Shown: positions 1 to 64,000 of the stretch, in pieces
Layout of the letters: each line of letters begins with the position of its first letter
Position numbering within the stretch: the first letter of the stretch is position 1
Source: Singulisphaera sp. PoT
Lineage (GTDB): Bacteria > Planctomycetota > Planctomycetia > Isosphaerales > Isosphaeraceae
Reading direction: 5' to 3'
DNA length: 64,000 nt
Assembly (NCBI RefSeq): GCF_049331405.1
Contig: NZ_CP186274.1
Coordinates: forward strand, 2,704,367 to 2,768,366
Translations under genes and position numbers: made by a program
The notes under the pieces: model-generated
What the model saw: the letters and a program-made list of their open reading frames with translations, nothing else
What the model was told of the DNA's origin: nothing
Database searches by the model: none

Positions 1-1
1 C

Positions 2-193
2 CTCGCCGGCAAGTTCACCACCCCCGATCAACGCTCGGGGTACATGGCTACCTTCAATTTCACCGCCCAGGTCCTCCTGGGCGACGCCATCGACCCCCGT
101 CTCCCCGGCGTCTTGGCGGTCAGCGTCTTGCCCGTGGTCGCCCTCGCCTGGTTGCTCATCAGGGTCCGCCCGGCATCGGCCCTCGAGGCCTGA
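2..193 (+). CDS. 3' end of a gene running in from the left edge; hydrophobic C-terminus (…LAVSVLPVVALAWLLIRVRPASALEA*), probably a membrane protein; partial
   Basis: Own translation of the frame that is open from the window start to TGA at ~191-193; hydrophobic composition; no start codon inside the window. Confidence 0.4.
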   Translation, partial: LAGKFTTPDQRSGYMATFNFTAQVLLGDAIDPRLPGVLAVSVLPVVALAWLLIRVRPASALEA

Positions 194-230
194 TCGGCGG
201 GAGTCGCCCGGCACAATCGGACCCGCCCCT

Positions 231-644
231 TTACCGCTCGTTAGAATTCAGAAGGTCTTCGGACTCGTCGCCCGGCAGGCTGGCGTCCTCAAGGCTCTCG
301 CACCCATCGCGGCCGTGGCAGCGGCTGATTCGCTCCATGTGCTCGTGGCCCCAGGTGCAGAGCGGGTCGAGGACTTCCTTGAGGGAGACGCCGAACTCGG
401 TGAGGGAATACTCCACCCTCGGCGGGATCTCGTGGAAGACCTCGCGGCGGATGATCCCGTCCGCCTCCATCTGCCGCAGTTGCTGGATGAGCATTTTCTC
501 CGTGATCCCGGTCGCCAGCCGCTTCAACTCGCCGAAACGGCGGGGTTGAGGCAGCAGGACCCACAAGATCACGACCTTCCACTTTCCACCGATGACGTCG
601 AAGGCCGCCTCGATGCCGCTGCTGTAGGCTCGCTTGGACTTCAT
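231..644 (-). CDS. HxlR-family winged-helix transcriptional regulator
   Basis: 137 aa; motif DVIGGKWKVVILWVLL…RFGELKRL…GITEKMLIQQLRQMEADGII is typical of HxlR/MarR-like HTH_5 proteins. It is transcribed divergently from the RND efflux genes. Confidence 0.8.
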   Translation of the reverse strand: MKSKRAYSSGIEAAFDVIGGKWKVVILWVLLPQPRRFGELKRLATGITEKMLIQQLRQMEADGIIRREVFHEIPPRVEYSLTEFGVSLKEVLDPLCTWGHEHMERISRCHGRDGCESLEDASLPGDESEDLLNSNER

Positions 645-1080
645 GGCAATTTGTTCATGGCTAACTTTTTGGTAAGCACCCTACTTTAAGGTAGGTACTT
701 TACCAAAGTAAAGAATCCCCTAGCATGCTTCCAGATTGAAATCGTCATGGGTATCGCGGTCGCCCGGGACGCAAATTTGTCCCGACGATCTCATGAGACG
801 TCCGCGAGTGGGATGTGCTCGCCCTGAGATGAGTCGATCCCGAAAAACCGAAAGGTTCCGTCTCACACCGTCCGAGCCCGCGCCAGCCCGAGAGATGTAG
901 TCCGGGTGCAGGCGACAGTCCGGGGTCGCCGCCCAACGCGGCCGGCCCTATTTCGATCCAACCTCGCGGAAAAAGGGCGATCGCATCGACCGCCCGGTCG
1001 TTCGCGATCCTCGAAGCCTTCGACGGCGGCGAGGACGTGCATCGTGCGCGCGAACTCAATGGCCGGGATGAACGGCCACC

Positions 1081-2445
1081 TTGGAATCAAGAGTGAGGTA
1101 TCCGACCTTGAAACGTGCTCAAGAAAAGACTTCGGTTCTGCTAGGAACGGCAGGTTTCTTCGTATTCCTCACGATCGCCGGCTGCGGGCAAGAGAACTCG
1201 TATGTCCCGCCGGAACCGCCCGAGGTCACGGTGAGCGCCCCCGTCCAGAGGTCCGTGACCAACTACCTCGAATACACGGGGACGACCAAGGCGCTCGAGA
1301 CCGTCGACCTCCGGGCCAGGGTCAAGGGGTTCCTCAAGGAGCGGCACTTCGACGAGCGGACACCGGTCAAGAAGGGGCAACTCCTCTTCGTGATCGACGA
1401 GGAGCCGTTCCAGGTGAGCCTCGCCATGGCGAAGGCCCGCCTGACCGAGGCCGAGGCCGCCCTCAAGCGCGCCGAGCAGTCGAAGGCCAAGGAGGTCGCC
1501 GCCGCCCAGTATGACCTCGACCAGGCCTCGCTCGTGCTCGCCCGCCTCGACGAGCGGCGCAACAAGAACCTGCTCGATCGCAACGCGGGGACCCGCGAGG
1601 CCCTCGACCAGTCGGAGGCGTCCCTGCGCAAGGCCGAGGCCCAGGTGAAGGCGGACAAGGCGAGCCTCGACCAGGCCATCGCCGACTACCAGACCAACAT
1701 CCTCTCGGCCAAGGGGACCGTCGATGCCGCGCGGTCCGAGGTGCGGAACGCCGAGATCAACCTCGGCTATTGCCGGATCACCGCCCCCTACGACGGCCGG
1801 ATCTCGCGCCGGTATTACGACGTGGGCAACCTCGTCGGCGACGGCCAGGCCACCGTGCTGGCGACGATCTACCGCGACGATCATATCTACGCCTACATCA
1901 ACATGAGCGAGAGCGACCTCCTCCGGTTCCGCCAGATGGTCCGAGAAGGCCGGCGTAAGGACCTCGAGCACGGCGACCAGATCCCCGTCGACCTGGGCCT
2001 GGCCAACGAGGTCGGGTTCCCGCACAAGGGGACGATCGACTACTCCGACCCGGCCGTCGACCCGGCGAGCGGCACCGTCCTCTCGCGAGGGCTCTTCATC
2101 AATAAGGACCGGCAGATCGTGCCCGGCCTGTTCGCGAGGATCCGCGTCGCGCTCGAGGAGCGGCCCAATGCCCTGCTCGTCCCCGAGAAGGCCCTCGGCA
2201 CCGATCAGGAGGGGCGGTTCCTGATGATCGTAGGGGACAAGGACGTCGTCGAGAAGCGCAAGGTCCGCGTCGGCGCCCTCGAGGGGAACTACCGGGTCAT
2301 CGAGGAGAACCTCAAGTCGGGCGAGCTCGTCATCGTCAACGGCCTCCAGAAGGCCAGGCCGGAGTCGAAGGTGAAGCCGAAGAAGCAGGAGCAGGGCGAC
2401 CAGGCCATCGCCACCGCGTCCGTCGGCAAATCCCCCCAACAATAA
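1081..2445 (+). CDS. RND efflux periplasmic adaptor (membrane-fusion protein, HlyD/AcrA family), lipoprotein signal (…LTIAGC)
   Basis: 454 aa; N-terminal lipobox; coiled-coil hairpin region (EAEAALKRAEQSKAKE…); beta-barrel/MP domains (RITAPYDGRISRR, VLATIYRDDHIYAY); lies directly upstream of the RND permease. Confidence 0.85.
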   Translation: MESRVRYPTLKRAQEKTSVLLGTAGFFVFLTIAGCGQENSYVPPEPPEVTVSAPVQRSVTNYLEYTGTTKALETVDLRARVKGFLKERHFDERTPVKKGQLLFVIDEEPFQVSLAMAKARLTEAEAALKRAEQSKAKEVAAAQYDLDQASLVLARLDERRNKNLLDRNAGTREALDQSEASLRKAEAQVKADKASLDQAIADYQTNILSAKGTVDAARSEVRNAEINLGYCRITAPYDGRISRRYYDVGNLVGDGQATVLATIYRDDHIYAYINMSESDLLRFRQMVREGRRKDLEHGDQIPVDLGLANEVGFPHKGTIDYSDPAVDPASGTVLSRGLFINKDRQIVPGLFARIRVALEERPNALLVPEKALGTDQEGRFLMIVGDKDVVEKRKVRVGALEGNYRVIEENLKSGELVIVNGLQKARPESKVKPKKQEQGDQAIATASVGKSPQQ

Positions 2446-2473
2446 CGAACGAAGGGCGCGCGAGTCTCGACTT

Positions 2474-5400
2474 ATGTTCACGAAATTCTTCATCGAGCGT
2501 CCGATCTTCGCGAACGTCCTCGCGATCGTCACGATGCTGATCGGCGCGGTCACGATCTTCGTGCTGCCGATCGAGCAGTATCCGGAGATCACCCCCCCGA
2601 CGGTCCAGGTCACGACGACCTACCCGGGGGCCGACTCCAAGACCCTGTCCGACACCGTGGCCTCTCCCATCGAGCAGGAGGTCAACGGCGTGCAGGGGAT
2701 GCTCTACATGTCGTCCACCTGCGCCTCGGACGGCTCGTACAACCTGACGGTGACCTTCGAGGTCGGCACGAACCTGGACATGGCCCAGGTCCTCGTGCAG
2801 AACCGGGTCGCGGTCGCCCAGCCGAGGCTCCCGCAGGAGGTCCAGCGGCAGGGCATCACGACCAAGAAGAAGTCCACAGCCATCATCCTCGTCGTGGCCC
2901 TGACGTCCAAGAAGGACAGCAAGGTCCAGTACGACAGCCTCTTCCTGAGCAACTACGCCACGCTCCGGGTGAAGGACGTTCTGAGCCGGATCTACGGCGT
3001 AGGCGACATCCAGATCTTCGGCTCCAGCAACTACGGCATGCGGATCTGGCTCGACCCCGAGAAGCTGAAGGCCCGCAACCTGACGACGATCGACGTCCTG
3101 ACCGCGATCCAGGAGCAGAACATCCAGGTCGCCGCGGGGCAGGTGGGGGCGCCACCGACGCCGGGCAACCAGGACTTCCAGTACAGCGTGAGGACTCAGG
3201 GGCGGCTCAAGGATCCCGACGAGTTCGGCAACATCATCATCAAGACCAGCTCCGCCCCGGGCAATGAGGGCCTCGGCGCCCGCCTGACGCGCGTCAAAGA
3301 CGTGGCCAGGGTCGAACTCGGTGCCCAGGTCTACGACCAGTGGTGCGACGTCTCGGGCAGGGCCGCCGCGGGGGTCGCGGTCTTCCAGCTCCCGGGGGCC
3401 AATGCTCTGGACGTGGCCGACAAGGTCATCCAGGCCATGGACGAGCTCAAGAAGACCTTCCCCGAAGGCATGGAGTATTCCACACCTTACGATACGACAA
3501 TCTTCGTCCGCGAGTCGATCCACGAGGTCTACAAGACCTTGTTCGAGGCGGGCGTCCTCGTGCTGATCGTGATCCTGCTCTTCCTCCAGGACTGGCGGGC
3601 GACGCTCGTGCCGGCCACGACCGTCCCCGTGACGATCATCGGGGCGTTTGCCGCGATGTTCGCCCTCGGGTTCACGGTGAACCTGCTCACGCTCTTCGGC
3701 CTGATCCTGGCGATCGGGATCGTGGTCGACGACGCCATCGTGATCGTCGAGAACGCCGCGCACCACATCGACCACGACAAGCTCCCGGCCAAGGAAGCCA
3801 CCATCCTGGCGATGGGCGAGGTCATCGGGCCGGTCATCGGGATCACGCTCGTCTTGATGGCTGTGTTCCTCCCGACCGCCTTCCTGGGCGGGATCACCGG
3901 GCAACTCTATCGCCAGTTCGCGCTCACGATCGCGGCGACCGCGGTGATCAGCGCCATCAATGCCGTGACGCTCAAGCCGGCGCAGTGCTCGACGTACCTC
4001 CGCCCCACGCCCGCGAGGAAGAACGCCTTCTACCGGGCCTTCAACGCCGTCTACGACCGCTGCGAGCGCATCTATGTGGCGATTATCACAAGGCTCGTGC
4101 GACATACGGCCATCATGATGCTCGCCTTCGTGGGCCTGACGGTCTTTACGGGCTGGTGGTTCACTCGCCTACCGACGGGCTTCCTGCCGGTCGAGGACCA
4201 GGGGTATGCGATCGTCGGGATCCAGCTCCCGGACGCATCCTCGCAGGACCGCACCCGCGCGGTGGTCACGCAGGTCGAGGAGATCTTCAAGAAGACGGAA
4301 GGGGTCTCGCACTGGGTGATGATCGGCGGCCAGTCGGTCCTGGATCAGACCGTTGCCTCGAACGCTGCGACGATCTACGTCTGCTGGAAGCCTTATGAGG
4401 AGCGGACGACCCCCGAGACGAGCCAGGACGCGATCATCGGCCGGCTCCGCGGCGAGTTCGCCAAGATCGAGGAGGCGATGGTCTTCGCCTTCCCCCCCCC
4501 CGCGATCATGGGGCTCGGCGTGGCCGGCGGCTTCCAGATCCAGATCGAGGACCGCGGCAACGTCGGCCTCAAGGACCTCCAGGACCTGACCGACGACATG
4601 ATCGTCGCGGGCAACGGCCAGAAGGGAGCCGGCGGCCGGGCCAAGCTCCGCTCGCTGAATTCCACCTTCCGCGCGGGGGTGCCGCAGCTCTACGCCGACA
4701 TCGACCGCGTGAAGGCGAAGAGCCTCGACGTGCCGCTCGAGACCGTCTTCAACACGCTGCAATCCTCGATGGGATCGGCGTATGTGAACGACTTCAACCT
4801 CTTCGGCCGGACGTTCCAGGTCCGCGTGCAGGCCGACGACAAGTTCCGGCTCGAGCCGAACGACATCCGCAGGCTCGAGGTCCGCAACCGGACGGGGGCG
4901 ATGCTCCCGATCGGGACGCTCGCCAGCATCCGCGAGGAGCCCGGGCCGCAGATCATCACGAGGTACAACCTCTACCCGTCCGCGTCGATCTCCGGTGAGG
5001 CGGGGGAGGGCTTCAGCTCCGGCCAGGCGTTGACCTTGATGGAGCAGATCGCCGAGGAGAAATTCCCGAGCGGCGTCGGCTACGAGTGGACGGCGATGTC
5101 GTACCAGGAGAAGCGCGTGGGCTCCCAGGCGATCTTCATCTTCGCCCTGGCCGTCCTGCTCGTCTATCTCGTGCTGGCCGCCCAGTACGAGAGCTGGTAC
5201 ACGCCGGCGGCGGTGATCCTGGTCGTCCCCCTGGCTCTATTGGGGACGGTGGCGGCGGTGGCCTATCGGGGGATGGATAACAATATCTACACCCAGATCG
5301 GCATCGTGCTCATCATCTCATTGGCGAGCAAGAACGCGATCCTGATCGTCGAGTTCGCCCGGGAACTGAGGGCCAAGGGGATGAGCATCGTCGAATCGGC

Positions 5401-5632
5401 CGTGCAGGCGTCGAGGCTCCGGTTCCGGCCGATCCTCATGACCTCGTTCGCGTTCATCCTCGGGATCGTCCCCCTGGTGAACGCCCACGGCGCGGGGGCT
5501 GCCAGCCGCCAGGCGCTGGGGACCGCCGTCTTCGGCGGCATGCTCGCGGCGACGCTGCTCGCCGTCTTCTTCGTGCCGGTCTTCTACGTCGTGATCCAGC
5601 GGTTCAGCGAGTACCGGAAGAAGACGAGCTGA
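2474..5632 (+). CDS. RND family multidrug/hydrophobe efflux permease (AcrB/MexB-like)
   Basis: 1052 aa; N-terminus MFTKFFIERPIFANVLAIVTMLIGAVTIFVLPIEQYPEITPPTVQV is canonical for AcrB-type pumps; 12-TM architecture with two large periplasmic loops. Confidence 0.95.
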   Translation: MFTKFFIERPIFANVLAIVTMLIGAVTIFVLPIEQYPEITPPTVQVTTTYPGADSKTLSDTVASPIEQEVNGVQGMLYMSSTCASDGSYNLTVTFEVGTNLDMAQVLVQNRVAVAQPRLPQEVQRQGITTKKKSTAIILVVALTSKKDSKVQYDSLFLSNYATLRVKDVLSRIYGVGDIQIFGSSNYGMRIWLDPEKLKARNLTTIDVLTAIQEQNIQVAAGQVGAPPTPGNQDFQYSVRTQGRLKDPDEFGNIIIKTSSAPGNEGLGARLTRVKDVARVELGAQVYDQWCDVSGRAAAGVAVFQLPGANALDVADKVIQAMDELKKTFPEGMEYSTPYDTTIFVRESIHEVYKTLFEAGVLVLIVILLFLQDWRATLVPATTVPVTIIGAFAAMFALGFTVNLLTLFGLILAIGIVVDDAIVIVENAAHHIDHDKLPAKEATILAMGEVIGPVIGITLVLMAVFLPTAFLGGITGQLYRQFALTIAATAVISAINAVTLKPAQCSTYLRPTPARKNAFYRAFNAVYDRCERIYVAIITRLVRHTAIMMLAFVGLTVFTGWWFTRLPTGFLPVEDQGYAIVGIQLPDASSQDRTRAVVTQVEEIFKKTEGVSHWVMIGGQSVLDQTVASNAATIYVCWKPYEERTTPETSQDAIIGRLRGEFAKIEEAMVFAFPPPAIMGLGVAGGFQIQIEDRGNVGLKDLQDLTDDMIVAGNGQKGAGGRAKLRSLNSTFRAGVPQLYADIDRVKAKSLDVPLETVFNTLQSSMGSAYVNDFNLFGRTFQVRVQADDKFRLEPNDIRRLEVRNRTGAMLPIGTLASIREEPGPQIITRYNLYPSASISGEAGEGFSSGQALTLMEQIAEEKFPSGVGYEWTAMSYQEKRVGSQAIFIFALAVLLVYLVLAAQYESWYTPAAVILVVPLALLGTVAAVAYRGMDNNIYTQIGIVLIISLASKNAILIVEFARELRAKGMSIVESAVQASRLRFRPILMTSFAFILGIVPLVNAHGAGAASRQALGTAVFGGMLAATLLAVFFVPVFYVVIQRFSEYRKKTS

Positions 5633-5651
5633 CCCCGGATCGGATCGAGGG

Positions 5652-5718
5652 CCTTTGACACCGGGGACGTTGCGGGGCTGCCGAGCTTGCTCGGCCCCGC
5701 AGCGACCCGCGTCAAAGG
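5652..5718. terminator. Compound GC-rich stem-loop between convergent genes (RND pump on +, amidotransferase on -); candidate bidirectional terminator
   Basis: Outer inverted repeat CCTTTGAC…GTCAAAGG encloses an inner hairpin GCGGGGC(TGC)CGAGC-TTG-GCTCGGCCCCGC. It sits in the 290 bp gap between two converging stop codons. There is no clear U-tract. Confidence 0.35.
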
Positions 5719-5920
5719 TCGTTCGATGCGCCTATCGGATCAATCGATCTTGAATCGCAAATAGGCGAGTATGAGGAGGGCCGCCGAGGCCGGGATCCTT
5801 CCCGGTTCCGGCGGACTTCATCACGGGATGGCATTTCGAAATGCCGATGGGTTTCACATCGACGCCCCCCTTGCATCGTTGGCAAGGGGCGGGCGTCGGG
5901 TTGTGAAATCCTGGGCATGT

Positions 5921-6685
5921 TCAGCTCGCCTTGGCCAGCGTGAGGGCGGGCTTGGCCGAGTTGGCGTAGTTCAGCGAGGCGGCGGTGAAGGCCTCGATGA
6001 GCTGCATGTCGAGGGAGATGTTCCCCTCGTTCTCGGGGTGCCACTGCACGCCGACGACCCACCAGTTCGCGTCCTTGCCTTCGTAGGCCTCGATCAGTCC
6101 GTCCGGGGCGAGGGCGCCCACGCGGAAGTTCGGGGCGAGCTTGCGGATGCCCTGGTGGTGGTAGCTGTTGACCCGGATCTCTCCCGGGCCGTAGATCTCC
6201 TCCATCCGCGTGCCCGGCTCCATGATGACGGTGTGCCGGTGGGCGCCGCCTTGCGGGTCGCGGTGGGGGATCGAGCGCGGGAGGTCTTCGGGCAGGTGGA
6301 GGTAGATGCCGCCGCCGTTGACGACGTTCAACTCCTGCATGCCCAGGCCGATTCCGAGGACGGGCATCCGCCGCTGCTGGATCAGCTTGCAGAGGAGGCG
6401 GTCGGCCGTCTCGCGACGCTCGGGCATCACGGTGACCGACGGGTGGGGCGACAGGCCCATCTTCTTGGGATCCAGGTCGTCGCCTCCGGTCAGCATCACG
6501 CCGTCGAGGCGGTCGAGGATCGGGGCGAGGTCGTGCTCCTTGATCAAGGGGGGCAGCATGACCGGCAAGGCATTCGCCGAGAGGATGGCGTCGAAGTATC
6601 CGCTGTGCATATAGCTATGCGGAGTGCGGCCCTTGGTGGTGGCGCGATAGTCAGTGTTGATACCGATCAGGGGTCGGTCCTTCAT
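5921..6685 (-). CDS. Class-I glutamine amidotransferase-like protein, gamma-glutamyl-gamma-aminobutyrate hydrolase (PuuD/peptidase C26) family
   Basis: Pattern GINTDY…(D/N)ALP…LTGGDDLDP…P…MPVLGIGLGMQELNV…HHQG… matches C26/PuuD family. The start is taken at an internal Met (MKDRPLIGIN); the long ORF reaches 6760. Confidence 0.75.
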   Translation of the reverse strand: MKDRPLIGINTDYRATTKGRTPHSYMHSGYFDAILSANALPVMLPPLIKEHDLAPILDRLDGVMLTGGDDLDPKKMGLSPHPSVTVMPERRETADRLLCKLIQQRRMPVLGIGLGMQELNVVNGGGIYLHLPEDLPRSIPHRDPQGGAHRHTVIMEPGTRMEEIYGPGEIRVNSYHHQGIRKLAPNFRVGALAPDGLIEAYEGKDANWWVVGVQWHPENEGNISLDMQLIEAFTAASLNYANSAKPALTLAKAS

Positions 6686-7298
6686 GGCGGGCTTCCTTCC
6701 TTGCGTTGGCTTCAGCGAAATCCGTTCGTTGACCGACCTGCCAGATACCCTCGGAGACATCCATGAACTCCGAAGTGGGATGTATCAGGCCAAGCCGGCG
6801 GCCAAGTGCGCGACGATGCACATCCGGATCGCCGCGTCCGCAACTTCCCGGGATCTCCAACCGCAACTTCCGCGACAATCAAGCCGCGACCGATGCGAGA
6901 AGACCGAACCGAATTTTTTTCTCGAGAGGCGTGACGCTAGAGTGGGGACAAATCCGTTTGTTCTTATGGCCTCCTTACCGAAGCAGCGGCCTAAGTCTAG
7001 CCAGCCGAGAATGGCGGCTCAAGGAAATTCACCCGCATTTTCGGCTGTTTTCTCAAGGTTTTCGAAGAGTTGGCCGAGAGGGAAGGCGGGGTGTCAGAGT
7101 GGCGGCGGCTGATGTGACAGCCAGTGTTCAGCCGCCCACCACGAGGGGCCTGAAGGTGACGAAGGCTGCCCATTTTTTTGAGAACGTGGGGATACACCGA
7201 GAGGCCAGGGACACACTTCGCGTCGATTTGAGCTAATCGTGAGCAAGGTCGGATCGGCGTCAAGGCCGATGCAATGTCGGGCACTCCGCCAATGACAA

Positions 7299-7345
7299 CG
7301 CCCTCCCGGTCACGAATGGGCCGGGAGGGCGTTTGGTTCTCTTGG
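7299..7345 (+). terminator. Intrinsic-terminator-like hairpin with an 11-bp perfect GC stem (CGCCCTCCCGG/CCGGGAGGGCG) followed by TTTGGTTCTCTT
   Basis: Read directly from the sequence. The U-tract is better on the + strand. On the - strand it lies ~45 nt after the cytochrome b/c stop and may also terminate that operon. Confidence 0.55.
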
Positions 7346-7376
7346 GTCTGGAGGCCGTCGGGGGACGGGCCCCGGA

Positions 7377-9236
7377 TCACTTCGCGGGGGTGACGGGCTT
7401 GACCGCGACTTCCTCGGTGGGTTCTTCCGCCTTCTTGGAGTTGGGCGCCCCGACGTAATCATCCTTCAGGAAGCGGATGATCATCGTCGTGTCGTTTTCG
7501 CTGAGCTGATCGACGGTGAAGGCGGGCATCCGATCCTTCTCCTCGATGTAGCCGTAGAGCTCGGAAGCCCCCGGCTTGTGGATCATGCGCCTGATCCAGC
7601 GGGTCGAGCCCCAGGCGAAGAGGTTCGGGGAGTCCTTCAGGCCCCCTTCGGTCAGCCCTTCGACGACGTGGCACTTGCCGCAGTCCTCGGTGAACGGCTT
7701 GTAGCCGGGGTGATCGACGATACCTGGCTGGCTGAGCCATTCCTCGGGCGTCGTATCCGGGCCGATCTCGGCGAAGCTCGCCACGAACTTGGCGACGTCG
7801 TCGAGCTCCTTGGACGTGAGCTTGGTGCTCTTCTTCCACTCGGCCATGCCGTCGCAGCCCTTGGCCTTGCCGAAGTAGAGGTCGGACTTCGGATTCTCGA
7901 GCATCCCCCGGAGCCAGGCGTAGGAGCCGAACCCCTTGAGGTCCGAGGCCACCTGCGGGCTATACACGTCCTTGCCGTCGATCTTGGAGAGGATCTGCCC
8001 CTTGCCCGCGAAATAGTGGCAGCTCAGGCACTTGCTTTCGAGGACGGCGTTCCCATGCGTGAACGGATCTCGGACCAAAACATACGTCGCCCCGTCGGGC
8101 GGGACGCCGACGTTGGGGTCGTTCGCGAGCTGGATGGCACGCTGCCTGGAGAGGTCGGCCCGCTGGCGATCGGCCTGGAAGCCCTCGTCGGCCAGGTCCT
8201 CGCGGACCGCCTGGATCGAGAGGAAGACCACGCCCCCCATCAGGCCGAAGATGAACCCGCAGGCGAGAAAGTGGGCCAGCCTCCTGGGGAAGATCCGGTC
8301 GAGCAAGGGCAGGAGCGCCAGGACGGTCACGATCGACGCGGGGATCACGACGGTGGCGATCATCTCGAGCCGACCGGGGAAGACCTTCAGGAGCTGGAAG
8401 AGCGAGAGGAAGTACCACTCGGGCCTTGCCGGGTAGTCGGAGCTCGACGGGTCGGCCGGGGCGTCGAGATTGGCCCCGTGCTGGCTCAGCACGATGGTCA
8501 GCAGGATCCCGAATACCAGGGCGCCCGCCACGGCGTTCATGAAGAACTGCTCGGGCCAGTTCTTGCCCACCGGGAGATGCTCGGAGTTCCTCGCGGGCGT
8601 CAGGCCGTGCCGGCGGGCGAGGGCGATGTGCGCGGTGAGGGTCAGGAACGTCAGCACCGGCAGGAGGCCGACGTGGAGCCCGTAGAACCGCGTGATCGTC
8701 TGATTCCCGTAGTCGGGGCCGCCGATGACGATCTTCTGGATGTAGGGGCCGAGGACGGGGACGCCCCCCATGATGCCCGTGGCGACGCGCGTGGCCCAGA
8801 AGCCCTTCTGATCCCAGGGCAGCAGGTAACCCGTGAGGCTGAACCCGAGGACCAGGAACATGAGCCCCATGCCGAACCACCAGTTGGCCTCGCGAGGGCG
8901 GCGATAGGCGCCGGCGGCGACCACCTGGATCAGGTGCAGCGCCAGCAAGCTCATCATCGCGCCCGAGCCGAAGTGGTGCAGGCCGCGGATGACCCATCCG
9001 AGGGTCATTTTCTCATTGATATAAAAGACACTTCCCCACGCCGTGGACGACGATGGGGAATACGACAGCATCAGGAGCAGGCCGGTCGCGAGCTGCAGCA
9101 GGAAGGTCGTCGACAGGGCCGCCCCGAACACGTACCTGACGCGGGCCCCGCCCTGGATCGGCTCTTCGAGGATCGACTTCAGGGCGTCGCGATAGCCGGT
9201 GCGGTCGTTGATCCAATCGGACAGTGAATTAGTCAA
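7377..9236 (-). CDS. Cytochrome b of a bc-type complex fused to a C-terminal di-haem cytochrome c domain
   Basis: 619 aa; N-terminal 8-TM cytochrome b region with conserved His pairs; C-terminal region has two CxxCH motifs (CLSCHY, CGKCHV). TTG start overlaps the Rieske stop by 8 nt. Confidence 0.9.
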   Translation of the reverse strand: MTNSLSDWINDRTGYRDALKSILEEPIQGGARVRYVFGAALSTTFLLQLATGLLLMLSYSPSSSTAWGSVFYINEKMTLGWVIRGLHHFGSGAMMSLLALHLIQVVAAGAYRRPREANWWFGMGLMFLVLGFSLTGYLLPWDQKGFWATRVATGIMGGVPVLGPYIQKIVIGGPDYGNQTITRFYGLHVGLLPVLTFLTLTAHIALARRHGLTPARNSEHLPVGKNWPEQFFMNAVAGALVFGILLTIVLSQHGANLDAPADPSSSDYPARPEWYFLSLFQLLKVFPGRLEMIATVVIPASIVTVLALLPLLDRIFPRRLAHFLACGFIFGLMGGVVFLSIQAVREDLADEGFQADRQRADLSRQRAIQLANDPNVGVPPDGATYVLVRDPFTHGNAVLESKCLSCHYFAGKGQILSKIDGKDVYSPQVASDLKGFGSYAWLRGMLENPKSDLYFGKAKGCDGMAEWKKSTKLTSKELDDVAKFVASFAEIGPDTTPEEWLSQPGIVDHPGYKPFTEDCGKCHVVEGLTEGGLKDSPNLFAWGSTRWIRRMIHKPGASELYGYIEEKDRMPAFTVDQLSENDTTMIIRFLKDDYVGAPNSKKAEEPTEEVAVKPVTPAK

Positions 9237-9753
9237 GGGAGATCTTCTCCTCGCTCTGGCAGCGGAATCGCGCGAACTTGACCATCACGACGGGGTCGGG
9301 GTCGGGCGAGACCTTGACTTCGAGGGTGTCCATGGGGCGGGGGGGGACGTCGTTCATCGGCTTCCCCGAGAATTCGAAGCGGCTGGAGTGGCAGGCGCAG
9401 TAGAACGTGGTGCGATCGCCCGAGAGGTTGATCGCGCAGCCGAGATGCGGGCAGGTCGAGCTGAAGGCGACGACCGGCTCCTTGGCGTCGTCCGGCTGAC
9501 GGACGAGCCAGACGGCCCCGATCGGCTCCTTGGGGTACTTCACCCAGGCGTCCAGGCGTTCCTCGACGACCGGCACGGCGACGGGCACGCCCACCTTGAG
9601 CTCGTTGAGCTTGGCCATCGGCTGGAAGGCCCCGGCCTTCGACTTCTTGCCCAGCGGGTCGAGCAGGTAGGCAACTCCTGGAATCGCGAGCGCCATCGCG
9701 GCGAGATTGCCCAGCAGTATCGTGCCGTAGCGGTAGAGATTGCGGCGATTCAT
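9229..9753 (-). CDS. Rieske [2Fe-2S] subunit of the bc-type complex, TAT-signal (NRRNLYRYG)
   Basis: Boxes CPHLGC and CACHSSRF are the Rieske cluster ligands. The twin-arginine motif precedes a TM helix. The start is placed at the internal Met before the RR motif; the ORF extends to 9855. Confidence 0.85.
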   Translation of the reverse strand: MNRRNLYRYGTILLGNLAAMALAIPGVAYLLDPLGKKSKAGAFQPMAKLNELKVGVPVAVPVVEERLDAWVKYPKEPIGAVWLVRQPDDAKEPVVAFSSTCPHLGCAINLSGDRTTFYCACHSSRFEFSGKPMNDVPPRPMDTLEVKVSPDPDPVVMVKFARFRCQSEEKISLD

Positions 9754-9981
9754 CGAGGAATCTCCAGTGACTGTCGGGCAGGGAGGACTGACGTCGTCAT
9801 GGCGGGAAGAACGAATCGCAATCGATGTCGGCGAGCTAGCTGGCGGGGGATCCAAAGGCCCAGGGCTGCGGGATTGCGGGCCCGCATTCGCACGTTCGGG
9901 GGGATTGTCGACGAGGCCCGCGTGTGCGGGCCTCGTGTCTACCTCTTACGATACGGCAAAACCGCCGCGGTTCGCGAATGA

Positions 9982-10995
9982 TTATTGGGCCGCGACCGAC
10001 GAATCTTGGGCGAGCAGGGCTTCCTCGACGGCCGCGAGCACGTCCTTGATGCACTGCGAGAGGGGCTCGGGCAGGCTCGCCCCGGCCGCCGCGCGGTGCC
10101 CGCCGCCGCCGAATTTGCCCGCGAGCTTCGAGCAGTCGAGCCCCTTGCGGGAGCGGGCGCTGAGCTTGATCCCCCCTCGGGCCTGCTCGAGGAAGAGGAG
10201 CCCGACCTCGACGCCGACGATGCTGACCGTGAAGTCGACGAGGTCCTCGGTATCCTGCGGGATCGCCCCCGTCCGCTCGATGGCCTCGCGCGTCACGGTG
10301 GCGTAGGCGACCCGCCCGTCCATCGCCGTCTTGAGGTTCGACAGGGTCTCCCCCATCAGGCGGAGCCGCCCCAGGGTACTGCGTTCGAAGAGGGACCGGT
10401 AGATATCGTCGATCGGGGCCCCCGCCTCGAGGAGGTCGGCGACGTTTCGCAAGGTCTGCGGGCTCGTCGACGGATGGCGGAACCAGCCGGTGTCCATGGC
10501 GATGGCGGTCAAGAGCCCCGTCGCGATCTCGGGCGTGAAGGAACCGCCGAGGCTCCGGATCAGCCGCACGATCAGGGTGCCGGTTGCCTCGGCCGTCGTA
10601 TCCTTGAGGAAGGTCGCCCCCAGGTCGTCCTGGCTGACGTGATGGTCGATCACGACGCGAGGCCCCGGAAATTGGCGCATGTACCCGGCCATGTCGCCGA
10701 GTTGGCTCCAGGCCGAGAGGTCGAGGATCACCGCCACCTCGCGATCGGCGAGATCTTCCGGCTGCACCGTCGTCCCGAAGTGCTCGAAGAAGTCCCCCTT
10801 CGGGTCGAGGAAGTCGTAACGGGGCGGGGTCCGGCTGGTGTTCACGACCCGGACGTCCTTGCCCTTCTGACGGAGGAAGCCCGCCATCCCGACCTCGGAA
10901 CCGAGCGCATCGCCGTCAGGGCGGACGTGGGAGGTCACGAGGAAGCGGTCGTGCTTCTCGAGCAGGTCGGCGAGCGGCGTCCAGTCAATGGGCAT
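9982..10995 (-). CDS. DHH/DHHA1 family phosphoesterase (NrnA-like bifunctional oligoribonuclease/pAp phosphatase)
   Basis: Motifs LVTSHVRPDGDALGS, VIDHH, and a C-terminal DHHA1 GGGH (KFGGGGHRAAAG). Confidence 0.85.
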   Translation of the reverse strand: MPIDWTPLADLLEKHDRFLVTSHVRPDGDALGSEVGMAGFLRQKGKDVRVVNTSRTPPRYDFLDPKGDFFEHFGTTVQPEDLADREVAVILDLSAWSQLGDMAGYMRQFPGPRVVIDHHVSQDDLGATFLKDTTAEATGTLIVRLIRSLGGSFTPEIATGLLTAIAMDTGWFRHPSTSPQTLRNVADLLEAGAPIDDIYRSLFERSTLGRLRLMGETLSNLKTAMDGRVAYATVTREAIERTGAIPQDTEDLVDFTVSIVGVEVGLLFLEQARGGIKLSARSRKGLDCSKLAGKFGGGGHRAAAGASLPEPLSQCIKDVLAAVEEALLAQDSSVAAQ

Positions 10996-11309
10996 GTCAC
11001 GACTCGATCGAAAGTGACGAAAAGATTCAAAATAACGAATTCGCGAGAGGCTTCGCAACCCGGTCTTCATGATCGGCCAGCCGCGCAATCCCCCTCCACG
11101 CCGCCTGAATTACTGCCAAATCGACCGACTTAATGAGGTACAAGTCGACTATCCCGCAGGAGATAGTGTCGATGGAAATTCGTTCGTGGATTTGTCGATC
11201 CGGCTTGAAAGAGGGAGTCGATTTCGGTGCAATGAAGTTGAAGATTCAATGAAGGACTTCGCGTGTCCTTCACACGGTCAACGACACATCTGACCGGGGC
11301 AGATCTCAG

Positions 11310-11546
11310 ATGAAGCATCACATCGCAAACGCATTGGTTTGGGTGTTTCTGGTGTCTGGCATGTATGGCGTCGTCGCTTTCCATGCGGGCATGAAGGCCA
11401 GGGACGAGGCCTCGGCGAGTGGCATGGGTCGGGCGCAACACGACCCGAACTGCCATGTCTGCCAGCATTCCAGCAAGGGGCTGCCCGATGAGATCGGGTC
11501 CGAGAACGTCCAGACGTTCATGCCCCAACTGGCGGAATCCAACTGA
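11310..11546 (+). CDS. Small hypothetical membrane protein (78 aa) with a C-terminal Cys/His cluster (DPNCHVCQH)
   Basis: ORF with one predicted TM helix (ALVWVFLVSGMYGVVAF) in a lower-GC intergenic stretch. No homology recognised. Confidence 0.25.
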   Translation: MKHHIANALVWVFLVSGMYGVVAFHAGMKARDEASASGMGRAQHDPNCHVCQHSSKGLPDEIGSENVQTFMPQLAESN

Positions 11547-11583
11547 CCCGACTTGGCCGCCCGACCTTCGCCGACGCGACGGG

Positions 11584-12567
11584 TCAGGTCGTGTAGGTGT
11601 CGACGCGGTAGTCGTTGATGTTCTCGCGGACCCAGGCGATCGTCTCGTCGATCGCCTCTTCCATCGAGTAGCGCGGGGCCCATCCCCAGAGTTCCTGGGC
11701 GAGCTTGGTCCCGGCAAGGAGCCGGCCCACCTCGCTCGCGGCCGGCCTCAGGCGGTCCGTATCGGTCTGGACGGTGATCGGCTTGCCCAGCCTGGCTCCG
11801 ATCAGCTCCACCAGCTCACCAATCGTCAGGTCGTCGCCGCGCCCGATATTCACGGTGCGGCCGATGGCGGCGTCGCAGCCGGCGATCGAGAGGAAGCCGG
11901 AGACGGTGTCCTTGACGTAGGTGAGGTCGCGCCTCGGGTCGAGGCTACCCAGCTTGACGACCGGCCTCGTCAGGGCCTGGCTGATGATGGTGGGGATGAT
12001 CGCCCTGGCCGATTGCCTCGGGCCGAACGTGTTGAACGGGCGGAGGACCGAGACGGGGAGCCCAAACGCCCGGTGATAGCTCTCGCCCAGCGCATCGGCC
12101 CCGATCTTCGTGGCGGAGTAGGGGGATTGCCCGCGCAGGGGGTGCTTCTCGTCGATCGGGACGTATTGCGCGGTCCCGTAGACCTCGGATGTCGAGGTGA
12201 GGACCACGCGCTCGAGCGTGTCGCTCATCCGGCAGGCGTCGAGGACGTGGGCGGTCCCGTTGACGTTCGTCTGCACGACGTCATAGGGGTTCTGATACGA
12301 GTAGGGGATCGCGATCAGGGCGCCGAGGTGGAGGACCCACTCTCGCCCCTGGACGGCGCGTCGGACCGTGTCGGGATCCTTGAGGTCGCCGCGGTAGGTT
12401 TCGAAGGCCGACTGCACGTCGGAGTCGAGTCGGTCGAGGTGCCCCCGATCGTCCCTGCCGTTGTAGCGGACGAAGGCGCGGACCTCATACCCATCGCGAA
12501 CCAGGCGCTCCGTGAGGTGGCTGCCGATGAAGCCGGCGGCTCCCGTCACCAGGACCTTCTTACCCAT
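11584..12567 (-). CDS. NAD-dependent epimerase/dehydratase (UDP-glucuronate decarboxylase / dTDP-glucose 4,6-dehydratase-like SDR)
   Basis: Rossmann motif VLVTGAAGFIGSHL; catalytic S…YxxxK (SPYSATKIGAD). The start is taken at MGKKVLVTG. Confidence 0.9.
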   Translation of the reverse strand: MGKKVLVTGAAGFIGSHLTERLVRDGYEVRAFVRYNGRDDRGHLDRLDSDVQSAFETYRGDLKDPDTVRRAVQGREWVLHLGALIAIPYSYQNPYDVVQTNVNGTAHVLDACRMSDTLERVVLTSTSEVYGTAQYVPIDEKHPLRGQSPYSATKIGADALGESYHRAFGLPVSVLRPFNTFGPRQSARAIIPTIISQALTRPVVKLGSLDPRRDLTYVKDTVSGFLSIAGCDAAIGRTVNIGRGDDLTIGELVELIGARLGKPITVQTDTDRLRPAASEVGRLLAGTKLAQELWGWAPRYSMEEAIDETIAWVRENINDYRVDTYTT

Positions 12568-12892
12568 CCTCGGCCACTCCCTTGGCGGACTGATGCGCGA
12601 GGGGACGATCCCGGATGCTAATTGCCCCGGGCTCCGCTCCGACCTACGCAGACGCACCTCGAACGAAGCCCGGCCCTGCCGATGGCCGCGACTCGAGGCC
12701 CATCCTACGGTTTTTCACGCCCCTGGCAACGCGAAAGAGCCGCGTCAGGGGATAGTCGCCAGGAGATCCGGCATCGAGGCCGGGGAAGGTTCGGTCCCGT
12801 CGGACTACCCACGATTCCATCCGACCTCGAGACTCGCGTCCCCCGTCTTGACGGTCACCGTTTCCGTTTCCAAATGAGGCTCCTCGGCCGGA

Positions 12893-13045
12893 GGCCGAGG
12901 TATCAGGAAGGCCCCCCGAGGGGGCCCGATACGTGAGGAAGCCCCCGTTGGGGGCGATGACTTGAGTCGCTCCGTCGGAGCCCGGTACATGCGGTAGCCC
13001 CCGCGGGGGCGTAAGGCCAGGAAGGCCCCCTCGGGGCCTACGGGG
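12893..13045. repeat. Cluster of four GC-rich palindromic REP-like units (GGAAG-GCCCCC-N3-4-GGGGGC type) immediately downstream of tnpA
   Basis: Units are GGAAGGCCCCCCGAGGGGGCC, GGAAGCCCCCGTTGGGGGCG, GTAGCCCCCGCGGGGGCG and GGAAGGCCCCCTCGGGGCC, read directly. Confidence 0.7.
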
Positions 13046-13471
13046 TTACTCCAGGTTCAACTCGCCCTGCCGACGATCCAGCTCATCCTGCTCGCGGATG
13101 TACTGCCGCACCCGGGCCTCATCAAGGCCCACCGTGCTCACGCAATAACCCGTCGCCCAGAAATGCAGGCCCGTCATCCGGCGCTCCTTCAACAGCTCAC
13201 GATGGATCCGGACGGCGCTCTTGCCCTTCAGGAACCCGATCGTGTTCGCCACGCTATACTTGGGCGGTATGCTCAAGCACAGGTGGATGTGGTCGGGCAT
13301 CGCGTGCCCTTCCAACAGATCGATCCCGCGTTGACGGCACAATTCCCGAAGGATCGGGCCGATCTGATGCCGAAGCCTTCCGTAGAAGACTTTGCGGCGG
13401 TACTTCGGTATGATCACGACGTGGTACTTGCATTCCCACCGGACATGGGAAAGGCTCTGCCATTCGTGCAT
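13046..13471 (-). mobile_element. tnpA: IS200/IS605-family Y1 (HuH) transposase TnpA, possibly a REP-associated tyrosine transposase (RAYT)
   Basis: 141 aa; HuH motif HIHLCLSIP; catalytic Tyr region WATGYCVSTVG; size and layout are typical of TnpA_IS200. It is flanked on both sides by GC hairpins. Confidence 0.85.
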
Positions 13472-13522
13472 AGGCTCCTCCTTCCTGCCCCTCGGGGCCT
13501 TCCTGGAAGGAGGAGCCTATTT
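13472..13522. repeat. Nested palindrome GGCTCCTCCTTCC-TGCCCCTCGGGGC-CTTCCTGGAAGGAGGAGCC on the other flank of tnpA (candidate IS end or REP hairpin)
   Basis: Read directly; it shares the GCCCCTCGGGGCCTTCC core with the REP-like units on the opposite flank. Confidence 0.6.
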
Positions 13523-13669
13523 CATTGCACGTCGGATCGCTCGAAGCTCTTCGGGTCGCACGGCCAGAGGCCGTGGATTTATGACGTATTAAACCCGAAG
13601 AGGAGAAGCCCCACAGTCCAGGCCAAATAAAACGACCTCTAAGCCATTAGTTCCCGCTTCTTAAAGCGA

Positions 13670-14065
13670 TTACGAATGGGATTTCCGGTATCCGAGCTTC
13701 GAGGCGACGCCAAGGATCTCGTTGGAAGTGGGGTGTACGCGACCGGATTGGCTCTTGAATCGCTGCATGGCGTTCATGAACTCAATCTCGTCGTCGGTGT
13801 ACTGCTTCTCGAAAGTCGTGGGATCGACGCGTCGTCGTCGCCCGGGTTTCGGGGCCTTGGCGGTAGCCTTCTCGGCGATGGTGTCGACCGAGATTTCCGC
13901 GCAGCAATCGGCTTCGGTGATGTCGGCTTCGACCTGCATGGGATGCTCTTGGATCAGAAGTTTCTCGGGTGGAACAACGCGATCGAATTTTGAACCCTTG
14001 GGATTCGTCTCTTCGGGAGACGCCATGGAGTTCTCCAGGTCAGGGAACCAACGCCGCTCGGTCAT
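13670..14065 (-). CDS. Hypothetical protein (131 aa)
   Basis: The ORF has reasonable composition. No homology recognised. It is adjacent to the mobile element. Confidence 0.3.
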   Translation of the reverse strand: MTERRWFPDLENSMASPEETNPKGSKFDRVVPPEKLLIQEHPMQVEADITEADCCAEISVDTIAEKATAKAPKPGRRRRVDPTTFEKQYTDDEIEFMNAMQRFKSQSGRVHPTSNEILGVASKLGYRKSHS

Positions 14066-14592
14066 TGGGGGCGGGGTTCCGACGCTTCAATTGCGGGCCG
14101 GGAGGCGAGCTTCCGATGTCTGCACCTCGTCGACGTTGGTGACGTGCCGGTTCCCTTGGCTCGTTGTTCTAACTTTGCTTAGGACACGGAGCCTAATCTG
14201 TCAAACCGGTATAACGCGATCGCCAGGCGTCGAGGCGCCGAAGCTCAGGCCTTCTATCCGGTTCAGTGCGATGCCCGGTGCGACGATTCCGGAGTTTGGC
14301 TCACGTCCGATCCGTGTGGCATAATGAAAAAGACAGCGTGGATCGATCGCGGTCCACGCCTCCTCGGTGCGTATCGATCGCGAATGCGTCGCCTCATGGC
14401 TATTGGTTCCGTTGCGCGTTTTGCGGCGCCCAGTTCAACCGGAGAAACGTCGCGCGGAATGGGGAGATCGGTACTCGTCCGTTTCGATCCGATCACCTTG
14501 TGAACCTGCCACCTGTGGCGTAGATTTGAGATAACTCAGCCAAGCGCCCGTTCCGGTCCGAAAGCCGGTCTCCTTTCTTGAGAGGAACTTAC

Positions 14593-16317
14593 ATGTCCCG
14601 AACCGCGCGAATGTGGAAAGGCGTCGGGCCGTTGACGCTGGGCGGCCTGGTCCTATCCGGCGCCCTCTGCGGGGCCGCCGAACCCGCGTCGCTGCCCGAC
14701 CAGTTGAACATGCTGGGTCGCCAGGCCCTCGCCCAGGGCGAGAAGGATCACGCGGCGACGTTCTTCCGTAAAGCCCTCGCCCTCGACCCGGCGAACACCG
14801 AGGCCCGCAAGGCCCTCGCCCGTGTCGGCAAGGTCGAGAGAGTCGCCCTCCAGGATCCCGCTCCCGAAGCACCTCCCGCCGACGCGACGGTGGCCCCGGC
14901 TCCCGCACCCGCGGATGAGCCCGTCCCCGCCTCGCCCCCGCTCGAGAACGCTCCGGTTCTTGGCAATGCCCATCGGCCCCAGGCCACCATCGAAGAGGCC
15001 GAGCGCACCGCGGAAGTGATGCGGCAGCAGTTGACCGCCGACATCCGGCAGCGCGAGCAGGTCGCCCGCGATCAGGTCACGGCCGGCCAGCCCGAAGCCG
15101 CCCTCAACACCCTCCGGCTCGCCCAGACGGTGATCCGGTCCTCGACCGACGTCGCCGAGACGACCCGGAACGCCCTCGATCGCGAAGTCCAGGCCCAGAT
15201 CCTCTCGACCGTCAGGGCCGAGGAACAGATCGTCCAGGATCGCGCCGAGAAGCTCCGCGTCGAGGCCGCGGCCGAGCAACAGGTCCGCGCCCTGGATCTG
15301 CTGACCCGCAACCACGACACGGTCAGCACCATGATGATCCAGTTCGACAGCCTCATGGCGCAGGGCCAGTACAACGTGCTGTTCAACGGCGGCACCGGCG
15401 ACATCATCGCCACGACGGCCCCGTTCTACGAGGCTCGTCTGCTCGCCCAGAAGGCCCGAGCCCTGGTGCCGAACGACCCGACCCCCCGGGCCGGCGTGTT
15501 CGTCTCCTCGACGACCGGCTTCCTCGCCCAGGAGATGGCCTACGAGCAGTTGAAAGAGTTCCGGTTCATGCTGTCCATGCAGGACGCGGAGCGAGCCGCC
15601 GTTCCGTTCCCGGACACGATCACGATCGAGTACCCCGACGCCGAGATCTGGCGGACTATCTCGGAGAAGCGGATCAAGCGCTACGGCAAGGCCGTCGACC
15701 TGCTCGACCGCGACCCGAAGACGAAGAACATCATCGAGAAGCTCAATGAGCCCATCACGATGTCCTTCCCCAACGAGACGCCGTTCGAGGAAGTCCTCAA
15801 GTACATCAAAACGGCGACGACCGGGGCCAATGACTCGGGCATCCCGATCTACGTCGATCCCGTCGGCCTGCAAGAGGCCGAGAAGACGATGTCCTCGCCG
15901 GTCACGCTCGACCTCGAAGGCGTCCCCCTCAAGACGACCCTGCGGCTGATCCTCAAGCAGCTCACCCTCACCTACACGGTGAAGGACGGCATGCTGACGA
16001 TCACCTCGGAGAACGCTGAGGACACTCCGACCGAGATCCGCGTCTACCCGGTCGCCGACCTCGCCATCATCCCAATCTCCCTCATCCGCGGCGGTGGCGG
16101 TGGTGGTATGGGCGGCATGGGCGGCGGTATGGGCGGTGGCATGGGCGGCGGTGGTATGGGTGGCATGGGCGGCGGTGGTATGGGCGGCATGGGCGGCGGC
16201 ATGGGTGGTGGCGGCGGCATGGGGATGATGTCCGTCCCGCCTCGCGACCCGAATGCGGCCGATGAAGCGTCCACGCCCCCAAGCACCTCCAGCTTCGCGG
16301 AAAAAAAAAGCAGCTAG
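14593..16317 (+). CDS. Secreted protein: signal peptide, N-terminal TPR-like region, secretin/TonB-type N-terminal (STN-like) beta-domain, and a C-terminal Gly-Met-rich low-complexity tail (GGMGGMGGGMGGG…)
   Basis: The signal peptide reads MSRTARMWKGVGPLTLGGLVLSGALCGAA. The segment ITMSFPNETPFEEVLKYIKTATTGANDSGIPIYVDPVGLQEAEKTMSSPVTLDLEGVPLKTTLRLILKQLTLTYTVKDGMLTITS resembles secretin-N/STN domains. The ORF ends at TAG immediately after an A9 run. Confidence 0.75.
   Translation: MSRTARMWKGVGPLTLGGLVLSGALCGAAEPASLPDQLNMLGRQALAQGEKDHAATFFRKALALDPANTEARKALARVGKVERVALQDPAPEAPPADATVAPAPAPADEPVPASPPLENAPVLGNAHRPQATIEEAERTAEVMRQQLTADIRQREQVARDQVTAGQPEAALNTLRLAQTVIRSSTDVAETTRNALDREVQAQILSTVRAEEQIVQDRAEKLRVEAAAEQQVRALDLLTRNHDTVSTMMIQFDSLMAQGQYNVLFNGGTGDIIATTAPFYEARLLAQKARALVPNDPTPRAGVFVSSTTGFLAQEMAYEQLKEFRFMLSMQDAERAAVPFPDTITIEYPDAEIWRTISEKRIKRYGKAVDLLDRDPKTKNIIEKLNEPITMSFPNETPFEEVLKYIKTATTGANDSGIPIYVDPVGLQEAEKTMSSPVTLDLEGVPLKTTLRLILKQLTLTYTVKDGMLTITSENAEDTPTEIRVYPVADLAIIPISLIRGGGGGGMGGMGGGMGGGMGGGGMGGMGGGGMGGMGGGMGGGGGMGMMSVPPRDPNAADEASTPPSTSSFAEKKSS
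16081..16250 (+). repeat. Tandem nucleotide repeat (ggc ggc atg ggc ggt ggt atg … units) encoding a (G2-4M)n tail
   Basis: Read directly. The complementary strand yields a spurious PPPMPPP ORF. Confidence 0.8.
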
Positions 16318-16457
16318 AGGCGGCCAAGGCCAAATCTGCGGGTAATACGGCTTCTAAACAAGCCAAGAAACAGGGTCAGCGGGGGTCAACCTCCGCTGAT
16401 CCTGTTTCCGTTTCCCCATCCCCCAAGTCGCGCAAACCCGGCCAGAACGACCCGCTC

Positions 16458-17663
16458 ATGGTCGTGCCGGCGAAGCCAGGCTCCAGCAACTCGGGTCTCC
16501 TCGAGATCAAACCGGGTGCGGGCACTGCCACTCATAAGGCCGCCAGCAAGAATGCCGCCGCGACCGATCAGTATTGGCTTAACTATTACAAGACCCACGA
16601 AGAAGAGCCGAAGGACCTGAGGGAGAAGGTCTCGCTCCTGAATGTGAACAAGAAAACACAGGATGTCGAAGGCGCCCTCAAGGGGTATCTCACCTATCAT
16701 TCCAAGAATGCCGAGCCCTGGATGTATGAGGCCCTCGCCCTCGCCATCAAGATGAACAAGGGGAAGGATTCCGACATCCAGTCCGCGCTCGGCCATGCGG
16801 CCGACCTGGCCGAGGCGAGCCAGAACCCCAACTACCTCGTCAGCGTAGCCGACCTGATGTTCATCCACGGCTACGACCAGCGCGTGGGCAAGCTCCTCGA
16901 CCAGGCGATGGACAAGATCCCCCATCGCGGCGAGCCGATGATCATGTCGATCAACCTCGCCCAGCGGACGAAGGACCCGAAGCGCATGGCGACCTCGGTC
17001 GACCGGCTCCTCTCGCTCGGCTGGCCTGGCATCGACGACCAGATCCGTCGCGACGCGAGGCAACAGGTCGAGACCCTCGCCAAGTCCCTCCGCGACGAGG
17101 GGCAAAACGAGGAAGCGGACGCCATGACCCAGCGCCTGACCGACTCGGAGACGCGAGATCTCTTCGTGCGGCTGAGCTGGTCGGGAGACGCCGACCTAGA
17201 CCTCGCCGTCGACGAGCCCCTCGGAGCCACCGCGCACTACCAAACGCCCCGCACGGTCTTCGGCGGCTCGATCGTCCGGAACGGCTACGGCAAGCACCCC
17301 GAAGAGGTCTACGTCTGCCCCAGAGCCTTCGACGGCCAGTACACGATCCGGGTCGAGACGATCTACAACAACCCGGAAAAGCCGGCGCTCCAGGCGACGA
17401 TCGAGGTCTTCACTCACGAAGGCGCGAGCGACGAGAAGAAGGAGACGAAGACGATCAACATCGGCAGCAAGTCGCCCGCCCCGCTCGTCGTCACGCTGAA
17501 GGGGGGCCGCCGCAAGGAGGTCCTGCCGTTCCTGGCTCCGACCCCCATCCCGACGCCCGTCATCGCCTCGCAAAAGAAGGCCGATGTCGCCAAGGCGCAG
17601 ACGAAGACCCCCGCCACTCCCAAGGCCGGCAAGCCCGATCAGGGCAAGGCCAAGCCTCGTTGA
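16458..17663 (+). CDS. Hypothetical protein (401 aa as called). Its reading frame is open upstream to ~16266 and may be the C-terminal part of the preceding gene via a -1 shift at the A9 run.
   Basis: Alpha-helical N-terminal half, beta-rich C-terminal half, Lys/Pro/Thr-rich tail. No RBS-like sequence before the annotated ATG. Confidence 0.55.
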   Translation: MVVPAKPGSSNSGLLEIKPGAGTATHKAASKNAAATDQYWLNYYKTHEEEPKDLREKVSLLNVNKKTQDVEGALKGYLTYHSKNAEPWMYEALALAIKMNKGKDSDIQSALGHAADLAEASQNPNYLVSVADLMFIHGYDQRVGKLLDQAMDKIPHRGEPMIMSINLAQRTKDPKRMATSVDRLLSLGWPGIDDQIRRDARQQVETLAKSLRDEGQNEEADAMTQRLTDSETRDLFVRLSWSGDADLDLAVDEPLGATAHYQTPRTVFGGSIVRNGYGKHPEEVYVCPRAFDGQYTIRVETIYNNPEKPALQATIEVFTHEGASDEKKETKTINIGSKSPAPLVVTLKGGRRKEVLPFLAPTPIPTPVIASQKKADVAKAQTKTPATPKAGKPDQGKAKPR

Positions 17664-17712
17664 TGACGAGGGTCGGTTTGATTCTCGGGACGAACCGCCG
17701 CGGGGGCCTCGA

Positions 17713-18864
17713 TCAGAGGACCCCAGCGGTGATCTCCGAGAGGGCGGCGATGAAGGTCTCGATCTCCTCGACCGTCGTGAACGGCCCAGGGCTGAGACGC
17801 AAGGTCCCGTCCGGGAACGTCCCCAGGGCCTGGTGGGCGTAGGGCGAACAGTGCAGGCCGGGCCGGACGGCGATCTCGAAGCTCGCGTCGAGGATCGAGC
17901 CGAGGTCCTGCGGCGTGAGCGTGTCGGGGACGATCAGGGAGAGGGCCCCGACGTGCGTGGCCGGATCCCAGCGCCCGGCGATGCTCCAACCTTCGGCGGC
18001 CTCCGCCCAGGCGACCACGCGCTCGAGCAGCGAGACCTCGTGGAGCCGGAGCGAGTCGACCCCGCGCTCGGCGACCCAGGCGATGCCGGCGGCCAGGCCG
18101 GCGACCCCCAGCACGTTGGGAGTCCCCCCCTCGTAGTAGTACGGCAGGAGCGTCGGCTGCGTCTCGCTCGACGAGTCGCCGCCGGTGCCCCCTTCGCGCC
18201 AGGTGCGGAGCTTGGCCGCGCGAGGCCCGACATACAGCGCCCCGGTCCCCGTGGGACCGTAGAGGCACTTGTGGCCGGGGAAGGCGAGCAGGTCGATCGG
18301 AGTGGCCTTCAGGTCAATCGGCACGACCCCGGCTGACTGGGCGGCGTCGACGAGGAACAAGGCGCCCGACTCCCGGACGATCGGCGCGATCGCCTCGATC
18401 GGCTGGACGGTCCCGAGCACGTTGGAGGCATGCGTCAGGGCGACGAGCGTCGTCTTCGGCGTGAGTGCAGCCTTGATCGTCTCGGGGTTGAGGTAACCTC
18501 GCTCCGAGGCGACTCGCGTCAGGGTGATGACGCCGGCCTTCTCCAGCGCCCGCAGTGGGCGGCTCACCGAGTTGTGCTCGAGGTCCGACGTGATGACATG
18601 GTCGCCGGGGTTCACGCTCCCCTTGATCGCCATGTTCAGGCCGTCGGTGCAGTTGAGCGTGAAGATCCAGCGCTCGGGGGTCTCACCTCGGAAGAACTGG
18701 TTGAGCGCGTGTCGCGTGTCGTCGAGCGTACGCTCGGCCGAGACCGCCATGCGGTGCCCTGCGCGTCCGGGGTTCGCCAGGCTCGTGCGGGCGAACTTAT
18801 CCAGGGCCTGATAGACCGGCTCGGGCTTGGGGAAACTGGTCGCGGCGTTGTCGAGATAGATCAT
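17713..18864 (-). CDS. Class-V aminotransferase-fold cysteine desulfurase (Csd/SufS/IscS-like)
   Basis: PLP-lysine region FPGHKCLYGPTGTGALY; active-site Cys loop GLHCSPYA; motif MIYLDNAATSFP at the chosen start. It is the last gene of the riboswitch-controlled operon. Confidence 0.85.
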   Translation of the reverse strand: MIYLDNAATSFPKPEPVYQALDKFARTSLANPGRAGHRMAVSAERTLDDTRHALNQFFRGETPERWIFTLNCTDGLNMAIKGSVNPGDHVITSDLEHNSVSRPLRALEKAGVITLTRVASERGYLNPETIKAALTPKTTLVALTHASNVLGTVQPIEAIAPIVRESGALFLVDAAQSAGVVPIDLKATPIDLLAFPGHKCLYGPTGTGALYVGPRAAKLRTWREGGTGGDSSSETQPTLLPYYYEGGTPNVLGVAGLAAGIAWVAERGVDSLRLHEVSLLERVVAWAEAAEGWSIAGRWDPATHVGALSLIVPDTLTPQDLGSILDASFEIAVRPGLHCSPYAHQALGTFPDGTLRLSPGPFTTVEEIETFIAALSEITAGVL

Positions 18865-18991
18865 GGCAAAGAACCCCGTGAGAGCGATCCGCGGTCGAGT
18901 CGAACTCGTCTCGGCCTGGGCCCGGAGGCTCTCCCCATTCAAGGGGGGATGGCCGGGCCCGGCGCGATCCGACCTGTTCAACCCGGCCGGC

Positions 18992-20038
18992 TCAGCTCCC
19001 CACAAACTGGGCGTAGAGCGTCCGGGCCTTGGTGATGTCGTTGGTTCCCTTGATGATCGCGCGACCGTCGGGGAAGACCGTGAACTCGTGGCCTTCCGCC
19101 GCGAAGCGGAGCATGAAGTTGTTGTGCCGCACTTCGCCCAGGGGGGACAACCGGGTCGCGAGTTCGGGGAAGTTGAGCGGCTCGGCGCGTCGGGTGGCGA
19201 TCTGGACCGCGTTGCGGCCGCAGAGCGTGGTCGTGTGGGAGCCGAGAGCCCCGTCGAGCCACTCGAACTTGCGCTGACGACAGCAAGGGCAGTCCACCTT
19301 GCCGAGCAGGCCGGCCACCTTGAGACGGCGGAAGCTCCACTCCCAGATGTCGACCATGATCAGCTCGTTGTTCAGGGCGTCGGTCGCGCCGCTGAGGAGC
19401 TTGATGGCCTCGATGGCCTCGAACGAGGCGATGACCGAGACCGCGGGGCCGAGCACGCCGGCCGTCTCGCAGGTGGGGGTCATGCCCGGCGGCGGGCTCG
19501 TCTCGATCAGGCAGCGGATGCAGGGGGTCTTGCCCGGGATGATGGTCATCGTCTGACCTTCGCTCCCGATGACGCCGCCGAAGATCCAGGGCTTGTCGAG
19601 CTTCACCGCCGCGTCGTTGATGAGGTAGCGGGTCTCGAAGTTGTCGGTGCCGTCGAGGATCAGGTCGGCGTCCGAGACGAGGTCGAGGATGTTCGTGTGG
19701 TCGATGTCGGTCACGACCGACTCGATCGACACCGCGCTGTTGATCAGGCGGAGCTTGCGTGCGGCGGCCTCGGCCTTCGGGAGATTGTCCGCGACGTCCG
19801 TCTCGTCGAAGAGGATCTGGCGCTGGAGGTTGTGCGTCTCGATGAAGTCGCGGTCGACGATCCGGATGTGGCCGACGCCCGCGCGGACCAGGTGATTGGC
19901 GAGGACCGTGCCCAGGGCGCCGCAGCCGCAGATCGTGACGCGGCTCTGCATCAACTTGCGCTGACCTGCTTCTCCGAGAGCCGGGAAACGGACCTGGCGG
20001 CTGTACCGATCGAGCGGGTCTGGCGAGGCGGCGGACAT
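18992..20038 (-). CDS. E1-like adenylyltransferase of the ThiF/MoeB/MoeZ family, with a C-terminal Cys-rich extension (CPCC…C) of unknown fold
   Basis: Motifs RYSRQVRF, the nucleotide-binding loop ICGCGALGT and DRDFIETHNLQRQ; the C-terminal CxxC…CPCC zinc-site pattern is common in MoeB/MoeZ. Confidence 0.9.
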   Translation of the reverse strand: MSAASPDPLDRYSRQVRFPALGEAGQRKLMQSRVTICGCGALGTVLANHLVRAGVGHIRIVDRDFIETHNLQRQILFDETDVADNLPKAEAAARKLRLINSAVSIESVVTDIDHTNILDLVSDADLILDGTDNFETRYLINDAAVKLDKPWIFGGVIGSEGQTMTIIPGKTPCIRCLIETSPPPGMTPTCETAGVLGPAVSVIASFEAIEAIKLLSGATDALNNELIMVDIWEWSFRRLKVAGLLGKVDCPCCRQRKFEWLDGALGSHTTTLCGRNAVQIATRRAEPLNFPELATRLSPLGEVRHNNFMLRFAAEGHEFTVFPDGRAIIKGTNDITKARTLYAQFVGS

Positions 20039-20150
20039 GAGCGATTCCCTGGGCTTTGGGCCTTGCTAAGAGTCGATTCGGGTCGTTCGTATCAAATCAA
20101 ATCAAGATCACTGGACTCGAAAGGCATCAACAGGAGGTCGACGGCCGATC

Positions 20151-20423
20151 TCAGCCGCCGGCGACGGCCGGGATGATGTCGACGACGTCGCGGTCGGCGA
20201 CGGGCGTCTCGAGGTCTTCGAGGAAGCGGATGTCTTCGCTGTTCACGTAAACATTCACGTACTGCTGGAGCTCTCCGCTCGCGCTGAAGATCCGCTTGTG
20301 GAACTCGGGGTAGCGGGTGCCGAGGTCGCTGAGGATCGCGCCCACGGTGGCCCCCTGGGCCTCGACGCGGGTCTGCCCATCGGTGTGGGGGCGGAGCGGG
20401 GTGGGGATGGTGACGACGGGCAT
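20151..20423 (-). CDS. MoaD/ThiS/CysO-type sulfur-carrier protein ending in a free Gly-Gly
   Basis: About 90 aa from MPVVTIPTPL; the C-terminus reads …DIIPAVAGG* (ubiquitin-like beta-grasp with a terminal GG). The ORF could extend to 20525. Confidence 0.8.
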   Translation of the reverse strand: MPVVTIPTPLRPHTDGQTRVEAQGATVGAILSDLGTRYPEFHKRIFSASGELQQYVNVYVNSEDIRFLEDLETPVADRDVVDIIPAVAGG

Positions 20424-20673
20424 GTTGCTGAACCTTCTGGCTAGCCAGGCTAGGAAACGTTGGGGGCGAAGGAAGAGGAGAGGGGTCCGCCCTCGGACCG
20501 GCCTCGCCTTGGCCATCTCATTCATTTTATTGTACGGCAGGACCCAGCCGCTTCGGGGCGGGTCCTGCCCGTGGATGTTGCCCGTTCGCGGCGACGGGGC
20601 ATCCCGACGACGCCGGGGCTGGGCTCGCGCCCTCGCCGGTTTGGCTGCCGGCGTCGGGCGGCCTCGCTCAGGC

Positions 20674-21948
20674 TCAGGCCGTCGTGGCCGTGAGCTCGTT
20701 GGCTTCGACCCCGACCAGGGCCTCGAACTCGTCGAGCGACGGCTTGATGACGACCGGCTTGGCGATCTTGCCCAGCAAGGCCTCCTGCGTCTTCAGGCCG
20801 TTGCCCGTGATGCAGAGGACGGTCGAGCCGTCGCGATCGATCTTGCCCTGGGCGATCAACTTCTGGGCAACCGCGACGGTCACGCCGCCGGCGGTCTCGG
20901 CCCAGATCCCTTCGGTCTCGGCCAGCAGTCGCATCGCGGAGACGATCGCGTCGTCGTCCACGTCCTCGCTCCAGCCGCCCGTGTCTCGGATCAGCTTGGA
21001 GGCGAAGTAGCCGTCGGCGGGATCGCCGATGGCGAGGCTCTTGGCGATCGTGTTCGGGTTCCGGACCGGCTTGACCTTCAGGGCGTCGGTCTTGACCGTG
21101 TTCGAGATCGGGTTGCAGCCGGTGGCCTGGGCACCGTACATCTTGGTGTTGACGGGCCCTTCGATCAGGCCGAGGAGCTCCAGCTCCTTGAACGACTTGT
21201 GCAGCTTGCCGATCAGGCTGCCGCCGGCCATCGGGGCGACGACGTGGTCGGGGATCTTCCAGCCGAGGTCTTCGGCAATCTCGAAGCCCATCGACTTCGA
21301 ACCTTCGGCGTAGAAGGGGCGGAGGTTGACGTTCACGAAGCCCCAGCCGAACCGGAAGGCGATCTGCGAGCAGAGCCGGTTGACGTGGTCGTAGTTCCCC
21401 TCGATGGCGATGACCTTCGCGCCATAGATGGTCGCCCCCAGCACCTTGCCCTGCTCGAGGCCGTCGGGGATCAGGACGTAGGCCTTCAGGCCGGCCGCGG
21501 CGGCGTTGGCCGCCACGCTGCCGGCGAGGTTGCCGGTCGAGGCGCAACCGACCGTCTCGAACCCGAGCTCGACCGCCTTGGACAGCGCCACGGCGACGAC
21601 ACGATCCTTGAACGAGAGCGACGGGTGGCTGACGGCGTCATTCTTGACGTAGAGCTCGCGGACGCCCAGCGCCTCGGCGAGGCGGTCCGCCTTGATCAAG
21701 GGGGTGCAGCCGACGTGCTTGCCGACGGTCGGCTCGCCGTCAAGCGGCAGGAGCTCGCGATACCGCCACATCGTCCGGGGTCGGGCTTCGATCGCCTTGC
21801 GGGTGAAGGATCTGGCGACCGCCTCGTAGTCGTATGCGACTTCGAGAGGGCCGAAGTCCTCCGTGCAGAAGTTCAACGCTTCTTTGGGGTACAACTTGCC
21901 GCAGAGGCGACACTTCAAGCCTTGGACGAGATCTCCAGACACCGGCAA
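20674..21948 (-). CDS. Threonine-synthase-family fold-II PLP enzyme with an N-terminal zinc ribbon. Context suggests a homocysteine synthase that uses a protein thiocarboxylate (MetM-like) rather than a housekeeping ThrC.
   Basis: N-terminus has LKCRLCGKLYP…C; the PLP lysine region SLSFKDRV is present. It is the first gene after the SAM-I riboswitch. TTG/GTG start. Confidence 0.85.
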   Translation of the reverse strand: MPVSGDLVQGLKCRLCGKLYPKEALNFCTEDFGPLEVAYDYEAVARSFTRKAIEARPRTMWRYRELLPLDGEPTVGKHVGCTPLIKADRLAEALGVRELYVKNDAVSHPSLSFKDRVVAVALSKAVELGFETVGCASTGNLAGSVAANAAAAGLKAYVLIPDGLEQGKVLGATIYGAKVIAIEGNYDHVNRLCSQIAFRFGWGFVNVNLRPFYAEGSKSMGFEIAEDLGWKIPDHVVAPMAGGSLIGKLHKSFKELELLGLIEGPVNTKMYGAQATGCNPISNTVKTDALKVKPVRNPNTIAKSLAIGDPADGYFASKLIRDTGGWSEDVDDDAIVSAMRLLAETEGIWAETAGGVTVAVAQKLIAQGKIDRDGSTVLCITGNGLKTQEALLGKIAKPVVIKPSLDEFEALVGVEANELTATTA

Positions 21949-22139
21949 TTCTCCTGTGGTCCTCTCCGCAACCGTGGGCAGACGGCCGCGAGGCGGGACG
22001 GTGAGATAGAACGATTACCCCGAGGGATAAACGCCCCGATGCGCGATGATCCAGAACTCATGAGGGGAGACGAATGGAATGGATGAGGTAGGCCGAAGGC
22101 GAGCCGTTTTGCGATGAAAACGAAGATTCGCCGGAGGCC

Positions 22140-22276
22140 ATCTTATCTATCCCATCGGCACATCGAGCGTTTCAGCGTCGATGCACTGGGCAGGAGTTAG
22201 CACCAGCATTCACCCGATGGTGAACCGGTTGCTGTGGCGTCGCAGGGCCCGTCCCTCAGCCACTCTGGATAAGATG
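22140..22276 (-). ncRNA. SAM-I (S-box) riboswitch in the leader of the thrC-like/moaD-like/moeB-like/csd operon
   Basis: The minus-strand read TCTTATCCAGAGTGGCTGAGGGACGGGCCCTGCGACGCCACAGCAACCGG…GGTGCTAACTCCTGC…GATAGATAAGA matches the S-box conserved blocks (CTTATCaAGAG.GG.GGAGGGAC.GGCCC..GA..CC..GCAACC / GGTGCTAA.TCCTGC / AGATaAG). Further downstream there is a large imperfect palindrome (expression platform) and then the TTG/GTG start at 21948. Confidence 0.7.
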
Positions 22277-22371
22277 CGCACCAAATTGTGATCGAGTTAC
22301 TGTATGCCGATGGGCGACCATCCGTCAAGTCCCCGCGATGCGGGACCGCCGAATTTCAACGCTCATACACA

Positions 22372-22410
22372 AGCCCAAAACGAGCACGGCGGCCATGTTG
22401 AGGCCGCCGC
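22372..22410 (-). terminator. Intrinsic terminator of alaS: 8-bp GC stem (CGGCGGCC/GGCCGCCG), 7-nt loop, then CGTTTTGGG on the minus strand
   Basis: Read directly, about 40 nt after the alaS stop. Confidence 0.55.
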
Positions 22411-22449
22411 ACCCGGTCATCTCGGATGATGTTTCAAGCCGGCTTGGGC

Positions 22450-25068
22450 TCAACCCTGGAGCTTGGCCTTGACGTGGGCGAGGGCCTTCTCGAGGGCCTC
22501 GGCGACCTTGCTCGGATCTTTGCCGCCGGCCTGGGCGAGGTCGGGCCGGCCACCGCCGCCGCCCCCCACCACCGGGGCCACGTCCTTGAGCCAGTGGCCG
22601 GCGTTCAGGACCTTACTCTCGACGATGTCGGGGGTCAGGCCCGCGGCCAGGTTCACCTTGCCGTCGACCACCGAGGCCAGCAGGACGGCCAGGCCCGTGC
22701 CCACCTTACGCCTGAGGACGTCAATCAACTGGCGGAGGTCGTCGGGCGAGACGTTCTCGAGGGCGTGTGCGATGACCTTCAAGTCATTCACGGCCGTCGC
22801 CGAGGCGAGCAGCTCGTCGGGGGACGCCTTGGTGGACGGCCCCTCGGCTTTCCGCTGCTTGGCCTCTTTCTTGAGGGTCTTGATCTCCTCGAGGATCGTG
22901 TTGACGCGATCGACGACCATCGCCGGCGAGACCTTGAGGCTCTGGGCGACCTCGGAGAGGATCTCCTCCTCCTGGCGGACATAGTCGATCGCCGCCTGAC
23001 CCGTCAGCGCCGTGATGCGCCTGACACCCGCCGAGACCGATTCCTCGGAGACGATCTTGAACAGGCCGACCTGGCCGACGTTGTCCAGGTGTGTGCCGCC
23101 GCAGAGCTCGCGAGAGAACTCGCCCATCTTCACGACGCGGACGATATCCGGGTACTTCTCGCCGAAGAGGGCCATCGCGCCGAGCGACCGGGCCTCTTCG
23201 ATCGGCATCGTCGACCAGGAGACGTCCTCGCCCAGGAGCACGCGTTGATTGACCGTCTCCTCGACCAGTCGCAAGCGATCGCGGCCGACCGCCTCCGGAT
23301 TCGAGAAGTCGAAGCGGAGCCGGTCCGGCTCGACCTTGCTCCCCGCCTGCTGCGCGTGCTTGCCGAGGTGCGTGTGGAGCGCGTGGTGGAGCACGTGGGT
23401 CGCCGAGTGGGCGCGGCGGATCGCCTGACGCCTCGTCGGGTCGACCACGGCCTTGGCGCGATTCCCCACCGCAACCTTGCCCTCGACGACGTTGCCGATG
23501 TGGATCGTGAAGTCGTTATCTTTCTTCGTATCGATGACCTGGAAGACGAAGCCCTCGCCCCGGATCTCGCCGAGGTCGCCGACCTGCCCGCCGCTCTCGC
23601 CATAGAAGGGCGTGCGATCCAGGATCAGGGCCACGGGCGTGGTCCCGCCGACCTGGGCCGAATCGGCGAGGTTCTTCTGCTCGATGATCCCGATCACCTC
23701 CGAATCCGATTCGGTGGTCTCGTAACCGAGGAACTCGCTGCCCCGGTGGTAGGACTTCTTGAGCGTATCGAGCGGCCCCGTCGCGAAGACGGCGGCCGCC
23801 TCGGTCGTGCCTCGCGAGATGGCCCCGTGCTTGTCAGACGCCTCCTCGAAGGCCTTCATGTCGACGCGGAGGTTCTGGTCGTTCGCCAGGCTCTCGGTGA
23901 CCTCGATGGGAATACCGTAGGTCGAGTGCAGCACGAACGCCTCGGCACCCGAGAAGGTGTCCGAGCCGGCGGCCTTCGTCTTGCTGAAGGTGTCGTTGAG
24001 GCGCTTGAGCCCGTTCTCCAGGTTATTGAGGAACTGCTCTTCTTCCTCCCGCACGACGGTCTGGATGCGCTTGACGCTCTCCTGAAGCTCCGGATAGGGG
24101 CGCTTCATCACGTCGGCAACCGTCGGGATGATCTGGTAGAGGAACGGCTCGCGATATCCCATCTGGTAGGCGTCGAGCACCGCGCGACGCAGCAGACGCC
24201 GGATCACATATCCCTGCTTCTGCTTGTCGGGCTTGACGTTCTCGTGGATGCAGAAGGTCAAGGCGCGGGAGTGATCCGCCATCCGGCGGATCCGGATGCC
24301 GTCGAGGCTGCTCGCGTCATACTTGACGCTCAACTGGTCGGAGACCGCGGCGACGATCGGCTTGAAGATGTCGGTCGCGAAGACGGTCGGCACCCCCTGC
24401 AAGCAGGCCGCCGCGCGCTCAAGGCCCATGCCCGTGTCGATGTTCTTGCTGGGCAGGGGCTCGAGCTGCCCGGGCCCGACGCGGTTGAACTGGGTGAAGA
24501 CGAGGTTCCAGATCTCGACTTCCTTGGGGCCGTTGCCGTGATAGAAGATCTCGGAGCAGGGGCCGCAGACCCCGTCGGGGCCGTGCGTCGGCGCGCCCGC
24601 CGGCCAGAAGTTGTCGTCCTCTCCCATGCGGGTGATCCGCGAGGCGGGGACCTTGATCTCGTCGTGCCAGATGTTGAACGCTTCGTCGTCGTCGAGGTAG
24701 ACCGTGATCGTGAGCCGCTCGCGGTCCATCTTGAGGACCTTGGTGAGGAACTCCCAGGCCCAGTGGATCGCCTCGCGCTTGAAGTAGTCGCCGAAGCTGA
24801 AGTTCCCGAGCATTTCGAAGAATGTCTCGTGGAACGACGTCTTGCCGACGTTCTCGATGTCGCCGGTGCGGATGCACTTCTGGCACGTCGTCGCGCGGGT
24901 GAAGTTCGGGTCTCCGAGGCCCATGAACTCCCGCTTGAACTGGTTCATGCCTGCCGGCGTGAACAACACGGTCGGGTCGTTCGGGACCAGCACGTCGCTG
25001 GGACGGCGGACGCAGCCCTTGGAGACGAAGAAGTCGAGATATGCTTCGCGAAGTTCGTCGGTAGTCAT
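22450..25068 (-). CDS. alaS: Alanine--tRNA ligase
   Basis: 872 aa; canonical N-terminus MTTDELREAYLDFFVSKGC…; editing-domain HxxxH motifs and a C-terminal DHHA1-like domain. Confidence 0.97.
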   Translation of the reverse strand: MTTDELREAYLDFFVSKGCVRRPSDVLVPNDPTVLFTPAGMNQFKREFMGLGDPNFTRATTCQKCIRTGDIENVGKTSFHETFFEMLGNFSFGDYFKREAIHWAWEFLTKVLKMDRERLTITVYLDDDEAFNIWHDEIKVPASRITRMGEDDNFWPAGAPTHGPDGVCGPCSEIFYHGNGPKEVEIWNLVFTQFNRVGPGQLEPLPSKNIDTGMGLERAAACLQGVPTVFATDIFKPIVAAVSDQLSVKYDASSLDGIRIRRMADHSRALTFCIHENVKPDKQKQGYVIRRLLRRAVLDAYQMGYREPFLYQIIPTVADVMKRPYPELQESVKRIQTVVREEEEQFLNNLENGLKRLNDTFSKTKAAGSDTFSGAEAFVLHSTYGIPIEVTESLANDQNLRVDMKAFEEASDKHGAISRGTTEAAAVFATGPLDTLKKSYHRGSEFLGYETTESDSEVIGIIEQKNLADSAQVGGTTPVALILDRTPFYGESGGQVGDLGEIRGEGFVFQVIDTKKDNDFTIHIGNVVEGKVAVGNRAKAVVDPTRRQAIRRAHSATHVLHHALHTHLGKHAQQAGSKVEPDRLRFDFSNPEAVGRDRLRLVEETVNQRVLLGEDVSWSTMPIEEARSLGAMALFGEKYPDIVRVVKMGEFSRELCGGTHLDNVGQVGLFKIVSEESVSAGVRRITALTGQAAIDYVRQEEEILSEVAQSLKVSPAMVVDRVNTILEEIKTLKKEAKQRKAEGPSTKASPDELLASATAVNDLKVIAHALENVSPDDLRQLIDVLRRKVGTGLAVLLASVVDGKVNLAAGLTPDIVESKVLNAGHWLKDVAPVVGGGGGGRPDLAQAGGKDPSKVAEALEKALAHVKAKLQG

Positions 25069-25344
25069 GGGAAAAGTCGTTTACTTGAGTCCTAGGGCTG
25101 GGTCACGCACAAGAGACAGACGATTCGGGAGCGGCCTCATCTCGGCCCCTCCGTCGGGGCCGGTCCTCAACGCTCGGGGACCTACCTCCACGGAGAACCT
25201 TAATCGGAAACCGGGTTCGGACGCCTGGCGGATTCGCAACGGATTCTACGCCCTGAGCGCCGACAATGCGATAATGGCGAGTCCGGGATGGACCGCCTGG
25301 CCGACCCGAGGCCTATAAACCTCGGGGCCGGCAGCTTTCCGGCC

Positions 25345-26751
25345 CTATTTGACCGTGACGGGGCCGATATCGGTCAACACAGTGACGGGGCCGTCGCGAC
25401 CGGCGATCGCCTTCGAGAATTCCGCCGGGCTGCGGACGGGCTTGCCCTCGACGGATCGGATCAACTGCCCCTGCTTGAGCCCGGCCTTCTCGGCGGGAGA
25501 GCCCGTCTCGACCTCGACGATGACCACTCCCCCCATGGAGAGGGCGCCGACGAAGTCGCCGCCGAGCATCCGCGTGGGCAGCGTGCTTGTAAAGTCGACC
25601 CGGGCGCCTCGCCAGGGCAGGGGACGGTTCGTGGCGATCACCTCGCCGTCGACCCTGAACTTGGCCAGCTCCACCGTGCGCTCGATCGTCTCGTTGCGGC
25701 GGCGGATCTTGAGCGGAATCTGAGTGCCGACCGGCACCGAGTTGATCGCCAGCACGAGGTCGTCGACGTCGTGCAGTTCCCTGTCGCCGACGGAGAGGAT
25801 CTGGTCATCGAGCAGGATGCCCCCCATCGCCGCGGGCGAACCCGGCTGGGCCTGGGTCACGCGGGTCGTCCTGGTCTGACGATCGAGGCCGATGCCGAGG
25901 TAGCCGTACTCGACTTCCTTCCCCTCGCGGAGCGCGTTGATGGCCCGCCGCCCCATGGCGTCGATCGGGATCGCGTAGCCGGCCAGGGCGTCGAACCCGG
26001 CGGCGTTGGCGCTGCTCGATGTCAGGCCGACCAGCTCTCCCTTCAGGTTGACGACCGCGCCGCCGCTCATGCCGAGGTTGAGCTTGGAGTCGAGCTGCAG
26101 GAGCGTCGGGTAATTCTTGAGCGAGAGGGGCTGCGTCTCGTCGAGCTGCTCGATCCGGCGTGCGATGTTCGAGAGGATCCCCCAACTCGCCGAGGGTCGC
26201 CCATCCCGGATCGCCGCGTTGAACGGGTTCCCGAGCGCCACGAGGAACGAGCCCTTGCGGAGCTTGGTGGCATCGCCGAGCGAAATCGGCGTGAACTTGA
26301 GGGCGCGGGCCGTCCTGACCTCGCGGGGCATGACCACCGCCAGGTCGCTCCTGGGGTCGGCGGCGATGATCTCGGCCTCGAATTCGGGGTTGCCGATCGA
26401 GCGGATGTGGATCCGGCTCGCCCCCTTGACCACGTGGAAGGCCGTGAGGATCTCTCCCTTGTCCCCGATCACCACGCCGGAGCCATAATCGAAGGTGAGC
26501 GTGTCGGGCCCGAACGGGTCGGACGGAGGCGCGGGATTCTTGCCGCGGATGGCCGTGGTCACGTCGTTCTCGGCCCGCTCCCGGGCGATCGCGACGACCG
26601 AGGGCTCCGCCTTGGCGATGGCGTCGGCCAGGGCCGTCTCCAGGGCCGTCGCGACGTCGATCGCCGCCGGTGGGGGGCTGGGTGCGGGGGCAGGTGCGGG
26701 ATTGTCGGCCCCGAGGACGAGGAGGCAGGCCAACGGGAGTATGTTCGGCAT
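25345..26751 (-). CDS. Periplasmic trypsin-like serine protease of the HtrA/DegP family with two PDZ domains
   Basis: Signal peptide; catalytic triad context (TAFHVV, DLAV, GMSGGAV); C-terminal PDZ segments. Confidence 0.9.
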   Translation of the reverse strand: MPNILPLACLLVLGADNPAPAPAPSPPPAAIDVATALETALADAIAKAEPSVVAIARERAENDVTTAIRGKNPAPPSDPFGPDTLTFDYGSGVVIGDKGEILTAFHVVKGASRIHIRSIGNPEFEAEIIAADPRSDLAVVMPREVRTARALKFTPISLGDATKLRKGSFLVALGNPFNAAIRDGRPSASWGILSNIARRIEQLDETQPLSLKNYPTLLQLDSKLNLGMSGGAVVNLKGELVGLTSSSANAAGFDALAGYAIPIDAMGRRAINALREGKEVEYGYLGIGLDRQTRTTRVTQAQPGSPAAMGGILLDDQILSVGDRELHDVDDLVLAINSVPVGTQIPLKIRRRNETIERTVELAKFRVDGEVIATNRPLPWRGARVDFTSTLPTRMLGGDFVGALSMGGVVIVEVETGSPAEKAGLKQGQLIRSVEGKPVRSPAEFSKAIAGRDGPVTVLTDIGPVTVK

Positions 26752-27173
26752 CAACGATCACCTCGCCCGGAGTCCGAGAGGCTCGACATTTCGAATGGAG
26801 AGCCCACTTCCTCTTGGGCATCCTCTAATTTATCTTTTCGAGTTCTCGGCGGTTGAGCAACCCAGGATTGCCCGAACCACGACCATTGTCGATGCCTCGG
26901 GCATGAGAAATCCCCCCCTGCAATGGTCGGTTGCAAAAGCGTCGAGCGGCAGTTGACTTCCCCAAGCCTCCATCGGATAGTGGATGCATTGGGTCATCGA
27001 GAAAGAGCTTCCGTGCTGCGATCGCGAGGCTTTTGATGCCGCTTTGGGGCTCGCATCGGCGGTAGCACTCCGCTCGGCGCAAGACGCGGCCCATGAGCGA
27101 GTCAGTCACCGTTCATTGGTTCAAGCCAACACATCACATGACGGCGATTTCACCCTCCAGGGAGATACCGGCG

Positions 27174-28022
27174 ATGCCGACGTTGCCCCAATCGATGGTC
27201 CTTGGGAGCGGACGGGCGAAGGCGTGGATCCTGTTCGTGGTGGGGGTCCTGTTCACCCTGTCCCTGATGCCGGCACCGGCCGCCCGGGCGCAAGAGCCCG
27301 CCAAGGACGAGGCGGCGAAGGCCGCCGCTGCGCCCGCCCCCGCCGCGGCGGGGAGCACAAGCGACGTCGCCCCCCCCAAGACCAAGTCGATGCTCCGCTG
27401 GGCGCTCGAGGCGTCGGGCCCCATCGGCGTCTTCCTGCTCTGCCTCTCGGTCTACTTCACCTCGGTCGTCATCAAGCTCTTCCTGGAGATGCGGGTGAGC
27501 GAGAACGTCCCGCCTGCGCTCGTCGAGAAGATGGAGGCGGCGATCCGCGACCGCAAGTTCCAGGAGCTCTACGACGCCTGCCGCGACAACGAATCGTTCC
27601 TGGCCAAGGTCGTCCGCACGGGCGTCGCCAACCTGCCCAACGGCCGCCCCGAGGCCAAGGAAGCCATGAACGCCGTGACCGACGAGATCGTCACCGGCAT
27701 GGAATCCAAGATCAGCTACCTCGCCATCATCGGGCAGCTCGGGCCGATGATCGGGCTGGTCGGCACGATCTGGGGCATGATCATGAGCTTCCAGGAAATC
27801 GCCACCGCCGCCGGCTCTCAGCCCAAGCCCGAGAAGGTGGCCGAGGGGATCTCGACGGCCCTCTTCATCACGCTCGAAGGGGTGGCCCTGGCCGTCCCGG
27901 CGATCTTCTTCTTCTCCTTCTTCCGGAACCGGATCGCGACGATCGCCATGGAGGTCACCAAGGTGGCCGACCGCACGATCGCCTCGCTGGTCCAGGCCGC
28001 CAAGCAGTCCAAGACCGTCTGA
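27174..28022 (+). CDS. MotA/TolQ/ExbB-family proton channel (cassette 1)
   Basis: Hallmark region GPMIGLVGTIWGMIMSF…EGISTALFITLEGVALAVPAIFFFSFFRNRI. The start is taken at an internal Met; the ORF extends to 27093. Confidence 0.9.
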   Translation: MPTLPQSMVLGSGRAKAWILFVVGVLFTLSLMPAPAARAQEPAKDEAAKAAAAPAPAAAGSTSDVAPPKTKSMLRWALEASGPIGVFLLCLSVYFTSVVIKLFLEMRVSENVPPALVEKMEAAIRDRKFQELYDACRDNESFLAKVVRTGVANLPNGRPEAKEAMNAVTDEIVTGMESKISYLAIIGQLGPMIGLVGTIWGMIMSFQEIATAAGSQPKPEKVAEGISTALFITLEGVALAVPAIFFFSFFRNRIATIAMEVTKVADRTIASLVQAAKQSKTV

Positions 28023-28076
28023 TCGGACCGGATCCGGACGGGCACAACGAGCAGGAAGTGGAGAGGAGACGCGACC

Positions 28077-28544
28077 ATGTCCGCCTCGATGAGTTCCGAG
28101 ATGTCGGCGGAGCCCAATCTCACCCCCTTGCTGGACGTCGTCTTCCAGTTGATCACGTTCTTCATGCTCGTGATCAACTTCAGCAACGAGAACTACGACC
28201 AGCGCATCAAGCTGCCGGTGGCGGGCTCGGCCCAGCCCACCGAAGATGGGCAGAAGGGGGTCGACGAAGACCGGCTGGTCCTCAACATCAGCAACCAGGG
28301 GCACCTCCTGGTCAACGGCAAGGACCTGCCGTCCGATAAGGCCGGCGCGGAGATCCGGCACCTGGCGGACCTCACCCGCCGCAACCTGGACGCGGCCGGG
28401 GTCAAGAAGTCTGCCGACCTGCCCACGACGATCATCCTCCGGGCCGACAAGGGCACCGAGTTCTCCGACCTGTACGCCCTGATCACGCAGTGCCAGGCCA
28501 ATGGCTTCCGCAAATTCGCCCTCAAGGCGATGAGCGGAGAATAA
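28077..28544 (+). CDS. ExbD/TolR-family protein (cassette 1, type a)
   Basis: N-terminus NLTPLLDVVFQLITFFMLVINF is the ExbD signature TM segment. Confidence 0.9.
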   Translation: MSASMSSEMSAEPNLTPLLDVVFQLITFFMLVINFSNENYDQRIKLPVAGSAQPTEDGQKGVDEDRLVLNISNQGHLLVNGKDLPSDKAGAEIRHLADLTRRNLDAAGVKKSADLPTTIILRADKGTEFSDLYALITQCQANGFRKFALKAMSGE

Positions 28545-28599
28545 TGACGCCGATCGGTTCCTCCCAGCGGATCCATTCAGCTTTGCGGGGGTTATTCTC

Positions 28600-29121
28600 T
28601 TGAGCCAGAATCGTGGCCGGAAGAAGAAAGCTCACACGAGCCTGGAAATCCCCGTCACGCCCATGCTCGACATGGCCTTCCAGTTGCTCACCTTCTTCAT
28701 CCTGACCTATCACCCGATGCCGTCCGAGGTCCAGTTCGTCATGAACCTGATGCCGGCGGCCCCCGCCACCGACATCAACGCCCAGCAGCCCGAGGCGGCC
28801 GAGGCCAATCCCGACCTCCCCGCCTCGCTCAAGACCCTGGAGACCACCTTGCGGGCCGGGGAAGGGGGCTCGCTCGGCCGGATCATCCTCGGTGAGAATG
28901 AGATCCAGGGGGGCCTCGACGCCCTGAAACGCGAGCTCGACGCCAACTTGACCGACCCGACCCTCCCCTTCGAGCAGACCCTGCTGAAGGTCGACCCCGA
29001 GCTCAAGTACGACGCCTTGATGAAGGTGATCGACGTCTTCTCCAAGGCCTTCTCAGACGCGAAGAAGGAGCCCAAGGTCGCCTTCGCCGAGCTGAGCGCC
29101 GAGGAGAAGGCCGCGCAGTGA
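28600..29121 (+). CDS. ExbD/TolR-family protein (cassette 1, type b)
   Basis: Signature segment IPVTPMLDMAFQLLTFFILTYHP. Confidence 0.9.
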   Translation: MSQNRGRKKKAHTSLEIPVTPMLDMAFQLLTFFILTYHPMPSEVQFVMNLMPAAPATDINAQQPEAAEANPDLPASLKTLETTLRAGEGGSLGRIILGENEIQGGLDALKRELDANLTDPTLPFEQTLLKVDPELKYDALMKVIDVFSKAFSDAKKEPKVAFAELSAEEKAAQ

Positions 29122-29200
29122 TCGCCCGGCAACCCTGCGGGATCGGGCCCTCGGGGCGTCGGGCAACGCCAACACGGAGCGTCCGGGGAAGAGGGCCGTC

Positions 29201-30097
29201 ATGAGCCAGTCGAACACGTTCTTCCGCGGGTCGGAGTTCCCGAGGCTCCTCGTCCTGCTCGCGATCCTCGTCGGCGGCTCGGCCCTGCTCTACGCCTACC
29301 TCTACGACCGCGACAAGGGGATCGACGGCGGCCCCGTGGCCACCGTCCCCCTCACGCCGATCGTGCCGGACAGGTCGACCGAGTTCGAGACGGTCGAGGA
29401 TAAGACCTCGATCGGCCTCCGCGACATGGCGGCCTACAAGAAGCTCCTGCAGCAGGCCGAGAAGCGCACGCCGGTCGAGCTCGACAAGGAGAGCCGACGC
29501 GACGTCCTCTCGATCCAGATCTGGGAGCATCCCAACAGCTACCGAGGCGTGCCCATCCACATCCTCGGCACCGTCCTCCGCGTCATGACCTACGAGAGCA
29601 AGCTCGTCCCCTCGGGCCGCCTGTACGAGGCCTGGATGGTGACCTCCGACAGCCAGCGCAACTTCTATGTCTGCGTCTTCGAGGACGCGCCGAAAGGGTT
29701 CCCGGTCGGCGACAACATCTCGGAGCGGGTGGTCTTCAACGGCTACTTCCTCAAGCTGATGAAGTACCAGTCGGGCAAGGACCTGGGCTACTACTCCTCG
29801 CCCGTCCTGATCGGCCGGATCGGCTGGAACGCCCCCACCAAGGCTCCCGCCGACAAAACGCCCGGCCCGGTGAAGTGGATGGCCGTCGCCGTGGCCCTGA
29901 TGTTCGTCCTCTCATTCTTCCGCTGGCTAGGGGGCCTGCGCAAGTCCTTCGCCCCGAGGTCGATCGCTTCGACCCTCCGCGAGCGCCCCACCGAAGAGAT
30001 CTCGCCCGAGGACCTCGCCGCCTGGGTCCAGAGCGTCCCGCAAGAGGAAGCCGAGATCGGCGAGGACGAGCCGCCTCGCCACGACGGCAAGGCCTGA
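29201..30097 (+). CDS. Conserved two-TM protein of unknown function that terminates the ExbB/ExbD cassette (paralog of 42464..43180)
   Basis: N-terminal TM (LLVLLAILVGGSALLYAYLY), periplasmic beta-rich domain with motif YEAWMVTSDSQRNFYVCVFED…FNGYFLKLMKYQSG, and a C-terminal TM. Confidence 0.7.
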   Translation: MSQSNTFFRGSEFPRLLVLLAILVGGSALLYAYLYDRDKGIDGGPVATVPLTPIVPDRSTEFETVEDKTSIGLRDMAAYKKLLQQAEKRTPVELDKESRRDVLSIQIWEHPNSYRGVPIHILGTVLRVMTYESKLVPSGRLYEAWMVTSDSQRNFYVCVFEDAPKGFPVGDNISERVVFNGYFLKLMKYQSGKDLGYYSSPVLIGRIGWNAPTKAPADKTPGPVKWMAVAVALMFVLSFFRWLGGLRKSFAPRSIASTLRERPTEEISPEDLAAWVQSVPQEEAEIGEDEPPRHDGKA

Positions 30098-30363
30098 TCG
30101 CCCGGCTTCCGCCCATCGAACCGCAAGCATTCCTTCCTGCATCGAACTTCGATCGACCGTAGACAGCTCGTTCGCGTCCCACAAATAACACACATGTCGA
30201 ACAAAAATATCATCAATTCTATCCATAAAGTCATAATTCTTTACGAACCGAAGTATTCAGCGATCTCCGGTATGACTTGGTCGCGCACTCCCTTCAAAGT
30301 CTGTGGATTTAATCCCAAGGATCGAATGCGAGGGTTTGGAAAAGCGGGGCGTTTCGCGGAGGC

Positions 30364-30392
30364 TTGACAGTGCGAGTGATCGGCCTTATGGT
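30364..30392 (+). promoter_or_regulatory. Sigma70-like promoter: TTGACA - 17 nt - TATGGT, ~55 nt upstream of the ATPase-SPFH start
   Basis: Read directly. A ~150-bp AT-rich block (30180..30330) lies just upstream. Confidence 0.5.
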
Positions 30393-30448
30393 CGAGTTTT
30401 CTTTGTCTCGCCCGCCGCGAACGATTCCCACCGCCTGGGGCTAACGGG

Positions 30449-33400
30449 ATGCACCGCGAATATCATCCCGCCGACATGCACCGACTGCGTGCGCACGCCT
30501 TCGAGGGAGAAGGCGGAGGGGAACCCGGCCGTCGCGAGGATCATCGGGGCCTCTATGCCCTGACGACCATCCTGGGGTTGCTGATCGGCGGGGACATCCT
30601 CTTCGCGTACCTCGGCCTGGAGTCCTGGAGGGCCCCGGCGGGCATCTCGCTGGTCAAGGCCGCCGCGATCCTGGGGGGGATCCGCATCGTCTACGGGGCC
30701 CTTGAGGCCCTCGCCCAGAAGCGCATCGGCGCCGATCTCGCGCTGGCCCAGGCGTGCATCGCCGCGTTGGTGATCGGCCAGCCGTTCGTCGCCGCCGAGG
30801 TCGTCTTCATCGCGTTGGTGGGGGAGGTCCTTGAGGCCCTCACCTTCGAGCGGACCCAACGCGCGATCCATCGCCTGCTCGATCAGGCCCCGCGCACGGC
30901 TCGAATACGCCGCGACGGCCGGGAGCACGAGATCGAGGCCCGGTATGTCGCCGAGGGGGACACGGTCATCGTCCGGCCCGGCGAGCGGATCCCGGTGGAC
31001 GGGCCGGTCCTCGTCGGGCGATCCTCCGTGGACCAGGCGGCGCTCACGGGGGAGTCGCACCCGGTCGACAAGGGGGTCGGAGACCCGGCCTTCTCGGGCA
31101 CGATCAACCAGTTCGGCGTCCTGGAGATCCGGGCGGAGAAGGTCGGCCACGAAACGACCCTGGGCCAGGTGTTGCGCCTGGTAGCCGAGGCGCAGCAGCG
31201 CAAGGCTCCGATCCAGAAGACGGCCGACCGGCTCGCCGGCTACTTCCTCCCGGTCGTCGAGAGTGTCGCCGCCCTGACGCTAATTTTCGGGTACCTCCTG
31301 CGCTGGCCCGACGTCTGGATGAGGACGGTCGCCGTGCTGGTGGTGGCCTGCCCGTGTGCCCTGGTCCTGGCCACGCCGGCCGCCATCCTCGCGAGCATGG
31401 CCTGGCTGGCGCGGCATGGCATCCTCATCAAGGGGGGCGAGGCGCTCGAACGGCTGGCCGCCTGCGACACGTTCGCGTTCGACAAGACCGGCACCCTGAC
31501 ACTGGGCCGGCCCGAGGTCACGAGCCTCGTCCCGCTCGACGGCTGGACCGAGGCCGAGATCCTGACCCTCGCCGCGATCGCCGAGTCGTCGAACCCGCAT
31601 CCGCTGGCCGTGGCGATCGTCGAGGAAGCCCGTCGGCGCGGCCTGAAACCGGGGACCGCCACCGAGGTCCTCGCCCAGCCCGGGGCGGGGGTCTCGTCCC
31701 GCTGCCAGCTCGACGCCGGGGGCTCGATCGCGGTCCTCGTGGGCAATCAGCGGCTCTTGAATGAACATGCGATCGAGATTTCAAACGAGGCGGCCGACGC
31801 CCTCCAGGCCCTCGACGCCCGCGGCGATACACCGCTTTTGGTCGCGGTCGAGGGGAAGCTCGCGGGCATCCTCGGGGCGCGCGACCGGATCCGCCCCGAG
31901 GCCCAGGGGGTCGTCTCCGAGCTGAAAGCCCTGGGCTTCCGCGAGGTCGCCATCCTGACCGGCGACCGCGCCGCGGCGGCCGAGGTCGTCGCCAGGAAGA
32001 CGCAGGCCACGAGCGTCGAGGCGGGCCTGCTCCCCGCCGACAAGGCGCACTGGGTCCAGGAACGTCAATCGGCCGGCAAGCGCGTGGCGATGGTCGGGGA
32101 TGGGATCAACGACGCCCCGGCGCTCGCGGGGGCCCACGTCGGGATCGCCCTCGGCGGGATCGGGGCCGACCTCGCGGCCGAGGCCGGCGACTTCGTCGTG
32201 CTCGGCGAACCCCTGGCCTGGCTCCCGGAACTCGTGCAGCTCTCGCGATCGACGGTCGCCGTCATCCGCCAGAACATCCTCATCTTTGCATTCACATTGA
32301 ACGCTGTTGCGATGGGGCTGGCCGCCCTGGGGATCCTGGGGCCGGTGCCGGCGGCGATCCTGCACCAGGCGGGGTCGCTGCTCGTCCTGCTGAACGCCAT
32401 GAGGCTCCTGGCGTTCGGGGAATGGAGACGACTCAGGCCCTTCCATCGGATCAACTCGCTCCTCGAATGGATGGCAAGGATCGACGACCGCCTCGATCCG
32501 ACGGATTACCTGGGTCGCCTGCTCTCGCACTGGCGAGGTTTCGTCGCCCTGATGGTTGCAGTGCTAATCGCCCTGGGCCTGACCTCGGGCTGGACGGCCA
32601 TAGGCCCTGGCGAGGTGGGGCTCGTCCAGCGGCAGGGGCGTTACTTGCGGGCGCTGGAGCCGGGACTCCACCTGCGCTGGCCCCCGCCGTTCGAGCGCGT
32701 GGTCCGGCTCCGGCCCGATCGGCTGAGGAGCCTCGAACTCGGCTTCCGCTCGAACGAAGGAGGCGACTCGGGGCCGGTGCGGTGGGAGTCGCGGCACGAC
32801 CGAGGCGCCGTCGCCCGAGCCGAGGACGAGTCCCTCCTGCTCACGGGCGATGGCCAGCTCGTCGAGCTCGCCGCGACGGCGCAGTACCGGCTCGATACAT
32901 CAAAGCCCGAGTCGCTGCGATCCTACGCCTTCGCCATCGCCGAGCCCGACCGCGCATTGCGTCCTCTCGGCGAATCGGCGATCCGCGCGGTCGTGGGGCG
33001 TCTGACGCTCAACGATTTGCTGACCACGGGGCGACAATCCGCCGAGAAATCGGCCGTGAGCTTGCTCCAGGAGCGGGCGGATCGCTACGGCATGGGGCTG
33101 TTCATCGCGGGGGTCGAATTCCAGGATGTTCATCCCCCGCTGCCGGTGGTGGACGCCTACCGCGACGTCTCCCGGGCCGAGAGCGAACGGGCCAAGCGCG
33201 ACAACGACGGCAAGGCCTACGAGGCCAAGGTCGTCGCCGAGGCCCAAGGCCGTGCCGACGCACTCCGCAACCAGGCCCTCGCCGCGATGTCTTCGCGTGT
33301 GACCCGTGCAGACGCGGAGTCGAGCACCTTCCTCGACCTGCTCTCCGCTCGTTCGACGGCCCCCGCGCTGACCGACCTCCGGCTCTATTGGGAGCGGATC

Positions 33401-33553
33401 GAGGAGTCGCTCGCTGGCAAGTCGAAGGTCGTCACGGAGCCCGACTCCACCGGCCGACGGATCCGGATGATCCCCGACCTCCCCTTCGAGGGCCGGGCCC
33501 TCGCCCCCGAGCCTAATCCCACCCCCGACCCCTCGGCTCGGAGAACGCCATGA
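30449..33553 (+). CDS. P1B-type heavy-metal-translocating P-type ATPase fused in-frame to a C-terminal transmembrane helix plus SPFH/band-7 (HflK-like) domain
   Basis: ATPase motifs: TGES (actuator), CPC in TM6 (VACPCALVLATP), DKTGTLT, GDGINDAPAL, and a TM8 HQAGSLLVLLNAMRLL. After residue ~640 comes a new TM (FVALMVAVLIALGL) and an HflK-type SPFH domain (GPGEVGLVQRQGRYLRALEPGLHLRWPPPFERVV…). There is no N-terminal CxxC HMA domain; the N-terminus is His-rich. Confidence 0.85.
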   Translation: MHREYHPADMHRLRAHAFEGEGGGEPGRREDHRGLYALTTILGLLIGGDILFAYLGLESWRAPAGISLVKAAAILGGIRIVYGALEALAQKRIGADLALAQACIAALVIGQPFVAAEVVFIALVGEVLEALTFERTQRAIHRLLDQAPRTARIRRDGREHEIEARYVAEGDTVIVRPGERIPVDGPVLVGRSSVDQAALTGESHPVDKGVGDPAFSGTINQFGVLEIRAEKVGHETTLGQVLRLVAEAQQRKAPIQKTADRLAGYFLPVVESVAALTLIFGYLLRWPDVWMRTVAVLVVACPCALVLATPAAILASMAWLARHGILIKGGEALERLAACDTFAFDKTGTLTLGRPEVTSLVPLDGWTEAEILTLAAIAESSNPHPLAVAIVEEARRRGLKPGTATEVLAQPGAGVSSRCQLDAGGSIAVLVGNQRLLNEHAIEISNEAADALQALDARGDTPLLVAVEGKLAGILGARDRIRPEAQGVVSELKALGFREVAILTGDRAAAAEVVARKTQATSVEAGLLPADKAHWVQERQSAGKRVAMVGDGINDAPALAGAHVGIALGGIGADLAAEAGDFVVLGEPLAWLPELVQLSRSTVAVIRQNILIFAFTLNAVAMGLAALGILGPVPAAILHQAGSLLVLLNAMRLLAFGEWRRLRPFHRINSLLEWMARIDDRLDPTDYLGRLLSHWRGFVALMVAVLIALGLTSGWTAIGPGEVGLVQRQGRYLRALEPGLHLRWPPPFERVVRLRPDRLRSLELGFRSNEGGDSGPVRWESRHDRGAVARAEDESLLLTGDGQLVELAATAQYRLDTSKPESLRSYAFAIAEPDRALRPLGESAIRAVVGRLTLNDLLTTGRQSAEKSAVSLLQERADRYGMGLFIAGVEFQDVHPPLPVVDAYRDVSRAESERAKRDNDGKAYEAKVVAEAQGRADALRNQALAAMSSRVTRADAESSTFLDLLSARSTAPALTDLRLYWERIEESLAGKSKVVTEPDSTGRRIRMIPDLPFEGRALAPEPNPTPDPSARRTP

Positions 33554-33873
33554 ACGCGATCGCCCCGGCCATCCGCCTGCGATTCACCCTGGCCCAGTTG
33601 CTGTCCCTGGTCATCCTGAGCACCCTCTGCATGGCCCCGCTGATGGCCTCGCTCAAGTCGGGGAAGGGAATGCTCATCCTCGCGGCCGTCACGCTCGACG
33701 TCTTCATCGCCCCGATGATCGAGACGGTCATCGTGATGGCCTATGTCCGCTCGCCCGAGCGTCGCGATTGGATCGTCCGAGCAATCTGGGTGATCCCCGC
33801 GCTGTTCGTGGGGGCCTTCCTGACCGTCCTGGTTCCGATCCTGCTGTTCGTCAACGACCCGTTCTCGCGCTGA
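33550..33873 (+). CDS. Small polytopic membrane protein (107 aa), translationally coupled (ATGA) to the ATPase-SPFH gene
   Basis: Three predicted TM helices. Its start codon overlaps the upstream stop codon. Confidence 0.5.
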   Translation: MNAIAPAIRLRFTLAQLLSLVILSTLCMAPLMASLKSGKGMLILAAVTLDVFIAPMIETVIVMAYVRSPERRDWIVRAIWVIPALFVGAFLTVLVPILLFVNDPFSR

Positions 33874-33927
33874 GGTTTGCCTCGCGAGCCGCAACAGAAT
33901 CTGTCGAGCTTCCCCGAGACCTCCGCA

Positions 33928-34881
33928 ATGACACGCCCCTTCCGCTGGCTGACTGCCCTCATCGTGCTCGGCCTCGTCGCGCTCTTCGGTTTCCGAGGTT
34001 GGGTCATCGTCGACGAGACCGAGTACGCGGTGATCACCGACTTCGGCCGGATCGTGAAGGTCTACGGGGCGGAGCCGGGGTTGCACGCCAAATGGCCCTG
34101 GCAGTCGGTGGAGACCATCGACCGCCGACTCCAGGTGTTCGACCCGCCCCCTCGCGAGATGATCACGGGGGATAAGCGGAACCTCGAGGTCTCCAGCTAC
34201 GTCGTCTGGCGCGTGGCCGACGCCGTCCGCTTCCTACGCTCGGCGGCGACCCTCGAGACGGCGGAAGCCCGCCTCAACGAGCGGGTGACCGCCGCACTGA
34301 GTCATGCGGTAGGGAGCCGCGAACTCCGGACGCTCGCCTCCACCGATCCAAAGGTCTGGAAGCTCGACGCGATCACCGAGGAGGTCCGCACGAGCATCGC
34401 CCCGGGCGCCCGCGAGGAACTCGGGGTCGAGGTCGTCGACGTGAGGCTCCGTCGCTTCAACCATCCGACGGAAGTCCGGCCCGCGATCTTCGAGCTGATC
34501 AGGAGCGAGCGGAAGCAGGTCGCGGCGAGCCTCCGGGCCGAGGGCGAGGCCCGCTACCTCTCCCTCACGAGCCAGGCCGACCGCCAGCGCGACACCATCC
34601 TCGCCGAGGCCGAGGCGGAGGCCGAGCGGATCAGGGGCCAGGCCGAATCCGAGTCGACCCGGATCTACAACAAGGCCCACTCCCAGGACCCGAAGTTCTA
34701 CGAGTTCGTGCGGACGCTCGAGTCGTACCGGGCCTTACTCGACGAAAAGGCTACCGTCGTCCTCTCGTCCGCGAGTCCGCTGCTCCGGCTCCTGACTCAA
34801 GGGCCCTCCGAGGACCTACTCCGGGGTCCCGCCCGCGATAAGGCGGCGGTGACGCCCTCGCCGACTGAGACAAAGCCATGA
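33928..34881 (+). CDS. SPFH/band-7 protein, HflC-like
   Basis: N-terminal TM, then VIVDETEYAVITDFGRIVKVYGAEPGLHAKWPWQSVETIDRRLQVFD (HflC signature) and a coiled-coil tail. A TTG alternative start lies at 33877, directly after the upstream stop. Confidence 0.85.
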   Translation: MTRPFRWLTALIVLGLVALFGFRGWVIVDETEYAVITDFGRIVKVYGAEPGLHAKWPWQSVETIDRRLQVFDPPPREMITGDKRNLEVSSYVVWRVADAVRFLRSAATLETAEARLNERVTAALSHAVGSRELRTLASTDPKVWKLDAITEEVRTSIAPGAREELGVEVVDVRLRRFNHPTEVRPAIFELIRSERKQVAASLRAEGEARYLSLTSQADRQRDTILAEAEAEAERIRGQAESESTRIYNKAHSQDPKFYEFVRTLESYRALLDEKATVVLSSASPLLRLLTQGPSEDLLRGPARDKAAVTPSPTETKP

Positions 34882-35789
34882 GCCGGAACGTATTCCGCTG
34901 GCTCCTCGCGTCATTCGTCCTGGCGGCGATCGCCTACGGGCTGTCGGGGGTCGTCGTGGTCGCCCCCGGCGAGGTGGCCGTGGTCCGCAGGTTCGGCCGG
35001 GCGCTGGCGAGGCCCTTGCCGCCGGGTCCGCACTGGTTGCTCCCCGCGTGGATCGACCGGATCACGCGAGTCCGCACCGACACCGTGCGACGGCTCGAAG
35101 TCGGGCTCGTCGGCACGCCGGGGCCCGACGCCCTCGCCGACGACGGAGAATACATCACCGGCGACCTGAACATGCTGCGTGCGTCTGGCGTCGTGCAGTA
35201 CCGGGTATCCGACCCCATCGCGTTCACCCTCCGAGCCAAAGAGCTCGAACCGATCCTCACGCGGTTGATCGAATCGACCTTGAGCCGATCCCTGGCGCGA
35301 GTGTCCATCGACCTCGCGCTCCGGTCGGGCCGGGCCGAGATCGCCCGCGAGATGGAAGGGGAGCTCTCCCAGGCCGCCGCACGCTATGGCCTGGGGATCT
35401 CGATCCTGGGCGTGAGCCTCACCGAGGCCCGGCCCCCCGTCGAGGTCGCGCCCGACTTCGCCTCGGCCCAAGCCGCCCAGAGCGAACGCGACGGCCGGAT
35501 CCGCGAGGCCCAGACTTACGAGGCGACGGCTTTGACAGGTGCCAGGGCCTCGGCCCTGGCCACGAAGGAGAAGGCCAAATCACGGGCCGACCGCTCGCTC
35601 GCACTGGCGAAGGCCCGCGCAGCCCGTTTCGAGACGCTGCTGGCCGAGGCCTCGGGCTGGAGGCGATTGACGATCCGTCGGCTCTACCTCGACACCTTGC
35701 GAGAGCTCTGGCCGAAGGCCAAGCGCAAGATCATCACGAGCCCCGACGAGCCGGTCGACCTCAGCATCCTCGACGACACTCGTCAGTAA
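34878..35789 (+). CDS. SPFH/band-7 protein, HflK-like; start overlaps the HflC-like stop (ATGA)
   Basis: N-terminal TM, then VVAPGEVAVVRRFGRALARPLPPGPHWLLPAWIDRITRVRTD and a coiled-coil C-terminus. Confidence 0.85.
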   Translation: MSRNVFRWLLASFVLAAIAYGLSGVVVVAPGEVAVVRRFGRALARPLPPGPHWLLPAWIDRITRVRTDTVRRLEVGLVGTPGPDALADDGEYITGDLNMLRASGVVQYRVSDPIAFTLRAKELEPILTRLIESTLSRSLARVSIDLALRSGRAEIAREMEGELSQAAARYGLGISILGVSLTEARPPVEVAPDFASAQAAQSERDGRIREAQTYEATALTGARASALATKEKAKSRADRSLALAKARAARFETLLAEASGWRRLTIRRLYLDTLRELWPKAKRKIITSPDEPVDLSILDDTRQ

Positions 35790-35792
35790 GGC

Positions 35793-36617
35793 TCAGCGCC
35801 CGCCTCGAGGGCGCTGACCGCCCCCCGATGGACGCGACCGCGGCTGGGACGATCCCGACTCTTCCCAGGCATCGAGGTCGCACCAGGGGCCTCGGCTCCG
35901 GAACGTGGGTAGCGGGAGGCTGTTGGCGGCGTTGAGGGCCTCGGAGCGGGTGAGGCCGTCGCGACGGATCGCCGTGCCCCGGAAGATGCGGAGGCCCCGG
36001 CTGCGCGCCAGGATCTCGCGCCGGGAGCGGCCCTCGGGGGCGTCGGGCCAGGGGTCGGGATGTTCCGCAAACTCGAAGAAGACCGGGATGACCTTCTTGA
36101 TGAATTCCCAGTAGTCGGGGTTATCCGTCTGGATGACGAAGAGCCCGCCGGGCGCGAGGCCCCTGTGGAGGTCGGCGAGGAATTTCGGGGCGACCAGGCG
36201 CAGGTGGGCGCGGCGAGGGTCGTGGTAGGGTTGCGGGTGATAGAGGTGGGCCTCGGCCAGGCTCCCCTCGGGCACGTATTCGGAGACGAAGGACTGGCCG
36301 TCCCTGACGGCGAACCGGACGTGATGGAGGCCTCGCTGATTCCCGCGCCGGGTCGCGTAGCGGATCACGACGGGGAGCAGGTCGATGCCGATGTGGTCGC
36401 ACTCGGGGCGATTGAGGGCACTCAGGAGGGTATAGCGGCCGTTGCCGCAGCCGAGTTCGAGGACGACGGGGGCCTTCCTGCCGAAGATACCTTCCCAGTC
36501 GAGCGGGCCCGAGGGGGGCAGGTGCTTGATGGCCGTCCTGGCCCACTGGTCTTCGGGGAGGATCTGCCCGGGGATGGGGACGCCGAACTCCGTCTCGATT
36601 TCGCCGGGGACTGGCAT
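35793..36617 (-). CDS. trmB: tRNA (guanine46-N7)-methyltransferase
   Basis: SAM-binding motif VLELGCGNGRYTLLSA…HIGIDL and the conserved TrmB C-terminal half. Confidence 0.85.
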   Translation of the reverse strand: MPVPGEIETEFGVPIPGQILPEDQWARTAIKHLPPSGPLDWEGIFGRKAPVVLELGCGNGRYTLLSALNRPECDHIGIDLLPVVIRYATRRGNQRGLHHVRFAVRDGQSFVSEYVPEGSLAEAHLYHPQPYHDPRRAHLRLVAPKFLADLHRGLAPGGLFVIQTDNPDYWEFIKKVIPVFFEFAEHPDPWPDAPEGRSRREILARSRGLRIFRGTAIRRDGLTRSEALNAANSLPLPTFRSRGPWCDLDAWEESGSSQPRSRPSGGGQRPRGGR

Positions 36618-36767
36618 AACTCGTCGTCCTCTCTCGCGGTCGGCCGATGATCCGTCGGGGCTCGCCTCGGATGGCGGGGACTTTATCGCCCCCGTCCCGA
36701 AGGTCGCGTGCCGGTCCGACCCCCGAGATCAGGATAAAGCTGAGCCCGGGGGCCAGGATCGACTCGA

Positions 36768-38852
36768 TCATACGACCTGCTTGGAGGAGACATCCAGATC
36801 GACCCTGTGGGTTTGCTTCCGCTTCCGCTCGACCCGATCCTCGCGGCACCTCCAGAGCTGCCAGATCCCGATCACGACGCCGAGCGAGAGGGCGGGCCTG
36901 GCGGCCTTCGTCGCCTCGGGGTCCTCGCCGCTCGACGGGGCCGGGGGCGGGACCTCCATCGGCTGATCGGGGGTGGCCGGGAGCGTCCCGGGCGCCTGTC
37001 CCGCCTCGGGGACGACGGGGGCCTTGTCCCGCTTGGAGTCGAGAGTCTGCCCGGCCTTCAGGTCGGCCTTGCCGGGGTCGGCCTTGCCGGGGTCGGCCTT
37101 CGGGGTCGCGGCCTTCGCGTGGGCGTTCGTCCCCGTCGTCGCCTGCGTGCGGTCCGCCTTGCGACGGTTCACGACCGACCGGGCGAGCGGCTGGTCCTCG
37201 GTGGCCGACCGGAGGAAGAGCGTCCCGCGCGGCTCGGGGAGCGACTGCCCGAGCGAGGCGCCCGCGATGGTCGACTCCGACGTGCTGGTCGCCGAGGCGG
37301 TCGTCGTGCTGGTGCTCGTGCTGGAGTTCGTCTCAGTGGTCGAGGTGGGGACCACCGTGAAGACCGCCGTGGACTGGCTCGCGGTCGTGGTGGTGGTTGT
37401 GGTCGTCGTGGTCGTGCTGGTCGAGGTCGAGGTCGAGGTCGGCGTCGTGAACTGGCGGGGGCCGGGGCCGTGAGGCCCGCTATGGGGCGGAGGCTGCGTC
37501 GGGCCGTCGTGCGTCGAGCCCGAGCTGCCAGAGCTACCGGAAGACGTCGTGCCGGTGGTCGTGGTGGTCGTCGTGGTGGCGGAGGCCAGGAACGTGGCAA
37601 GGCTGCTGGCCTTGGGACTGCCAAGGCCGGTGACGAGGTCGTAGCCGCGGCCGGCCTGGTAGTACGCGTTGTAGCCGGTGGTGATGTCGTTGAAGTAGGT
37701 CGACGGGGTCGACTGATACTCGGTCGCGGCCTTGCTGTAGAGCAGGCTCAGCGTGTCCTGCGAGTCGAGCGAGGAGAGCCCGGAGAGGGACCGACCCTGG
37801 TCGGCGATCGCGACGAGGGCCGACCATTGCGGGGCCCCGGCGCTGGTGCCGCCGACCTCGAACCAGCCCGACTGGCCGGACACGCCCAGCGAGTCATACA
37901 CGGCGTAGCCGTTGGTGGCGCTGGCGTCGTACGAGACGTCGGGGGTCGAACGCGCCGGGAGTTGGTTGCCGAAGACCGACGTCTGATAGCTCGGGGTCGA
38001 CTCGTACTGACTGAGCCCGCCGCCGCTGCCTTGCGAGTAGTAGCCGCTCCAGGCGGTCTCACCCTGGTAGGTGCCGGTGGTCGAGGCGGAGAGCGTGGTG
38101 CCGCCGACGCTGACGACGTTGGGCGAGGCCGCGGGCCACTCGGCCCCCGAGATGCCCCCCGAGTCGCCCGAGGAGGCCACGAAGGTGACGCCGGGGACGT
38201 TGAAAAGGGAGTCGAGCGAGGTCTCGCCCAAGAATTCGCCGGTTCCCCAGCTCATCGAGACGACGTTCGCCTGGGTGGAGGCGTACTTCACCGCGGCCGT
38301 CAGGTCGCTCAGGCTGCTGGAATTCGCCTCGACGAGCAGGATCTTGGCGCCAGGGGCCATCGCGTGGGCCCACTCGACGTCGAGCGAGATTTCCAGGGCC
38401 CAGCCGGCGTCGGTGGCCGGGAGCGAGGTCGTGCTGCCGGACTGGTTCACGACGGTCAGGCTGGCGGAGGGGAGGTTGTACTGGCTGTCGAACTTCGCGA
38501 GGTCGGCGGCGATGTTCGGGTCGTTGTAGGCGTCGACGATGGCGATGGTCTCGCCGGTGCCGTCCCCCTTGACCGATTTCGTTCCCGAGTTGAATACGAT
38601 CTGGCTGAAGCCGTATGCTTGGCTCACCTGGCTCGGGGTCAGGCTCCCGGCGACCGGGCTCGAGACGACCGTCGTCCCCGTGGAGCCGAGGCCGCTGCGG
38701 TCGGCCGCGACCGACGGGGCCACCACGATATCGCTGAGGGATGTGAGGAGATGACGAGACTCCATCGACTCGACCCGAGGAACGTTCCCCCTCCGTGTCC
38801 GCGTGCGGACGGAGGCGCACCCGCGCCCTCCCTGCGTCTTCGTTCGGCGCAT
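36768..38852 (-). CDS. Secreted sedolisin/subtilase-type (S8/S53) serine peptidase with a long Thr/Ser-rich linker and a C-terminal membrane anchor
   Basis: N-terminal ESMESRHLLTS motif (as commonly described for planctomycete secreted proteins); catalytic Ser motif GGTSAGAPQWSAL; Asp box IAIVDAYNDP; poly-Thr stretch of >60 residues; C-terminal TM ALSLGVVIGIWQLW. Start approximate; the ORF extends to 39044. Confidence 0.8.
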   Translation of the reverse strand: MRRTKTQGGRGCASVRTRTRRGNVPRVESMESRHLLTSLSDIVVAPSVAADRSGLGSTGTTVVSSPVAGSLTPSQVSQAYGFSQIVFNSGTKSVKGDGTGETIAIVDAYNDPNIAADLAKFDSQYNLPSASLTVVNQSGSTTSLPATDAGWALEISLDVEWAHAMAPGAKILLVEANSSSLSDLTAAVKYASTQANVVSMSWGTGEFLGETSLDSLFNVPGVTFVASSGDSGGISGAEWPAASPNVVSVGGTTLSASTTGTYQGETAWSGYYSQGSGGGLSQYESTPSYQTSVFGNQLPARSTPDVSYDASATNGYAVYDSLGVSGQSGWFEVGGTSAGAPQWSALVAIADQGRSLSGLSSLDSQDTLSLLYSKAATEYQSTPSTYFNDITTGYNAYYQAGRGYDLVTGLGSPKASSLATFLASATTTTTTTTGTTSSGSSGSSGSTHDGPTQPPPHSGPHGPGPRQFTTPTSTSTSTSTTTTTTTTTTTASQSTAVFTVVPTSTTETNSSTSTSTTTASATSTSESTIAGASLGQSLPEPRGTLFLRSATEDQPLARSVVNRRKADRTQATTGTNAHAKAATPKADPGKADPGKADLKAGQTLDSKRDKAPVVPEAGQAPGTLPATPDQPMEVPPPAPSSGEDPEATKAARPALSLGVVIGIWQLWRCREDRVERKRKQTHRVDLDVSSKQVV
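37250..37620 (-). repeat. Low-complexity ACC/ACG/AGC codon repeat encoding the poly-Thr/Ser linker of the peptidase
   Basis: Read directly; it generates spurious ORFs on the opposite strand. Confidence 0.7.
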
Positions 38853-39179
38853 GGCAGACCCTTGTTGTCGTTCTGGTGATGCGTGACTCGGCGGCCGGAC
38901 ACCGCGAATCGCATTCGCGGCTGCTAATCCGACCGAAGGCCAGCCGATCCTCGCGACGGGGGGGGGTCGAGGAAACGGTGCGACATGAATGCACCCATAC
39001 GTCGGGTGCATTCCAAGGTTAGCCCGCTCTCGAAGGTTATTCAAGGAGAAGTTCGGGGTGGCTATGACGAATGCCGTAAAGTTTCCTTAACCCCGAGAGC
39101 GGTCACGAGTGCCGATATAGGCCCCCATCGATGAACGTCCAACGGGACCCTTGACATCCAATTTCGAGGACATGATCTG

Positions 39180-39518
39180 ATGTCGAATCCTTCCATGATT
39201 CATGCGTTGATGGCCCTCATCGCCGAGCGCAAGGCGAACCCCCCGGCCGAGCGTTCCTACGTCGTCTCGCTGATCCAGTCGGGCGACGCCAAGATCCTGG
39301 GCAAGATCGCCGAGGAGACCGCCGAGGTCATCGAGGCCGCCGCCGAACCTGGCGAAGAAGGGCGGGCCCACCTCGTCAAGGAGGCCGCCGACCTGATCTT
39401 CCACGCCCTCGTCCTACTGGGCCGACACGACGTGGCCTGGGGCGACGTGGAGGCCGAGCTGGCCCGCCGATTCGGGATCAGCGGGATCGTGGAGAAGGAG
39501 TCGCGCGCCTCGAAGTGA
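39180..39518 (+). CDS. hisE: Phosphoribosyl-ATP pyrophosphohydrolase
   Basis: 112 aa MazG-like; motif SYVVSLIQSGDAKILGKIAEETAEVIEAA…HLVKEAADLIFHALVLL. Confidence 0.85.
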   Translation: MSNPSMIHALMALIAERKANPPAERSYVVSLIQSGDAKILGKIAEETAEVIEAAAEPGEEGRAHLVKEAADLIFHALVLLGRHDVAWGDVEAELARRFGISGIVEKESRASK

Positions 39519-39641
39519 GCCCGCCCCAGGCTCGGCGCGGGCCGGCGGGCGCAAAGGTCCTGTTGTGGCTCGTCGGCTCGAACGTGTACGATGGTGCGGT
39601 GAACCAAGTTCGGGCCTCCTTGATTTCGGGAACGCGGGCGC

Positions 39642-40733
39642 ATGGGTAGTCGGGTCGTCCTGGCGATGAGTGGCGGAGTCGACAGTTCCGTCGCGGCGCA
39701 CCTGCTCAAGGAGCAGGGGCATGAGGTGATCGGCCTCTTCATGCGCACGGGTGCTCATGAAGGGGGACTCGAGCGCCGGGCGAAGACCTGCTGCAGCGCC
39801 ACTGACGCCGTCGACGCCCAGAACGTGGCGGACCGGCTCGACATCCCCTTCTACGCCCTCGACTTCGAGCGAGACTTCAGCCGAATCATGGACCAGTTCG
39901 CCGACGAGTATGCCGCCGGCCGGACGCCCAACCCCTGCGTGATGTGCAACATCTGGCTCAAGTTCGGCAAGCTCTGGTCGTACGGAAAGCAGGTCGGCGC
40001 CGACTTCGTGGCGACAGGGCACTACGCCGGGATCGTGAACGACGCCGACTCGGCACCGAGGATCGCCCGCGCCCAGGATCGCTCCAAGGATCAGTCCTAC
40101 GTCCTGTTCGGGCTGCGCCGCGAGTTGCTGCCGCACGTCCTCTTCCCGGTCGGGCACCTGCCCAAGTCCGAGATCCGGGAACTGGCGAAGGACCTCGGCC
40201 TCCCCGTTCACGACAAGCCCGATAGCCAGGAGATCTGCTTCGTCCCCGACGACGACTACCTCGAGTTCGTCCGCAACCGCCGCCCCGACCTCGACACGAA
40301 GGGGGATATCGTGGACGAGGATGGCAAGGTCGTCGGCAGCCACGCGGGGATCGAGGGGTTCACGATCGGCCAGCGCCGGGGGCTCGGCATCGCCGTGGGC
40401 GCCCCGCGTTACGTCGTCGAGATCGAGCCGATGAGCCGGACGGTCACGATCGGCGGCAGGGGCTCGCTCGAGAAGCGCGTCCTGGAGGCCTCGAGGTTCA
40501 ACTGGCAAGGGCCCATGCCCGACGGCCCGATCACCTGCGACGCCCAGATCCGGGCCAGGCACACTGCTGCGCCCGCGACGGTCCATCCGGTCGGCTCCGA
40601 CAAGGTTCGTGTTGTTTTCGAGCAACCTCAGTCCGCGATCACCCCCGGCCAGGTCGTCGCCCTCTACCAGGGGGATATGGTCCTCGGCGGCGGTTGGATC
40701 GACCGCGCCCTCGACGAACTCCCCCCCGGCTGA
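39642..40733 (+). CDS. mnmA: tRNA-specific 2-thiouridylase (tRNA s2U34 synthase)
   Basis: PP-loop SGGVDSSV; the catalytic cysteines and canonical MnmA domains are present. Confidence 0.95.
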   Translation: MGSRVVLAMSGGVDSSVAAHLLKEQGHEVIGLFMRTGAHEGGLERRAKTCCSATDAVDAQNVADRLDIPFYALDFERDFSRIMDQFADEYAAGRTPNPCVMCNIWLKFGKLWSYGKQVGADFVATGHYAGIVNDADSAPRIARAQDRSKDQSYVLFGLRRELLPHVLFPVGHLPKSEIRELAKDLGLPVHDKPDSQEICFVPDDDYLEFVRNRRPDLDTKGDIVDEDGKVVGSHAGIEGFTIGQRRGLGIAVGAPRYVVEIEPMSRTVTIGGRGSLEKRVLEASRFNWQGPMPDGPITCDAQIRARHTAAPATVHPVGSDKVRVVFEQPQSAITPGQVVALYQGDMVLGGGWIDRALDELPPG

Positions 40734-40808
40734 GTCCTGCCCGCCAGCCTGAGCCTGCTGCGTCCCTACTTTCCCAGCCTCGACGACGGTGTCATTGGAG
40801 TTGCCACG

Positions 40809-41117
40809 ATGCTAACCGTGGGCATGTATTACGACGTGCTGCCAGACAAGGTGGACCTTTTCACCACGAAGTTCCAGGATGTTTTGAGATTACTCGAGAC
40901 AATTCCCGGGCATTCGACCAGCTTCCTCTATCAGCGCGTGGACGACCCGCTCTCGTACGCGATCCTCAGCGAGTGGAGCGACGAGAAGGCCTTCCGCGAC
41001 TTCATCCGCTCGGCCGCCTTCCACCAGGTCACGTCCTGGGGCAAGGAGCAGGTCCTCCGCTCGGCCCCTCGCCACAAGGTCTACCCCCGGACCGAGGACG
41101 TCGGCCGCCCTTCCTGA
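40809..41117 (+). CDS. Antibiotic-biosynthesis-monooxygenase (ABM)-fold / Dabb-like small protein
   Basis: 102 aa; beta-alpha-beta ferredoxin-like pattern with FRDFIRSAAFHQ. Confidence 0.55.
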   Translation: MLTVGMYYDVLPDKVDLFTTKFQDVLRLLETIPGHSTSFLYQRVDDPLSYAILSEWSDEKAFRDFIRSAAFHQVTSWGKEQVLRSAPRHKVYPRTEDVGRPS

Positions 41118-41297
41118 ACTCGGATTGCCAAGTTTGCGTGTAGGAAATAGGATTTCCTCACCGTGCCGCAGGGAAGAGCCCGCAGATATGCCAAACTGTT
41201 CAATTTCCCTGGCTTACGGCCTAGACATCCTCAATTCCACATCCCGAGTCCCGAGGCCGCAACGCGAGGGACGACGAAAGGGAGCCTGGGGCGATCA

Positions 41298-42512
41298 ATG
41301 GCTCAGCTTAGCCTTATACTTCCGGTGACCCCGCGTGTATCCCCGGCGGTTGAGCCGATCCGTGATCTCTGCTCGAACCTGAACGCCCTGGGGCATACGG
41401 TCGACTGCATCATCTCCCTCGACCCTGGCGCGGTCTCGGACCCAAAATTTGCGGATACGGGATGGAGCGTCTGCACGGCCAAGAATCCGGGGCTGTCCGC
41501 GGCGGCCGTCGCGGGGCTGGCGCAGGCGCAAGGTGACGTCCTGCTGCTCCTCGATGGCACCAGGAATTACTCGATCGAGGATCTCAAACGGGTCATCGAG
41601 CCGGTCGTCCAGAATGAGGCCGACCTCGTCATCTCGAGCCCGAGGGTCGAAGGCGGGAAGGGGACTCGCTGGCCTCTCCAGAAGCCGGTCGGCACCCTGT
41701 CTCGACGCCTGCTCGGCACGTCTGACCCGCTCTCGGGGCTCGTCGCGATCTCGCCGAAGCTGCTGGCGACCACCGAGTTCTTCCCGATCGGCTCCCTCTT
41801 CGCGCTGGAACTAGCGATCCGGGTCGATGCCCGGCGCCTCGACGTACCGCTCTCGAGGGCGGTCGGCTCCCCGCACCGGCACTGGTCGATCGACGACCTC
41901 CGGTTCGCCAAGCGCTTGTCGGAGGAGCGTTTCGGCAACTTCTCGCGGCTGATCCAGTTCTGCCTCGTGGGCGCCTCGGGGATGATCGTCGACCTGAGCT
42001 GCTACGCCCTCTTCCAGTGGCTCCTGTCGAAGACCTCGCTGGCCTCGGCGCAGATGCCCCTGATCGGCGGGCCGCTGACGCTGGCCGTGGCGGCCGCCCT
42101 GGCGATCGGGATCGCCCTGACCTGGAACTTCTCGCTCAATCGCCGGCTCACATTCAGTTATGCCCGGGGCGAGTCGATCCTCAAGCAATTCTTCGCTTAT
42201 GCGTTGAGCAACGCCCTCGGGATCGTCCTGAGCTACTCGCTGCGGCTGCTCCTGCCCCGGCACGTCGGCTACTTCCAGCGCCACAAGCTCGCCGCCGCGC
42301 TGGTCGGCATCGTCTGCGCGACGGGCATCAGCTTCTCGATGGCCCGCTGGTTCGTCTTCGCCAGGCGGCACAACTCGGACATGCCCGAGGCCACCGGGGT
42401 CGTCGAGGCCAAGGTCGTCGAGGCGGTCCCCGCTTCTCGAGAAGCCGGCGATTCGACTTCCAGTTACACCTCGCCCCGCAACCTGTCGGCCTCGGCGCTC
42501 GAGGCGCTCTGA
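41298..42512 (+). CDS. Family-2 glycosyltransferase (dolichyl/polyprenyl-phosphate sugar synthase-like) fused to a C-terminal GtrA-like 4-TM domain
   Basis: GT-A region (ISLDPG…LLLDGTRNYSIEDL…DLVISSP) followed by GtrA-type helices (FSRLIQFCLVGASGMIVDLSCYALF…). Confidence 0.75.
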   Translation: MAQLSLILPVTPRVSPAVEPIRDLCSNLNALGHTVDCIISLDPGAVSDPKFADTGWSVCTAKNPGLSAAAVAGLAQAQGDVLLLLDGTRNYSIEDLKRVIEPVVQNEADLVISSPRVEGGKGTRWPLQKPVGTLSRRLLGTSDPLSGLVAISPKLLATTEFFPIGSLFALELAIRVDARRLDVPLSRAVGSPHRHWSIDDLRFAKRLSEERFGNFSRLIQFCLVGASGMIVDLSCYALFQWLLSKTSLASAQMPLIGGPLTLAVAAALAIGIALTWNFSLNRRLTFSYARGESILKQFFAYALSNALGIVLSYSLRLLLPRHVGYFQRHKLAAALVGIVCATGISFSMARWFVFARRHNSDMPEATGVVEAKVVEAVPASREAGDSTSSYTSPRNLSASALEAL

Positions 42513-43180
42513 CCCTCGGAGTCCGTCGAGGTCGTTCCCTCCGGCGCGAGGAACTGCAACGGTTCGTCTCGGGTCGGGGGGGCCGGGCGTCGTCGAGGGC
42601 GGCGGGCGTACTGATTGAACATGACGGCGACGAACACGACCAGCGCGCCCAGGGCGATCGCCCAGTCGAGCTGGTTCGATCGTTTCCGGGGAGCCGGCGC
42701 GGCGGGACTTTGCGCGCCGGCCTTCGGCGGTTGGCTCCCCACGATGAGCGGGGCACCCCGCACGGCGTCGCCCCCTTCGTAGCGGACCTTCTTGAGGTAC
42801 ATCCCCGCGAATTGGAGCGTGCCGGTCTTCGGCAGGTCGATTCCCTTCTCATCGGGGAAGACGACGCAGAAGGGGTCTCCCGCCGGCGAAATGAGCCAGG
42901 CCTCGGTCAGCGAGGGGAAGGTGCCGAACGGCGGCTGATGGAAGCGGCGGGCGAGCCGGCCTTCCACCTGCACGAATTTGCCCTCGAATTCAGCGCCGCG
43001 GAACCAGAGGTCGCGGAAGGTGACCCGACTCGGGGGCGTCTTCGGCCGGTTCGACTCCGTGAGTGCCGCGCGGTACGCGGGCAAGTCGACGAGTTCGAGT
43101 TTGGAATCGGCGAGGAGCCGGGCGGCGGCGAGGTTCGAGATCGCCAGGGCGAGGCTCGCGATCGCCTTGCGTCGGGTCAT
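42464..43180 (-). CDS. Conserved two-TM protein ending ExbB/ExbD cassette 2 (paralog of 29201..30097)
   Basis: Shares motif TEAWLISPAGDPFCVVFPDE…LQFAGMYLKKVRYEGG with the cassette-1 protein. N- and C-terminal TM segments. Confidence 0.7.
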   Translation of the reverse strand: MTRRKAIASLALAISNLAAARLLADSKLELVDLPAYRAALTESNRPKTPPSRVTFRDLWFRGAEFEGKFVQVEGRLARRFHQPPFGTFPSLTEAWLISPAGDPFCVVFPDEKGIDLPKTGTLQFAGMYLKKVRYEGGDAVRGAPLIVGSQPPKAGAQSPAAPAPRKRSNQLDWAIALGALVVFVAVMFNQYARRPRRRPAPPTRDEPLQFLAPEGTTSTDSEGQSASSAEADRLRGEV

Positions 43181-43713
43181 GGTATGGTCTTCGTCGCGGG
43201 AGAGTCGGGCTGAAACTCGCTCGAAGGATTGGCGAGGCGGATCGTGGTCGCCCCCGCGCTCGAGATCGCGGCGACGAGGCGCGCGGCCTCTTCATAGCGT
43301 AAGGCGTCGTCGGCCGCGAGCCTGACGCGGAGCGGACGGCCTTCGAGGACCTTGACGTAGCGCTGGAGCCGTTCGCCCAGCGTCGAGACGTCGGGGATGG
43401 CGAGTTCGCCCAGGCGAAGACCCTTCAGGTCGCCGAGCTCATTGGCCTCGGCCCTGACGAAGAGGTCGTTCTCGAGGTCGGTATCCACCCGCCTGGCCGG
43501 GTTGGGCCGGGCCGTCCCCTTCGTCTCGCCCGGCAGGGCCAGGGGTGTGGCGGGGAGGTCGAGGTCGATGTGGGTTTCGAGCGAGGGGGACTGGAAGGTC
43601 AGCACGAAGAAGGCCAGGAGCTGGAAGGCCATGTCGAGCATCGGCGTGACGGGGAACTGGACCCCCTCGTCGGGCTTGTGCCGGACCTTCGGCTTACCAT
43701 GCGGGTAACTCAT
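43177..43713 (-). CDS. ExbD/TolR-family protein (cassette 2, type b)
   Basis: Signature segment FPVTPMLDMAFQLLAFFVLTF. The start is taken at MSYPHGK. Confidence 0.85.
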   Translation of the reverse strand: MSYPHGKPKVRHKPDEGVQFPVTPMLDMAFQLLAFFVLTFQSPSLETHIDLDLPATPLALPGETKGTARPNPARRVDTDLENDLFVRAEANELGDLKGLRLGELAIPDVSTLGERLQRYVKVLEGRPLRVRLAADDALRYEEAARLVAAISSAGATTIRLANPSSEFQPDSPATKTIP

Positions 43714-44180
43714 CGCTCTTGGCCTCGCATGACGACCAGCGTGAAGTGGGCGAATCCGCGTTCCTGGGCGATCGCGAGCGTCCGGCGGACCTTCCCATAA
43801 GGGACGTCGCGGTCGGCCCTGATGATGACGACCGTCTGGATCTCGAGCGTCGGACCTCCGAGCGTCTCCTGGCCGGCGACCCGACGCTTGCCTTGTTCGG
43901 CCCACCAGGCGTCGGCAGCGTCGCCGTCGATCGCGCCCGAGTCGAGCAGGATCTTCCCCTCGCGATCCATGAGCACGACCAGGCGGTCGAGGCTCAGGTC
44001 CTTGCCCGGCAGCGCCGCGGGCGCGATCGGGAGCCGGATGTCCTTCGTCGCCCCCTCGAGCTTCGAGCCGAAGTGGATCAGCATCATGAAGAACGTGATG
44101 AGCTGGAGCACGACGTCGAGCAACGGCGTCAAATTCAGGTTGAAGACCTCTTCGCCACGGTTCCAGGGTTTGCGGGGCAT
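43710..44180 (-). CDS. ExbD/TolR-family protein (cassette 2, type a)
   Basis: Signature segment NLTPLLDVVLQLITFFMMLIHF. The start is taken at MPRKPWN. Confidence 0.85.
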   Translation of the reverse strand: MPRKPWNRGEEVFNLNLTPLLDVVLQLITFFMMLIHFGSKLEGATKDIRLPIAPAALPGKDLSLDRLVVLMDREGKILLDSGAIDGDAADAWWAEQGKRRVAGQETLGGPTLEIQTVVIIRADRDVPYGKVRRTLAIAQERGFAHFTLVVMRGQER

Positions 44181-44310
44181 GGCGAATTCTCGCAGGGCCT
44201 CTCGGCCGTTGTCTTCGGGCGACTTGACGCGTTGAGGGGCGTGGACGACGAGGAACCGGGACAACCTCCGCAACCGCATCTTCAGGGATCGAAGCGGTCC
44301 GCGCGGGCGA

Positions 44311-45153
44311 TCACTTCTCGTAAGGGGGCAGGGCGGTGGTCGGCCTGGGCGCCGCGACGACCGGCGCGGTCGAGGCGGAGGCCAGCGGGTGCAGCGACCG
44401 GATGCCGGGGGCGAACTGCTCCAGGAGCGTCTCTGAGGTCAGGGCCACCTCGAGCGAGATCCGGGCGATCCGGTTCCGGAAGAGCGAGTGGAAGTAGATC
44501 GCGGGGATCGACAGCGCGATCCCTTCCAGCGTGGCGAAGAGTGCCGTCGAGATCCCCTCGGCGAGCTGACTCGCCTGGGGCGAACCGCCGGCCGTCGCGA
44601 TCACGCGAAAGCTCATGATCATGCCATAGACCGTCCCCACCAGCCCGATCATGGGGCCGAGGGTGCCGACCGTCGCCAGGTAGGTCGTCTGGTGCTCGAG
44701 CTCCATGGTGGCGTCTTCGTTGGCCATCTCCATCGAGCGTTGCGCGGGGCCGGCCCCCGACGGCAGCTTGCGGACGCCGGCGCCCAGGACCCTGGCCAGG
44801 AACGACGTGTTCACGACGAGCCGCTGGTAGGCCTCCTCATACAGCTTCTGGCCGAGGAGGTTGCTCAGTTCGTTGAGCAGCGACGCGGGGATGGCCACCG
44901 ATCGCCGGCACTGGAAGGCCATCCAGGCGACGAGGGCGATCAGGTAGAAGGACATCACCGCGATGATGAGGCCCATCGGCCACGAGGCGCGCATCATCCA
45001 GTGGAGGAAGGACTCGGAGCCTTCGGCCTGGGCCGCCGCGGCCGCGGCAGCCTCCGGGGCCTGGGCCGCTTCCTGCGCGAAGGCCGGGGCGAAGACGCCC
45101 AGGCCCATCAAGATGGCGATGGCGATCAGCGTGTGTCGGAAAGTCGAAGACAT
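44311..45153 (-). CDS. MotA/TolQ/ExbB-family proton channel (cassette 2)
   Basis: Signature segment GPMIGLVGTVYGMIMSFRVIA…EGISTALFATLEGIALSIPAIYFHSLFRNRI. Signal-peptide-like N-terminus. Confidence 0.9.
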   Translation of the reverse strand: MSSTFRHTLIAIAILMGLGVFAPAFAQEAAQAPEAAAAAAAQAEGSESFLHWMMRASWPMGLIIAVMSFYLIALVAWMAFQCRRSVAIPASLLNELSNLLGQKLYEEAYQRLVVNTSFLARVLGAGVRKLPSGAGPAQRSMEMANEDATMELEHQTTYLATVGTLGPMIGLVGTVYGMIMSFRVIATAGGSPQASQLAEGISTALFATLEGIALSIPAIYFHSLFRNRIARISLEVALTSETLLEQFAPGIRSLHPLASASTAPVVAAPRPTTALPPYEK

Positions 45154-45460
45154 GGGACGACGAACTCCCCGGCCGGCATGAGCAAGCGCACACGCGAGGC
45201 ACCAAGGTCTTAATCGGCAGGTCCGATCCCGGGCAACGGGCTCAGCTTAGCCGATACCCCCATCGTCGACAACTCCACCAATCCATCCCACCGTCCCATA
45301 AATACGGCTCTCCTATGCGAGCAGGAAAGACGGGTAAGTGAGAGCGCCGCGCGGGGCGTATCACCGGCCGCTCCTCGACACTTGCGACGGCCCATTGGGA
45401 CTGCTCTAATCCTTCTCCGTCCGTTCTTCCCGCCTTCTCATCCTCCCGCCGGAGTTCGTC

Positions 45461-47512
45461 ATGCCGAGACGCCGGACGTCCATTCTCAGGGGTGCAGGGC
45501 TCGCCGCCCTCCTCCTCGGATCCCAGGGCTCCCTCCCCGCCGCCGAGCCGAAGCCGATCGAGGCTTCCGTCGCCAAGGCCCTCGCCAAGGAAGTCATCGG
45601 CCCCCGCCAGACCCAGGCCGAGGTCGCCGACTATTGCGAGACGGCCATCCCCGCGATGCCTCGCCTCACGACCGTCGCCGACTGGGAGGCCTACGCCCGG
45701 GAGGTCCGGTCGAAGGTCTTCGACCAGGTCATCTTCCGGGGCGAGGCCGAGCGCTGGCGCGACGCCAAGGGGCGCGTCGAGTGGTTCGAGACCCTCAAGG
45801 GGGGCCCCGGCTATCGGATCAAGAGGCTCCGCTACGAGGCGCTCCCCGGGCTCTGGATCCCGGCCCTGCTGTACGAGCCGGAGAAGCTCGAGGGGAAGGT
45901 CCCCGTCGTCCTCGACGTCAACGGCCACGAGAAGGTCGGGAAGTCGGCCGACTACAAACAGGCGATCTGCATCAACCAGGCCAAGCGCGGGATGCTCGCC
46001 CTGAACATCGAGTGGTTCGAGATGGGCCAGCTCACGGGGGGCTATCGACATGACCTCATCAACCACATCGACCTCACCGGGACGTCCGGCATCGCCGCCC
46101 ACTATCTCGCGATGACCCGGGGGATCGACGTCCTCCTCGCCCACGAGCACGCCGACCCGACCCGCGTCGCGGTGACGGGGCTCTCCGGCGGCGGCTGGCA
46201 GACCATCTTCGTGAGCGCCTTCGACACCAGAGTGACGCTGGCCGACCCCGTCGCCGGCTATTCGAGCTTCCGGACCCGCGCCCGCGTCCTGAGCGACCTG
46301 GGCGACTCGGAGCAGACCCCCTGCGACCTCGCGACGGTGACCGACTACGCGACGATGACGGCGATGCTCGCCCCCAGGGCCGCCCTCCTCACCTTCAACG
46401 CGACGGACAACTGCTGCTTCGCGGCAGGCCACGCCCTCCCGCCGCTCCTGGAAGCCGCCAAGCCCGTCTATCAGCTCTACAACAAGGCGGACCGCCTCCG
46501 CTCGCACGTGAACACCGACCCCGGCACGCACAACTACCTCGTCGACAACCGCCAGGCCTTCTACCGGATGGCCGGCGACCAGTTCTACAAGGGGGACAGC
46601 AGCTACGACCCGAAGGAGATCCCGTCCGACTCCGAGCTGAAGTCGGCCGAGGAGCTCTCCGTCCCCCTGCCCAAGGACAACGCCACCTTCCACAGCCTCG
46701 CGCTCAGCCTGAGCGAGAAGACCCCGGCCATCGCGAACCTCCCGAAGGATGACGACGGCGCCCAGGCCTGGGGCGACTCGCATCGCGCCAAGCTCCGCGA
46801 CCTCGTCCGGTTCAAGAGCTACAAGGTCCAGGTCGTGTCCAAGTCCGAAGCCGAGGAGGCGGGCATCCGCACGACCCACTGGCGCCTGAAGGTCGGGGAA
46901 TGGTCGGTGCCGGCCGTCGAGTTCGTGAAGGGCAAGCCCGAAGGGGCGACGGTCATCCTCGGCGACTCCGGTCGCAAGGGGCTCTCGAAGGAGATCGCGA
47001 GCCGTCTCGAGAAGGCCGAGGCCGCCCGCTTCGTGGCGATCGACCCGTTCTACCTCGGCGAGGCGAGCGTGAACGATCACGGCTACCTCTACGCCCTCTT
47101 GCTGAGCGCGGTGGGAGACCGGCCGCTCGGGTTGCAGGCGAGCGAGGTCATCGCCGTCGCGGGCTGGATCAAGGAGGCCCGGGGGCTCAACTCGATCGAC
47201 ATCGAGGCGTTCGGTCCCCGGACGAGCCTCATCGCCCTCGTCGCAGGAGCCCTGGGAGTCGACGAGATCGCCAAGGTGACGCTCACCGACTCGCTCGGCA
47301 GCCTCCGCGAGCCGATCGAGTCGAACATGGTCTACAACGACGCCCCCGAGATCTTCTGCTTCGGCCTTTTGAGGCAGTTCGACATCCCGACCCTCGCGGC
47401 GCTCGTGGCCCCTCGCCCCGTGACCTTCGAGCATCAGTCCGACCGCCTGAAGACGACGATCAAGGATCTGGCCGCCTGGTACGCCCACTGGGACTCGAAG
47501 TCCAAGCCCTGA
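45461..47512 (+). CDS. Secreted two-domain alpha/beta-hydrolase-fold protein (acetyl-xylan-esterase / dienelactone-hydrolase-like)
   Basis: Signal peptide; nucleophile elbow VTGLSGGGW in the N-terminal domain; C-terminal second hydrolase-like domain. Confidence 0.7.
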   Translation: MPRRRTSILRGAGLAALLLGSQGSLPAAEPKPIEASVAKALAKEVIGPRQTQAEVADYCETAIPAMPRLTTVADWEAYAREVRSKVFDQVIFRGEAERWRDAKGRVEWFETLKGGPGYRIKRLRYEALPGLWIPALLYEPEKLEGKVPVVLDVNGHEKVGKSADYKQAICINQAKRGMLALNIEWFEMGQLTGGYRHDLINHIDLTGTSGIAAHYLAMTRGIDVLLAHEHADPTRVAVTGLSGGGWQTIFVSAFDTRVTLADPVAGYSSFRTRARVLSDLGDSEQTPCDLATVTDYATMTAMLAPRAALLTFNATDNCCFAAGHALPPLLEAAKPVYQLYNKADRLRSHVNTDPGTHNYLVDNRQAFYRMAGDQFYKGDSSYDPKEIPSDSELKSAEELSVPLPKDNATFHSLALSLSEKTPAIANLPKDDDGAQAWGDSHRAKLRDLVRFKSYKVQVVSKSEAEEAGIRTTHWRLKVGEWSVPAVEFVKGKPEGATVILGDSGRKGLSKEIASRLEKAEAARFVAIDPFYLGEASVNDHGYLYALLLSAVGDRPLGLQASEVIAVAGWIKEARGLNSIDIEAFGPRTSLIALVAGALGVDEIAKVTLTDSLGSLREPIESNMVYNDAPEIFCFGLLRQFDIPTLAALVAPRPVTFEHQSDRLKTTIKDLAAWYAHWDSKSKP

Positions 47513-47619
47513 TCCCGGCGCAACCCACTCTCACGCCCGAGAACGCGACGGAGGCAGTGCACGCCGGGAAACCGGCCTGCCTGCCTCCGCGTTCGTTTCG
47601 CGTTCGTCCTCGGTGCTGA

Positions 47620-49023
47620 TCAGACGGCGGCGCCGCTGAAGAGTGGGGCGATGACCTGGCCTCGGTTCAGCTCAAGGGGTCGGCCCAGGGGATCCATGAC
47701 CATGCTCGACGGGTCGACACCGAGGACGCTGTAGATCGTCGCGCCGAGGTCGGACGGATAGAAGCCCCGGGTCGCCGGATAGGCGCCGATCTTGTCCGAC
47801 TTGCCGATGAACTGGCCGCCCCGAACCCCCGCGCCGGCGAAGAGGGCGGAGAAGACCCCCGACCAGTGGTCGCGGCCGACCTTCGCCGGGTTCGTGCTGC
47901 CGACGTTGGGAACGAGCTTCGGCGTGCGGCCGAACTCGCCCACCATCACGACAAGCGTGTCGTCGATGAGGCCGGTGGCGTTCAGGTCGTCGAGTAAGGC
48001 CGAGACGGCCTGGTCGAGCGGGGGCAGGAGCCTGGTCTTGAGCTGCTCGCAGTTGTCGTTGTGCGTGTCCCAGTTGTTCATCGAGCCCATGTTGGCCTGG
48101 ATGATCGGGACCCCGGCCTGCACGAGCCTCCTGGACAGCAGCAACGACTGGCCGAAGAGGTGTCGCCCATAGCGGTCGCGGACCCGCGGATCCTCGCGCT
48201 CGAGGGCGAAGGCCCGCTTGACCTTGCCCGAGGTCAGCATGGTGAATGCCTTGTCCTGCAGGCCGCCGAACTCGTTCCTCGACGACATGCCGTCGATCCG
48301 GGCGTGCTGGCCGTCGATCTCCTGCAGGAGCGCCCGGCGATTCCCGAGCTGGTCGGCGGTCAGGCCGACGGGGAGCGTCAGGGACTCGATCTGGAAATTG
48401 GCCGCGCTCGGGTCCTGGGTGATGTGCCAGGGGTCGAACTTCGACCCGAGCAGCCCGGCGTTCTGGCCCGAGAAGCCGTAGCCGTTATTCAGGTACGTCG
48501 GCAGCATGACCCCGTTGGGGATCCCGTCGTTGCGGGGCCGGACGAAGTCGAGCCCCGACGCATAGCAGGGCCAGTCCGACCTCGACGCCATGTGGGTCGA
48601 GCCCGGCGGCATCTTGTCGATGCCGGTCAGCACCATGTGGGTCCCGTGCTCGTGGCTCGGGATCTCGTGCGTCATCGACCGGATCACCGCGTATTGATCG
48701 GCGCGCGAGGCGAGTTGGGGGAGATGCTCGCAGATCGAGACCCCCGGCAGTTTGGTCGGGATCGGCTGGAAGCCACCCCGGACCTCGGCGGGCGCCTCAG
48801 GCTTCATGTCGAACGTGTCTATGTGGCTCGGTGCGCCGGTCAGGAAGATCAGGATGACCGACTTCCCCCGACGCGGCATGACCTCCGCATTCGCCCTCGC
48901 CTGCCCGCCGAGCAGGCTGGGCAGACCCATCCCCATGAGCCCCGAGAAACCGACCTGGAGCAATTCGCGGCGATGGAAACCGATGGAATGCGAATGTCCA
49001 CGCACGGAGAGTCTTCGATCCAC
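47620..49023 (-). CDS. DUF1501-family protein (sulfatase-like fold) with twin-arginine signal
   Basis: TAT motif HRRELLQVGFSGLMGMG; conserved DUF1501 blocks (ILIFLTGAPSHIDTFDMKPEAP, GRDHW). Confidence 0.85.
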   Translation of the reverse strand: MDRRLSVRGHSHSIGFHRRELLQVGFSGLMGMGLPSLLGGQARANAEVMPRRGKSVILIFLTGAPSHIDTFDMKPEAPAEVRGGFQPIPTKLPGVSICEHLPQLASRADQYAVIRSMTHEIPSHEHGTHMVLTGIDKMPPGSTHMASRSDWPCYASGLDFVRPRNDGIPNGVMLPTYLNNGYGFSGQNAGLLGSKFDPWHITQDPSAANFQIESLTLPVGLTADQLGNRRALLQEIDGQHARIDGMSSRNEFGGLQDKAFTMLTSGKVKRAFALEREDPRVRDRYGRHLFGQSLLLSRRLVQAGVPIIQANMGSMNNWDTHNDNCEQLKTRLLPPLDQAVSALLDDLNATGLIDDTLVVMVGEFGRTPKLVPNVGSTNPAKVGRDHWSGVFSALFAGAGVRGGQFIGKSDKIGAYPATRGFYPSDLGATIYSVLGVDPSSMVMDPLGRPLELNRGQVIAPLFSGAAV

Positions 49024-49237
49024 GGTTCACCTCGCGATCACGGACGGCGGGATACTGCGGAGACCCTCCTTTATGCCCCATAAAGCCGATTTGTTCAACA
49101 GAAATCAAATTCGGTTCTTTGCGCGTCGGGAGGCTGGAGGAAACAGGCAACTACGGACCTGGAGTTCGGCGTACCGACCGACTCAACCCTGCGGTCTCAT
49201 TGCCGACATCTCCGGGTTCGGAACGGGTTCGGGCGGC

Positions 49238-49909
49238 TCAGTGACCCGACTGCGGCGCGACGAGGACCTTGCCGGCGGCCTCGGCACCGAGGGCGACCGT
49301 GCGGTTCTCGAGCCGGATGACCAGCGCGCCGGACTCGGGCCGGTTCTCGGCGAGCTCTCCCGAGGCGTTCAGGTCGAGGCCGCACTCGGTCAGATACCGG
49401 AGAAAGGCGGGGTCCTGGTCGACGACCCGGACGACCCGGAAGGACTGCCCACGGGGGAGCTTGGCCAGGGGGGTCCCCTCGATCTCGGCGAGCGAGCCGT
49501 CCGCCGTGGGGATTGGGTCGCCGTGCGGGTCGACCGCCGGATGCCCGAGGAAAGCGTCGATCCGGTCGATCAGGCGCTCGGAGGCCGCATGCTCCATGTG
49601 CTCGGCCTCCTCGTGGACCTCATCCCAGGGCATGTCCAGCGTCTTGACCAGGAAGAGCTCCAGGAGGCGATGGCGGCGGATGACCTTCATCGCCAGGCGC
49701 TGGCCGGACTCGGTGAGGCGGGCCCCTTCATAGGGGGTGTATGTGGCGAGACTCGCCTCGGAGAGGGTCTTGAGCATCCCGGTCACGGTCCCGGGAGAGA
49801 CCCCCAAGGCGTGCGCGAGGACCCCCGTCGCCACCGCGGAATGCCCCCCGTCGCGGGCGGCGATCTGGGCGATGGCCTTCACGTAGTTCTCGACGGTCAA
49901 ACTCGCCAC
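49238..49909 (-). CDS. DtxR/MntR/IdeR-family metal-dependent repressor with a C-terminal FeoA/SH3-like domain
   Basis: HTH region LTVENYVKAIAQIA…VATGVLAHALGVSPGTVTGMLKTL; metal-site residues in the dimerisation domain; C-terminal SH3-like segment LAKLPRGQSFRVVRV. Confidence 0.85.
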   Translation of the reverse strand: MASLTVENYVKAIAQIAARDGGHSAVATGVLAHALGVSPGTVTGMLKTLSEASLATYTPYEGARLTESGQRLAMKVIRRHRLLELFLVKTLDMPWDEVHEEAEHMEHAASERLIDRIDAFLGHPAVDPHGDPIPTADGSLAEIEGTPLAKLPRGQSFRVVRVVDQDPAFLRYLTECGLDLNASGELAENRPESGALVIRLENRTVALGAEAAGKVLVAPQSGH

Positions 49910-50209
49910 GAAGAACCGCCTCCTCCAGGGGAAGGTCGTCGTCCGCCGACGGACGACCTATTTCTCGCTCCGGCTTGCACCCATGGTACGCAAGAGCCGG
50001 GTGGGTGGGGAAGGAACCAACGCCGAGATCGTCCTAAATCTCGAATTGCACGCAAGTTCGGCTCACAAGAGAGGGGCTCGATCGGCCTACCTACGCTCGA
50101 TCCCGGACTCGACGCCCGGGCCCTGGAGCCGGACTTGTGTGCATACGATGCAAGCATCCCGCCCCGCGAGACGCATGTCAGCTCGACCCATTCGAGGCGG
50201 GGTCGGGCG

Positions 50210-51592
50210 TCAATCGAAGTCCTCGGGCTCTCCCTCGTCTTCGCCCTCATTATTCTCGAGGGTCTCGATCGTGGTCAGGCCGGTGGGCTCGCCGATCCGG
50301 AGCCAGATCGCCTTGAGGTAGGACCCTTCGAGGGCTTCCAGGCCGATCGGGTGATCGGGAGAGGCCCCGGTCACGTTCAGGACCTGGACCGAGCGCCTGG
50401 CCTTCCTCGCGGCGGCCCGCAGGAGGATCAGGAACTCCTCGGCGGAGAGCAGGCCGGAGCAGGAGCAGGTCAGGAGCAGGCCCCCGGGCTCGACCAGGGA
50501 CATGGCGAGGACGTTGAGGTCGAAGTACTTGCGCTTGCCGGCCGAGATGTCGAGCCGGCCGGGGATCAGCTTGGGAGGGTCGAGCACCACGACGCCGTAC
50601 GAGCGGCCGTTGACCACCATCTGCCGCATGTAGCTGAAGGCGTCGGCATGCACGAAGGTCGGCCGGACCTGGTTCAGGTTGCCGTTGTCGCGGGCCCAGC
50701 CGATGGCCTTCTCGTCGAGGTCGACGCAGGTGACCTCGCTGGCCTTGCCCCGGGCGAGCGCCGCGACGCCGAAGCCGCCGGAGTAGCAGCAGAGGTCGAG
50801 CACCGTGCGGCCGGGGGTGAACCGGGTCAGGGCGAGCCGGTTCTCGCGCTGATCGCAGAAGAAGCCGGTCTTGTGGCTCCCCTCGAAGTTCACCCGGTAG
50901 CGGACGCCGTTCTCGTGGATCGTGACCCGAGGGGGGAGCTTGGGGCTGATCACCGGCCTGCCGGGGAAGTCCTCGGCAAGGGCGATCCGCTCGTCGACCT
51001 GGACCCGGAAGTGCTTCGTCCCCAGGCGTTCCGAGAAGATCTCGAGGATCGGCCCGATCCGCTGATACATCCCCAGACTGAAGATTTCGACCGAGAGCAC
51101 GTCGTCGAACCGGTCCATGATGAGGCCCGAGAGGCCGTCCCCTTCGGCGTGGACGACCCGATAGGCGTTCGTCACCTCGTCGAGGCCGAGGGCCTCGCGG
51201 CGGAGCGAGATCGCCCGCTCGGCCCGATGGACCCAGAAGTCGGCGCCAGGCGCATCGACCCCCTGGGCCAGGAGCCGGATATTGATCTGGGATCGGCTGT
51301 TCCAGAGCCCGAAGCCGACCGGGAGCCGGTCGCGGTCGACGACGCGGACGAGGTCGCCGTCGGAGGGGCGCAGGTGGCCGACCGTGCTGACCACCATCTT
51401 GCGGTAGACGAAAGGATGATGCCCGGCGGCGCGGATGGAGACGATCGGCAGGTCCCCGTCGACGTCGAGCGGGCGGTCGGGGACCCCCGCGAGGAAGTTG
51501 GACGGCTCGTTCTGGCGGTACGGGGGTCCGCCCTGGTCGTATCCCCCGCGTCGAGGCGGCTGGTTGGGTCTCGGGTGGTCGGGTCTTGGCAA
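50210..51592 (-). CDS. rlmI: Class-I SAM-dependent rRNA methyltransferase with N-terminal PUA-like domain (RlmI/RlmK-like, 23S rRNA m5C)
   Basis: Methyltransferase motif VLDLCCYSGGFGVAA; D(L)PP box VVLDPPK; the N-terminal region is PUA-like. Confidence 0.75.
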   Translation of the reverse strand: MPRPDHPRPNQPPRRGGYDQGGPPYRQNEPSNFLAGVPDRPLDVDGDLPIVSIRAAGHHPFVYRKMVVSTVGHLRPSDGDLVRVVDRDRLPVGFGLWNSRSQINIRLLAQGVDAPGADFWVHRAERAISLRREALGLDEVTNAYRVVHAEGDGLSGLIMDRFDDVLSVEIFSLGMYQRIGPILEIFSERLGTKHFRVQVDERIALAEDFPGRPVISPKLPPRVTIHENGVRYRVNFEGSHKTGFFCDQRENRLALTRFTPGRTVLDLCCYSGGFGVAALARGKASEVTCVDLDEKAIGWARDNGNLNQVRPTFVHADAFSYMRQMVVNGRSYGVVVLDPPKLIPGRLDISAGKRKYFDLNVLAMSLVEPGGLLLTCSCSGLLSAEEFLILLRAAARKARRSVQVLNVTGASPDHPIGLEALEGSYLKAIWLRIGEPTGLTTIETLENNEGEDEGEPEDFD

Positions 51593-51782
51593 GGGACGCC
51601 TCGGGTCGTCTCGGGAAAATAGGCGGATCGTCGGGGGATCTATCGTCGCTATCCACAGAGCATCGCGGCTGATTTCCCCCTCGTAACCGCGGGAAAATCA
51701 GCCGTGCAAGGTCTCGGGAAAATTCCCCGGACCGGGATCGTGTCATGAGATCGACGGGGCGAGGGCCTCGCGAGCCCCGGCG

Positions 51783-52109
51783 TCAATTCTCGTCGAATTC
51801 CTCGCCATCATCGTCATCGTCGGGGCCGACCGTGCCGGTGCGCTCGAGTCGTCGCAGGCGGACGAGCAGGGCGGTGGCGTAGCGTTGCACGGCGAGCTGC
51901 TTCGTCATCACCGCCTCGTTGGCGGCCTCGAGGGGGATCGTCGCCAGGATCCGGTGGGACGCGAGCAGACTCTCCCAGCCGATCTTGAGGGTTCCTCGGG
52001 CCGCCTGAGGGTTCTCCCTGGACAACCGAAGCGCCTGCCTCGCCTTCTTCATTCCCGCCTGCGCCTGCTGGAGTTGACGAAGCGCGGTGCCTGGGCTCAT
52101 CTCGGGCAT
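51783..52109 (-). CDS. Hypothetical helical protein with an acidic tail (DDDDDGEEFDEN)
   Basis: ORF only; divergent from clpS. Confidence 0.3.
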   Translation of the reverse strand: MPEMSPGTALRQLQQAQAGMKKARQALRLSRENPQAARGTLKIGWESLLASHRILATIPLEAANEAVMTKQLAVQRYATALLVRLRRLERTGTVGPDDDDDGEEFDEN

Positions 52110-52219
52110 GGAAACTCCTCGGAACCATCGTGAGAAAACATTGCCAATTGGCGGGCAAGAGAACACGATATCGTAGTCCAGACCCGGTTCGTCCTTCAAT
52201 TCGGATTCGGAATTCCTCG

Positions 52220-52594
52220 ATGAATGAAGAGCTTCCCCTCGAGCCCGACGCCGCAGAAACGGTGGTCACGACCCAGTCCGCCCCCCGGGCCGAGGAAGTC
52301 GTGGAGACGAAGACGCGGCGGCAGCCGCCGTACAATGTCATCGTCCTGAACGACGAGGATCACACGTTCGAATATGTCATCGGGATGCTCATGAAATTAT
52401 TCGGCCACTCGATGGCGACGTCGGAGGAGCTGGCCCACCGCATCGACAAGGAAGGCCGCGCCATCGTCTACACGACCCATCTCGAGAAGGCCGAGCTGAA
52501 ATGCGACCAGGTCATCACCTACGGCCCCGACCCCCGCAACGAGAAGCCGCACGGCCCGCTCGGCTGCTACATCGAGCCCGCGCCCGGCGCCTGA
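52220..52594 (+). CDS. clpS: ATP-dependent Clp protease adaptor ClpS
   Basis: Core YNVIVLNDEDHTFEYVIGMLMKLFGHS…AIVYTTHLEKAE is the ClpS signature. Confidence 0.85.
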   Translation: MNEELPLEPDAAETVVTTQSAPRAEEVVETKTRRQPPYNVIVLNDEDHTFEYVIGMLMKLFGHSMATSEELAHRIDKEGRAIVYTTHLEKAELKCDQVITYGPDPRNEKPHGPLGCYIEPAPGA

Positions 52595-52600
52595 CCCGAG

Positions 52601-53485
52601 TCACCGGAGGGCGTCGGCGAGCCCGGTGGTGATATCCGGATAGATCAAGTCCACCCCGAGCCCTTGCCGGAGCCGACGGTTGGAGATCCGCTTGTTCGAG
52701 GCGTCACGCCTGGCCTCGGGGCTCCCCGGGGCCGGGGTCTCGAACCTCGGAGGCGGGGCGTCGAGCAGACTCGCGGCGAGCCCGTAATACTCGCCACGGT
52801 GCACGGGGCGATCGTCGCAGACGAGGTAGCAAGCCTCGGGCTGCTGCGCATCGAGTGCGGCGACGACGGCCTGCGCCGCATCGTCGATGTGGACGAGGTT
52901 GAGGAACTTCTCGGGATCCCCCGCGATCGGCTCCCCGCCGCAGAGCGCCGCCCGCCTGACGATCCGCCCTGGTCCGTACAGGCCGGCGAAGCGGAGGACG
53001 ACGGCCGAATGACTCGCGTCGGCCTGGGCCCGGATGAGTTTCTCGGCATCGAGGCAGACCTGCCCCGATTCGTGGGTCGGTTCCGCCGGCGAGTCCTCCG
53101 TCACCCAACTCCCGTCAGACTGGCCGTAGACCCCCGTCGAGCTCGCGTAGACGAGCCGCTCGTATCGGCCGACCCTCGCGTCGAGGAACGCCCGCAGGCC
53201 GTCGACGTAGACCGACCGCATCGAGGCGCCGGCCTTGCGGTCGAAGCCGACGCAGTAGACGATCCGCTCGGCATCCGGGATCGCCTGGAGCGACTCGGCC
53301 GAGAGCACATCCGCGATTTGCGGCTCGATCCCGAGTTCGGCGAGTTGGGCCGCACGCTCGGGGGATCGGACCGTCCCCAGGACCCGTTCGCCCGAGGCGA
53401 TCAGCCGGCGGCCGACGACCTGGCCCAGGTAGCCGCAGCCCACGATCAGGGTGGTCAACTCAGGGGTTCTCCTCGGCGTCGGCAT
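52601..53485 (-). CDS. NAD(P)-binding Rossmann-fold protein (SDR/epimerase-like)
   Basis: Motif LIVGCGYLGQVVGRRL and YxxxK-like motifs downstream. Confidence 0.7.
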   Translation of the reverse strand: MPTPRRTPELTTLIVGCGYLGQVVGRRLIASGERVLGTVRSPERAAQLAELGIEPQIADVLSAESLQAIPDAERIVYCVGFDRKAGASMRSVYVDGLRAFLDARVGRYERLVYASSTGVYGQSDGSWVTEDSPAEPTHESGQVCLDAEKLIRAQADASHSAVVLRFAGLYGPGRIVRRAALCGGEPIAGDPEKFLNLVHIDDAAQAVVAALDAQQPEACYLVCDDRPVHRGEYYGLAASLLDAPPPRFETPAPGSPEARRDASNKRISNRRLRQGLGVDLIYPDITTGLADALR

Positions 53486-53957
53486 CAGAGTCGGATTCGG
53501 CCTCGACCGGGTCTGCGAGGGGTGCCGCGGGGGCTTCCTCCTCGGGACAGCCGGCGTCGAGGTAGTTCTGGAGCAGGATCCGGGCCGCGAGCATGTCGCG
53601 GAGCCCTTTCCGCTTCTTACGCTTGAAACCGACGTCCATGAGGCTCTCTTCCGCCTCCGACGTCGTGTAACGCTCGTCGTAGAAGGTGACGGGCAGGTTC
53701 GTCTTCTCGGCGAGCCAGGCCCCGAACTTCCTGGCGAGGATCGCCGACGACCCCTCGCGCCCCCCCGTGTGCAGCGGGAGCCCGATGACGATGCGCTCGA
53801 CCTCGTGCTCGACGACGAGCTTCTGGTAATGGGCGGCGTCGCGCACGGGGACGATCCGCTCGTAGACTTCGAGCGGGGTCGCGATGACGCCGCGGGGGTC
53901 GCTGATGGCCGCCCCCACGCGACGCGTCCCGAAATCGAGGCCGAGGATCCTGGGCAT
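53460..53957 (-). CDS. ruvX: Holliday-junction resolvase-like / pre-16S rRNA nuclease YqgF
   Basis: Motif ILGLDFGTRRVGAAISD and the RNase-H-like fold. It overlaps the downstream gene by ~25 nt. Confidence 0.85.
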   Translation of the reverse strand: MPRILGLDFGTRRVGAAISDPRGVIATPLEVYERIVPVRDAAHYQKLVVEHEVERIVIGLPLHTGGREGSSAILARKFGAWLAEKTNLPVTFYDERYTTSEAEESLMDVGFKRKKRKGLRDMLAARILLQNYLDAGCPEEEAPAAPLADPVEAESDSDADAEENP

Positions 53958-54011
53958 CAGTCGTTTCCTCGTTCGCAGGAGGCGTCGGCGGCGTCCGGGT
54001 CTTGCATGGGG

Positions 54012-55091
54012 TCAGAGTGTCGAGCCGAAGCCCGCCTTGTCGAGGCCTTCCACGAGGGCCTTGAGCTTGTCGAGCTGGTCCTTCTTCGCGACGAGCGTCG
54101 CGCCGCCGGCCTGGACGATGACGAGGTCGTCGACGCTGAGGGTCGCGATCAGGCCGCCGTCGTCGGAGACGATGATGGAGTTCGTCGTCTCTTTGGCGAG
54201 CACACTCCCCTGGGTCGTGTTCCCCTGGGCGTCGGCCGCGACGAGGGCGGTCAGGGCCCGCCAGTCTCCCACGTCATTCCAGTCGTAGACGACCTCGAGG
54301 ACGTAGATGTTCTCGGCTTTCTCCATCACGGCCTTGTCGATGGGGACCTTCTCCATCGCCGGGTATTCGCGGGCGATGGTCTCGGCCTCGGAGGGGGTGC
54401 CGAGGGTCTTGCCGACGCGGTCGAGCGCCTCGGCGAGGCCGGGCCGGTGCAGCTTGAGGGCGTCGAGGATCGCGCGGGCGCGCCAGACGAAGATGCCCGA
54501 ATTCCAGGAGAAGCGGCCTTCGGCGAGGAACCTCTCGGCCGTCGCCAGGTCGGGCTTCTCGCGGAACTGGGCGACGCGGTTCACGGCGATGCCGTCGATC
54601 GCCGGCGACTCCTCCCCGCGCTCGATGTAGCCGTATCCGGTCTCGGGGCGGGTCGGCTTGATGCCGAAGGTGATGAACGCGGTCGGATCCTTGTCGAGGA
54701 TCGAGACGGCGGCGTTCACGGTGCGCTGGAATTTCTCGGGGGGCTCGATGACGTGATCGGCGGGCATCACGATCATCGTCCCTTCGGGGTCGCGCCTGGC
54801 GACGATCTCGGCGGCGAGGCCCACGCAGGCGGCCGTGTCACGCGGGCAAGGTTCGGCGACGACGTTCTCGGCCGGCAGCTCGGGCAACTGGGCCCGGACG
54901 GCCTCGGCCTGGTCGGCGCCGGTGATGATCAGGACGCGCTCGTGGCTGACCAGCGGCGCGATGCGCGCGACCGTCTGCTGGAGCATCGTCGCGTCGCCGT
55001 AGAGCTTCAGCAACTGCTTCGGCTTGTTCCGGCGGCTCTTGGGCCAGAAGCGGGTTCCACTTCCACCGGCCATGACGACGGCGTAAAGCAT
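54012..55091 (-). CDS. manC: Mannose-1-phosphate guanylyltransferase (GDP-mannose pyrophosphorylase; no PMI domain)
   Basis: N-terminus VVMAGGSGTRFWPKS; nucleotidyltransferase fold plus a left-handed beta-helix C-terminus. Confidence 0.85.
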   Translation of the reverse strand: MLYAVVMAGGSGTRFWPKSRRNKPKQLLKLYGDATMLQQTVARIAPLVSHERVLIITGADQAEAVRAQLPELPAENVVAEPCPRDTAACVGLAAEIVARRDPEGTMIVMPADHVIEPPEKFQRTVNAAVSILDKDPTAFITFGIKPTRPETGYGYIERGEESPAIDGIAVNRVAQFREKPDLATAERFLAEGRFSWNSGIFVWRARAILDALKLHRPGLAEALDRVGKTLGTPSEAETIAREYPAMEKVPIDKAVMEKAENIYVLEVVYDWNDVGDWRALTALVAADAQGNTTQGSVLAKETTNSIIVSDDGGLIATLSVDDLVIVQAGGATLVAKKDQLDKLKALVEGLDKAGFGSTL

Positions 55092-55344
55092 GACTCTTTC
55101 CGTTTACCTTGTCCGAGTGAAAGGCCTCGAGATCGACGACCTCGAGGCAGGAAGGGGTGGACCGGCCTCCACCGGATGGTCAAAGGCCGAGGAGAAGGCC
55201 CGATCCGCCCGTCGAATCTCGGGCGGGCCCGGCCTCCTCGCTTCGTCCAAACCCTTGGCTAGTCTCAGGTAACCTAGAACAAGATCCTCCAGGGTACCCG
55301 GATGGCTCGCGGCACCACAAGGACGCCGCGGCCTCACTCACCGG

Positions 55345-56772
55345 TCAACGCAGGTAGGTCGCCTTGTCGACGACGAGGCCGGGCTCGAGCTTGTGCTTGA
55401 GCTCTTCGGCGTCGAGGGCGAGGAGCGGGCTGATCTCGATGCCGAAGGGGACCGAACCGTCGGGCAGCCGGTTCACCACGGCCCCGGCTCGTTCGAGCCA
55501 GTTCGCGTAGAGCTCGGTCATGCGCTTGCGGACGCTCTCGGGAGAGTCGGAGCCCGTCGCGTTCTTGAGCGGCTCGAACTCGATCGCCCGGTCGGTCTCG
55601 ACCATCGTCGAGTTCTCGGCCATGGGGAGGGCATCGAAGATGAACCGTTCGAACTTGATCGCGTTCGGCTCTTTCGGAGAGACGAAGTTCCCCGACTCGT
55701 CGACGTAGGGGACCTTCTTGACGGCGCGATGGAAGGGGAGCCTGAGTCCTTCCAGGAGCCGCTCGATGAAGCCTCGCTCGATGATGTGGACGGCGATGCT
55801 GCCGGCCCAGAGCTGCAACGTCCCTTCCGGCTCGCGACGCTCGGCGAGCTCGCTGGGGAGGTCGGAGTATTCGATCACCTGCGGCTTGCCGTCGACGCGG
55901 ACGACGAGGCCCACCTTCTCATCCGGGGTGAGCTTCTCGATGACCTTGAACGACATCTCGGCGTCGGCCTGGCGATGCAGGCCGATGAACGCCGGGTCGG
56001 CGATCTTGACCATCGGGTTGTCGACCTGGAAATAGAAGAGGGTGCGAACGCCGAGTTCGCGCATCTCATCAAGGCAGCTCGGCTTGCCGTCGAGGCCGGG
56101 GACGGCGAGGGCGGCGAGGGTCCCGCCGTGGCCGTCGGGGCTGAGGGCGAGCCGACCCTTGTCGGCGAGGAGGACCTTGCCCGTCTCGCGGTCGATGGCC
56201 GGCATCTGCCCCTGGACGAAGAAGCGGACGTGCTCCAGGCCGAAGTTCTTGTTCTCGGCGAAGAAGGCGACCGTCGTGTCGTTGTTCTCGGGGCTGGTCA
56301 TCACGTAGAGGGGCACGGTCTTGCCGTGCCTCCGCCCCAGCGCGACGATCTTTTCGGCGTGGATCTGGAAGAGGCTCGCGCCCGAGACGGGCCCGATCGG
56401 GTACGTCCCCTTGGGTCCTTCGAACCCGAGGCGGGTGCCCGAGCCCCCCGCGACCAGGATCACGCCCACCTCGCCGGCGGCCAGGGCGGCATTGCCGACC
56501 TCGGTGATGTGGCGACGCGCGACTCGCTCCCCGTCCGTCTTGGGCAGGCGGAACACCTCGATCGGCTCCACCTTGTCCCAGGCGGCCGGCTCGTCACCCG
56601 AATCGCCCTTCAGCATCTTGGCGACGAGCTGGTCGAGCTGATCCAGGTCGAGGGCCTCGACCTCTCGCGCGAGCCGGACTTGCTGGCCCTCGTCGAGTTC
56701 GGACCACCACCGGAGGAGGTGTTCCTGACCGTGCTGCGTTAACCGCTCCAAAAGTTCGCGGTCGGGGGGCAT
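55345..56772 (-). CDS. UDP-sugar / UDP-N-acetylhexosamine pyrophosphorylase (UAP1/USP family, UTP--glucose-1-phosphate uridylyltransferase superfamily)
   Basis: Glycine-rich loop LVAGGSGTRLGFEGPKG plus the family-specific blocks. The start is taken at MPPDRELL. Confidence 0.8.
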   Translation of the reverse strand: MPPDRELLERLTQHGQEHLLRWWSELDEGQQVRLAREVEALDLDQLDQLVAKMLKGDSGDEPAAWDKVEPIEVFRLPKTDGERVARRHITEVGNAALAAGEVGVILVAGGSGTRLGFEGPKGTYPIGPVSGASLFQIHAEKIVALGRRHGKTVPLYVMTSPENNDTTVAFFAENKNFGLEHVRFFVQGQMPAIDRETGKVLLADKGRLALSPDGHGGTLAALAVPGLDGKPSCLDEMRELGVRTLFYFQVDNPMVKIADPAFIGLHRQADAEMSFKVIEKLTPDEKVGLVVRVDGKPQVIEYSDLPSELAERREPEGTLQLWAGSIAVHIIERGFIERLLEGLRLPFHRAVKKVPYVDESGNFVSPKEPNAIKFERFIFDALPMAENSTMVETDRAIEFEPLKNATGSDSPESVRKRMTELYANWLERAGAVVNRLPDGSVPFGIEISPLLALDAEELKHKLEPGLVVDKATYLR

Positions 56773-56858
56773 GCAATGCGACTCCCAACGTTCACCGCCA
56801 TGGGGCTCGAGGGAGGTTGCCTCCCCCGGCCGCCTGCGCGGCATCGAAAGTAAGAATT

Positions 56859-57662
56859 TCAAAATTCCAGGGCGAGGCCATCGTAGGCCAGGGCAACTTG
56901 GGGGGGCAAGGTCGACTCGGTCGGGCCGTGGTCGAAACTGTGCGAGAGATGCGTGAAGAAGGTTCGTCGGGGCTTGAGCCGCTCGACGACCTCGAGGGCC
57001 TGTTCCAGGTTAAAGTGGGTCGGGTGCGGCTCGAACCGGAGGGCGTCGAGGATCAGGGTGTCGAGGCCTTCCAGGAGCGGCCAGCTCGCGTCGGGGATCT
57101 TGCGGACGTCGGTGCAATAGGCGAGGTCGCCGATCCGGAAGCCCACGACATTGAATCGGCCATGCTCGAGCCTGATGGGCAGGATTCGTTCGCCGAGGAC
57201 TTCGAATGGCACGGCGGGGGCGATCGACTCGAACCGGAGCTTGGGCAGGTGGCCCGGCGGCAGGTTCATGCCGAGCTCGTTGAAGGCGTAGTGGAAGACG
57301 CTCCGGATCGTCGCCTCGGTCTCGGGCTCGCAATAGATCGGGACCGGCCCCCCCAGGAACTTGGGGAAGAGCCGGGCGTCGTCGAGCCCGAACAGGTGGT
57401 CGGCGTGGTTGTGCGTGTAGGCGATGGCGTGGACGAGCTTGATCCGCTCGCGCAGGAGTTGGATGCGCATCTCCGGCGTGGTGTCGATCAGGAGGTTCCC
57501 CTGCGGGAACTGCAGGAGGACGCTCGGCCTGGTGCGCGAATTCCGAGGGTCGGTCGAAGAGCAGACGGCGCAATCGCAACCGAAGACGGGCACGCCCGTG
57601 GACGTGCCGGTGCCGAGGAACAAGAGCCGCCTGCTGCGGGTGGTTGCAATCATTTCCGGCAA
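56859..57662 (-). CDS. MBL-fold metallo-hydrolase (PhnP/YhfI-like)
   Basis: HxHxDH motif YTHNHADHLFGLDD. It overlaps the downstream gene start by 4 nt. Confidence 0.8.
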   Translation of the reverse strand: MPEMIATTRSRRLLFLGTGTSTGVPVFGCDCAVCSSTDPRNSRTRPSVLLQFPQGNLLIDTTPEMRIQLLRERIKLVHAIAYTHNHADHLFGLDDARLFPKFLGGPVPIYCEPETEATIRSVFHYAFNELGMNLPPGHLPKLRFESIAPAVPFEVLGERILPIRLEHGRFNVVGFRIGDLAYCTDVRKIPDASWPLLEGLDTLILDALRFEPHPTHFNLEQALEVVERLKPRRTFFTHLSHSFDHGPTESTLPPQVALAYDGLALEF

Positions 57663-57974
57663 GCCACTGACCTCCGATGCCGCGATGCGAACCGAGCCGA
57701 CGGCGCGTCGTCCCCCCTCTTCCGGCCCTGCCTAGAATCGGGACGGGATATTGTACGACCTTGCCGCGGGATCTTCGACGGCAACTTGATCGCGACGGAA
57801 CGAGCCGGGCGAAGTTTACGCAGGTCATTGTCCCATGAAGGTTAGAGTGCGGCGTCTCGGGACGGGTCTCACCCCGCCATTCCGCTTGACGGAGGGTCGC
57901 CGGCAGTTGTAAGATCGCTGCTACAATCGACTTATTCCGACTACAATGCTCTTCGGGGCAGGGCGAATTCGGCA

Positions 57975-60900
57975 ATGGAACTGCTTAGCGAAATTTGGGA
58001 TAAGACGAACGACGCGTTCTCTGCGATGTCTGAGGGGGTCTCCGAAGGGCTGATCCGCCTCTTCGGGAACTCGAACGAACGTCAGATCCGCCGAATGCGG
58101 CCGATCGTGGCTCGAATCAACGAACTCGAGCCGTCGATGCAAAGCCTGACCGATGACCAGCTCTACGCCAAGACGGAGGAGTTCCGGTCTCGGCTGGCGA
58201 AGGGCGAAACCCTGGACGCCCTGCTGCCCGAAGCCTTCGCCGCCTGCCGCGAGTCGGGCCGGCGGTTCCTCAAGATGCGGCACTACGACGTCCAACTCAT
58301 GGGCGCCATGGTGCTCCACGGCGGCAACATCGCCGAGATGGTCACCGGCGAAGGCAAGACCCTCGTCGCCACCCTCGCCGCCTACCTCAATGCCCTCACC
58401 GGCAAGGGCGTCCATGTCGTCACGGTGAACGACTACCTCGCCCGCCGCGACGCCGAGTGGATGAGCCCGCTCTTCAGCGGCCTGGGCATGACCGTCGGCG
58501 CCATCCAGTCCGAGATGGACTCGGAAGAGCGTAGGGAAGTCTACTCCCGCGACGTCACCTACGGCACGAACAACGAGTTCGGCTTCGATTATCTCCGCGA
58601 TAACATGAAGCCGACCAAGGACCTGCAGGCGCAGGGGCCGCTCAACTACGCCATCATCGACGAGGTCGACAGCATCCTCATCGACGAGGCGAGGACGCCG
58701 CTCATCATCTCGGGCCCGGCCTTCGACGACGTCCGCAAGTATGCCGAGGCGGACCGGATCGCACGCCTCCTCCGCAGGGACGTCCACTTCGAGGTCAAGG
58801 AAAAAGAGCGGACCTGCCACCTCAACGACGAGGGCATCCGCGAGGCCGAGAAGATCGCCGGGATCGAGAGCTTCTACACGCCCGGCAACATGGAATGGCC
58901 GCACCTCATCGACAACTCGCTGAAGGCGCACCACCTCTACAAGCGCGACCGCGATTACGTCGAGATGAACGGCGAGATCGTCATCGTCGACGAGTTCACG
59001 GGTCGCCTCATGACCGGCCGGCAGTGGTCGGACGGGCTCCACCAGGCGGTCGAGGCCAAGGAACGCGTCAAGATCAAGGAAGAGAACCAGACGCTCGCCA
59101 CCATCACCCTCCAGAACTTCTTCAAGCTCTACAAGAAGCTCTCGGGGATGACCGGCACGGCCATGACCGAGGCCAACGAGTTCTACAAGGTCTACCACCT
59201 CGACGTCGTCGCCATCCCGACGAACCGGACCCTGACCCGGCAGAGCTACGCCGACGTGATCTATCGCTCGGATCGGGAGAAGTTCAACTCGATCCTGAAG
59301 GAGATCCAGGAGGTCCACGCGACCGGGCGGCCGATCCTCGTCGGCACGACCTCGATCGAGAAGTCGGAAGAGATCGCCGACCTGCTCAAGCGGCACGGCA
59401 TCCCGCACCAGGTGCTGAACGCCAAGTACCACGAGCGCGAGGCCGAGATCGTCGCCCAGGCCGGCCGGAAGGGGGCCGTGACGATCGCCACCAACATGGC
59501 CGGCCGCGGCACCGACATCATCCTCGGCGGCAACCCCGAGTTCATGGCCTGGGCCGACCTGAAGCGCCTCACGAACGAGGACGGCCGGCCCCTCTATCCG
59601 ACCCGGCTCGAAGTACCGCCCCAGGTCTGGGTCGCGGCGGTCGAGAAGTACGCGCCCGAGATGAAGGCCGAGGGACGCGAGGTCGCCGAGGCCGGCGGCC
59701 TGCACATCATCGGCACCGAGCGCCACGAAAGCCGCCGGATCGACAACCAGCTCCGCGGTCGCGCCGGCCGTCAGGGGGACCCGGGAACGTCCCGATTCTT
59801 CCTCTCGCTCGAAGACGACCTGATGCGGAAGTTCGCCGGGGAGTGGGTCTCGAACGTGCTCACCCGCCTCGGCATGGAAGAGAACGAGGCCATCGAGAGC
59901 AAGCTCGTCTCGCGCCGGATCGAAGGGGCCCAGAAGAAGGTCGAAGAGCGCAACTTCGACTCTCGTAAGAACCTGCTCGAATACGACGAGGTCATGGACG
60001 AGCAGCGGAAGCGGATCTACTCCTTCCGGCAGCGGCTCCTGGACGGGTACCCGGCCAAGGACTCGATCCTCGACATGATCGACGAGCAGGTCAAGGGCGC
60101 GGCCGACCGCTTCCTGGCCGACGACTATGGGACCGCCAGCTTCGCCGAATGGGCCGGCCAGCGGCTCGGCGTCGAGCTTGCGGCCAGGGACTTCCGCGGA
60201 TCCGAGTTCCAGGACGCCGAGGAAGAGGCCAAGCGCCAGGCCGAGCGGCAAGCCAACGACCAGGTCCGCGAGGCGATCGAGGAGAACCTGCCCCCCGACG
60301 CCGACCCGTCGGAGTGGACCTGGCAGTCGCTGGCGTCCTGGGCCAACACCCGCTACAGCCTCAACCTCAAGGACAAGGACCTTCGCAAGTTCGGGAGCTA
60401 CGAGGGGGGCGAGTTCGAGCTCGACCGAAACGGCCTCGAAGACTTCCTGGTCCAGAAGGCCAACCACACGATCACGACCGTCGACCTCGCCCCGTCCCAG
60501 GAGTTCCTCAAGGGCGACTGGGGCCGGCGCTCGCTGGCGGGCTGGGTCCACCACAAGTTCGGGCTCGCGATCGACCCGGCCGAATGGGAGCAGCTCTCCA
60601 AGGCCGAGATCGTCCGCAAGATCCAAACTCAGACCCGAGAGCTCTACGCCCGCAAGGAGGCCGAGTTCCCGGTCCAGGTCGGCCTGACCAAGTTCCTGGC
60701 CGAGCGTTCCCAGAACCAGAGCCCCCGGTACGACCGCGACGGCCTGGCCCTCTGGGCCTCGGAGCGGTTCCGCACGGCCGTCGACCCCGAGGAACTCCGG
60801 CCGCTCCTGCGTCCCGAGATCGAGGCCTTGCTCCTCGAAGTCGCCCGCAAGCACTATCGAGGCGCCAAGCTCGCCGAGGAGCTCGAGCGTCGGATCGACG

Positions 60901-61610
60901 CCGCCTACGGGCCCAGGCCCGAGGAGACCCGATTCGGCCCCGCCCCCTCCCCGGCCCCCGACGCCAAGAAATTGGCCGAGCTGGTGGCCTGGGCTCGCGC
61001 CGAGCTCGGCGTCGACGCGAACGTCGAGGAGATGACCGACGAGGGTCGCGAAGAGGCCCGACTCGAACTCTTCAACGCGCTCGACTCGCAGCATCGGCCC
61101 GAGATGCGCGAGATGGAGAAGGTGCTCGTCCTCCAGATCCTCGACTCGAGCTGGATGGAGCACCTCCGGGCGATGGACCACCTCCGGAGCTCGGTCGGCC
61201 TGCAAGGGTACGCCCAGATCGACCCGAAGGTCGAATACAAGCGCGAGGGCATGCGGATCTTCTCGGAGATGTGGACCGGCGTCTCCGACAAGGTGACCGA
61301 CCTGATCTTCCGCGTCGAGCAGTTCGATCCGGAGTTCCTCTCCTACCTGGGGAGCCGCTGGCAGCTCGACCGCGCCCAGACGATCCACCAGGCCCCGGCC
61401 TCCGAGCTTTCCGCCGCCAGCCCCGCCTCCGGCATCCGCGCCCAGCAGGAAGCTGCGATCGCCTCGAGCCAGCAGTCGACCGAGAAGAAGGCCGAGCCGG
61501 TCCGGAACCTCGGGAAAAAAGTGGGTCGAAATGACCCCTGCCCCTGCGGATCCGGTAAAAAATTCAAAGCTTGCTGCATGAGGAAAGAGGCCGCGGCCGA
61601 TTCTTTCTGA
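57975..61610 (+). CDS. secA: Preprotein translocase ATPase SecA (long form, 1211 aa, with a large insertion and a C-terminal zinc-finger tail)
   Basis: Walker A (MVTGEGKTLVATL); DEAD-like motor; C-terminal CPCGSGKKFKACC. Confidence 0.97.
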   Translation: MELLSEIWDKTNDAFSAMSEGVSEGLIRLFGNSNERQIRRMRPIVARINELEPSMQSLTDDQLYAKTEEFRSRLAKGETLDALLPEAFAACRESGRRFLKMRHYDVQLMGAMVLHGGNIAEMVTGEGKTLVATLAAYLNALTGKGVHVVTVNDYLARRDAEWMSPLFSGLGMTVGAIQSEMDSEERREVYSRDVTYGTNNEFGFDYLRDNMKPTKDLQAQGPLNYAIIDEVDSILIDEARTPLIISGPAFDDVRKYAEADRIARLLRRDVHFEVKEKERTCHLNDEGIREAEKIAGIESFYTPGNMEWPHLIDNSLKAHHLYKRDRDYVEMNGEIVIVDEFTGRLMTGRQWSDGLHQAVEAKERVKIKEENQTLATITLQNFFKLYKKLSGMTGTAMTEANEFYKVYHLDVVAIPTNRTLTRQSYADVIYRSDREKFNSILKEIQEVHATGRPILVGTTSIEKSEEIADLLKRHGIPHQVLNAKYHEREAEIVAQAGRKGAVTIATNMAGRGTDIILGGNPEFMAWADLKRLTNEDGRPLYPTRLEVPPQVWVAAVEKYAPEMKAEGREVAEAGGLHIIGTERHESRRIDNQLRGRAGRQGDPGTSRFFLSLEDDLMRKFAGEWVSNVLTRLGMEENEAIESKLVSRRIEGAQKKVEERNFDSRKNLLEYDEVMDEQRKRIYSFRQRLLDGYPAKDSILDMIDEQVKGAADRFLADDYGTASFAEWAGQRLGVELAARDFRGSEFQDAEEEAKRQAERQANDQVREAIEENLPPDADPSEWTWQSLASWANTRYSLNLKDKDLRKFGSYEGGEFELDRNGLEDFLVQKANHTITTVDLAPSQEFLKGDWGRRSLAGWVHHKFGLAIDPAEWEQLSKAEIVRKIQTQTRELYARKEAEFPVQVGLTKFLAERSQNQSPRYDRDGLALWASERFRTAVDPEELRPLLRPEIEALLLEVARKHYRGAKLAEELERRIDAAYGPRPEETRFGPAPSPAPDAKKLAELVAWARAELGVDANVEEMTDEGREEARLELFNALDSQHRPEMREMEKVLVLQILDSSWMEHLRAMDHLRSSVGLQGYAQIDPKVEYKREGMRIFSEMWTGVSDKVTDLIFRVEQFDPEFLSYLGSRWQLDRAQTIHQAPASELSAASPASGIRAQQEAAIASSQQSTEKKAEPVRNLGKKVGRNDPCPCGSGKKFKACCMRKEAAADSF

Positions 61611-61655
61611 ATGGCGACGCGAACTCATGAGGGTTCATACCCTCGCTGACACGAG

Positions 61656-61690
61656 CATGCCGAGCCTAGCCGCTCGGCATGTTCGTTTCC
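61656..61690 (+). terminator. secA intrinsic terminator: perfect 10-bp stem CATGCCGAGC/GCTCGGCATG, 6-nt loop, then TTCGTTTCC
   Basis: Read directly, 45 nt after the secA stop. A second small hairpin GAGGGTTCATACCCTC lies between the stop and this stem. Confidence 0.55.
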
Positions 61691-61933
61691 CGGCGGATAC
61701 AACATTGTGCCGCATCTCATTCAAGAGGCCGGAGTTAGGTTCGACGGGCGGCGAACGCTCGTCGGATCGACGCAGATCGTAGGCTGAGTTCTTCCGACTC
61801 ATCCCGGGCAAGGGCCCGGGATGGGGGGTGTTGCACGCGGATACCGAGGTGAATCGGGCACACGAGTTGCTTTAACGGGTGACTGTTCCGGTTACGCCGG
61901 AGTACGCGATGCTGGTCCGGGAAAGGATTCCCC

Positions 61934-63238
61934 ATGCCGTTGCTGTTGAATCTCGTCTATCTCGCCCTTTTGACGGCGTGTGCTCCCCTCCTCATCATCA
62001 GGGGGCTGCGAACGGGTCGATACCGCGAGGGATGGCCTGAGAAGTTCCTCGGCCGGGCCCCGATCCGGATCTCCGACCGTCCCTGCCTCTGGTTCCACGC
62101 GGTGAGCGTCGGCGAGGTGCATTTATTGCAACCACTGGTCCAGGAGCTCGCCCGCAGGCGGCCCCGCTGGGACGTGGTGATCTCGACGACGACGACCACC
62201 GGGCTGGCCTTCGCGAGACAGACTTTCCCCGACCTCGTCACCTTCTACGCCCCGCTCGACTTCAGCTGGGCCACCCAGCACGCGATCAGCCGGGTCCGGC
62301 CGACCGTCCTGGCCCTCGTCGAGCTCGAGCTCTGGCCCAACCTCGTCTGGGCCGCGAAGCAGGCCGGGGCGCGGGTCGCGATCGTCAACGGGCGACTAAG
62401 CCATCGGAGCCACCGCGGCTATCGCAGGCTCCGGGGCCCTCTCGGCTCGACCCTGCGTCGGATCGACGCGGTGACGGCCCAGACCGACGAGTACGCCGCG
62501 CGTTTCATCGACCTCGGGGTGCCGAGCCAGCGGGTCCGCGTCACCGGCTCCATCAAGTATGATGGCCTGGAGTGCGACCGAGCGAACCCGAGGACCCTCG
62601 CCATGCGTCGGGCGCTCGGCCTCTCGGCCTCCGACCTCATCTTCGTGGCGGGGAGCACCATGGAAGGGGAAGAGGCCGCGGCCCTCGCCGCCTTCCACGC
62701 CGCGAGAACCAGGCACCCGAAGCTGCGGCTCGTCCTGGTCCCCCGGCACCAGGATCGGTTTGAAAAAGTTGCAGAGTGGCTCCGCTCGAAGGGTGAAACC
62801 TTCGTCCGCAGGAGCGAGGGGCTCGAATCCCCCTCGATCCGGAACCCGGCGCCGATTATCCTGGTGGATAGCATCGGCGAGCTCTCGGCGGTCTGGGGCC
62901 TGGCCGACGTGGCGTTCGTCGGCGGCAGCCTTCTGCCTGGGCGTGGCGGCCAGAACATGATGGAGCCGGCCGCCTTCGGCGCCTCGGTCATGTTCGGGCC
63001 TTACACCGAGAACTTCCGCGAGACGGTCGAGCAACTGCTCTCGAGGCGAGGCGCGCGTCGGGTCTCCAGCGCCGACGAGCTGACCCATGCCCTGATCGCC
63101 GACCTGGACGATCCCGAGGCCGCCGCCGAGCGTGGCGAGTCGGGTCGTGCCTACGTCCTGGCCCAGCACGGGGCCTCGCACCGGACCCTCGCCGAGCTCG
63201 ACCGCCTGGTCGACGCCACTCCGGCACTGGCCAATTGA
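61934..63238 (+). CDS. waaA: 3-deoxy-D-manno-octulosonic-acid (Kdo) transferase
   Basis: N-terminal membrane anchor; GT30 motifs (WFHAVSVGE, RHQDRF, GGSL…GGQN). Confidence 0.9.
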   Translation: MPLLLNLVYLALLTACAPLLIIRGLRTGRYREGWPEKFLGRAPIRISDRPCLWFHAVSVGEVHLLQPLVQELARRRPRWDVVISTTTTTGLAFARQTFPDLVTFYAPLDFSWATQHAISRVRPTVLALVELELWPNLVWAAKQAGARVAIVNGRLSHRSHRGYRRLRGPLGSTLRRIDAVTAQTDEYAARFIDLGVPSQRVRVTGSIKYDGLECDRANPRTLAMRRALGLSASDLIFVAGSTMEGEEAAALAAFHAARTRHPKLRLVLVPRHQDRFEKVAEWLRSKGETFVRRSEGLESPSIRNPAPIILVDSIGELSAVWGLADVAFVGGSLLPGRGGQNMMEPAAFGASVMFGPYTENFRETVEQLLSRRGARRVSSADELTHALIADLDDPEAAAERGESGRAYVLAQHGASHRTLAELDRLVDATPALAN

Positions 63239-63535
63239 CAGGCCCCTCGACCGCCCGCGATACTCTCGAAAGCGTCCCGGGCGGTTCCGCGGGAAGGCCT
63301 GAGCCGGCCGGCATCTCGAAGCACGAAGTCCCGGCTTGCCCGCGAGTCGAAGGCGGATCCTTCGGCCCGTGGGCTTACTGGTTAATCGCCTCTCGCGGAG
63401 CAAATCGCCCCGCCGTGCGGCTTTGGAATCGCCCTAGAGGTAACTCCGGGCGGTTGTGAGGTCTCAAGCGGGTGTGGTACGCTCGGCTCCCATCGCCGCT
63501 ATGGCGCCGGGAGAAGTGATAATAGGGAGATCGAA

Positions 63536-63934
63536 ATGAGCGAACTAGAGAATCCTGAATCCGCGGCGGGCTCGCAGCACCATCCGATCCAGCAGCAGAC
63601 GACGGAAGTCGTCGTCGACGATTCGGGGACGGTGCCCTCGTACTCGAATTTCTGCCGGGTGACGGCGACGCCCGAGGAAGTGATCCTCGACTTCGGCCTG
63701 AATCCCCAGCCGTTCGCCACGGGTCGCCAGGAGGTCAAGGCGAACCAGCGGATCGTCATGAACTTCTACACGGCCAAGCGGTTGCTGACCGCCCTGGGCA
63801 TGACCATCCAGCGCCATGAGCAGACGTTCGGCTCGATCGAGCTCGACGTCCGTCGTCGCGCGGGCACCGCCCAGCAGCAGTTCCCGCAGCCGACCGCCGG
63901 CCGCCCCACCGGCCCCAAGGGCGTCGTCGAATAA
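63536..63934 (+). CDS. DUF3467-like small protein
   Basis: 132 aa; conserved core YSNFCRVTATPEEVILDFGLN…RIVMNFYTAKRLLTAL. Confidence 0.6.
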   Translation: MSELENPESAAGSQHHPIQQQTTEVVVDDSGTVPSYSNFCRVTATPEEVILDFGLNPQPFATGRQEVKANQRIVMNFYTAKRLLTALGMTIQRHEQTFGSIELDVRRRAGTAQQQFPQPTAGRPTGPKGVVE

Positions 63935-64000
63935 TCACGCCCCGACCGAGACAAGGCGGCCCGGACCGGCCCTCGCCTCGACGGGCCGGCCTCGCCGTCG

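What the first reader, a model, noticed from the sequence alone, without database searches (positions are those of the whole stretch)
27174..30097. Duplicated four-gene cassette: ExbB - ExbD(a) - ExbD(b) - conserved two-TM protein (copy 1, + strand)
The same gene order with clearly paralogous members recurs at 42464..45153 on the opposite strand. Each cassette has one MotA/ExbB channel, two distinct ExbD types and a fourth protein sharing the motif (Y/T)EAW(M/L)…(F/P)(Y/F)(V/C)(C/V)VF(E/P)D…F(N/A)G(Y/M)(F/Y)LK… between an N-terminal and a C-terminal TM. No TonB or TolA homolog is present. The fourth protein is therefore a candidate energy-transducing partner or periplasmic effector of these proton-motive-force motors. 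Its function appears uncharacterised.
Basis: partly seen in the sequence, partly recalled or inferred. Interest (0 to 1): 0.6.

Follow-up and report, generated by a model that had tools for sequence, protein, structure and literature searches.

The report
Planctomycete proton motors with OB-fold partner
Two anciently duplicated four-gene operons in a Singulisphaera (Planctomycetota) genome each encode a proton-driven ExbB/ExbD-type membrane motor with two different ExbD subunits and an unannotated membrane-anchored periplasmic OB-fold protein, which looks like a motor accessory subunit and not a TonB/TolA-type force transducer.

Summary
Window = Singulisphaera sp. PoT (Isosphaeraceae). Both cassettes are ExbB–ExbDa–ExbDb–X, and each gene's closest paralogue is its positional counterpart. 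X1 and X2 are homologous (hhalign probability 99.3%, E 1e-20).

X has no Pfam, NCBIfam, PADLOC or PDB-sequence match. AlphaFold2 models of both show short helices plus a five-stranded OB-fold barrel in the periplasm, then a C-terminal TM helix. X1 also has a conserved N-terminal TM helix and a cytoplasmic tail. The family is large: 2283 clusters at E≤1e-10. It includes forms with 3–4 tandem OB modules.

X is the fourth gene after ExbB–ExbD–ExbD in 46/46 X1-type genome loci and in nearly all X2-type and multi-repeat loci.

- In 21 of 25 X2-type loci a fifth gene follows X. It encodes a TonB-like vWA protein (S-x3-H TM helix, Gly-rich linker, MIDAS). This class was described in 2025 as a force transducer. 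The gene is missing in this genome's clade.
- One metagenomic protein fuses an X domain to ExbDa-type and ExbDb-type periplasmic domains.

X is therefore best read as a dedicated accessory subunit that contacts the ExbD heads. Its physiological role is unknown. It is a new variant of a known kind.

The parts
27174..28022 (+). ExbB1: MotA/TolQ/ExbB-type proton-channel subunit. It has an N-terminal signal-peptide-like segment and an Ala/Pro-rich periplasmic stretch. The longest ORF starts at 27093.
   Evidence: Pfam PF01618 E 8.1e-26. NCBIfam TolQ and ExbB equivalog models score far below their cut-offs. 56-83% identical orthologues lie upstream of X1 in 46 loci.
28077..28544 (+). ExbDa1: a-type ExbD/TolR subunit, with the TM aspartate in the motif TPLLDVVFQ.
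   Evidence: Pfam PF02472 E 5.7e-22. Closest paralogue is ExbDa2 (34%, E 3e-22).
28600..29121 (+). ExbDb1: divergent b-type ExbD/TolR subunit, with the TM aspartate in TPMLDMAFQ. TTG start.
   Evidence: Pfam PF02472 E 2.2e-10. Closest paralogue is ExbDb2 (E 1.3e-10).
29201..30097 (+). X1 (298 aa): conserved cytoplasmic motif FFRGSE(L/F)PRLL, TM1 (about residues 13-36), periplasmic helices plus a five-stranded OB barrel (about 60-210), TM2 (about 223-250), and a cytoplasmic tail with a conserved helix (269-278).
44311..45153 (-). ExbB2: MotA/TolQ/ExbB-type subunit of cassette 2.
   Evidence: Pfam PF01618 E 2.1e-25. 61-80% identical orthologues head the X2-type operons.
43710..44180 (-). ExbDa2: a-type ExbD. 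The start is refined to MPRKPW; the longest ORF extends to 44279.
   Evidence: Pfam PF02472 E 4.4e-15. Start refined from orthologue alignments and ORF analysis.
43177..43713 (-). ExbDb2: b-type ExbD. The start is refined to MSYPHG, giving a 4-nt ATGA overlap with the ExbDa2 stop; the longest ORF extends to 43905.
   Evidence: Pfam PF02472 E 1.2e-9. Coordinates. Orthologous loci show the same 4-nt overlaps.
42464..43180 (-). X2 (238 aa): probable signal peptide, helices plus a five-stranded OB barrel, a C-terminal TM helix (about 170-193), and a basic cytoplasmic tail. Its start overlaps the ExbDb2 stop by 4 nt. Its 3' end overlaps the convergent GT2/GtrA gene by 49 nt. No vWA gene follows it.

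Best explanation
Each cassette encodes one lineage-specific ExbB/TolQ-type proton-motive-force motor.

Shown:
- Each cassette has one ExbB-like protein, two different ExbD-like proteins that each keep the transmembrane aspartate, and X.
- X is a periplasmic helical plus OB-fold module held in the inner membrane by a C-terminal TM helix.
- The four genes are inherited as a unit.

Inferred:
- The motor is an ExbB pentamer around an ExbDa/ExbDb heterodimer, as modelled for AglR5-AglQ-AglS of Myxococcus.
- X is a fourth, dedicated subunit. Its TM helix sits beside the ExbB ring and its OB module contacts the periplasmic heads of the ExbD pair.
- In that position X could position, gate or couple the motor to its output.
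- In the ancestral five-gene form of cassette 2, the output element is a TonB-like vWA protein encoded directly after X. This genome's clade has lost that gene from the operon. X2 would then work either with a transducer encoded elsewhere or alone.
- Cassette-1-type operons never carry the vWA gene. Their X1 has instead gained a conserved N-terminal TM helix and a cytoplasmic tail, and may combine the adaptor and output roles.

The cellular process being powered is not known.
For: Motor identity rests on Pfam hits above the gathering score for all six ExbB/ExbD proteins. The TM Asp is visible in all four ExbD sequences.

Heteromeric ExbD:
- The a and b types are mutually distant, yet each is conserved across paralogous cassettes and across all loci.
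- The precedent is the AglQS heterodimer inside an AglR pentamer (PMC11761067).

X is tied to the motor:
- ExbB-ExbDa-ExbDb-X1 order in 46/46 genome loci that have upstream DNA.
- The same order for X2-type loci.
- The same order for three multi-repeat X forms.
- 4-nt start/stop overlaps suggest translational coupling.

X contacts the ExbD heads:
- P0273 is a single 428-aa ORF. It fuses an X domain (40% identical to X1) to an ExbDa-type periplasmic domain (E 9e-10) and an ExbDb-type periplasmic domain (E 5e-14). It has no TM segment after the signal peptide.
- ExbDb is longer (222-292 aa) in the three loci where X has 3-4 modules.

Fold: both AF2 models show the same helices plus a five-strand barrel. 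They match OB folds only.

A separate transducer exists:
- A vWA gene follows X2 in 21/25 loci.
- It carries a conserved S-x3-H TM helix and a MIDAS motif.
- It matches the class described in PMC12204202.
Against: - There is no direct evidence of physical interaction. Complex prediction could not be run, and the structure tool returns no interface metrics.
- The Rosetta-stone fusion is a single protein from one metagenomic contig seen in three samples.
- One locus (L069) has X2-vWA without ExbB/ExbD upstream. X can therefore travel with the vWA gene and apart from the motor.
- In the window neither cassette has a vWA or other transducer. If none is encoded elsewhere, X must itself be the output.
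- The multi-repeat X forms without a vWA neighbour also fit an output role better than a pure adaptor role.
- An OB fold does not by itself indicate a binding partner.
Confidence: 0.45

Rival explanations
1. X is itself the force transducer or output element, an analogue of TonB/TolA. Its TM helix is carried by the rotating ExbB ring, and the OB module or modules are pulled or moved in the periplasm to act on a cell-envelope target.
For: - X is the only non-motor protein in both window cassettes and in all 46 X1-type loci. No vWA gene lies within 6 kb.
- No TonB, TolA or vWA domain occurs anywhere in the window.
- X1 has an extra N-in TM helix with a conserved juxtamembrane motif.
- Forms with 3-4 tandem OB modules and no vWA neighbour would make an elongated periplasmic structure.
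Against: - X1's TM helices have no SHLS/His motif.
- The X1 N-terminal helix is unrelated to the TonB-like helix of the vWA proteins (hhalign probability 0.3%).
- There is no long disordered or Pro-rich spacer.
- Single-module X is compact and tied to the inner membrane at one or both ends, so it is unlikely to reach the outer membrane.
- The shared TM helix has the opposite topology to TonB's.
- X2-type operons usually encode a bona fide TonB-like protein as well.
Confidence: 0.25
2. X is a membrane-anchored periplasmic ligand-binding or chaperone protein, comparable to CcmE or to the YgiW/BOF and DUF3299 OB proteins. The motor would energise the hand-over or uptake of its cargo.

For: Invariant polar residues (D75, E143, Y189) could form a binding site.
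Against: - The matches are generic. Eukaryotic RPA, Stn1 and Ten1 and tRNA-synthetase OB domains score equally well or better.
- Sequence identity is 8-15%.
- No transporter, receptor or cargo-related gene is conserved next to the cassettes.
- The fusion with ExbD periplasmic domains points to protein-protein contact.
Confidence: 0.12
3. X is an operon passenger with no mechanistic link to the motor, for example a membrane protein that is merely co-transcribed.
For: There are no experimental data. One locus has X without adjacent motor genes.
Against: - The gene order is kept across two ancient paralogous lineages whose X proteins have diverged to 21% identity, and across a third multi-repeat lineage.
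- The genes overlap by 4 nt.
- A natural fusion to ExbD domains exists.
Confidence: 0.05

Closest known systems
vWA 'force transducer' operons of the PVC group (tolQ-like + two heterologous tolR-like + TonB-like vWA protein; PMC12204202, Mol Biol Evol 2025)
   Same: Both have one TolQ/ExbB-like gene followed by a pair of different TolR/ExbD-like genes. Orthologues of cassette 2 in other Isosphaeraceae end with a vWA protein that has a TonB-like S-x3-H TM helix, a disordered Gly-rich linker and a vWA domain.
   Different: - An OB-fold gene (X) lies between the ExbD pair and the vWA gene. The paper text and its searchable supplement do not mention it.
- No TPR gene lies upstream.
- In this window the vWA gene is absent from both cassettes.
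- Cassette-1-type operons never have it.
ExbB-ExbD-TonB and TolQ-TolR-TolA systems
   Same: The motor protein families are the same (PF01618, PF02472), with the conserved TM aspartate in the ExbD-like proteins. The operons are compact and include a membrane-anchored periplasmic partner.
   Different: - There are two non-identical ExbD proteins where those systems have a homodimer.
- NCBIfam equivalog scores fall far below the cut-offs.
- The partner has an OB fold, no SHLS motif and no Pro-rich or helical spacer. It is anchored by a C-terminal TM helix, or at both ends in X1.
- Planctomycetes are reported to lack Pal and TolA (supplement of PMC12204202).
AglR-AglQ-AglS gliding motor of Myxococcus xanthus
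   Same: One TolQ-like protein plus two distinct TolR-like proteins, modelled as a pentamer around a heterodimer (PMC11761067).
   Different: The Agl motor couples to the TonB-like proteins GltG and GltJ and a large Glt complex. No glt-like genes lie near these cassettes. No OB-fold subunit was found in the passages of that paper read here. Singulisphaera is, to my knowledge, non-motile.
Bacterial periplasmic or membrane-anchored OB-fold proteins (CcmE, YgiW/BOF family, DUF3299)
   Different: There is no detectable sequence relationship. X has an extra conserved N-terminal helical segment (LRDxAAY / L.DLxxYRAAL), a C-terminal anchor and a link to an ExbB/ExbD motor.

Membership tests
MotA/TolQ/ExbB proton-channel family (PF01618) | Profile match above the Pfam gathering score | tested here: met
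   ExbB1 90.7 bits and ExbB2 89.4 bits against a cut-off of 22.9.
ExbD/TolR family (PF02472) | Profile match above the gathering score | tested here: met
   78.6, 41.1, 56.3 and 38.8 bits against a cut-off of 25.4 for ExbDa1, ExbDb1, ExbDa2 and ExbDb2.
ExbD/TolR family (PF02472) | Conserved aspartate in the single TM helix (the proton-binding residue) | tested here: met
   Read directly from the translations: TPLLDVVFQ, TPMLDMAFQ, TPLLDVVLQ and TPMLDMAFQ. That this Asp corresponds to ExbD D25 / TolR D23 comes from general knowledge, not from an alignment run here.
Canonical TonB-system ExbB/ExbD or Tol-system TolQ/TolR (NCBIfam equivalogs) | Score above the equivalog cut-off | tested here: not met
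   Best hits were TolQ TIGR02796 at 71.7 bits (cut-off 221), ExbB TIGR02797 at 49.6 bits (cut-off 206) and TolR TIGR02801 at 35.9 bits (cut-off 127).
TonB/TolA force transducers (tested for X) | TonB_C or TolA C-terminal domain | tested here: not met
   No Pfam or NCBIfam hit for X1, X2 or any of 46 family members. The predicted fold is an OB barrel.
TonB/TolA force transducers (tested for X) | N-terminal TM helix with the S-x3-H...L...S (SHLS) motor-binding motif | tested here: not met
   The X1 TM1 sequence (PRLLVLLAILVGGSALLYAYLY) contains no His. hhalign of the X1 N-terminus against the TonB-like helix of the vWA proteins gave probability 0.3%. The X2 N-terminus is not conserved.
TonB/TolA force transducers (tested for X) | Long Pro-rich, disordered or helical periplasm-spanning spacer | tested here: not met
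   The AF2 models show a compact folded module between the membrane segments, with only 15-25 low-confidence linker residues.
PVC vWA force-transducer operon (PMC12204202) | tolQ-like gene plus two heterologous tolR-like genes | tested here: met
PVC vWA force-transducer operon (PMC12204202) | TM-anchored vWA protein with a SHLS-type helix encoded downstream | tested here: not met
   Absent from the window: tblastn best hit E 0.047, no VWA Pfam hit in any gene. Also absent from the closest relative, L055. Present in 21/25 orthologous X2-type loci. Whether it is encoded elsewhere in this genome could not be tested.
PVC vWA force-transducer operon (PMC12204202) | TPR gene upstream of the motor genes | tested here: not met
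   The genes upstream are an HtrA-like protease (cassette 1) and an esterase-like gene (cassette 2). The only TPR gene, at 14578-16317, is 11 kb away.
OB-fold superfamily (for the X periplasmic domain) | Five-stranded closed beta-barrel with OB topology | tested here: met
Zorya or other MotAB-like anti-phage systems | Match to PADLOC defence-system models | tested here: not met
   No hit for any of the eight proteins.

The most novel reading that the evidence does not exclude
The X family is a third kind of motor-driven periplasmic element, alongside the TonB/TolA C-terminal domains and the vWA transducers. In vWA-less cassettes such as the two here, the ExbB-ExbDa-ExbDb motor would act directly on a membrane-tethered OB module. 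In some planctomycetes that module is a string of 3-4 units able to span their enlarged periplasm. This would give Planctomycetota, which lack Tol-Pal, their own envelope-energising machine.
Probability: 0.2. Interest if true: 0.8.

Novelty: new variant of a known kind. Interest (0 to 1): 0.55.

Why it matters
ExbB/TolQ/MotA-type 5:2 motors are the general way diderm bacteria deliver inner-membrane energy to the periplasm and outer membrane. The known output partners are few: TonB, TolA, FliG, GldM, GltG/J, and since 2025 the vWA proteins. Planctomycetes have an unusual envelope and are reported to lack Pal and TolA, and it is not known what their ExbB/ExbD homologues power.

This analysis defines a large protein family with no Pfam model (at least about 2300 clusters at 50% identity). 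The family is locked to a heteromeric ExbB-ExbDa-ExbDb motor. It comes in three architectures. It is linked by operon structure to the recently proposed vWA transducers and by a natural gene fusion to the ExbD periplasmic domains. Together these give a concrete, testable four- or five-component complex for structural and genetic work.

Tried and rejected
- Sequence annotation of X failed. Pfam, NCBIfam and PADLOC on X1 and X2, Pfam on all 46 members of alignment A3, and a profile search of PDB sequences found nothing significant. The weak hits (DUF6480, PycTM, K2P channels) are noise from the TM segment.
- I tested whether the X1 N-terminal TM helix derives from the TonB-like helix of the vWA proteins. 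hhalign probability was 0.3%, so this was rejected.
- A vWA, TonB or TolA gene elsewhere in the window was ruled out by tblastn and by Pfam scans of all other genes.
- Flanking genes are housekeeping genes (AlaRS, HtrA-like protease, P-type ATPase/Band 7, MnmA, GT2/GtrA). They are only partly syntenic within the family and give no functional clue.
- The fold search against afdb50 could not be done because the library was unavailable.
A1 and A2 were used instead.
- Apparent ExbDb-X2 'fusions' among the database proteins (P0217, P0243) contain out-of-frame junk between the two parts. I judge them ORF-calling artefacts caused by the ATGA overlap.
- The promoter/terminator scans gave nothing decisive.
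- I considered predicting a complex from a linker-joined chain but dropped the idea.
- Literature searches found no paper describing an OB-fold partner of ExbB/ExbD.
Full report
**Source and observation.** X1 and X2 are identical to hypothetical proteins of Singulisphaera sp. PoT (Isosphaeraceae, Planctomycetota). The window is 66% GC. ORF listing and Pfam confirm two four-gene cassettes at the reported coordinates.
- Cassette 1 (+): ExbB1 27174-28022, ExbDa1 28077-28544, ExbDb1 28600-29121, X1 29201-30097.
- Cassette 2 (-): ExbB2 44311-45153, ExbDa2 43710-44180, ExbDb2 43177-43713, X2 42464-43180.
- In cassette 2 the ExbDa2/ExbDb2 and ExbDb2/X2 junctions are 4-nt ATGA overlaps.
- All eight genes have GC3 of 0.86-0.95.

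**The duplication is real.** Paralogy follows gene position. ExbB1/ExbB2 share 44% identity (E 1.6e-54). ExbDa1/ExbDa2 share 34% (E 3e-22). ExbDb1/ExbDb2 give E 1.3e-10. Cross a/b comparisons reach only about E 1e-5. This is an old duplication of the whole cassette and not a chance resemblance.

**The fourth proteins are homologous.** X1 and X2 align at 21% identity. Family alignments A1 (33 X1-like sequences) and A2 (23 X2-like sequences) match by hhalign at 99.3% probability, E 1.3e-20.

**What X is.**
- No Pfam, NCBIfam, PADLOC or PDB-sequence relative was found for X1, X2 or any of 46 family members.
- The AlphaFold2 model of X1 has pLDDT 80.5, above 90 for residues 50-210. It shows TM1 (13-36), a conserved extended segment, short helices, a five-stranded barrel (118-208), TM2 (223-250) and a short cytoplasmic helix.
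- The X2 model (pLDDT 83.3) has the same helices and barrel, followed by a single C-terminal TM helix.
- X is therefore not a TonB or TolA C-terminal domain.
- The X2 N-terminal hydrophobic segment is not conserved and looks like a signal peptide (inference). The X1 N-terminus carries a conserved FFRGSE(L/F)PRLL motif and an invariant Gly in the helix, so it is probably a real anchor.

**Family size and architectures.**
- A profile of both subfamilies, searched against 1.84 billion cluster representatives, finds 3837 clusters at E≤1e-3 and 2283 at E≤1e-10.
- Every hit that carries an organism name is from Isosphaeraceae: Singulisphaera, Paludisphaera, Aquisphaera and Tundrisphaera.
- Some metagenomic members are 700-814 aa long, with 3-4 tandem helix+OB modules and one C-terminal TM helix. 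Their contigs carry typical planctomycete genes (DUF1501, PSCyt2/PSD1).

**Genomic context.**
- In 46 of 46 X1-type genome loci with upstream sequence, the order is ExbB-ExbDa-ExbDb-X1. None has a vWA gene within 6 kb. Other neighbours are housekeeping genes and only partly conserved.
- Three multi-repeat X genes also follow MotA_ExbB-ExbD-ExbD. Their b-type ExbD is longer, at 222-292 aa.
- X2-type loci differ. In 21 of 25 loci with downstream sequence, X is followed directly by a gene for a roughly 340-aa protein, often with 4-nt overlaps. This protein has a conserved N-terminal PLTDPR(S/A)L..S-x3-H TM helix, a Gly-rich disordered linker and a vWA domain with a DxSxS MIDAS motif.
- This is the 'vWA force transducer' class reported in 2025 for PVC bacteria, downstream of a tolQ-like gene and two heterologous tolR-like genes (PMC12204202).
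- That paper and its searchable supplement do not mention an OB-fold gene. They record no Pal or TolA for a planctomycete representative.
- The exceptions without the vWA gene are the window, its closest relatives (L055=L058 and L057, with ExbB2 80% identical) and two short contigs. In the window and in L055, X2 is followed by a convergent GT2/GtrA gene that overlaps it by 49 nt. The Singulisphaera PoT clade has therefore lost the fifth gene from cassette 2.
- One locus (L069) has X2-vWA without motor genes upstream.

**A natural fusion.** P0273 (L051, one 428-aa ORF in a single frame) consists of a signal peptide, an X domain (40% identical to X1 residues 55-218), an ExbDa-type periplasmic domain (31% identity, E 9e-10) and an ExbDb-type periplasmic domain (40% identity, E 5e-14). 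It has no TM helices for the ExbD parts. This Rosetta-stone arrangement suggests the three periplasmic modules work as one assembly. It is a single case.

**Mechanism.**
- Shown: the components, their domain content, the predicted topology and fold of X, the strict synteny, the presence of a TonB-like vWA gene in orthologous operons, and its absence here.
- Inferred: an ExbB pentamer surrounds an ExbDa/ExbDb heterodimer, by analogy with the modelled AglR5QS motor (PMC11761067).
- Inferred: X is a dedicated fourth subunit, anchored beside the ring, whose OB module binds the ExbD heads. It would act as an adaptor or regulator between the motor and its output.
- Inferred: the output is the vWA protein in the five-gene form. 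In vWA-less cassettes such as the two here, X may itself be the output.
- I put 0.45 on the accessory-subunit model. I put 0.25 on X being the transducer itself. That reading is favoured by the vWA-less cassettes and the multi-repeat forms. It is disfavoured by the lack of an SHLS/His motif, by hhalign probability 0.3% between the X1 helix and the vWA helix, by the compact tethered structure and by the inverted topology of the shared TM helix.
- I put 0.12 on a ligand-binding or chaperone role, and 0.05 on X being an unrelated passenger.

**Comparison with known systems and novelty.**
- The motor proteins belong to PF01618 and PF02472, but they fall far below the NCBIfam equivalog cut-offs for ExbB, TolQ, ExbD and TolR.
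- X fails every tested defining feature of TonB/TolA.
- The closest described system is the PVC tolQ-tolR-tolR-vWA operon. The cassettes here differ from it by having the OB-fold gene, by lacking the vWA gene and by lacking the TPR gene.
- I class this as a new variant of a known kind, with an uncharacterised but large partner family. The physiological role remains open, and the window offers no clue to it.

Noticed in passing
L051:8001-9287 (protein P0273): A single 428-aa ORF fuses a signal peptide, an X-type helix+OB domain, an ExbDa-type periplasmic domain and an ExbDb-type periplasmic domain. It has no TM helices for the ExbD parts and no ExbB gene nearby. It could be a soluble copy of the motor's periplasmic assembly.
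   Followed up: partly
L050:8648-9694, L052:7687-8745, L053:7627-8658, L056:7732-8751 and 17 further loci: A TonB-like vWA gene lies directly after X2-type genes. It has a conserved PLTDPRSL..S-x3-H TM helix, a Gly-rich linker and a DCSGS MIDAS motif. It is absent from the window and its closest relatives, which implies recent loss or relocation in the Singulisphaera PoT clade.
   Followed up: yes
L069:1712-3666: An X2-type gene and a vWA gene occur as a pair, with a divergently transcribed histidine-kinase gene upstream where the ExbB/ExbD genes would be. X can therefore travel with the vWA gene and apart from the motor.
   Followed up: partly
P0160, P0172, P0225, P0187, P0269 (metagenome proteins): These X-family proteins are 700-814 aa long, with 3-4 tandem helix+OB modules and one C-terminal TM helix. 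In the three loci examined (P0160, P0172, P0225) they are still the fourth gene after ExbB-ExbD-ExbD. The b-type ExbD in those three loci is unusually long (222-292 aa).
   Followed up: partly
window 30449-35789: A 1034-aa P-type (E1-E2) ATPase is fused at its C-terminus to an SPFH/Band 7 domain. It is followed by a 107-aa ORF and two further Band 7 genes (33877-34881, 34878-35789). The ATPase-Band 7 gene lies downstream of X1 in 19 related loci.
   Followed up: partly
window 42464-42512: The 3' ends of X2 and of the convergent GT2/GtrA glycosyltransferase gene (41163-42512) overlap by 49 nt. The same overlap is present in the closest relative (L055).
   Followed up: partly
window 36768-39044: Long ORFs on both strands (758 aa on the - strand, 690 aa on the + strand) have no Pfam match. 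The corresponding gene in L055 is called as a 663-aa protein, also without a domain.
   Followed up: no
window 13046-13471: An IS200-like Y1 transposase gene (PF01797, E 2e-35), followed by a 131-aa ORF with no Pfam match.
   Followed up: no
window 7377-9855: A cytochrome b gene fused to a C-terminal c-type cytochrome domain (619 aa) lies next to a Rieske protein gene. This is an unusual fused bc-complex arrangement.
   Followed up: no
window 27174-27420 and 44990-45153: Both ExbB paralogues begin with a signal-peptide-like segment followed by an Ala/Pro/Glu-rich low-complexity stretch before the first TM helix of the MotA_ExbB core.
   Followed up: no

What the first reader, a model, noticed from the sequence alone, without database searches (positions are those of the whole stretch)
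30180..30392. AT-rich block and near-consensus sigma70 promoter upstream of the ATPase-SPFH operon
A ~150-bp stretch (…CACAAATAACACACATGTCGAACAAAAATATCATCAATTCTATCCATAAAGTCATAATTCTTTACG…) has roughly 30-35% GC in a ~70% GC genome. It is followed by TTGACA-17-TATGGT. Such islands typically mark binding regions for nucleoid proteins or metal-sensing regulators, or the junction of horizontally acquired DNA. A DtxR-family repressor is encoded ~19 kb away, at 49238..49909.
Basis: seen in the sequence. Interest (0 to 1): 0.5.

Follow-up and report, generated by a model that had tools for sequence, protein, structure and literature searches.

The report
Conserved promoter behind a strain-specific AT-rich spacer
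The TTGACA-17-TATGGT site is a genuine, evolutionarily conserved promoter of a metal-pump/membrane-scaffold operon in a Singulisphaera planctomycete, whereas the AT-rich block upstream of it is a strain-specific piece of fast-changing spacer DNA with no detectable regulator site, so the finding is real but mostly ordinary.

Summary
Both observed features are real. The quoted string sits at 30180-30245. Its core, 30183-30242, has 25% GC and is the lowest 60-mer in a 66.3% GC window (about 6 SD below the mean). The 150-bp value is 40%, not 30-35%. TTGACA-17-TATGGT (30364-30392) is the only such site in the 64 kb.

The window is from Singulisphaera sp. PoT. In five diverged lineages GCTTGACA and CTTAnGGT are invariant, 17 bp apart, while the surrounding bases vary. 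This is a conserved sigma70-type promoter of the operon P1B-ATPase::SPFH, orf107, HflC-like, HflK-like.

The AT block is absent from every orthologous locus read. It matches nothing elsewhere. It shows no operator, RNA family, RNA structure or coding signal, and it ends about 105 bp upstream of the -35. In relatives this spacer is short or carries unrelated accessory genes, so it is an indel hot spot. The operon is ancestral at this locus and native in composition, so the block is not an HGT junction. No link to the DtxR gene was found.

The block is also the most G-poor stretch of the window (C/G about 3.5), directly after the upstream operon's stop codon. That fits a Rho-loading site, but this is inference only.

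Interest is low.

The parts
29201..30097 (+). Last gene (298-aa hypothetical) of the upstream exbB-exbD-exbD-298aa gene string. Its stop codon is followed directly by the C-rich, G-poor spacer.
   Evidence: GC3 is 0.93. It is 100% identical to a Singulisphaera sp. PoT protein and has 530 homologues. Synteny was seen.
30098..30354 (.). Lineage-specific part of the intergenic spacer. It has no similarity to the orthologous spacers or to anything else searched.
   Evidence: blastn homology to L009 and L008 starts only at about 30355. There were no hits to any fetched locus or to the rest of the window, to phages or plasmids, or, for exact 24-mer and 20-mer strings, to JGI metagenome or viral contigs.
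30180..30260 (.). AT-rich core, 25-30% GC. On the + strand it is A/C-rich and G-starved.
   Evidence: The 78-nt window 30167-30244 has C21 and G6, the fewest G (or C) of any 78-nt window on either strand.
30098..30300 (+). Candidate Rho-loading (rut-like) RNA segment: the untranslated 3' tail of the upstream operon's transcript. Inferred, not shown.
   Evidence: C64 versus G33. The first 120 nt after the stop have C/G 2.21, against 0.70-1.30 for 21 other 3' flanks. Five C residues are spaced 11-13 nt apart, and pause-consensus matches lie at 30319, 30347 and 30361. The RNA folds no better than shuffles, z -0.5. No intrinsic terminator follows the stop codon; the one hairpin-plus-T-run match, at 30380-30395, overlaps the -10.
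30185..30213 (+). Weak promoter-like match ATAACA-17-TATCAT inside the AT block. It is probably a by-product of AT-richness.
   Evidence: 9 of 12 positions match. Its -10 lies downstream of the ORF57 ATG, and it is not conserved.
30194..30367 (+). 57-codon ORF across the AT block. Rejected as a gene.
   Evidence: GC3 is 0.50, against 0.80-0.94 for the window's genes. Its codon-usage distance is 0.338. 326 of 1000 shuffles give an ORF at least as long. Only 3 weak hits were found among 1.84 billion proteins, all to a short repeat motif resembling DGxTWSRVP.
30362..30369 (+). -35 element, GCTTGACA (hexamer 30364-30369).
   Evidence: Invariant in 5 lineages. Hexamer match.
30385..30392 (+). -10 element, CTTATGGT (hexamer TATGGT at 30387-30392). 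The family consensus is TAnGGT.
   Evidence: C, T, T, A, G, G and T are invariant in 5 lineages, with all four bases at position 3; the spacer is always 17 bp.
30396..30448 (+). Predicted transcription start (about 30399, give or take 3) and a leader of about 50 nt.
   Evidence: Inferred from the usual distance between a -10 element and the start site. The leader is not structured beyond shuffles, z -0.27, and has no Rfam match.
30449..33553 (+). P1B heavy-metal ATPase (CPC motif) fused to a C-terminal SPFH/HflK-like domain. First gene of the operon.
   Evidence: Pfam E1-E2_ATPase, Hydrolase and Band_7. TIGR01525 scores 562 bits and TIGR01933 (hflK) 160 bits. Sequence. The start MHREYHPADMH is conserved in 6 loci.
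33550..33873 (+). 107-aa ORF. It overlaps the ATPase stop by 4 nt.
   Evidence: GC3 is 0.92. No family match.
33877..34881 (+). HflC-like SPFH protein.
   Evidence: TIGR01932 scores 184 bits. Band_7 match.
34878..35789 (+). HflK-like SPFH protein. Last gene of the operon; convergent with trmB (35793-36617, -).
   Evidence: TIGR01933 scores 148.5 bits, below its cut-off of 159.4. Band_7 match.

Best explanation
Two separable things lie here.

(1) 30362-30392 is the working promoter of the four-gene operon ATPase::SPFH, orf107, HflC-like, HflK-like. It is of the housekeeping-sigma (sigma70) type. RNA polymerase holoenzyme reads GCTTGACA (-35) and TAnGGT (-10) 17 bp apart, starts near 30399 and makes a leader of about 50 nt. 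Nothing else around the hexamers is conserved, so initiation is most likely constitutive rather than set by a metal-sensing repressor or a MerR-type activator.

(2) The AT-rich block 30180-30260 is not part of that conserved control region. It belongs to a 257-bp lineage-specific stretch of a spacer that turns over quickly. In relatives this spacer is 109-222 bp long, or holds unrelated accessory genes. The block is best read as a leftover of insertion/deletion traffic, probably foreign or non-templated DNA, with no sequence-specific operator.

The one activity its sequence predicts is at the RNA level. As the untranslated, unstructured, C>G, G-starved tail of the exbB-exbD-exbD-298aa transcript, it is a good Rho-loading site. 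It would stop read-through before the ATPase promoter.

Shown: the composition, the promoter conservation, the lack of conservation of the block, and the negative searches. Inferred: the transcription start, constitutive expression, origin by insertion, and Rho-dependent termination. My own estimates: promoter about 0.85; block is not a conserved regulatory element about 0.7; functional Rho site about 0.3.
For: Promoter:
- It matches 10 of 12 consensus positions, with 0.2 such sites expected in shuffles.
- TTGACA-N17-TANNNT is unique in 64 kb and absent from 100 shuffles.
- In the window, L009/L010, L008, L004 and L015 (ATPase 68-79% identical), GCTTGACA and CTTA-GGT are invariant at fixed spacing, while the spacer and flanks vary and mean column identity is 69%.
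- The ATPase start is fixed by the conserved N-terminus.

Block is lineage-specific:
- No AT island lies upstream of the ATPase in L001-L005, L008, L009, L015, L016 or L017.
- Homology to relatives starts at about 30355.
- No match was found anywhere.

Hot spot:
- The spacer is 174 bp in L008, 155 in L016, 222 in L017 and 109 in the P0127 contig.
- It is 930 bp in L009/L010, with a gene that weakly matches the Macro domain (below Pfam's cut-off), and about 1.8 kb in L015, with DUF4365 and another gene. The two 156-aa proteins show no similarity to each other.

No operator, gene or RNA:
-.

Rut-like features:
- C/G is 21:6 in 30167-30244, the most G-poor 78-mer of the window. Only 2 clusters on the + strand and 4 on the - strand reach C/G of 3 or more.
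- The 3'-flank C/G of 2.21 is an outlier.
- The rut criteria are those in PMC6407284.
Against: - No relative lies between 79% and about 100% protein identity. An insertion therefore cannot be told apart from in-situ divergence, and the block's constraint cannot be measured: the L007 contig differs by only 20 SNPs in 5.8 kb, 2 of them in the spacer.
- The C>G property is not seen in orthologous spacers (C/G 0.80-1.25). If termination is needed there, relatives achieve it in another way.
- High C/G alone is a weak predictor. Other top C>G windows of this sequence lie inside genes or upstream of them.
- Whether this genome encodes Rho was not tested.
- No perfect-stem pause hairpin was found downstream.
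- A 25% GC stretch in a 66% GC genome is extreme for neutral DNA, which leaves room for an unrecognised DNA-level function.
- The promoter is absent from the L016/L017 lineages and from the more distant L001-L003 and L005, so it is a subclade feature.
- No transcript data exist.
Confidence: 0.55

Rival explanations
1. The AT-rich block is the operator region of a metal-sensing regulator (DtxR/MntR, Fur, Zur, CsoR, ArsR/SmtB or MerR type) that controls the ATPase promoter. The DtxR-family protein encoded at 49238-49909 would be one candidate.
For: The downstream gene is a CPC-type P1B heavy-metal ATPase, and such pumps are usually metal-regulated (established knowledge). Many metalloregulator boxes are AT-rich. 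A DtxR/MntR-like gene exists in the window.
Against: The best matches to 22 operator consensus sequences are at or below the shuffle level; the best case is 66 of 300 shuffles scoring as high. The only palindromes in the block are an 8-nt pair 35 nt apart and an 11-nt GGATTTAATCC at 30305-30315, both at chance level (read directly). The block ends about 105 bp upstream of the -35, where a repressor could not occlude polymerase. The spacer is 17 bp, not the 19-20 bp of MerR-type promoters. No AT block and no conserved box beyond the hexamers is found in orthologous promoters. The DtxR gene is 19 kb away, next to unrelated genes.
Confidence: 0.05
2. The block acts at the DNA level as a structural or nucleoid-protein site. 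It could be a target of a silencer that prefers AT-rich DNA (analogous to H-NS, Lsr2, MvaT or Rok) or of a bending protein. It could also be the site where negative supercoiling melts the duplex. Either way it would tune the strong promoter about 105-185 bp downstream, or suppress spurious initiation within the block.
For: It is the most AT-rich 60-100 bp of the 64 kb, and so the least stable duplex. It contains a promoter-like 9 of 12 match that could need silencing. AT-rich islands in GC-rich genomes are the known targets of Lsr2- or H-NS-type proteins (established knowledge).
Against: No analogous island was seen in any orthologous locus, so the conserved promoter does not need it. No silencer of this kind is known to me in Planctomycetota, and none was looked for here. 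The other AT-poor islands of the window share no motif with the block. At 70-100 bp it is short for silencer nucleation.
Confidence: 0.15
3. The block marks the left junction of a horizontally acquired ATPase-SPFH island.
For: S. acidiphila has 291aa-217aa-trmB at this locus, without the ATPase, HflC or HflK genes. The operon therefore lies exactly between conserved flanks, and the AT block is at its left edge.
Against: The same gene order, with the operon between the 298-aa gene and trmB, occurs in L008, L009/L010, L015, L016, L017 and the P0127 contig. The operon is therefore ancestral to this clade, and loss in S. acidiphila is the simpler reading. Operon GC3 is 0.87-0.92, as in its neighbours, and the ATPase codon-usage distance of 0.073 is below the window median of 0.079. 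No tRNA gene, flanking direct repeat or recognised mobility gene lies at the edges. The conserved promoter lies between the block and the operon, and relatives that have the operon lack the block.
Confidence: 0.05
4. The block encodes something of its own. One option is the 57-aa ORF at 30194-30367. Another is a small RNA starting at the ATAACA-17-TATCAT site (about 30220) and ending at the hairpin plus T-run at 30380-30405.
For: An ATG-started ORF spans the block. The one SNP inside it in L007 (30253 G>A) is synonymous, AAG to AAA (frame read from the sequence). There are promoter-like and terminator-like matches on the + strand.
Against: The ORF's length is at chance level: 326 of 1000 shuffles do as well. 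It has no codon periodicity (GC1/2/3 = 0.40/0.45/0.50) and a negative coding score. No homologue was found among 1.84 billion representatives beyond a repeat-motif coincidence. The ORF's ATG lies upstream of the candidate -10. RNA folding is not better than shuffles on either strand, z -0.5 and -0.4. There is no Rfam match even at E up to 10. The hairpin plus T-run overlaps the conserved -10 and start region.
Confidence: 0.07

Closest known systems
Housekeeping-sigma (sigma70, group 1) -35/-10 promoters, in particular the TTGACN-17-TAnnnT form described for GC-rich bacteria such as Streptomyces and Mycobacterium (from my own knowledge)
   Same: A perfect TTGACA, the optimal 17-bp spacer, and a -10 that keeps T1, A2 and T6. 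It lies about 57 nt upstream of the start codon. Both hexamers are conserved across lineages while the spacer sequence drifts.
   Different: The -10 is TAnGGT, with GGT invariant instead of AAT. The bases G and C before the -35 and C and T before the -10 are also invariant. It is the only TTGACA-17-TAnnnT site in 64 kb, so it is atypically close to consensus for this genome. The start site has not been mapped.
Rho-utilisation (rut) sites of Rho-dependent terminators
   Same: At least 78 nt of C>G, G-poor, unstructured, untranslated RNA directly behind a stop codon, with C residues at 11-13-nt spacing and pause-consensus matches within 150 nt downstream (criteria from PMC6407284).
   Different: It is far more A/U-rich than a typical rut site: C is only 27% of the 78 nt. 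The property is absent from orthologous spacers. The presence of Rho and termination itself are untested.
AT-rich targets of xenogeneic silencers (H-NS, Lsr2, MvaT, Rok)
   Same: A sharply AT-rich island in a GC-rich genome, lineage-specific, and containing a promoter-like sequence.
   Different: It is only about 70-100 bp and carries no gene. The flanking operon is native in composition. No such silencer is known to me for Planctomycetota, and none was tested.
Metal-responsive promoters of P1B ATPases (CueR/ZntR MerR-type, CsoR, CopY, ArsR/SmtB, and DtxR/MntR or Fur/Zur boxes)
   Same: It lies upstream of a CPC-type heavy-metal P-type ATPase.
   Different: The spacer is 17 bp, not 19-20 bp. 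No consensus box rises above chance. No conserved dyad lies around the promoter.
UP element (alpha-CTD site at -40 to -60)
   Same: AT-rich DNA upstream of a strong promoter.
   Different: The block lies at about -139 to -219. The -40 to -60 stretch (30339-30359, GAAAAGCGGGGCGTTTCGCGG) is 67% GC (read) and is not conserved.

Membership tests
sigma70-type promoter | -35 hexamer close to TTGACA | tested here: met
   TTGACA, 6 of 6, at 30364-30369.
sigma70-type promoter | Spacer of 17 bp, give or take 1 | tested here: met
   17 bp in the window and in all 4 other lineages.
sigma70-type promoter | -10 hexamer with A at position 2 and T at position 6 | tested here: met
   TATGGT, 4 of 6. The form is TAnGGT in 5 lineages.
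sigma70-type promoter | Positioned upstream of, and co-oriented with, a gene start | tested here: met
   The -10 ends 56 nt before the ATG at 30449, which is fixed by the conserved N-terminus.
sigma70-type promoter | Hexamers conserved more than their surroundings in orthologous regions | tested here: met
   Invariant runs GCTTGACA and CTTA-GGT, against 69% mean column identity. Absent from L016/L017 and more distant loci.
sigma70-type promoter | Transcription start mapped 5-9 nt downstream of the -10 | not testable with these tools
   No transcript data are available.
Metalloregulator operator (DtxR/MntR, Fur/Zur/PerR, CsoR/RcnR, NikR, ArsR/SmtB, MerR-type) | Dyad-symmetric match to a family consensus above chance | tested here: not met
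   For 22 consensus sequences, the best scores were reached by 66 to 300 of 300 shuffles.
Metalloregulator operator (DtxR/MntR, Fur/Zur/PerR, CsoR/RcnR, NikR, ArsR/SmtB, MerR-type) | Overlaps or abuts the -35/-10 elements, or sits in a 19-20-bp spacer for MerR-type regulators | tested here: not met
   The block ends about 105 bp upstream of the -35, and the spacer is 17 bp.
Metalloregulator operator (DtxR/MntR, Fur/Zur/PerR, CsoR/RcnR, NikR, ArsR/SmtB, MerR-type) | Conserved in orthologous promoters, or linked to a regulator gene | tested here: not met
   No block or box in the orthologues. No regulator gene is adjacent. The DtxR gene is 19 kb away among unrelated genes.
Rho-dependent terminator (rut site) | At least 78 nt of C>G, G-poor RNA with regularly spaced C residues | tested here: met
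   C21/G6 in 30167-30244, with a chain of 5 C residues at 11-13-nt spacing.
Rho-dependent terminator (rut site) | Untranslated and poorly structured | tested here: met
   It starts right after the stop codon at 30097. Folding z is -0.5. ORF57 was rejected as a gene.
Rho-dependent terminator (rut site) | Pause site within about 150 nt downstream | tested here: inconclusive
   Three matches to GGN8YG (30319, 30347, 30361), but no perfect-stem GC-rich hairpin.
Rho-dependent terminator (rut site) | Rho encoded in the genome; 3' ends that depend on Rho | not testable with these tools
   Only 64 kb of the genome is held, and there are no transcript data.
Genomic-island junction (HGT) | Flanked genes atypical in composition or codon usage | tested here: not met
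   GC3 0.87-0.92. Codon-usage distance 0.073-0.126 for the long genes, within the native range of 0.049-0.126.
Genomic-island junction (HGT) | Island absent from close relatives at the same locus | tested here: not met
   Present at the same locus in at least 6 related lineages; absent only in S. acidiphila.
Genomic-island junction (HGT) | tRNA target, integrase, or flanking direct repeats | tested here: not met
   No tRNA gene in the window. No significant repeats. No recognised mobility gene among the neighbours.
UP element | A/T-rich sequence at -40 to -60 | tested here: not met
   30339-30359 is 67% GC. The block lies at about -139 to -219.
Known RNA family (riboswitch, leader or sRNA) | Rfam covariance-model match, or a fold better than shuffles | tested here: not met
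   No match at E up to 10 in 29900-30700. Folding z is -0.5, -0.4 and -0.27.

The most novel reading that the evidence does not exclude
A short piece of foreign or non-templated AT-rich DNA, captured in an indel-prone spacer, has been put to use in this one Singulisphaera lineage as a new insulator. As RNA it would load Rho and end the exbBD-298aa transcript. As DNA it would be the easiest-melting site, or a nucleoid-protein site, about 105-185 bp upstream of an unusually consensus-like promoter, coupling that promoter to supercoiling. It would be a case of regulatory birth from junk DNA in a phylum where neither Rho terminators nor xenogeneic silencing have been described, to my knowledge.
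Probability: 0.1. Interest if true: 0.4.

Novelty: new member of a known kind. Interest (0 to 1): 0.15.

Why it matters
The practical gain is modest. It gives a well-supported promoter (GCTTGACA-N17-TAnGGT) for a planctomycete, a phylum for which my two literature searches found no promoter study. The promoter could serve as a strong constitutive part for genetic tools in Isosphaeraceae, and as an anchor for mapping the regulation of the widespread but unstudied P1B-ATPase::SPFH-HflC-HflK operon. It also shows that this operon's promoter carries no conserved metal-regulator box, which argues against simple metal-inducible control. The AT-rich block itself matters mainly as a caution. A striking compositional island can be lineage-specific spacer debris, and comparison with orthologous loci is what separates it from the functional element next to it.

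Tried and rejected
- Rfam at gathering threshold over the whole window, and at E up to 10 on 29900-30700: nothing in the region.
- RNA folding of the spacer on both strands and of the leader: not better than shuffles.
- Repeat, tandem-repeat and tRNA scans: only chance-level short repeats and no tRNA gene.
- 22 metalloregulator consensus scans against 300 shuffles: none above chance.
- ORF57 as a gene: rejected on composition, chance-level length and lack of homologues.
- Similarity of the spacer to orthologous spacers, to the inserted cassettes of L009 and L015 (blastn, tblastx, tblastn), and to the rest of the window: none.
- Phage and plasmid collections in distant mode: only chance-size hits of 27-33 nt, or none.
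- Exact 24-mer in JGI metagenome contigs and 20-mer in viral contigs: none.
- A promoter-pattern scan of the metagenomes returned only two loci I already held.
- A shared motif among the window's other low-GC islands: none.
- Intrinsic terminators after the 298-aa gene in relatives: none convincing.
- A conserved C>G skew in orthologous spacers: absent.
- Literature searches for planctomycete promoter or transcription-start studies, ATPase-SPFH fusions, Rho in Planctomycetes, and strain PoT: nothing directly usable.
- The L007 comparison (20 SNPs in 5.8 kb) is too shallow to measure constraint.
Full report
**Origin and gene map**

The window is from Singulisphaera sp. PoT (Isosphaeraceae, Planctomycetota). 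The 298-aa protein of 29201-30097 and the 1034-aa protein of 30449-33553 are each 100% identical to proteins that NCBI names from that strain. Window GC is 66.3%.

The finding lies in the 351-bp intergenic region 30098-30448. On its left is the last gene of a co-directional string: exbB (27093-28022), exbD, exbD, and the 298-aa hypothetical gene. On its right is a tightly packed operon:
- a CPC-type P1B heavy-metal ATPase fused to a C-terminal SPFH/HflK-like domain (30449-33553);
- a 107-aa ORF (33550-33873);
- an HflC-like gene (33877-34881);
- an HflK-like gene (34878-35789).

The operon is convergent with trmB (35793-36617, minus strand).

The quoted string is at 30180-30245 and has 29% GC: A29 C15 G4 T18. 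The lowest-GC window of every size tested lies here:

| Window size | Position | GC |
|---|---|---|
| 60 nt | 30183-30242 | 25% |
| 80 nt | here | 30% |
| 100 nt | here | 35% |
| 150 nt | 30179-30328 | 40% |

- For 60-mers the mean is 66% and the SD 6.8%. The next-lowest 60-mer has 35% GC.
- The AT-rich core is therefore 70-100 bp, not 150 bp at 30-35%.
- Among 33 intergenic regions defined by a GC3-based gene map, this is the only one with a 60-mer below 35%.
- Against an intergenic background of 60% GC the binomial probability is 4e-8.
- TTGACA-17-TATGGT is at 30364-30392. The looser pattern TTGACA-N17-TANNNT occurs only there in the window and in none of 100 shuffles.
- An independent ENA metagenome contig (L007) carries the same spacer with two SNPs, so the block is not an assembly artefact.

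**The promoter is conserved**

I fetched orthologous loci in two ways: through the ATPase and through the upstream 298-aa protein. Five lineages carry the promoter: the window, L009/L010, L008, L004 and L015. Their ATPases are 68-79% identical to the window's. The alignment from -60 to the ATG shows two invariant runs, GCTTGACA and CTTA-GGT, always 17 bp apart. The spacer, the upstream flank and most of the leader differ, and mean column identity is 69%. All four bases occur at position 3 of the -10, so the family form is TAnGGT.

This footprint falls exactly on the two hexamers. It is strong comparative evidence for a housekeeping-sigma promoter. The inferred start is near 30399 and the leader is about 50 nt. 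The start codon at 30449 is fixed by the conserved N-terminus MHREYHPADMH.

No dyad or other conserved box accompanies the hexamers, and the 17-bp spacer is not of the MerR type. I therefore infer constitutive initiation. The promoter is not universal: L016/L017 and the more distant L001-L003 and L005 have different upstream sequences.

**The AT-rich block is lineage-specific**

- None of the orthologous loci has an AT island upstream of the ATPase.
- blastn homology between the window and L009 or L008 begins only at about 30355, just before the -35.
- The 263 bp from 30098 to 30360 match nothing in any fetched locus or in the rest of the window, by blastn or tblastx.
- They match nothing in 50,697 phage records or 72,556 plasmids beyond chance-size hits.
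- Core 24-mer and 20-mer strings are absent from JGI metagenome contigs and from viral contigs.

The spacer itself is highly variable:

| Locus | Spacer between the 298-aa gene and the ATPase |
|---|---|
| P0127 contig | 109 bp |
| L016 | 155 bp |
| L008 | 174 bp |
| L017 | 222 bp |
| Window | 351 bp |
| L009/L010 | 930 bp, with a minus-strand gene that weakly matches the Macro domain (below Pfam's cut-off) |
| L015 | about 1.8 kb, with a DUF4365 gene and another gene |

The 156-aa proteins of L009 and L015 show no similarity to each other, and the cassettes share no family match. The site upstream of the conserved promoter is therefore an insertion/deletion hot spot. The window's extra DNA is one more lineage-specific state of it.

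**The operon is not a recent acquisition**

The order exbB-exbD-exbD-298aa, then ATPase::SPFH ... HflC-HflK, then trmB recurs in at least six lineages. Only S. acidiphila lacks the ATPase, HflC and HflK genes there, which is most simply a loss. Operon GC3 (0.87-0.92) and codon usage lie within the native range. The window contains no tRNA gene, and no recognised mobility gene or repeat flanks the operon. The reading 'junction of horizontally acquired DNA' fails for the operon. It survives only in the small sense that the block may itself be a scrap of foreign DNA.

**What the block is not**

- No Rfam family matches, even at E up to 10.
- RNA folds of either strand are no better than shuffles, z -0.5 and -0.4.
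- There are no tandem or significant dispersed repeats.
- The 57-codon ORF 30194-30367 has GC1/2/3 of 0.40/0.45/0.50, against GC3 of 0.80-0.94 in real genes. Its coding score is negative. Its length is reached in 326 of 1000 shuffles. Among 1.84 billion proteins it has only three weak hits, all to a short repeat motif resembling DGxTWSRVP.
- The DtxR/MntR-like gene at 49238-49909 is real. It sits between a DUF1501 gene and a methyltransferase gene and shows no link to this locus.
- The block spans about -139 to -219 relative to the inferred start, outside UP-element range. The -40 to -60 stretch is 67% GC.
- The other low-GC islands of the window share no motif with it.

**What the block could do**

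Besides being AT-rich, it is strongly strand-asymmetric.
- 30167-30244 has 21 C and 6 G. That is the fewest G (or C) of any 78-nt window on either strand. Only 2 clusters on the + strand and 4 on the - strand reach C/G of 3 or more in 64 kb.
- The first 120 nt after the stop codon of the 298-aa gene have C/G 2.21. The other 21 3' flanks of the window have 0.70-1.30.
- The stretch is untranslated and unstructured. No intrinsic terminator follows the stop codon; the only hairpin-plus-T-run match, at 30380-30395, overlaps the -10.
- It has C residues at 11-13-nt spacing and three pause-consensus matches downstream.

These are the features used to recognise Rho-utilisation sites (PMC6407284). I therefore propose that, if the block does anything, it loads Rho on the upstream transcript and insulates the ATPase promoter from read-through.

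This is inference from composition only. Orthologous spacers lack the skew (C/G 0.80-1.25). The presence of Rho was not checked, and C/G ratio is a weak predictor. I give this about 0.3.

**Verdict**

The promoter interpretation is well supported. The metal-regulator, DtxR and island-junction ideas are not supported.

The thing of substance is an ordinary but nicely conserved sigma70-type promoter. The eye-catching AT block is most likely lineage-specific spacer debris, with at best an incidental terminator role.

Limits:
- no relative lies between 79% and about 100% identity, so origin and constraint of the block cannot be resolved;
- there are no transcript data;
- only 64 kb of the genome was available.

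Noticed in passing
window 30449-35789; loci L001-L005, L008-L010, L015-L017: The P1B ATPase carries a C-terminal SPFH/HflK-like domain. It has a CPC motif, a TM6 sequence 'HQAGS', no HMA domain, and a conserved His-rich start MHREYHPADMH. All 120 listed homologues (56-100% identity) have the same three Pfam domains, and those that carry a source name are Isosphaeraceae or Isosphaerales. In the six related loci read past the ATPase, it is followed by HflC-like and HflK-like genes. A full-text search found no paper on such a fusion. This looks more interesting than the AT block.
   Followed up: partly
L011 5873-6526 (S. acidiphila) versus window 33550-33873: S. acidiphila lacks the ATPase, HflC and HflK genes at this locus. 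It keeps a 217-aa ORF that is weakly similar (tblastn E 0.002, 26% identity over 114 aa) to the window's 107-aa ORF. Relatives have ORFs of 204-206 aa at that position. This hints at stepwise loss of the operon.
   Followed up: no
window 22140-22275 (-): A SAM riboswitch (RF00162, 77 bits) lies upstream of the minus-strand gene 20674-21948.
   Followed up: no
window 657-716: The second-lowest GC island (35%) lies between divergent genes 231-644 (-) and 1081-2445 (+). By eye it appears to contain an extended, imperfect palindrome, within GGTAAGCACCCTACTTTAAGGTAGGTACTTTACCAAAG. It looks like a repressor operator.
   Followed up: no
L009 6008-6478 (-); L015 1354-2307 (-): Unrelated accessory genes sit in the same spacer upstream of the conserved ATPase promoter in two relatives. 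L009 has a 156-aa gene with a weak Macro-domain match. L015 has a DUF4365 gene plus an unknown 156-aa gene. This makes the spacer a recurrent insertion site.
   Followed up: partly
window 30364-30392 versus the whole window: Only one TTGACA-N17-TAnnnT site exists in 64 kb holding about 45 genes. Typical promoters of this genome must therefore deviate from the E. coli consensus, or use other -35 forms. The -10 of this promoter family keeps an invariant GGT.
   Followed up: partly
window 30253 and 30193 versus L007: Both spacer SNPs between strain PoT and the metagenome contig fall in or at the edge of the AT block. L007 carries T or A where the window has C or G, so it is even more AT-rich there. 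Two SNPs are too few to interpret.
   Followed up: no

What the first reader, a model, noticed from the sequence alone, without database searches (positions are those of the whole stretch)
30449..35789. Heavy-metal P-type ATPase fused to an SPFH (HflK-like) domain, co-operonic with HflC- and HflK-like genes
A single 1034-aa ORF has every P1B-ATPase hallmark (TGES, CPC in TM6, DKTGT, GDGIND). It then continues through an extra TM helix into a ~390-aa band-7/SPFH domain of the HflK type. A 107-aa polytopic membrane protein, an HflC-like gene and a second HflK-like gene follow immediately, with overlapping stop/start codons (ATGA twice) that imply coupled translation. HflK/HflC are known to form large periplasm-facing cages that enclose FtsH. 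Here the same scaffold appears to be covalently attached to a metal pump. That suggests the transporter sits inside or is gated by an SPFH microdomain or cage. I have not seen this architecture described. The ATPase lacks an N-terminal CxxC HMA domain and has a His-rich N-terminus and a HQAGS TM8 motif, so its metal specificity is open.
Basis: partly seen in the sequence, partly recalled or inferred. Interest (0 to 1): 0.85.

Follow-up and report, generated by a model that had tools for sequence, protein, structure and literature searches.

The report
Metal pump fused to HflK cage subunit
A complete heavy-metal export pump is built into one subunit of an HflK/HflC-type membrane cage, and in other phyla an unrelated metal exporter is fused to the same cage subunit; this gives a natural system for working out what these poorly understood cages do.

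Summary
Window 30449-33553 (+) is one 1034-aa gene (100% identical to a Singulisphaera sp. PoT protein). It encodes a full P1B-type ATPase, a ~40-aa linker, a ninth TM helix and a periplasmic HflK-type SPFH domain. A 107-aa membrane protein, an HflC-like gene and a free HflK-like gene follow.

It is not a frameshift artefact. At least 120 protein clusters and about 85 50%-identity representatives share the architecture, across Planctomycetota, Armatimonadota/Fervidibacter, Acidobacteriota, Verrucomicrobiota, Zipacnadia and Elusimicrobiota.

The main new result is a second fusion. In Eisenbacteria, Zixibacteria, Gemmatimonadota, Nitrospiraceae, an Altiarchaeota MAG and an Aquibium plasmid, the orthologous SPFH subunit carries a cation-diffusion-facilitator (CDF) membrane domain instead, in the same SPFH1-HflC-HflK2 operon. 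Both fused lineages share a periplasmic W-(E/N)-x-x-H insertion that HflK2 and canonical HflK lack.

Best reading: a dedicated HflK/C-type assembly with divalent-metal exporters tethered to its rim. Cage assembly, the metal and any FtsH involvement are inferred, not shown.

The closest described analogue is the unfused, zinc-limitation-induced HmtA + three-SPFH locus of P. aeruginosa; orthology could not be tested. I found no paper describing either fusion. Pipelines name the proteins only "P-type ATPase" or "HflK".

The parts
30364..30392 (+). Promoter-like site: TTGACA, 17 nt, TATGGT, about 57 nt upstream of the start codon
   Evidence: 10 of 12 consensus matches; 2 sites found against 0.3 expected in shuffles. 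The element is conserved in two related genomes, L082 and L083. Function not tested.
30449..33553 (+). Fusion gene, 1034 aa: P1B-type ATPase + linker + extra TM helix + HflK-type SPFH domain (called SPFH1 here)
   Evidence: AlphaFold2 model with mean pLDDT 78.
30449..30538 (+). N-terminal His-rich cytoplasmic peptide (aa 1-30, MHREYHPADMHRLRAHAF...); no HMA domain
   Evidence: M1 H2 R3 E4 P7 D9 conserved in >=90% of 54 homologs; pLDDT <50; no PF00403 hit.
30539..32413 (+). P1B-ATPase core (aa 31-655): eight TM helices plus A, P and N domains; TGES, CPC, DKTGT, HP, GDGIND; M5 Asn618; M6 HQAGS
   Evidence: TIGR01525 562 bits; motif positions; Foldseek top hits are CopA, ZntA and sCoaT; all catalytic motifs invariant in 54 homologs.
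32414..32530 (+). Cytoplasmic linker (aa 656-694) with two short helices
   Evidence: AF2 helices 665-679 and 684-692, pLDDT 54-68; G657 and D679 invariant, W659 P664 R666 D680 D683 in >=90%.
32531..32593 (+). Ninth (extra) TM helix, aa ~695-715, which carries the chain to the periplasmic side
   Evidence: Hydropathy peak at 697-715; AF2 helix 695-712; aligns with the single N-terminal TM helix of E. coli HflK.
32594..33550 (+). Periplasmic HflK-type domain (aa 716-1034): SPFH fold, one long helix 898-968, helix 972-988, C-terminal strand region
   Evidence: Band_7 3.6e-21; TIGR01933 159.9 bits; best PDB sequence match is E. coli HflK 7vhp_E, 2.9e-27, extending through the C-terminal 'KVxV...' strand.
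32750..32830 (+). SPFH1-specific periplasmic insertion (aa 768-794) holding the motif PVRWESRHDRGAVARAED (W779, E780, H783)
   Evidence: The motif A-Y-[EQ]-W-[EN]-x-x-H-x-x-G-x-Y is in 37/44 ATPase-fused and 24/26 CDF-fused SPFH1 domains and in 0/60 HflK2. It is absent from E. coli and Azospirillum HflK. Disordered in the model.
33550..33873 (+). 107-aa small polytopic membrane protein; a lineage-specific insert, not a core component
   Evidence: GC3 0.92 in frame; homolog at 42% identity, E 1e-27, in the same position in L082; absent in L083 and Tundrisphaera L001; no blastp hit in 81 loci; no Pfam or NCBIfam family.
33877..34881 (+). HflC-like SPFH protein (334 aa from TTG 33877, or 317 aa from ATG 33928), with an N-terminal TM helix
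   Evidence: TIGR01932 184 bits, cut-off 134; E. coli HflC 7vhp_G 3.5e-35; groups with canonical HflC in the tree.
34878..35789 (+). Free HflK-like paralog (HflK2, 303 aa) with an N-terminal TM helix; its start overlaps the HflC stop (ATGA)
   Evidence: TIGR01933 148.5 bits, cut-off 159.4; E. coli HflK 1.8e-25; 31% identical to the fused SPFH1; forms its own clade across all phyla.

Best explanation
The operon encodes a dedicated three-component HflK/HflC-type SPFH assembly (SPFH1, HflC-like, HflK2). Its SPFH1 subunit carries a complete, catalytically intact transition-metal exporter where canonical HflK has a disordered cytoplasmic N-terminal tail. SHOWN: the gene is one conserved reading frame. 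The ATPase has every catalytic and metal-site motif under conservation. It has eight TM helices, and a ninth helix places the SPFH domain on the side opposite the ATP-binding domains, that is, in the periplasm, as in HflK. The partner genes are HflC- and HflK-family and are co-inherited with SPFH1. In sister lineages the same SPFH1 orthogroup is fused to a CDF exporter instead. INFERRED by analogy with the E. coli 12 HflK + 12 HflC cage: SPFH1 and HflK2 share the HflK positions alternating with HflC, so several pumps hang on short (~40 aa) flexible tethers at the membrane rim of a periplasm-facing dome. P1B-ATPases and CDFs both move metal from cytoplasm to periplasm. The assembly would therefore concentrate metal efflux at or into the membrane patch and periplasmic chamber bounded by the cage. 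This could hand metal to periplasmic acceptors or keep it from diffusing away. The conserved W-(E/N)-x-x-H loop of SPFH1 is a candidate periplasmic metal-receiving or pump-docking site. The metal is most likely a divalent ion (Zn2+, Co2+ or Fe2+ class) rather than Cu+.
For: One frame, conserved. Domains and motifs. Topology: 8+1 helices in the AF2 model and by hydropathy. HflK, HflC and HflK identities against solved E. coli structures; family tree. Operon conserved in 51 ATPase-type loci of GTDB species from five or more phyla and in independent gene calls. CDF (PF01545, E 1e-21 to 1e-27) fused to the same SPFH1 orthogroup in 28 loci with the same HflC + HflK2 partners. The SPFH1 and HflK2 clades each span all phyla and their trees mirror each other. 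A fusion-specific periplasmic motif is absent from HflK2 and canonical HflK. Both transporter types have lost their cytosolic regulatory metal-binding domain: no HMA in any of 120 fused homologs, while most unfused relatives have it; and there is no ZT_dimer hit and no room for a CDF C-terminal domain. Divalent-metal hints: M5-M6 aligns best with the P1B-4 pump sCoaT (8.8e-7, against ZntA 0.024 and CopA >=0.16); there is no YN/MxxSS or K/DxG signature; the CDF fusions have HxxxD + HxxxD sites, which are the Zn-type quartet by established CDF classification. Metal context elsewhere: FeoB upstream in 6 loci; the Aquibium plasmid locus sits beside CopA, PCuAC and SCO; P. aeruginosa HmtA and three adjacent SPFH genes rise together under Zn depletion. 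Cage facts (24 subunits, unstructured HflK N-terminus): PMC13220708.
Against: No assembly, stoichiometry or localisation was or could be tested here. The AF2 linker is low-confidence, so it is unknown whether the pump lies inside or outside the ring. Twelve ATPase headpieces may not fit inside a ~20-nm ring (own estimate), which is only compatible if HflK2 dilutes SPFH1 or the pumps sit outside. No metal-responsive regulator, riboswitch or operator was found next to the operon. Some Fervidibacter lineages have the fusion without HflK2 or HflC within 8 kb. The metal assignment rests on motif similarity only: TM4 is CPC rather than the P1B-4 SPC, and the M6 Glu is Gln. The trees are neighbour-joining without support values.
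Confidence: 0.5

Rival explanations
1. FtsH-adaptor model. The fused HflK domain, with HflC and HflK2, recruits the pump into a canonical FtsH-HflK/C protease complex, so that pump abundance is controlled by regulated proteolysis. Alternatively, these genes are simply the organism's housekeeping HflK/C.
For: SPFH1 reaches the HflK equivalog cut-off and scores higher against a canonical alphaproteobacterial HflK (169 bits) than against HflK2 (106 bits). FtsH binds only through HflK (PMC13220708). The equivalents of E. coli HflK R141 and R185 are Arg in SPFH1. FtsH is known to degrade membrane transporters (established knowledge).
Against: No ftsH-like ORF in the window or in any of 91 related loci. 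E142 is not conserved, and the contact region carries a family-specific insertion. P. aeruginosa keeps a canonical hflKC as well as its three-SPFH operon. Fusing a substrate permanently to its protease adaptor, twice and with two exporter families, is hard to explain as turnover control. Whether Singulisphaera has another hflKC is unknown.
Confidence: 0.2
2. Local-regulator or scaffold model. The SPFH domain acts on its own pump, as stomatin acts on ion channels, or as an oligomerisation or lipid-microdomain anchor. It would replace the lost HMA or CDF C-terminal regulatory domains, and no enclosed chamber would matter.
For: Both transporter classes lost their cytosolic regulatory or dimerisation domains on fusion. 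Some lineages carry the fusion without nearby HflC or HflK2. SPFH proteins are widely described as microdomain organisers (PMC13086221).
Against: HflC-like and HflK2 partners are co-inherited with SPFH1 in nearly all loci with enough flank. SPFH1 retains the long wall helix and the C-terminal strand region that align with the cage-forming parts of E. coli HflK.
Confidence: 0.2
3. Importer model. The ATPase works like P. aeruginosa HmtA, which is reported to import Zn and Cu, and the periplasmic cage captures scarce metal for uptake.
For: HmtA and the adjacent three SPFH genes are induced by zinc depletion. HmtA over-expression raises cellular Zn and Cu.
Against: The sister fusions use CDF transporters, which export from the cytoplasm by established mechanism. 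Unfused relatives look like detoxification exporters; one sits behind a CsoR/RcnR-type repressor. A review says the HmtA import claim needs confirmation (PMC10393844). Orthology to HmtA was not testable.
Confidence: 0.08
4. Artefact. A missed stop codon, frameshift or mis-assembly joins two separate genes.
For: Several long-read MAG loci show broken versions of the gene (L003, L004, L010, L043, L058).
Against: 37 uninterrupted fusion ORFs occur in independent species genomes, and >=120 clusters have all three Pfam domains. The linker has conserved residues. The coding GC3 signal is continuous. Complete genomes carry the fusion (Tundrisphaera; Fervidibacter sacchari, L034).
Confidence: 0.01

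Closest known systems
E. coli HflK/HflC-FtsH complex (PDB 7VHP, 7WI3, 9CZ2, 9PAW)
   Same: SPFH1 and HflK2 match HflK, and the middle gene matches HflC, from the N-terminal TM helix through the SPFH fold, the long helix and the C-terminal strand region. Topology is periplasm-facing. The genes are adjacent and translationally coupled.
   Different: There are three SPFH genes, not two. The disordered cytoplasmic N-tail of HflK is replaced by a whole metal pump. SPFH1 has a W-(E/N)-x-x-H insertion. There is no hfq-hflX synteny and no ftsH nearby. FtsH-contact residues are only partly kept.
P. aeruginosa PA2435 (HmtA) + PA2437-PA2439 (PaFlo5-6-7) locus
   Same: According to the literature, a P1B-ATPase lies beside an operon of exactly three SPFH (HflC/HflK-family) genes, with a small hypothetical gene (PA2436) between them. 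The locus is distinct from canonical hflKC, patchily distributed, and induced together under Zn depletion.
   Different: The genes are unfused. No Pseudomonas sequence could be obtained, so orthology of the ATPase and the SPFH genes is untested. The 2026 SPFH paper does not link the operon to HmtA or zinc.
CDF-SPFH fusions found here (e.g. Aquibium oceanicum plasmid WP_072608301.1, L089; Zixibacteria L050)
   Same: Same SPFH1 orthogroup, same HflC + HflK2 partners, same extra-TM topology and the same periplasmic motif.
   Different: The N-terminal exporter is a six-TM CDF domain with an HD-HD site and no C-terminal cytoplasmic domain, driven by proton antiport rather than ATP (established knowledge). 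Databases name these proteins only 'FtsH protease activity modulator HflK'.
P1B-4 ATPases (sCoaT 7QBZ; CzcP/CtpD-type Zn/Co/Cd/Fe pumps)
   Same: Best match of the M5-M6 metal-site helices (HQAGSLLVLLNAMRLLAF against HEGSTLVVVANALRLLAF). No HMA domain.
   Different: TM4 is CPC rather than SPC. The M6 Glu is Gln in most fused members (Glu in a subset). The C-terminal extension is unique.
Stomatin/NfeD and stomatin-channel systems
   Same: An SPFH protein is functionally paired with a specific membrane partner (PMC2636767; own knowledge for stomatin-ASIC).
   Different: Those partners are separate polypeptides, the SPFH proteins are of stomatin type and cytoplasm-facing, and no metal transporter is involved.

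Membership tests
P1B-type (heavy-metal) P-type ATPase | Curated family model score above cut-off (TIGR01525) | tested here: met
   562.3 bits against a cut-off of 346.25, residues 98-653.
P1B-type (heavy-metal) P-type ATPase | Catalytic motifs DKTGT, TGES, GDGxNDxP and the HP dipeptide of the N-domain | tested here: met
   Positions 345-349, 200-203, 550-557 and 384-385; invariant in 54 homologs.
P1B-type (heavy-metal) P-type ATPase | CPx motif in the fourth core TM helix and an eight-TM topology | tested here: met
   CPC 301-303; eight helices in the AF2 model; structural match to CopA 7r0g, TM-score 0.74-0.76 on the target.
P1B-type (heavy-metal) P-type ATPase | N-terminal HMA (CxxC) metal-binding domain (common but not obligatory) | tested here: not met
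   No PF00403 hit; absent from all 120 fused homologs.
P1B-1 (Cu+/Ag+) subgroup | YN in M5 and MxxSS in M6 (classification recalled from Arguello 2003 and Smith 2014; own knowledge) | tested here: not met
   M5 is FTLN and M6 is HQAGS; M5-M6 match to CopA has E >=0.16.
P1B-2 (Zn2+/Cd2+/Pb2+) subgroup | Lys in M5 and DxG in M6 | tested here: not met
   No Lys and no DxG; ZntA M5-M6 match has E 0.024.
P1B-4 (Co2+/Zn2+/Cd2+/Fe2+) subgroup | SPC in TM4 and HEGxT in M6 | tested here: inconclusive
   M6 HQAGS aligns with HEGST of sCoaT (8.8e-7), but TM4 is CPC and the Glu is Gln; a subset of fused members has HE.
HflK (FtsH modulator) family | Equivalog model TIGR01933 above cut-off | tested here: inconclusive
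   Fused SPFH1 scores 159.9 against a cut-off of 159.4 (barely met); free HflK2 scores 148.5 (below). Both sit among HflK sequences in the tree.
HflK (FtsH modulator) family | N-in single TM helix followed by a periplasmic SPFH domain, a long helix and a C-terminal strand | tested here: met
   Alignment to 7vhp_E from the TM helix to residue 353; AF2 secondary structure; topology follows from 8+1 TM helices.
HflK (FtsH modulator) family | Adjacent, co-transcribed hflC partner | tested here: met
   TIGR01932 184 bits against a cut-off of 134.4; conserved downstream in the related loci.
HflK (FtsH modulator) family | Binds FtsH through periplasmic residues (E. coli R141, E142, R185) | tested here: inconclusive
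   SPFH1 has R, S, R and HflK2 has R, R, T at the aligned positions; no ftsH in 92 sources; binding itself is not testable here.
HflK (FtsH modulator) family | Forms a ~24-subunit alternating HflK/HflC cage | not testable with these tools
   Only monomer prediction is available; needs multimer modelling or cryo-EM.
P. aeruginosa HmtA/PaFlo5-7-type locus | P1B-ATPase next to three SPFH genes distinct from canonical hflKC | tested here: met
   The window has one ATPase and three SPFH domains in one operon; the Pseudomonas arrangement comes from papers.
P. aeruginosa HmtA/PaFlo5-7-type locus | Sequence orthology of the ATPase and SPFH proteins | not testable with these tools
   No Pseudomonas sequence was retrievable.
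P. aeruginosa HmtA/PaFlo5-7-type locus | Zur or zinc-limitation control | not tested
   No expression data. Only a sigma-70-like promoter was found; the region was not scanned for Zur or Fur boxes, and no regulator gene is adjacent.

The most novel reading that the evidence does not exclude
The SPFH1-HflC-HflK2 assembly is an FtsH-independent periplasmic 'metal chamber'. It would be a cage whose own subunits carry the pumps (P1B-ATPase or CDF) that fill its enclosed lumen with a divalent metal. Exported proteins could then be metallated, or metal handed on, in a confined space, with the W-(E/N)-x-x-H loops lining the exit. This would be the first SPFH cage with a defined, covalently attached client and a defined small-molecule cargo. 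It would also explain the zinc-limitation-induced HmtA/PaFlo5-7 locus of P. aeruginosa.
Probability: 0.25. Interest if true: 0.92.

Novelty: new variant of a known kind. Interest (0 to 1): 0.8.

Why it matters
What SPFH cages (HflK/C, prohibitin, stomatin, flotillin, erlin) enclose, and why, is a long-standing open question. Their clients are usually inferred from weak or indirect interactions. Here evolution has fused a client to the cage subunit, and has done so with two unrelated metal-exporter families on the same SPFH orthogroup. That is strong 'Rosetta-stone' evidence for a physical and functional coupling between this cage type and transition-metal efflux.

It gives structural biologists a complex in which client position and stoichiometry can be read directly. 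It gives metal-homeostasis researchers a new class of P1B and CDF transporters that have swapped their cytosolic regulatory domains for a periplasmic scaffold. It also offers a concrete hypothesis for the uncharacterised three-SPFH operon next to HmtA in P. aeruginosa.

On the practical side, hundreds of database entries named only 'HflK' or 'Cu+-exporting ATPase' hide half of their architecture.

Tried and rejected
1. Regulatory RNA. An Rfam scan of the whole window found only a SAM riboswitch far upstream and nothing near the operon.

2. Conserved metal regulator. Neighbourhoods of eight or more fused loci with Pfam labels show no shared regulator. Clustering of 1448 flanking ORFs gave only lineage-specific synteny, a conserved fourth gene of unknown family, and FeoB.

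3. Unfused ATPase + SPFH operons as fusion precursors. The nearest apparently unfused hits are partial proteins cut at contig ends (P0203, P0192). True unfused relatives with the HQ signature mostly carry HMA and are not next to Band_7 genes.

4. P. aeruginosa HmtA/PaFlo5-7 sequences. tblastn against plasmids with the fusion, with HflC-like queries and with the Aquibium proteins found no Pseudomonas record. The profile search returned none. The Lewinson 2009 paper is not held.

6. Foldseek of the whole model returns only P-type ATPases and adds nothing on the SPFH part.

8. The 107-aa ORF as a core subunit: rejected. It is absent from Tundrisphaera and from the closest relative L083, and has no hit in 81 loci. 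It is nevertheless a real gene.

9. Cu+ specificity, as the JGI names 'Cu+-exporting ATPase' imply: rejected on the M5/M6 signature.

Full report
**1. The observation**

The window (GC 0.63-0.70) holds a 1034-aa ORF at 30449..33553 on the + strand.
- Pfam finds E1-E2_ATPase (147-323, 5.9e-55), Hydrolase (340-562) and Band_7/SPFH (718-926, 3.6e-21) in the one protein.
- NCBIfam gives the heavy-metal P-type ATPase model TIGR01525 at 562 bits (cut-off 346). It gives the HflK equivalog TIGR01933 at 159.9 bits (cut-off 159.4) on residues 717-1000.
There is no HMA domain.
- Downstream lie a 107-aa ORF (33550..33873), an HflC-like gene (33877..34881; TIGR01932 184 bits, cut-off 134) and a second HflK-like gene (34878..35789; TIGR01933 148.5 bits).
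- The two ATGA stop/start overlaps are at 33550-33553 and 34878-34881.
- Against solved structures, the fused SPFH part and the free paralog both match E. coli HflK best (2.9e-27 and 1.8e-25). The middle gene matches E. coli HflC (3.5e-35).

The description is therefore accurate. Minor corrections concern the length of the SPFH part (~320 aa after the extra helix) and a possible later ATG start for HflC (33928).

**2. Not an artefact**

- The protein is 100% identical to an NCBI protein of Singulisphaera sp. PoT (P0001).
- The 120 best clusters in a 5.8-billion-protein search all carry the three Pfam domains at 56-77% identity.
- In an alignment of 54 of them, the catalytic residues, the CPC, Asn618 and H639-Q640-x-G642-S643 are invariant. 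The linker has its own conserved residues (G657, D679; W659, P664, R666, D680, D683 in >=90%).
- Third-position GC stays coding-like across the junction.
- An exhaustive HMMER search of 1.84 billion representatives found about 85 full-length fused representatives, down to 33% identity. Named members come from Planctomycetota, Ca. Fervidibacterota and Elusimicrobiota.

**3. Anatomy**

The AlphaFold2 model (mean pLDDT 78) shows, in order:
- the eight TM helices and the A, P and N domains of a P1B pump; Foldseek's best hits are CopA, ZntA and sCoaT;
- a low-confidence linker with two short helices (665-679, 684-692);
- a ninth TM helix (695-712);
- the SPFH alpha/beta domain, one long helix (898-968), a shorter helix (972-988) and a disordered tail.

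Eight helices leave the C-terminus of the pump in the cytoplasm. The ninth helix therefore puts the SPFH domain in the periplasm, which is the topology of HflK. In effect, the pump replaces the unstructured cytoplasmic N-tail of HflK (that tail is described in PMC13220708).

A conserved sigma-70-like promoter (TTGACA, 17 nt, TATGGT, 30364-30392) precedes the gene. Rfam finds no riboswitch there.

**4. Related loci**

A scan of one genome per GTDB species, using the TM6-linker-SPFH segment, returned 80 loci. Local blastp of the window proteins against their ORFs gave three groups.

- 51 loci are of ATPase type, 37 of them with an uninterrupted fusion ORF of ~970-1145 aa. The rest are cut by contig ends or broken by frameshifts. 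Where flank exists, the fusion is almost always followed by an HflC-like gene and then an HflK2-like gene. These loci come from Isosphaeraceae, Gemmatales, Planctomycetia, Armatimonadota/Fervidibacter, Acidobacteriota, Verrucomicrobiota and Zipacnadia.
- 28 loci have the same three-gene SPFH operon, but the first protein is only ~560-640 aa and has no ATPase.
- One locus (L069) is a plain HflK-like/HflC-like pair.

Pfam shows that the N-terminal part in the second class is a complete Cation_efflux (CDF) membrane domain (E 1e-21 to 1e-27) fused to Band_7. These loci come from Eisenbacteria, Zixibacteria, Gemmatimonadota, Nitrospiraceae and Tritonobacter.

A homolog search with one such protein found that nearly all of 120 clusters carry both domains, including one from an Altiarchaeota archaeon. 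Sources name them only 'FtsH protease activity modulator HflK' or 'membrane protease subunit HflK'. Independent gene calls confirm CDF-SPFH + Band_7 + Band_7, with a two-gene form in the archaeal MAG.

A cultured example exists. The conjugative plasmid of Aquibium oceanicum B7 encodes CDF-SPFH (515 aa, annotated hflK), HflC and a second HflK. A periplasmic PPIase, a CopA-type ATPase, PCuAC and SCO follow. It is the only such plasmid in PLSDB.

**5. Relationships among the SPFH proteins**

In neighbour-joining trees (no support values), the fused paralog (SPFH1) and the free paralog (HflK2) form separate clades, each spanning all the phyla. The ATPase-fused SPFH1s form one clade next to the CDF-fused ones, and the HflK2 tree mirrors the SPFH1 tree.

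With canonical sequences added, the middle gene groups with E. coli and Azospirillum HflC. Both SPFH1 and HflK2 sit within the HflK family. The window's SPFH1 scores higher against Azospirillum HflK (169 bits) than against its own HflK2 (106 bits).

SPFH1 carries an insertion with the motif A-Y-(E/Q)-W-(E/N)-x-x-H-x-x-G-x-Y (window: PVRWESRHDRGAVARAED, W779, H783).
- It is present in 37 of 44 ATPase-fused and 24 of 26 CDF-fused SPFH1 domains.
- It is present in none of 60 HflK2 proteins.
- It is absent from E. coli and Azospirillum HflK and from the unfused L069 protein.

So the motif tracks the presence of a fused exporter.

**6. Which metal**

- Overall, the ATPase is about equally distant from CopA, sCoaT and ZntA.
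- The metal-site helices M5-M6 align best with the P1B-4 Zn/Cd/Co pump sCoaT (8.8e-7), less well with ZntA (0.024), and worst with CopA (>=0.16).
- The family signature is CPC / N / H-(Q or E)-x-x-S. It has neither the Cu+ (YN, MxxSS) nor the Zn/Cd (K, DxG) residues.
- The CDF fusions have HxxxD in both site helices, which is the Zn-type quartet by established CDF classification.
- Unfused relatives with the HQ signature mostly keep an HMA domain and are not beside SPFH genes. One sits behind a CsoR/RcnR-type repressor, as expected for an ordinary detoxification exporter.
- Both transporter classes have lost their cytosolic regulatory domain in the fused state: HMA in the ATPase, the C-terminal domain in the CDF.
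- FeoB lies directly upstream of the CDF-SPFH operon in six loci.

I therefore favour a divalent metal (Zn2+, Co2+ or Fe2+ class). This is inference from motifs and context.

**7. Mechanism**

Established: E. coli HflK/C forms a 24-subunit (12+12) periplasm-facing cage. FtsH binds only through HflK (PMC13220708).

Inferred: SPFH1 and HflK2 occupy the HflK positions alternating with the HflC-like subunit, so pumps are tethered by ~40-residue flexible linkers at the rim of the assembly. P1B-ATPases and CDFs both export from the cytoplasm, so the assembly would focus metal efflux at or into the cage-bounded membrane patch and periplasmic chamber. The W-(E/N)-x-x-H loop is a candidate receiving or docking site. 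The free HflK2 may dilute the bulky pump-bearing subunit.

Rivals:
- The fused HflK domain is an FtsH adaptor for pump turnover. Two of three FtsH-contact residues are kept. However, no ftsH lies in 92 sources, and P. aeruginosa keeps a canonical hflKC as well.
- The SPFH domain is only a local regulator or scaffold.
- The pump is an importer like HmtA. The CDF sister fusions argue against this.
- The fusion is an artefact. This is refuted.

**8. What is known**

I found no paper describing a P-type ATPase-SPFH or CDF-SPFH fusion in the held library.

The closest published system is in P. aeruginosa. HmtA (PA2435) lies beside PA2437-PA2439 (HflC, HflC and HflK family). All are induced in a znuA mutant and more abundant under Zn depletion. 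A 2026 study describes the same three genes as the PaFlo5-6-7 operon. That operon is distinct from hflKC, patchily distributed, and gives mild phenotypes. The study does not mention HmtA or zinc. The composition (one P1B-ATPase, a small gene, three SPFH genes) parallels the window closely, but I could not obtain Pseudomonas sequences, so homology is untested.

**9. The 107-aa gene and other accessories**

The 107-aa ORF has strong coding GC3 (0.92) and a 42%-identical homolog at the same place in a related genome. It is missing from the closest relative L083, from Tundrisphaera and from all other loci. It is a real but lineage-specific insert.

Fervidibacter operons carry other inserts at the same kind of position: 23S_rRNA_IVP proteins, HEPN + nucleotidyltransferase pairs and a PD-(D/E)XK protein.

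A different ~155-aa membrane-anchored protein with no Pfam family follows HflK2 in 13 loci from four phyla.

**10. Verdict**

The architecture is real, ancient and widespread, and it is paralleled by an independent fusion of another metal-exporter family to the same cage subunit. The components are known families, so I rate it a new variant of a known kind. It has high interest because it provides a covalent client for an SPFH cage and links these cages to metal handling. Assembly state, metal identity and FtsH involvement remain to be shown.

Noticed in passing
L037:7224-8930, L041:7197-8960, L050:7170-8984, L074:7173-9089, L056:7191-8936, L032:3521-5344, L089:5427-6974 and about 20 more loci: A CDF (Cation_efflux) membrane domain is fused to the orthologous HflK-type SPFH protein, followed by HflC-like and HflK2-like genes. 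It occurs in Eisenbacteria, Zixibacteria, Gemmatimonadota, Nitrospiraceae, an Altiarchaeota MAG and an Aquibium plasmid. Databases call these proteins just 'HflK'.
   Followed up: yes
L008:11242-11709, L016:6006-6482, L057:11704-12297 and 10 other loci: A conserved fourth gene lies directly after HflK2 on the same strand. It encodes ~150-190 aa with an N-terminal TM helix and the motifs Y(L/M)DCFxGxLR and PYG(T/K)PV. It has no Pfam family and occurs in Acidobacteriota, Armatimonadota/Fervidibacter, some Planctomycetota and Zipacnadia, but not in the window.
   Followed up: partly
L056:5315-7072; also L047, L052, L054, L060, L075: A FeoB ferrous-iron transporter gene lies directly upstream, on the same strand, of the CDF-SPFH operon in six loci.
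   Followed up: partly
L016:4280-4750, L021:10236-10688, L018:5011-5878, L031:1864-2722, L040:3397-3807: Small accessory or selfish genes are inserted between genes of the SPFH operon in hot-spring Armatimonadota/Fervidibacter and one unclassified MAG. Pfam confirmed 23S_rRNA_IVP proteins (L016, L021), a HEPN + nucleotidyltransferase pair (L018) and a PD-(D/E)XK protein (L040); the L031 pair was called by eye only.
   Followed up: yes
L034 (Ca. Fervidibacter sacchari PD1, complete genome), L022, L035, L045, L046, L055: Some Fervidibacter-type genomes have the ATPase-SPFH fusion with no HflK2, and in L022 and L034 no HflC-like gene either, within 8 kb. Four of these six loci (L035, L045, L046, L055) also failed the W-x-x-x-H motif search.
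   Followed up: no
window 30170-30260: There is a strikingly AT-rich stretch in the intergenic region upstream of the operon promoter, in a 67% GC genome. It includes a second, weaker promoter-like site (30185-30213). It is not conserved in the related genomes aligned.
   Followed up: partly
window 22140-22275 (-): A SAM riboswitch (RF00162, 77 bits) lies upstream of the minus-strand gene at about 20677-22014.
   Followed up: no
window 22453-30097: AlaRS, an HtrA-like protease (Trypsin_2 + two PDZ), ExbB, two ExbD genes and a 298-aa protein of unknown family lie upstream. They are in the same order in the two closest genomes (L082, L083) but not in Tundrisphaera, so this is synteny rather than part of the system.
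   Followed up: yes
window 36768-39044 (-): A 757-aa protein has long Thr/Ser-rich low-complexity runs (a poly-Thr stretch) and no Pfam hit.
   Followed up: partly
L050:7170-8984 against protein P0320: The deposited annotation of the Zixibacteria SM23_81 MAG calls only a 333-aa 'hypothetical protein' for this locus and misses the CDF half of the continuous ORF.
   Followed up: no
plasmid hits H102-H104 and H106 (Vibrio spp.): On several Vibrio plasmids the annotated hflC lies immediately next to nhaA (a Na+/H+ antiporter). This is another SPFH gene beside a cation transporter.
   Followed up: no
P0174 (1301 aa), P0131, P0146, P0177 (1143-1218 aa): Some fused representatives are much longer, with large insertions in the SPFH part or extra N-terminal sequence. 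A sub-clade has HE instead of HQ in M6 plus a second LATP(S/C)AV motif.
   Followed up: no
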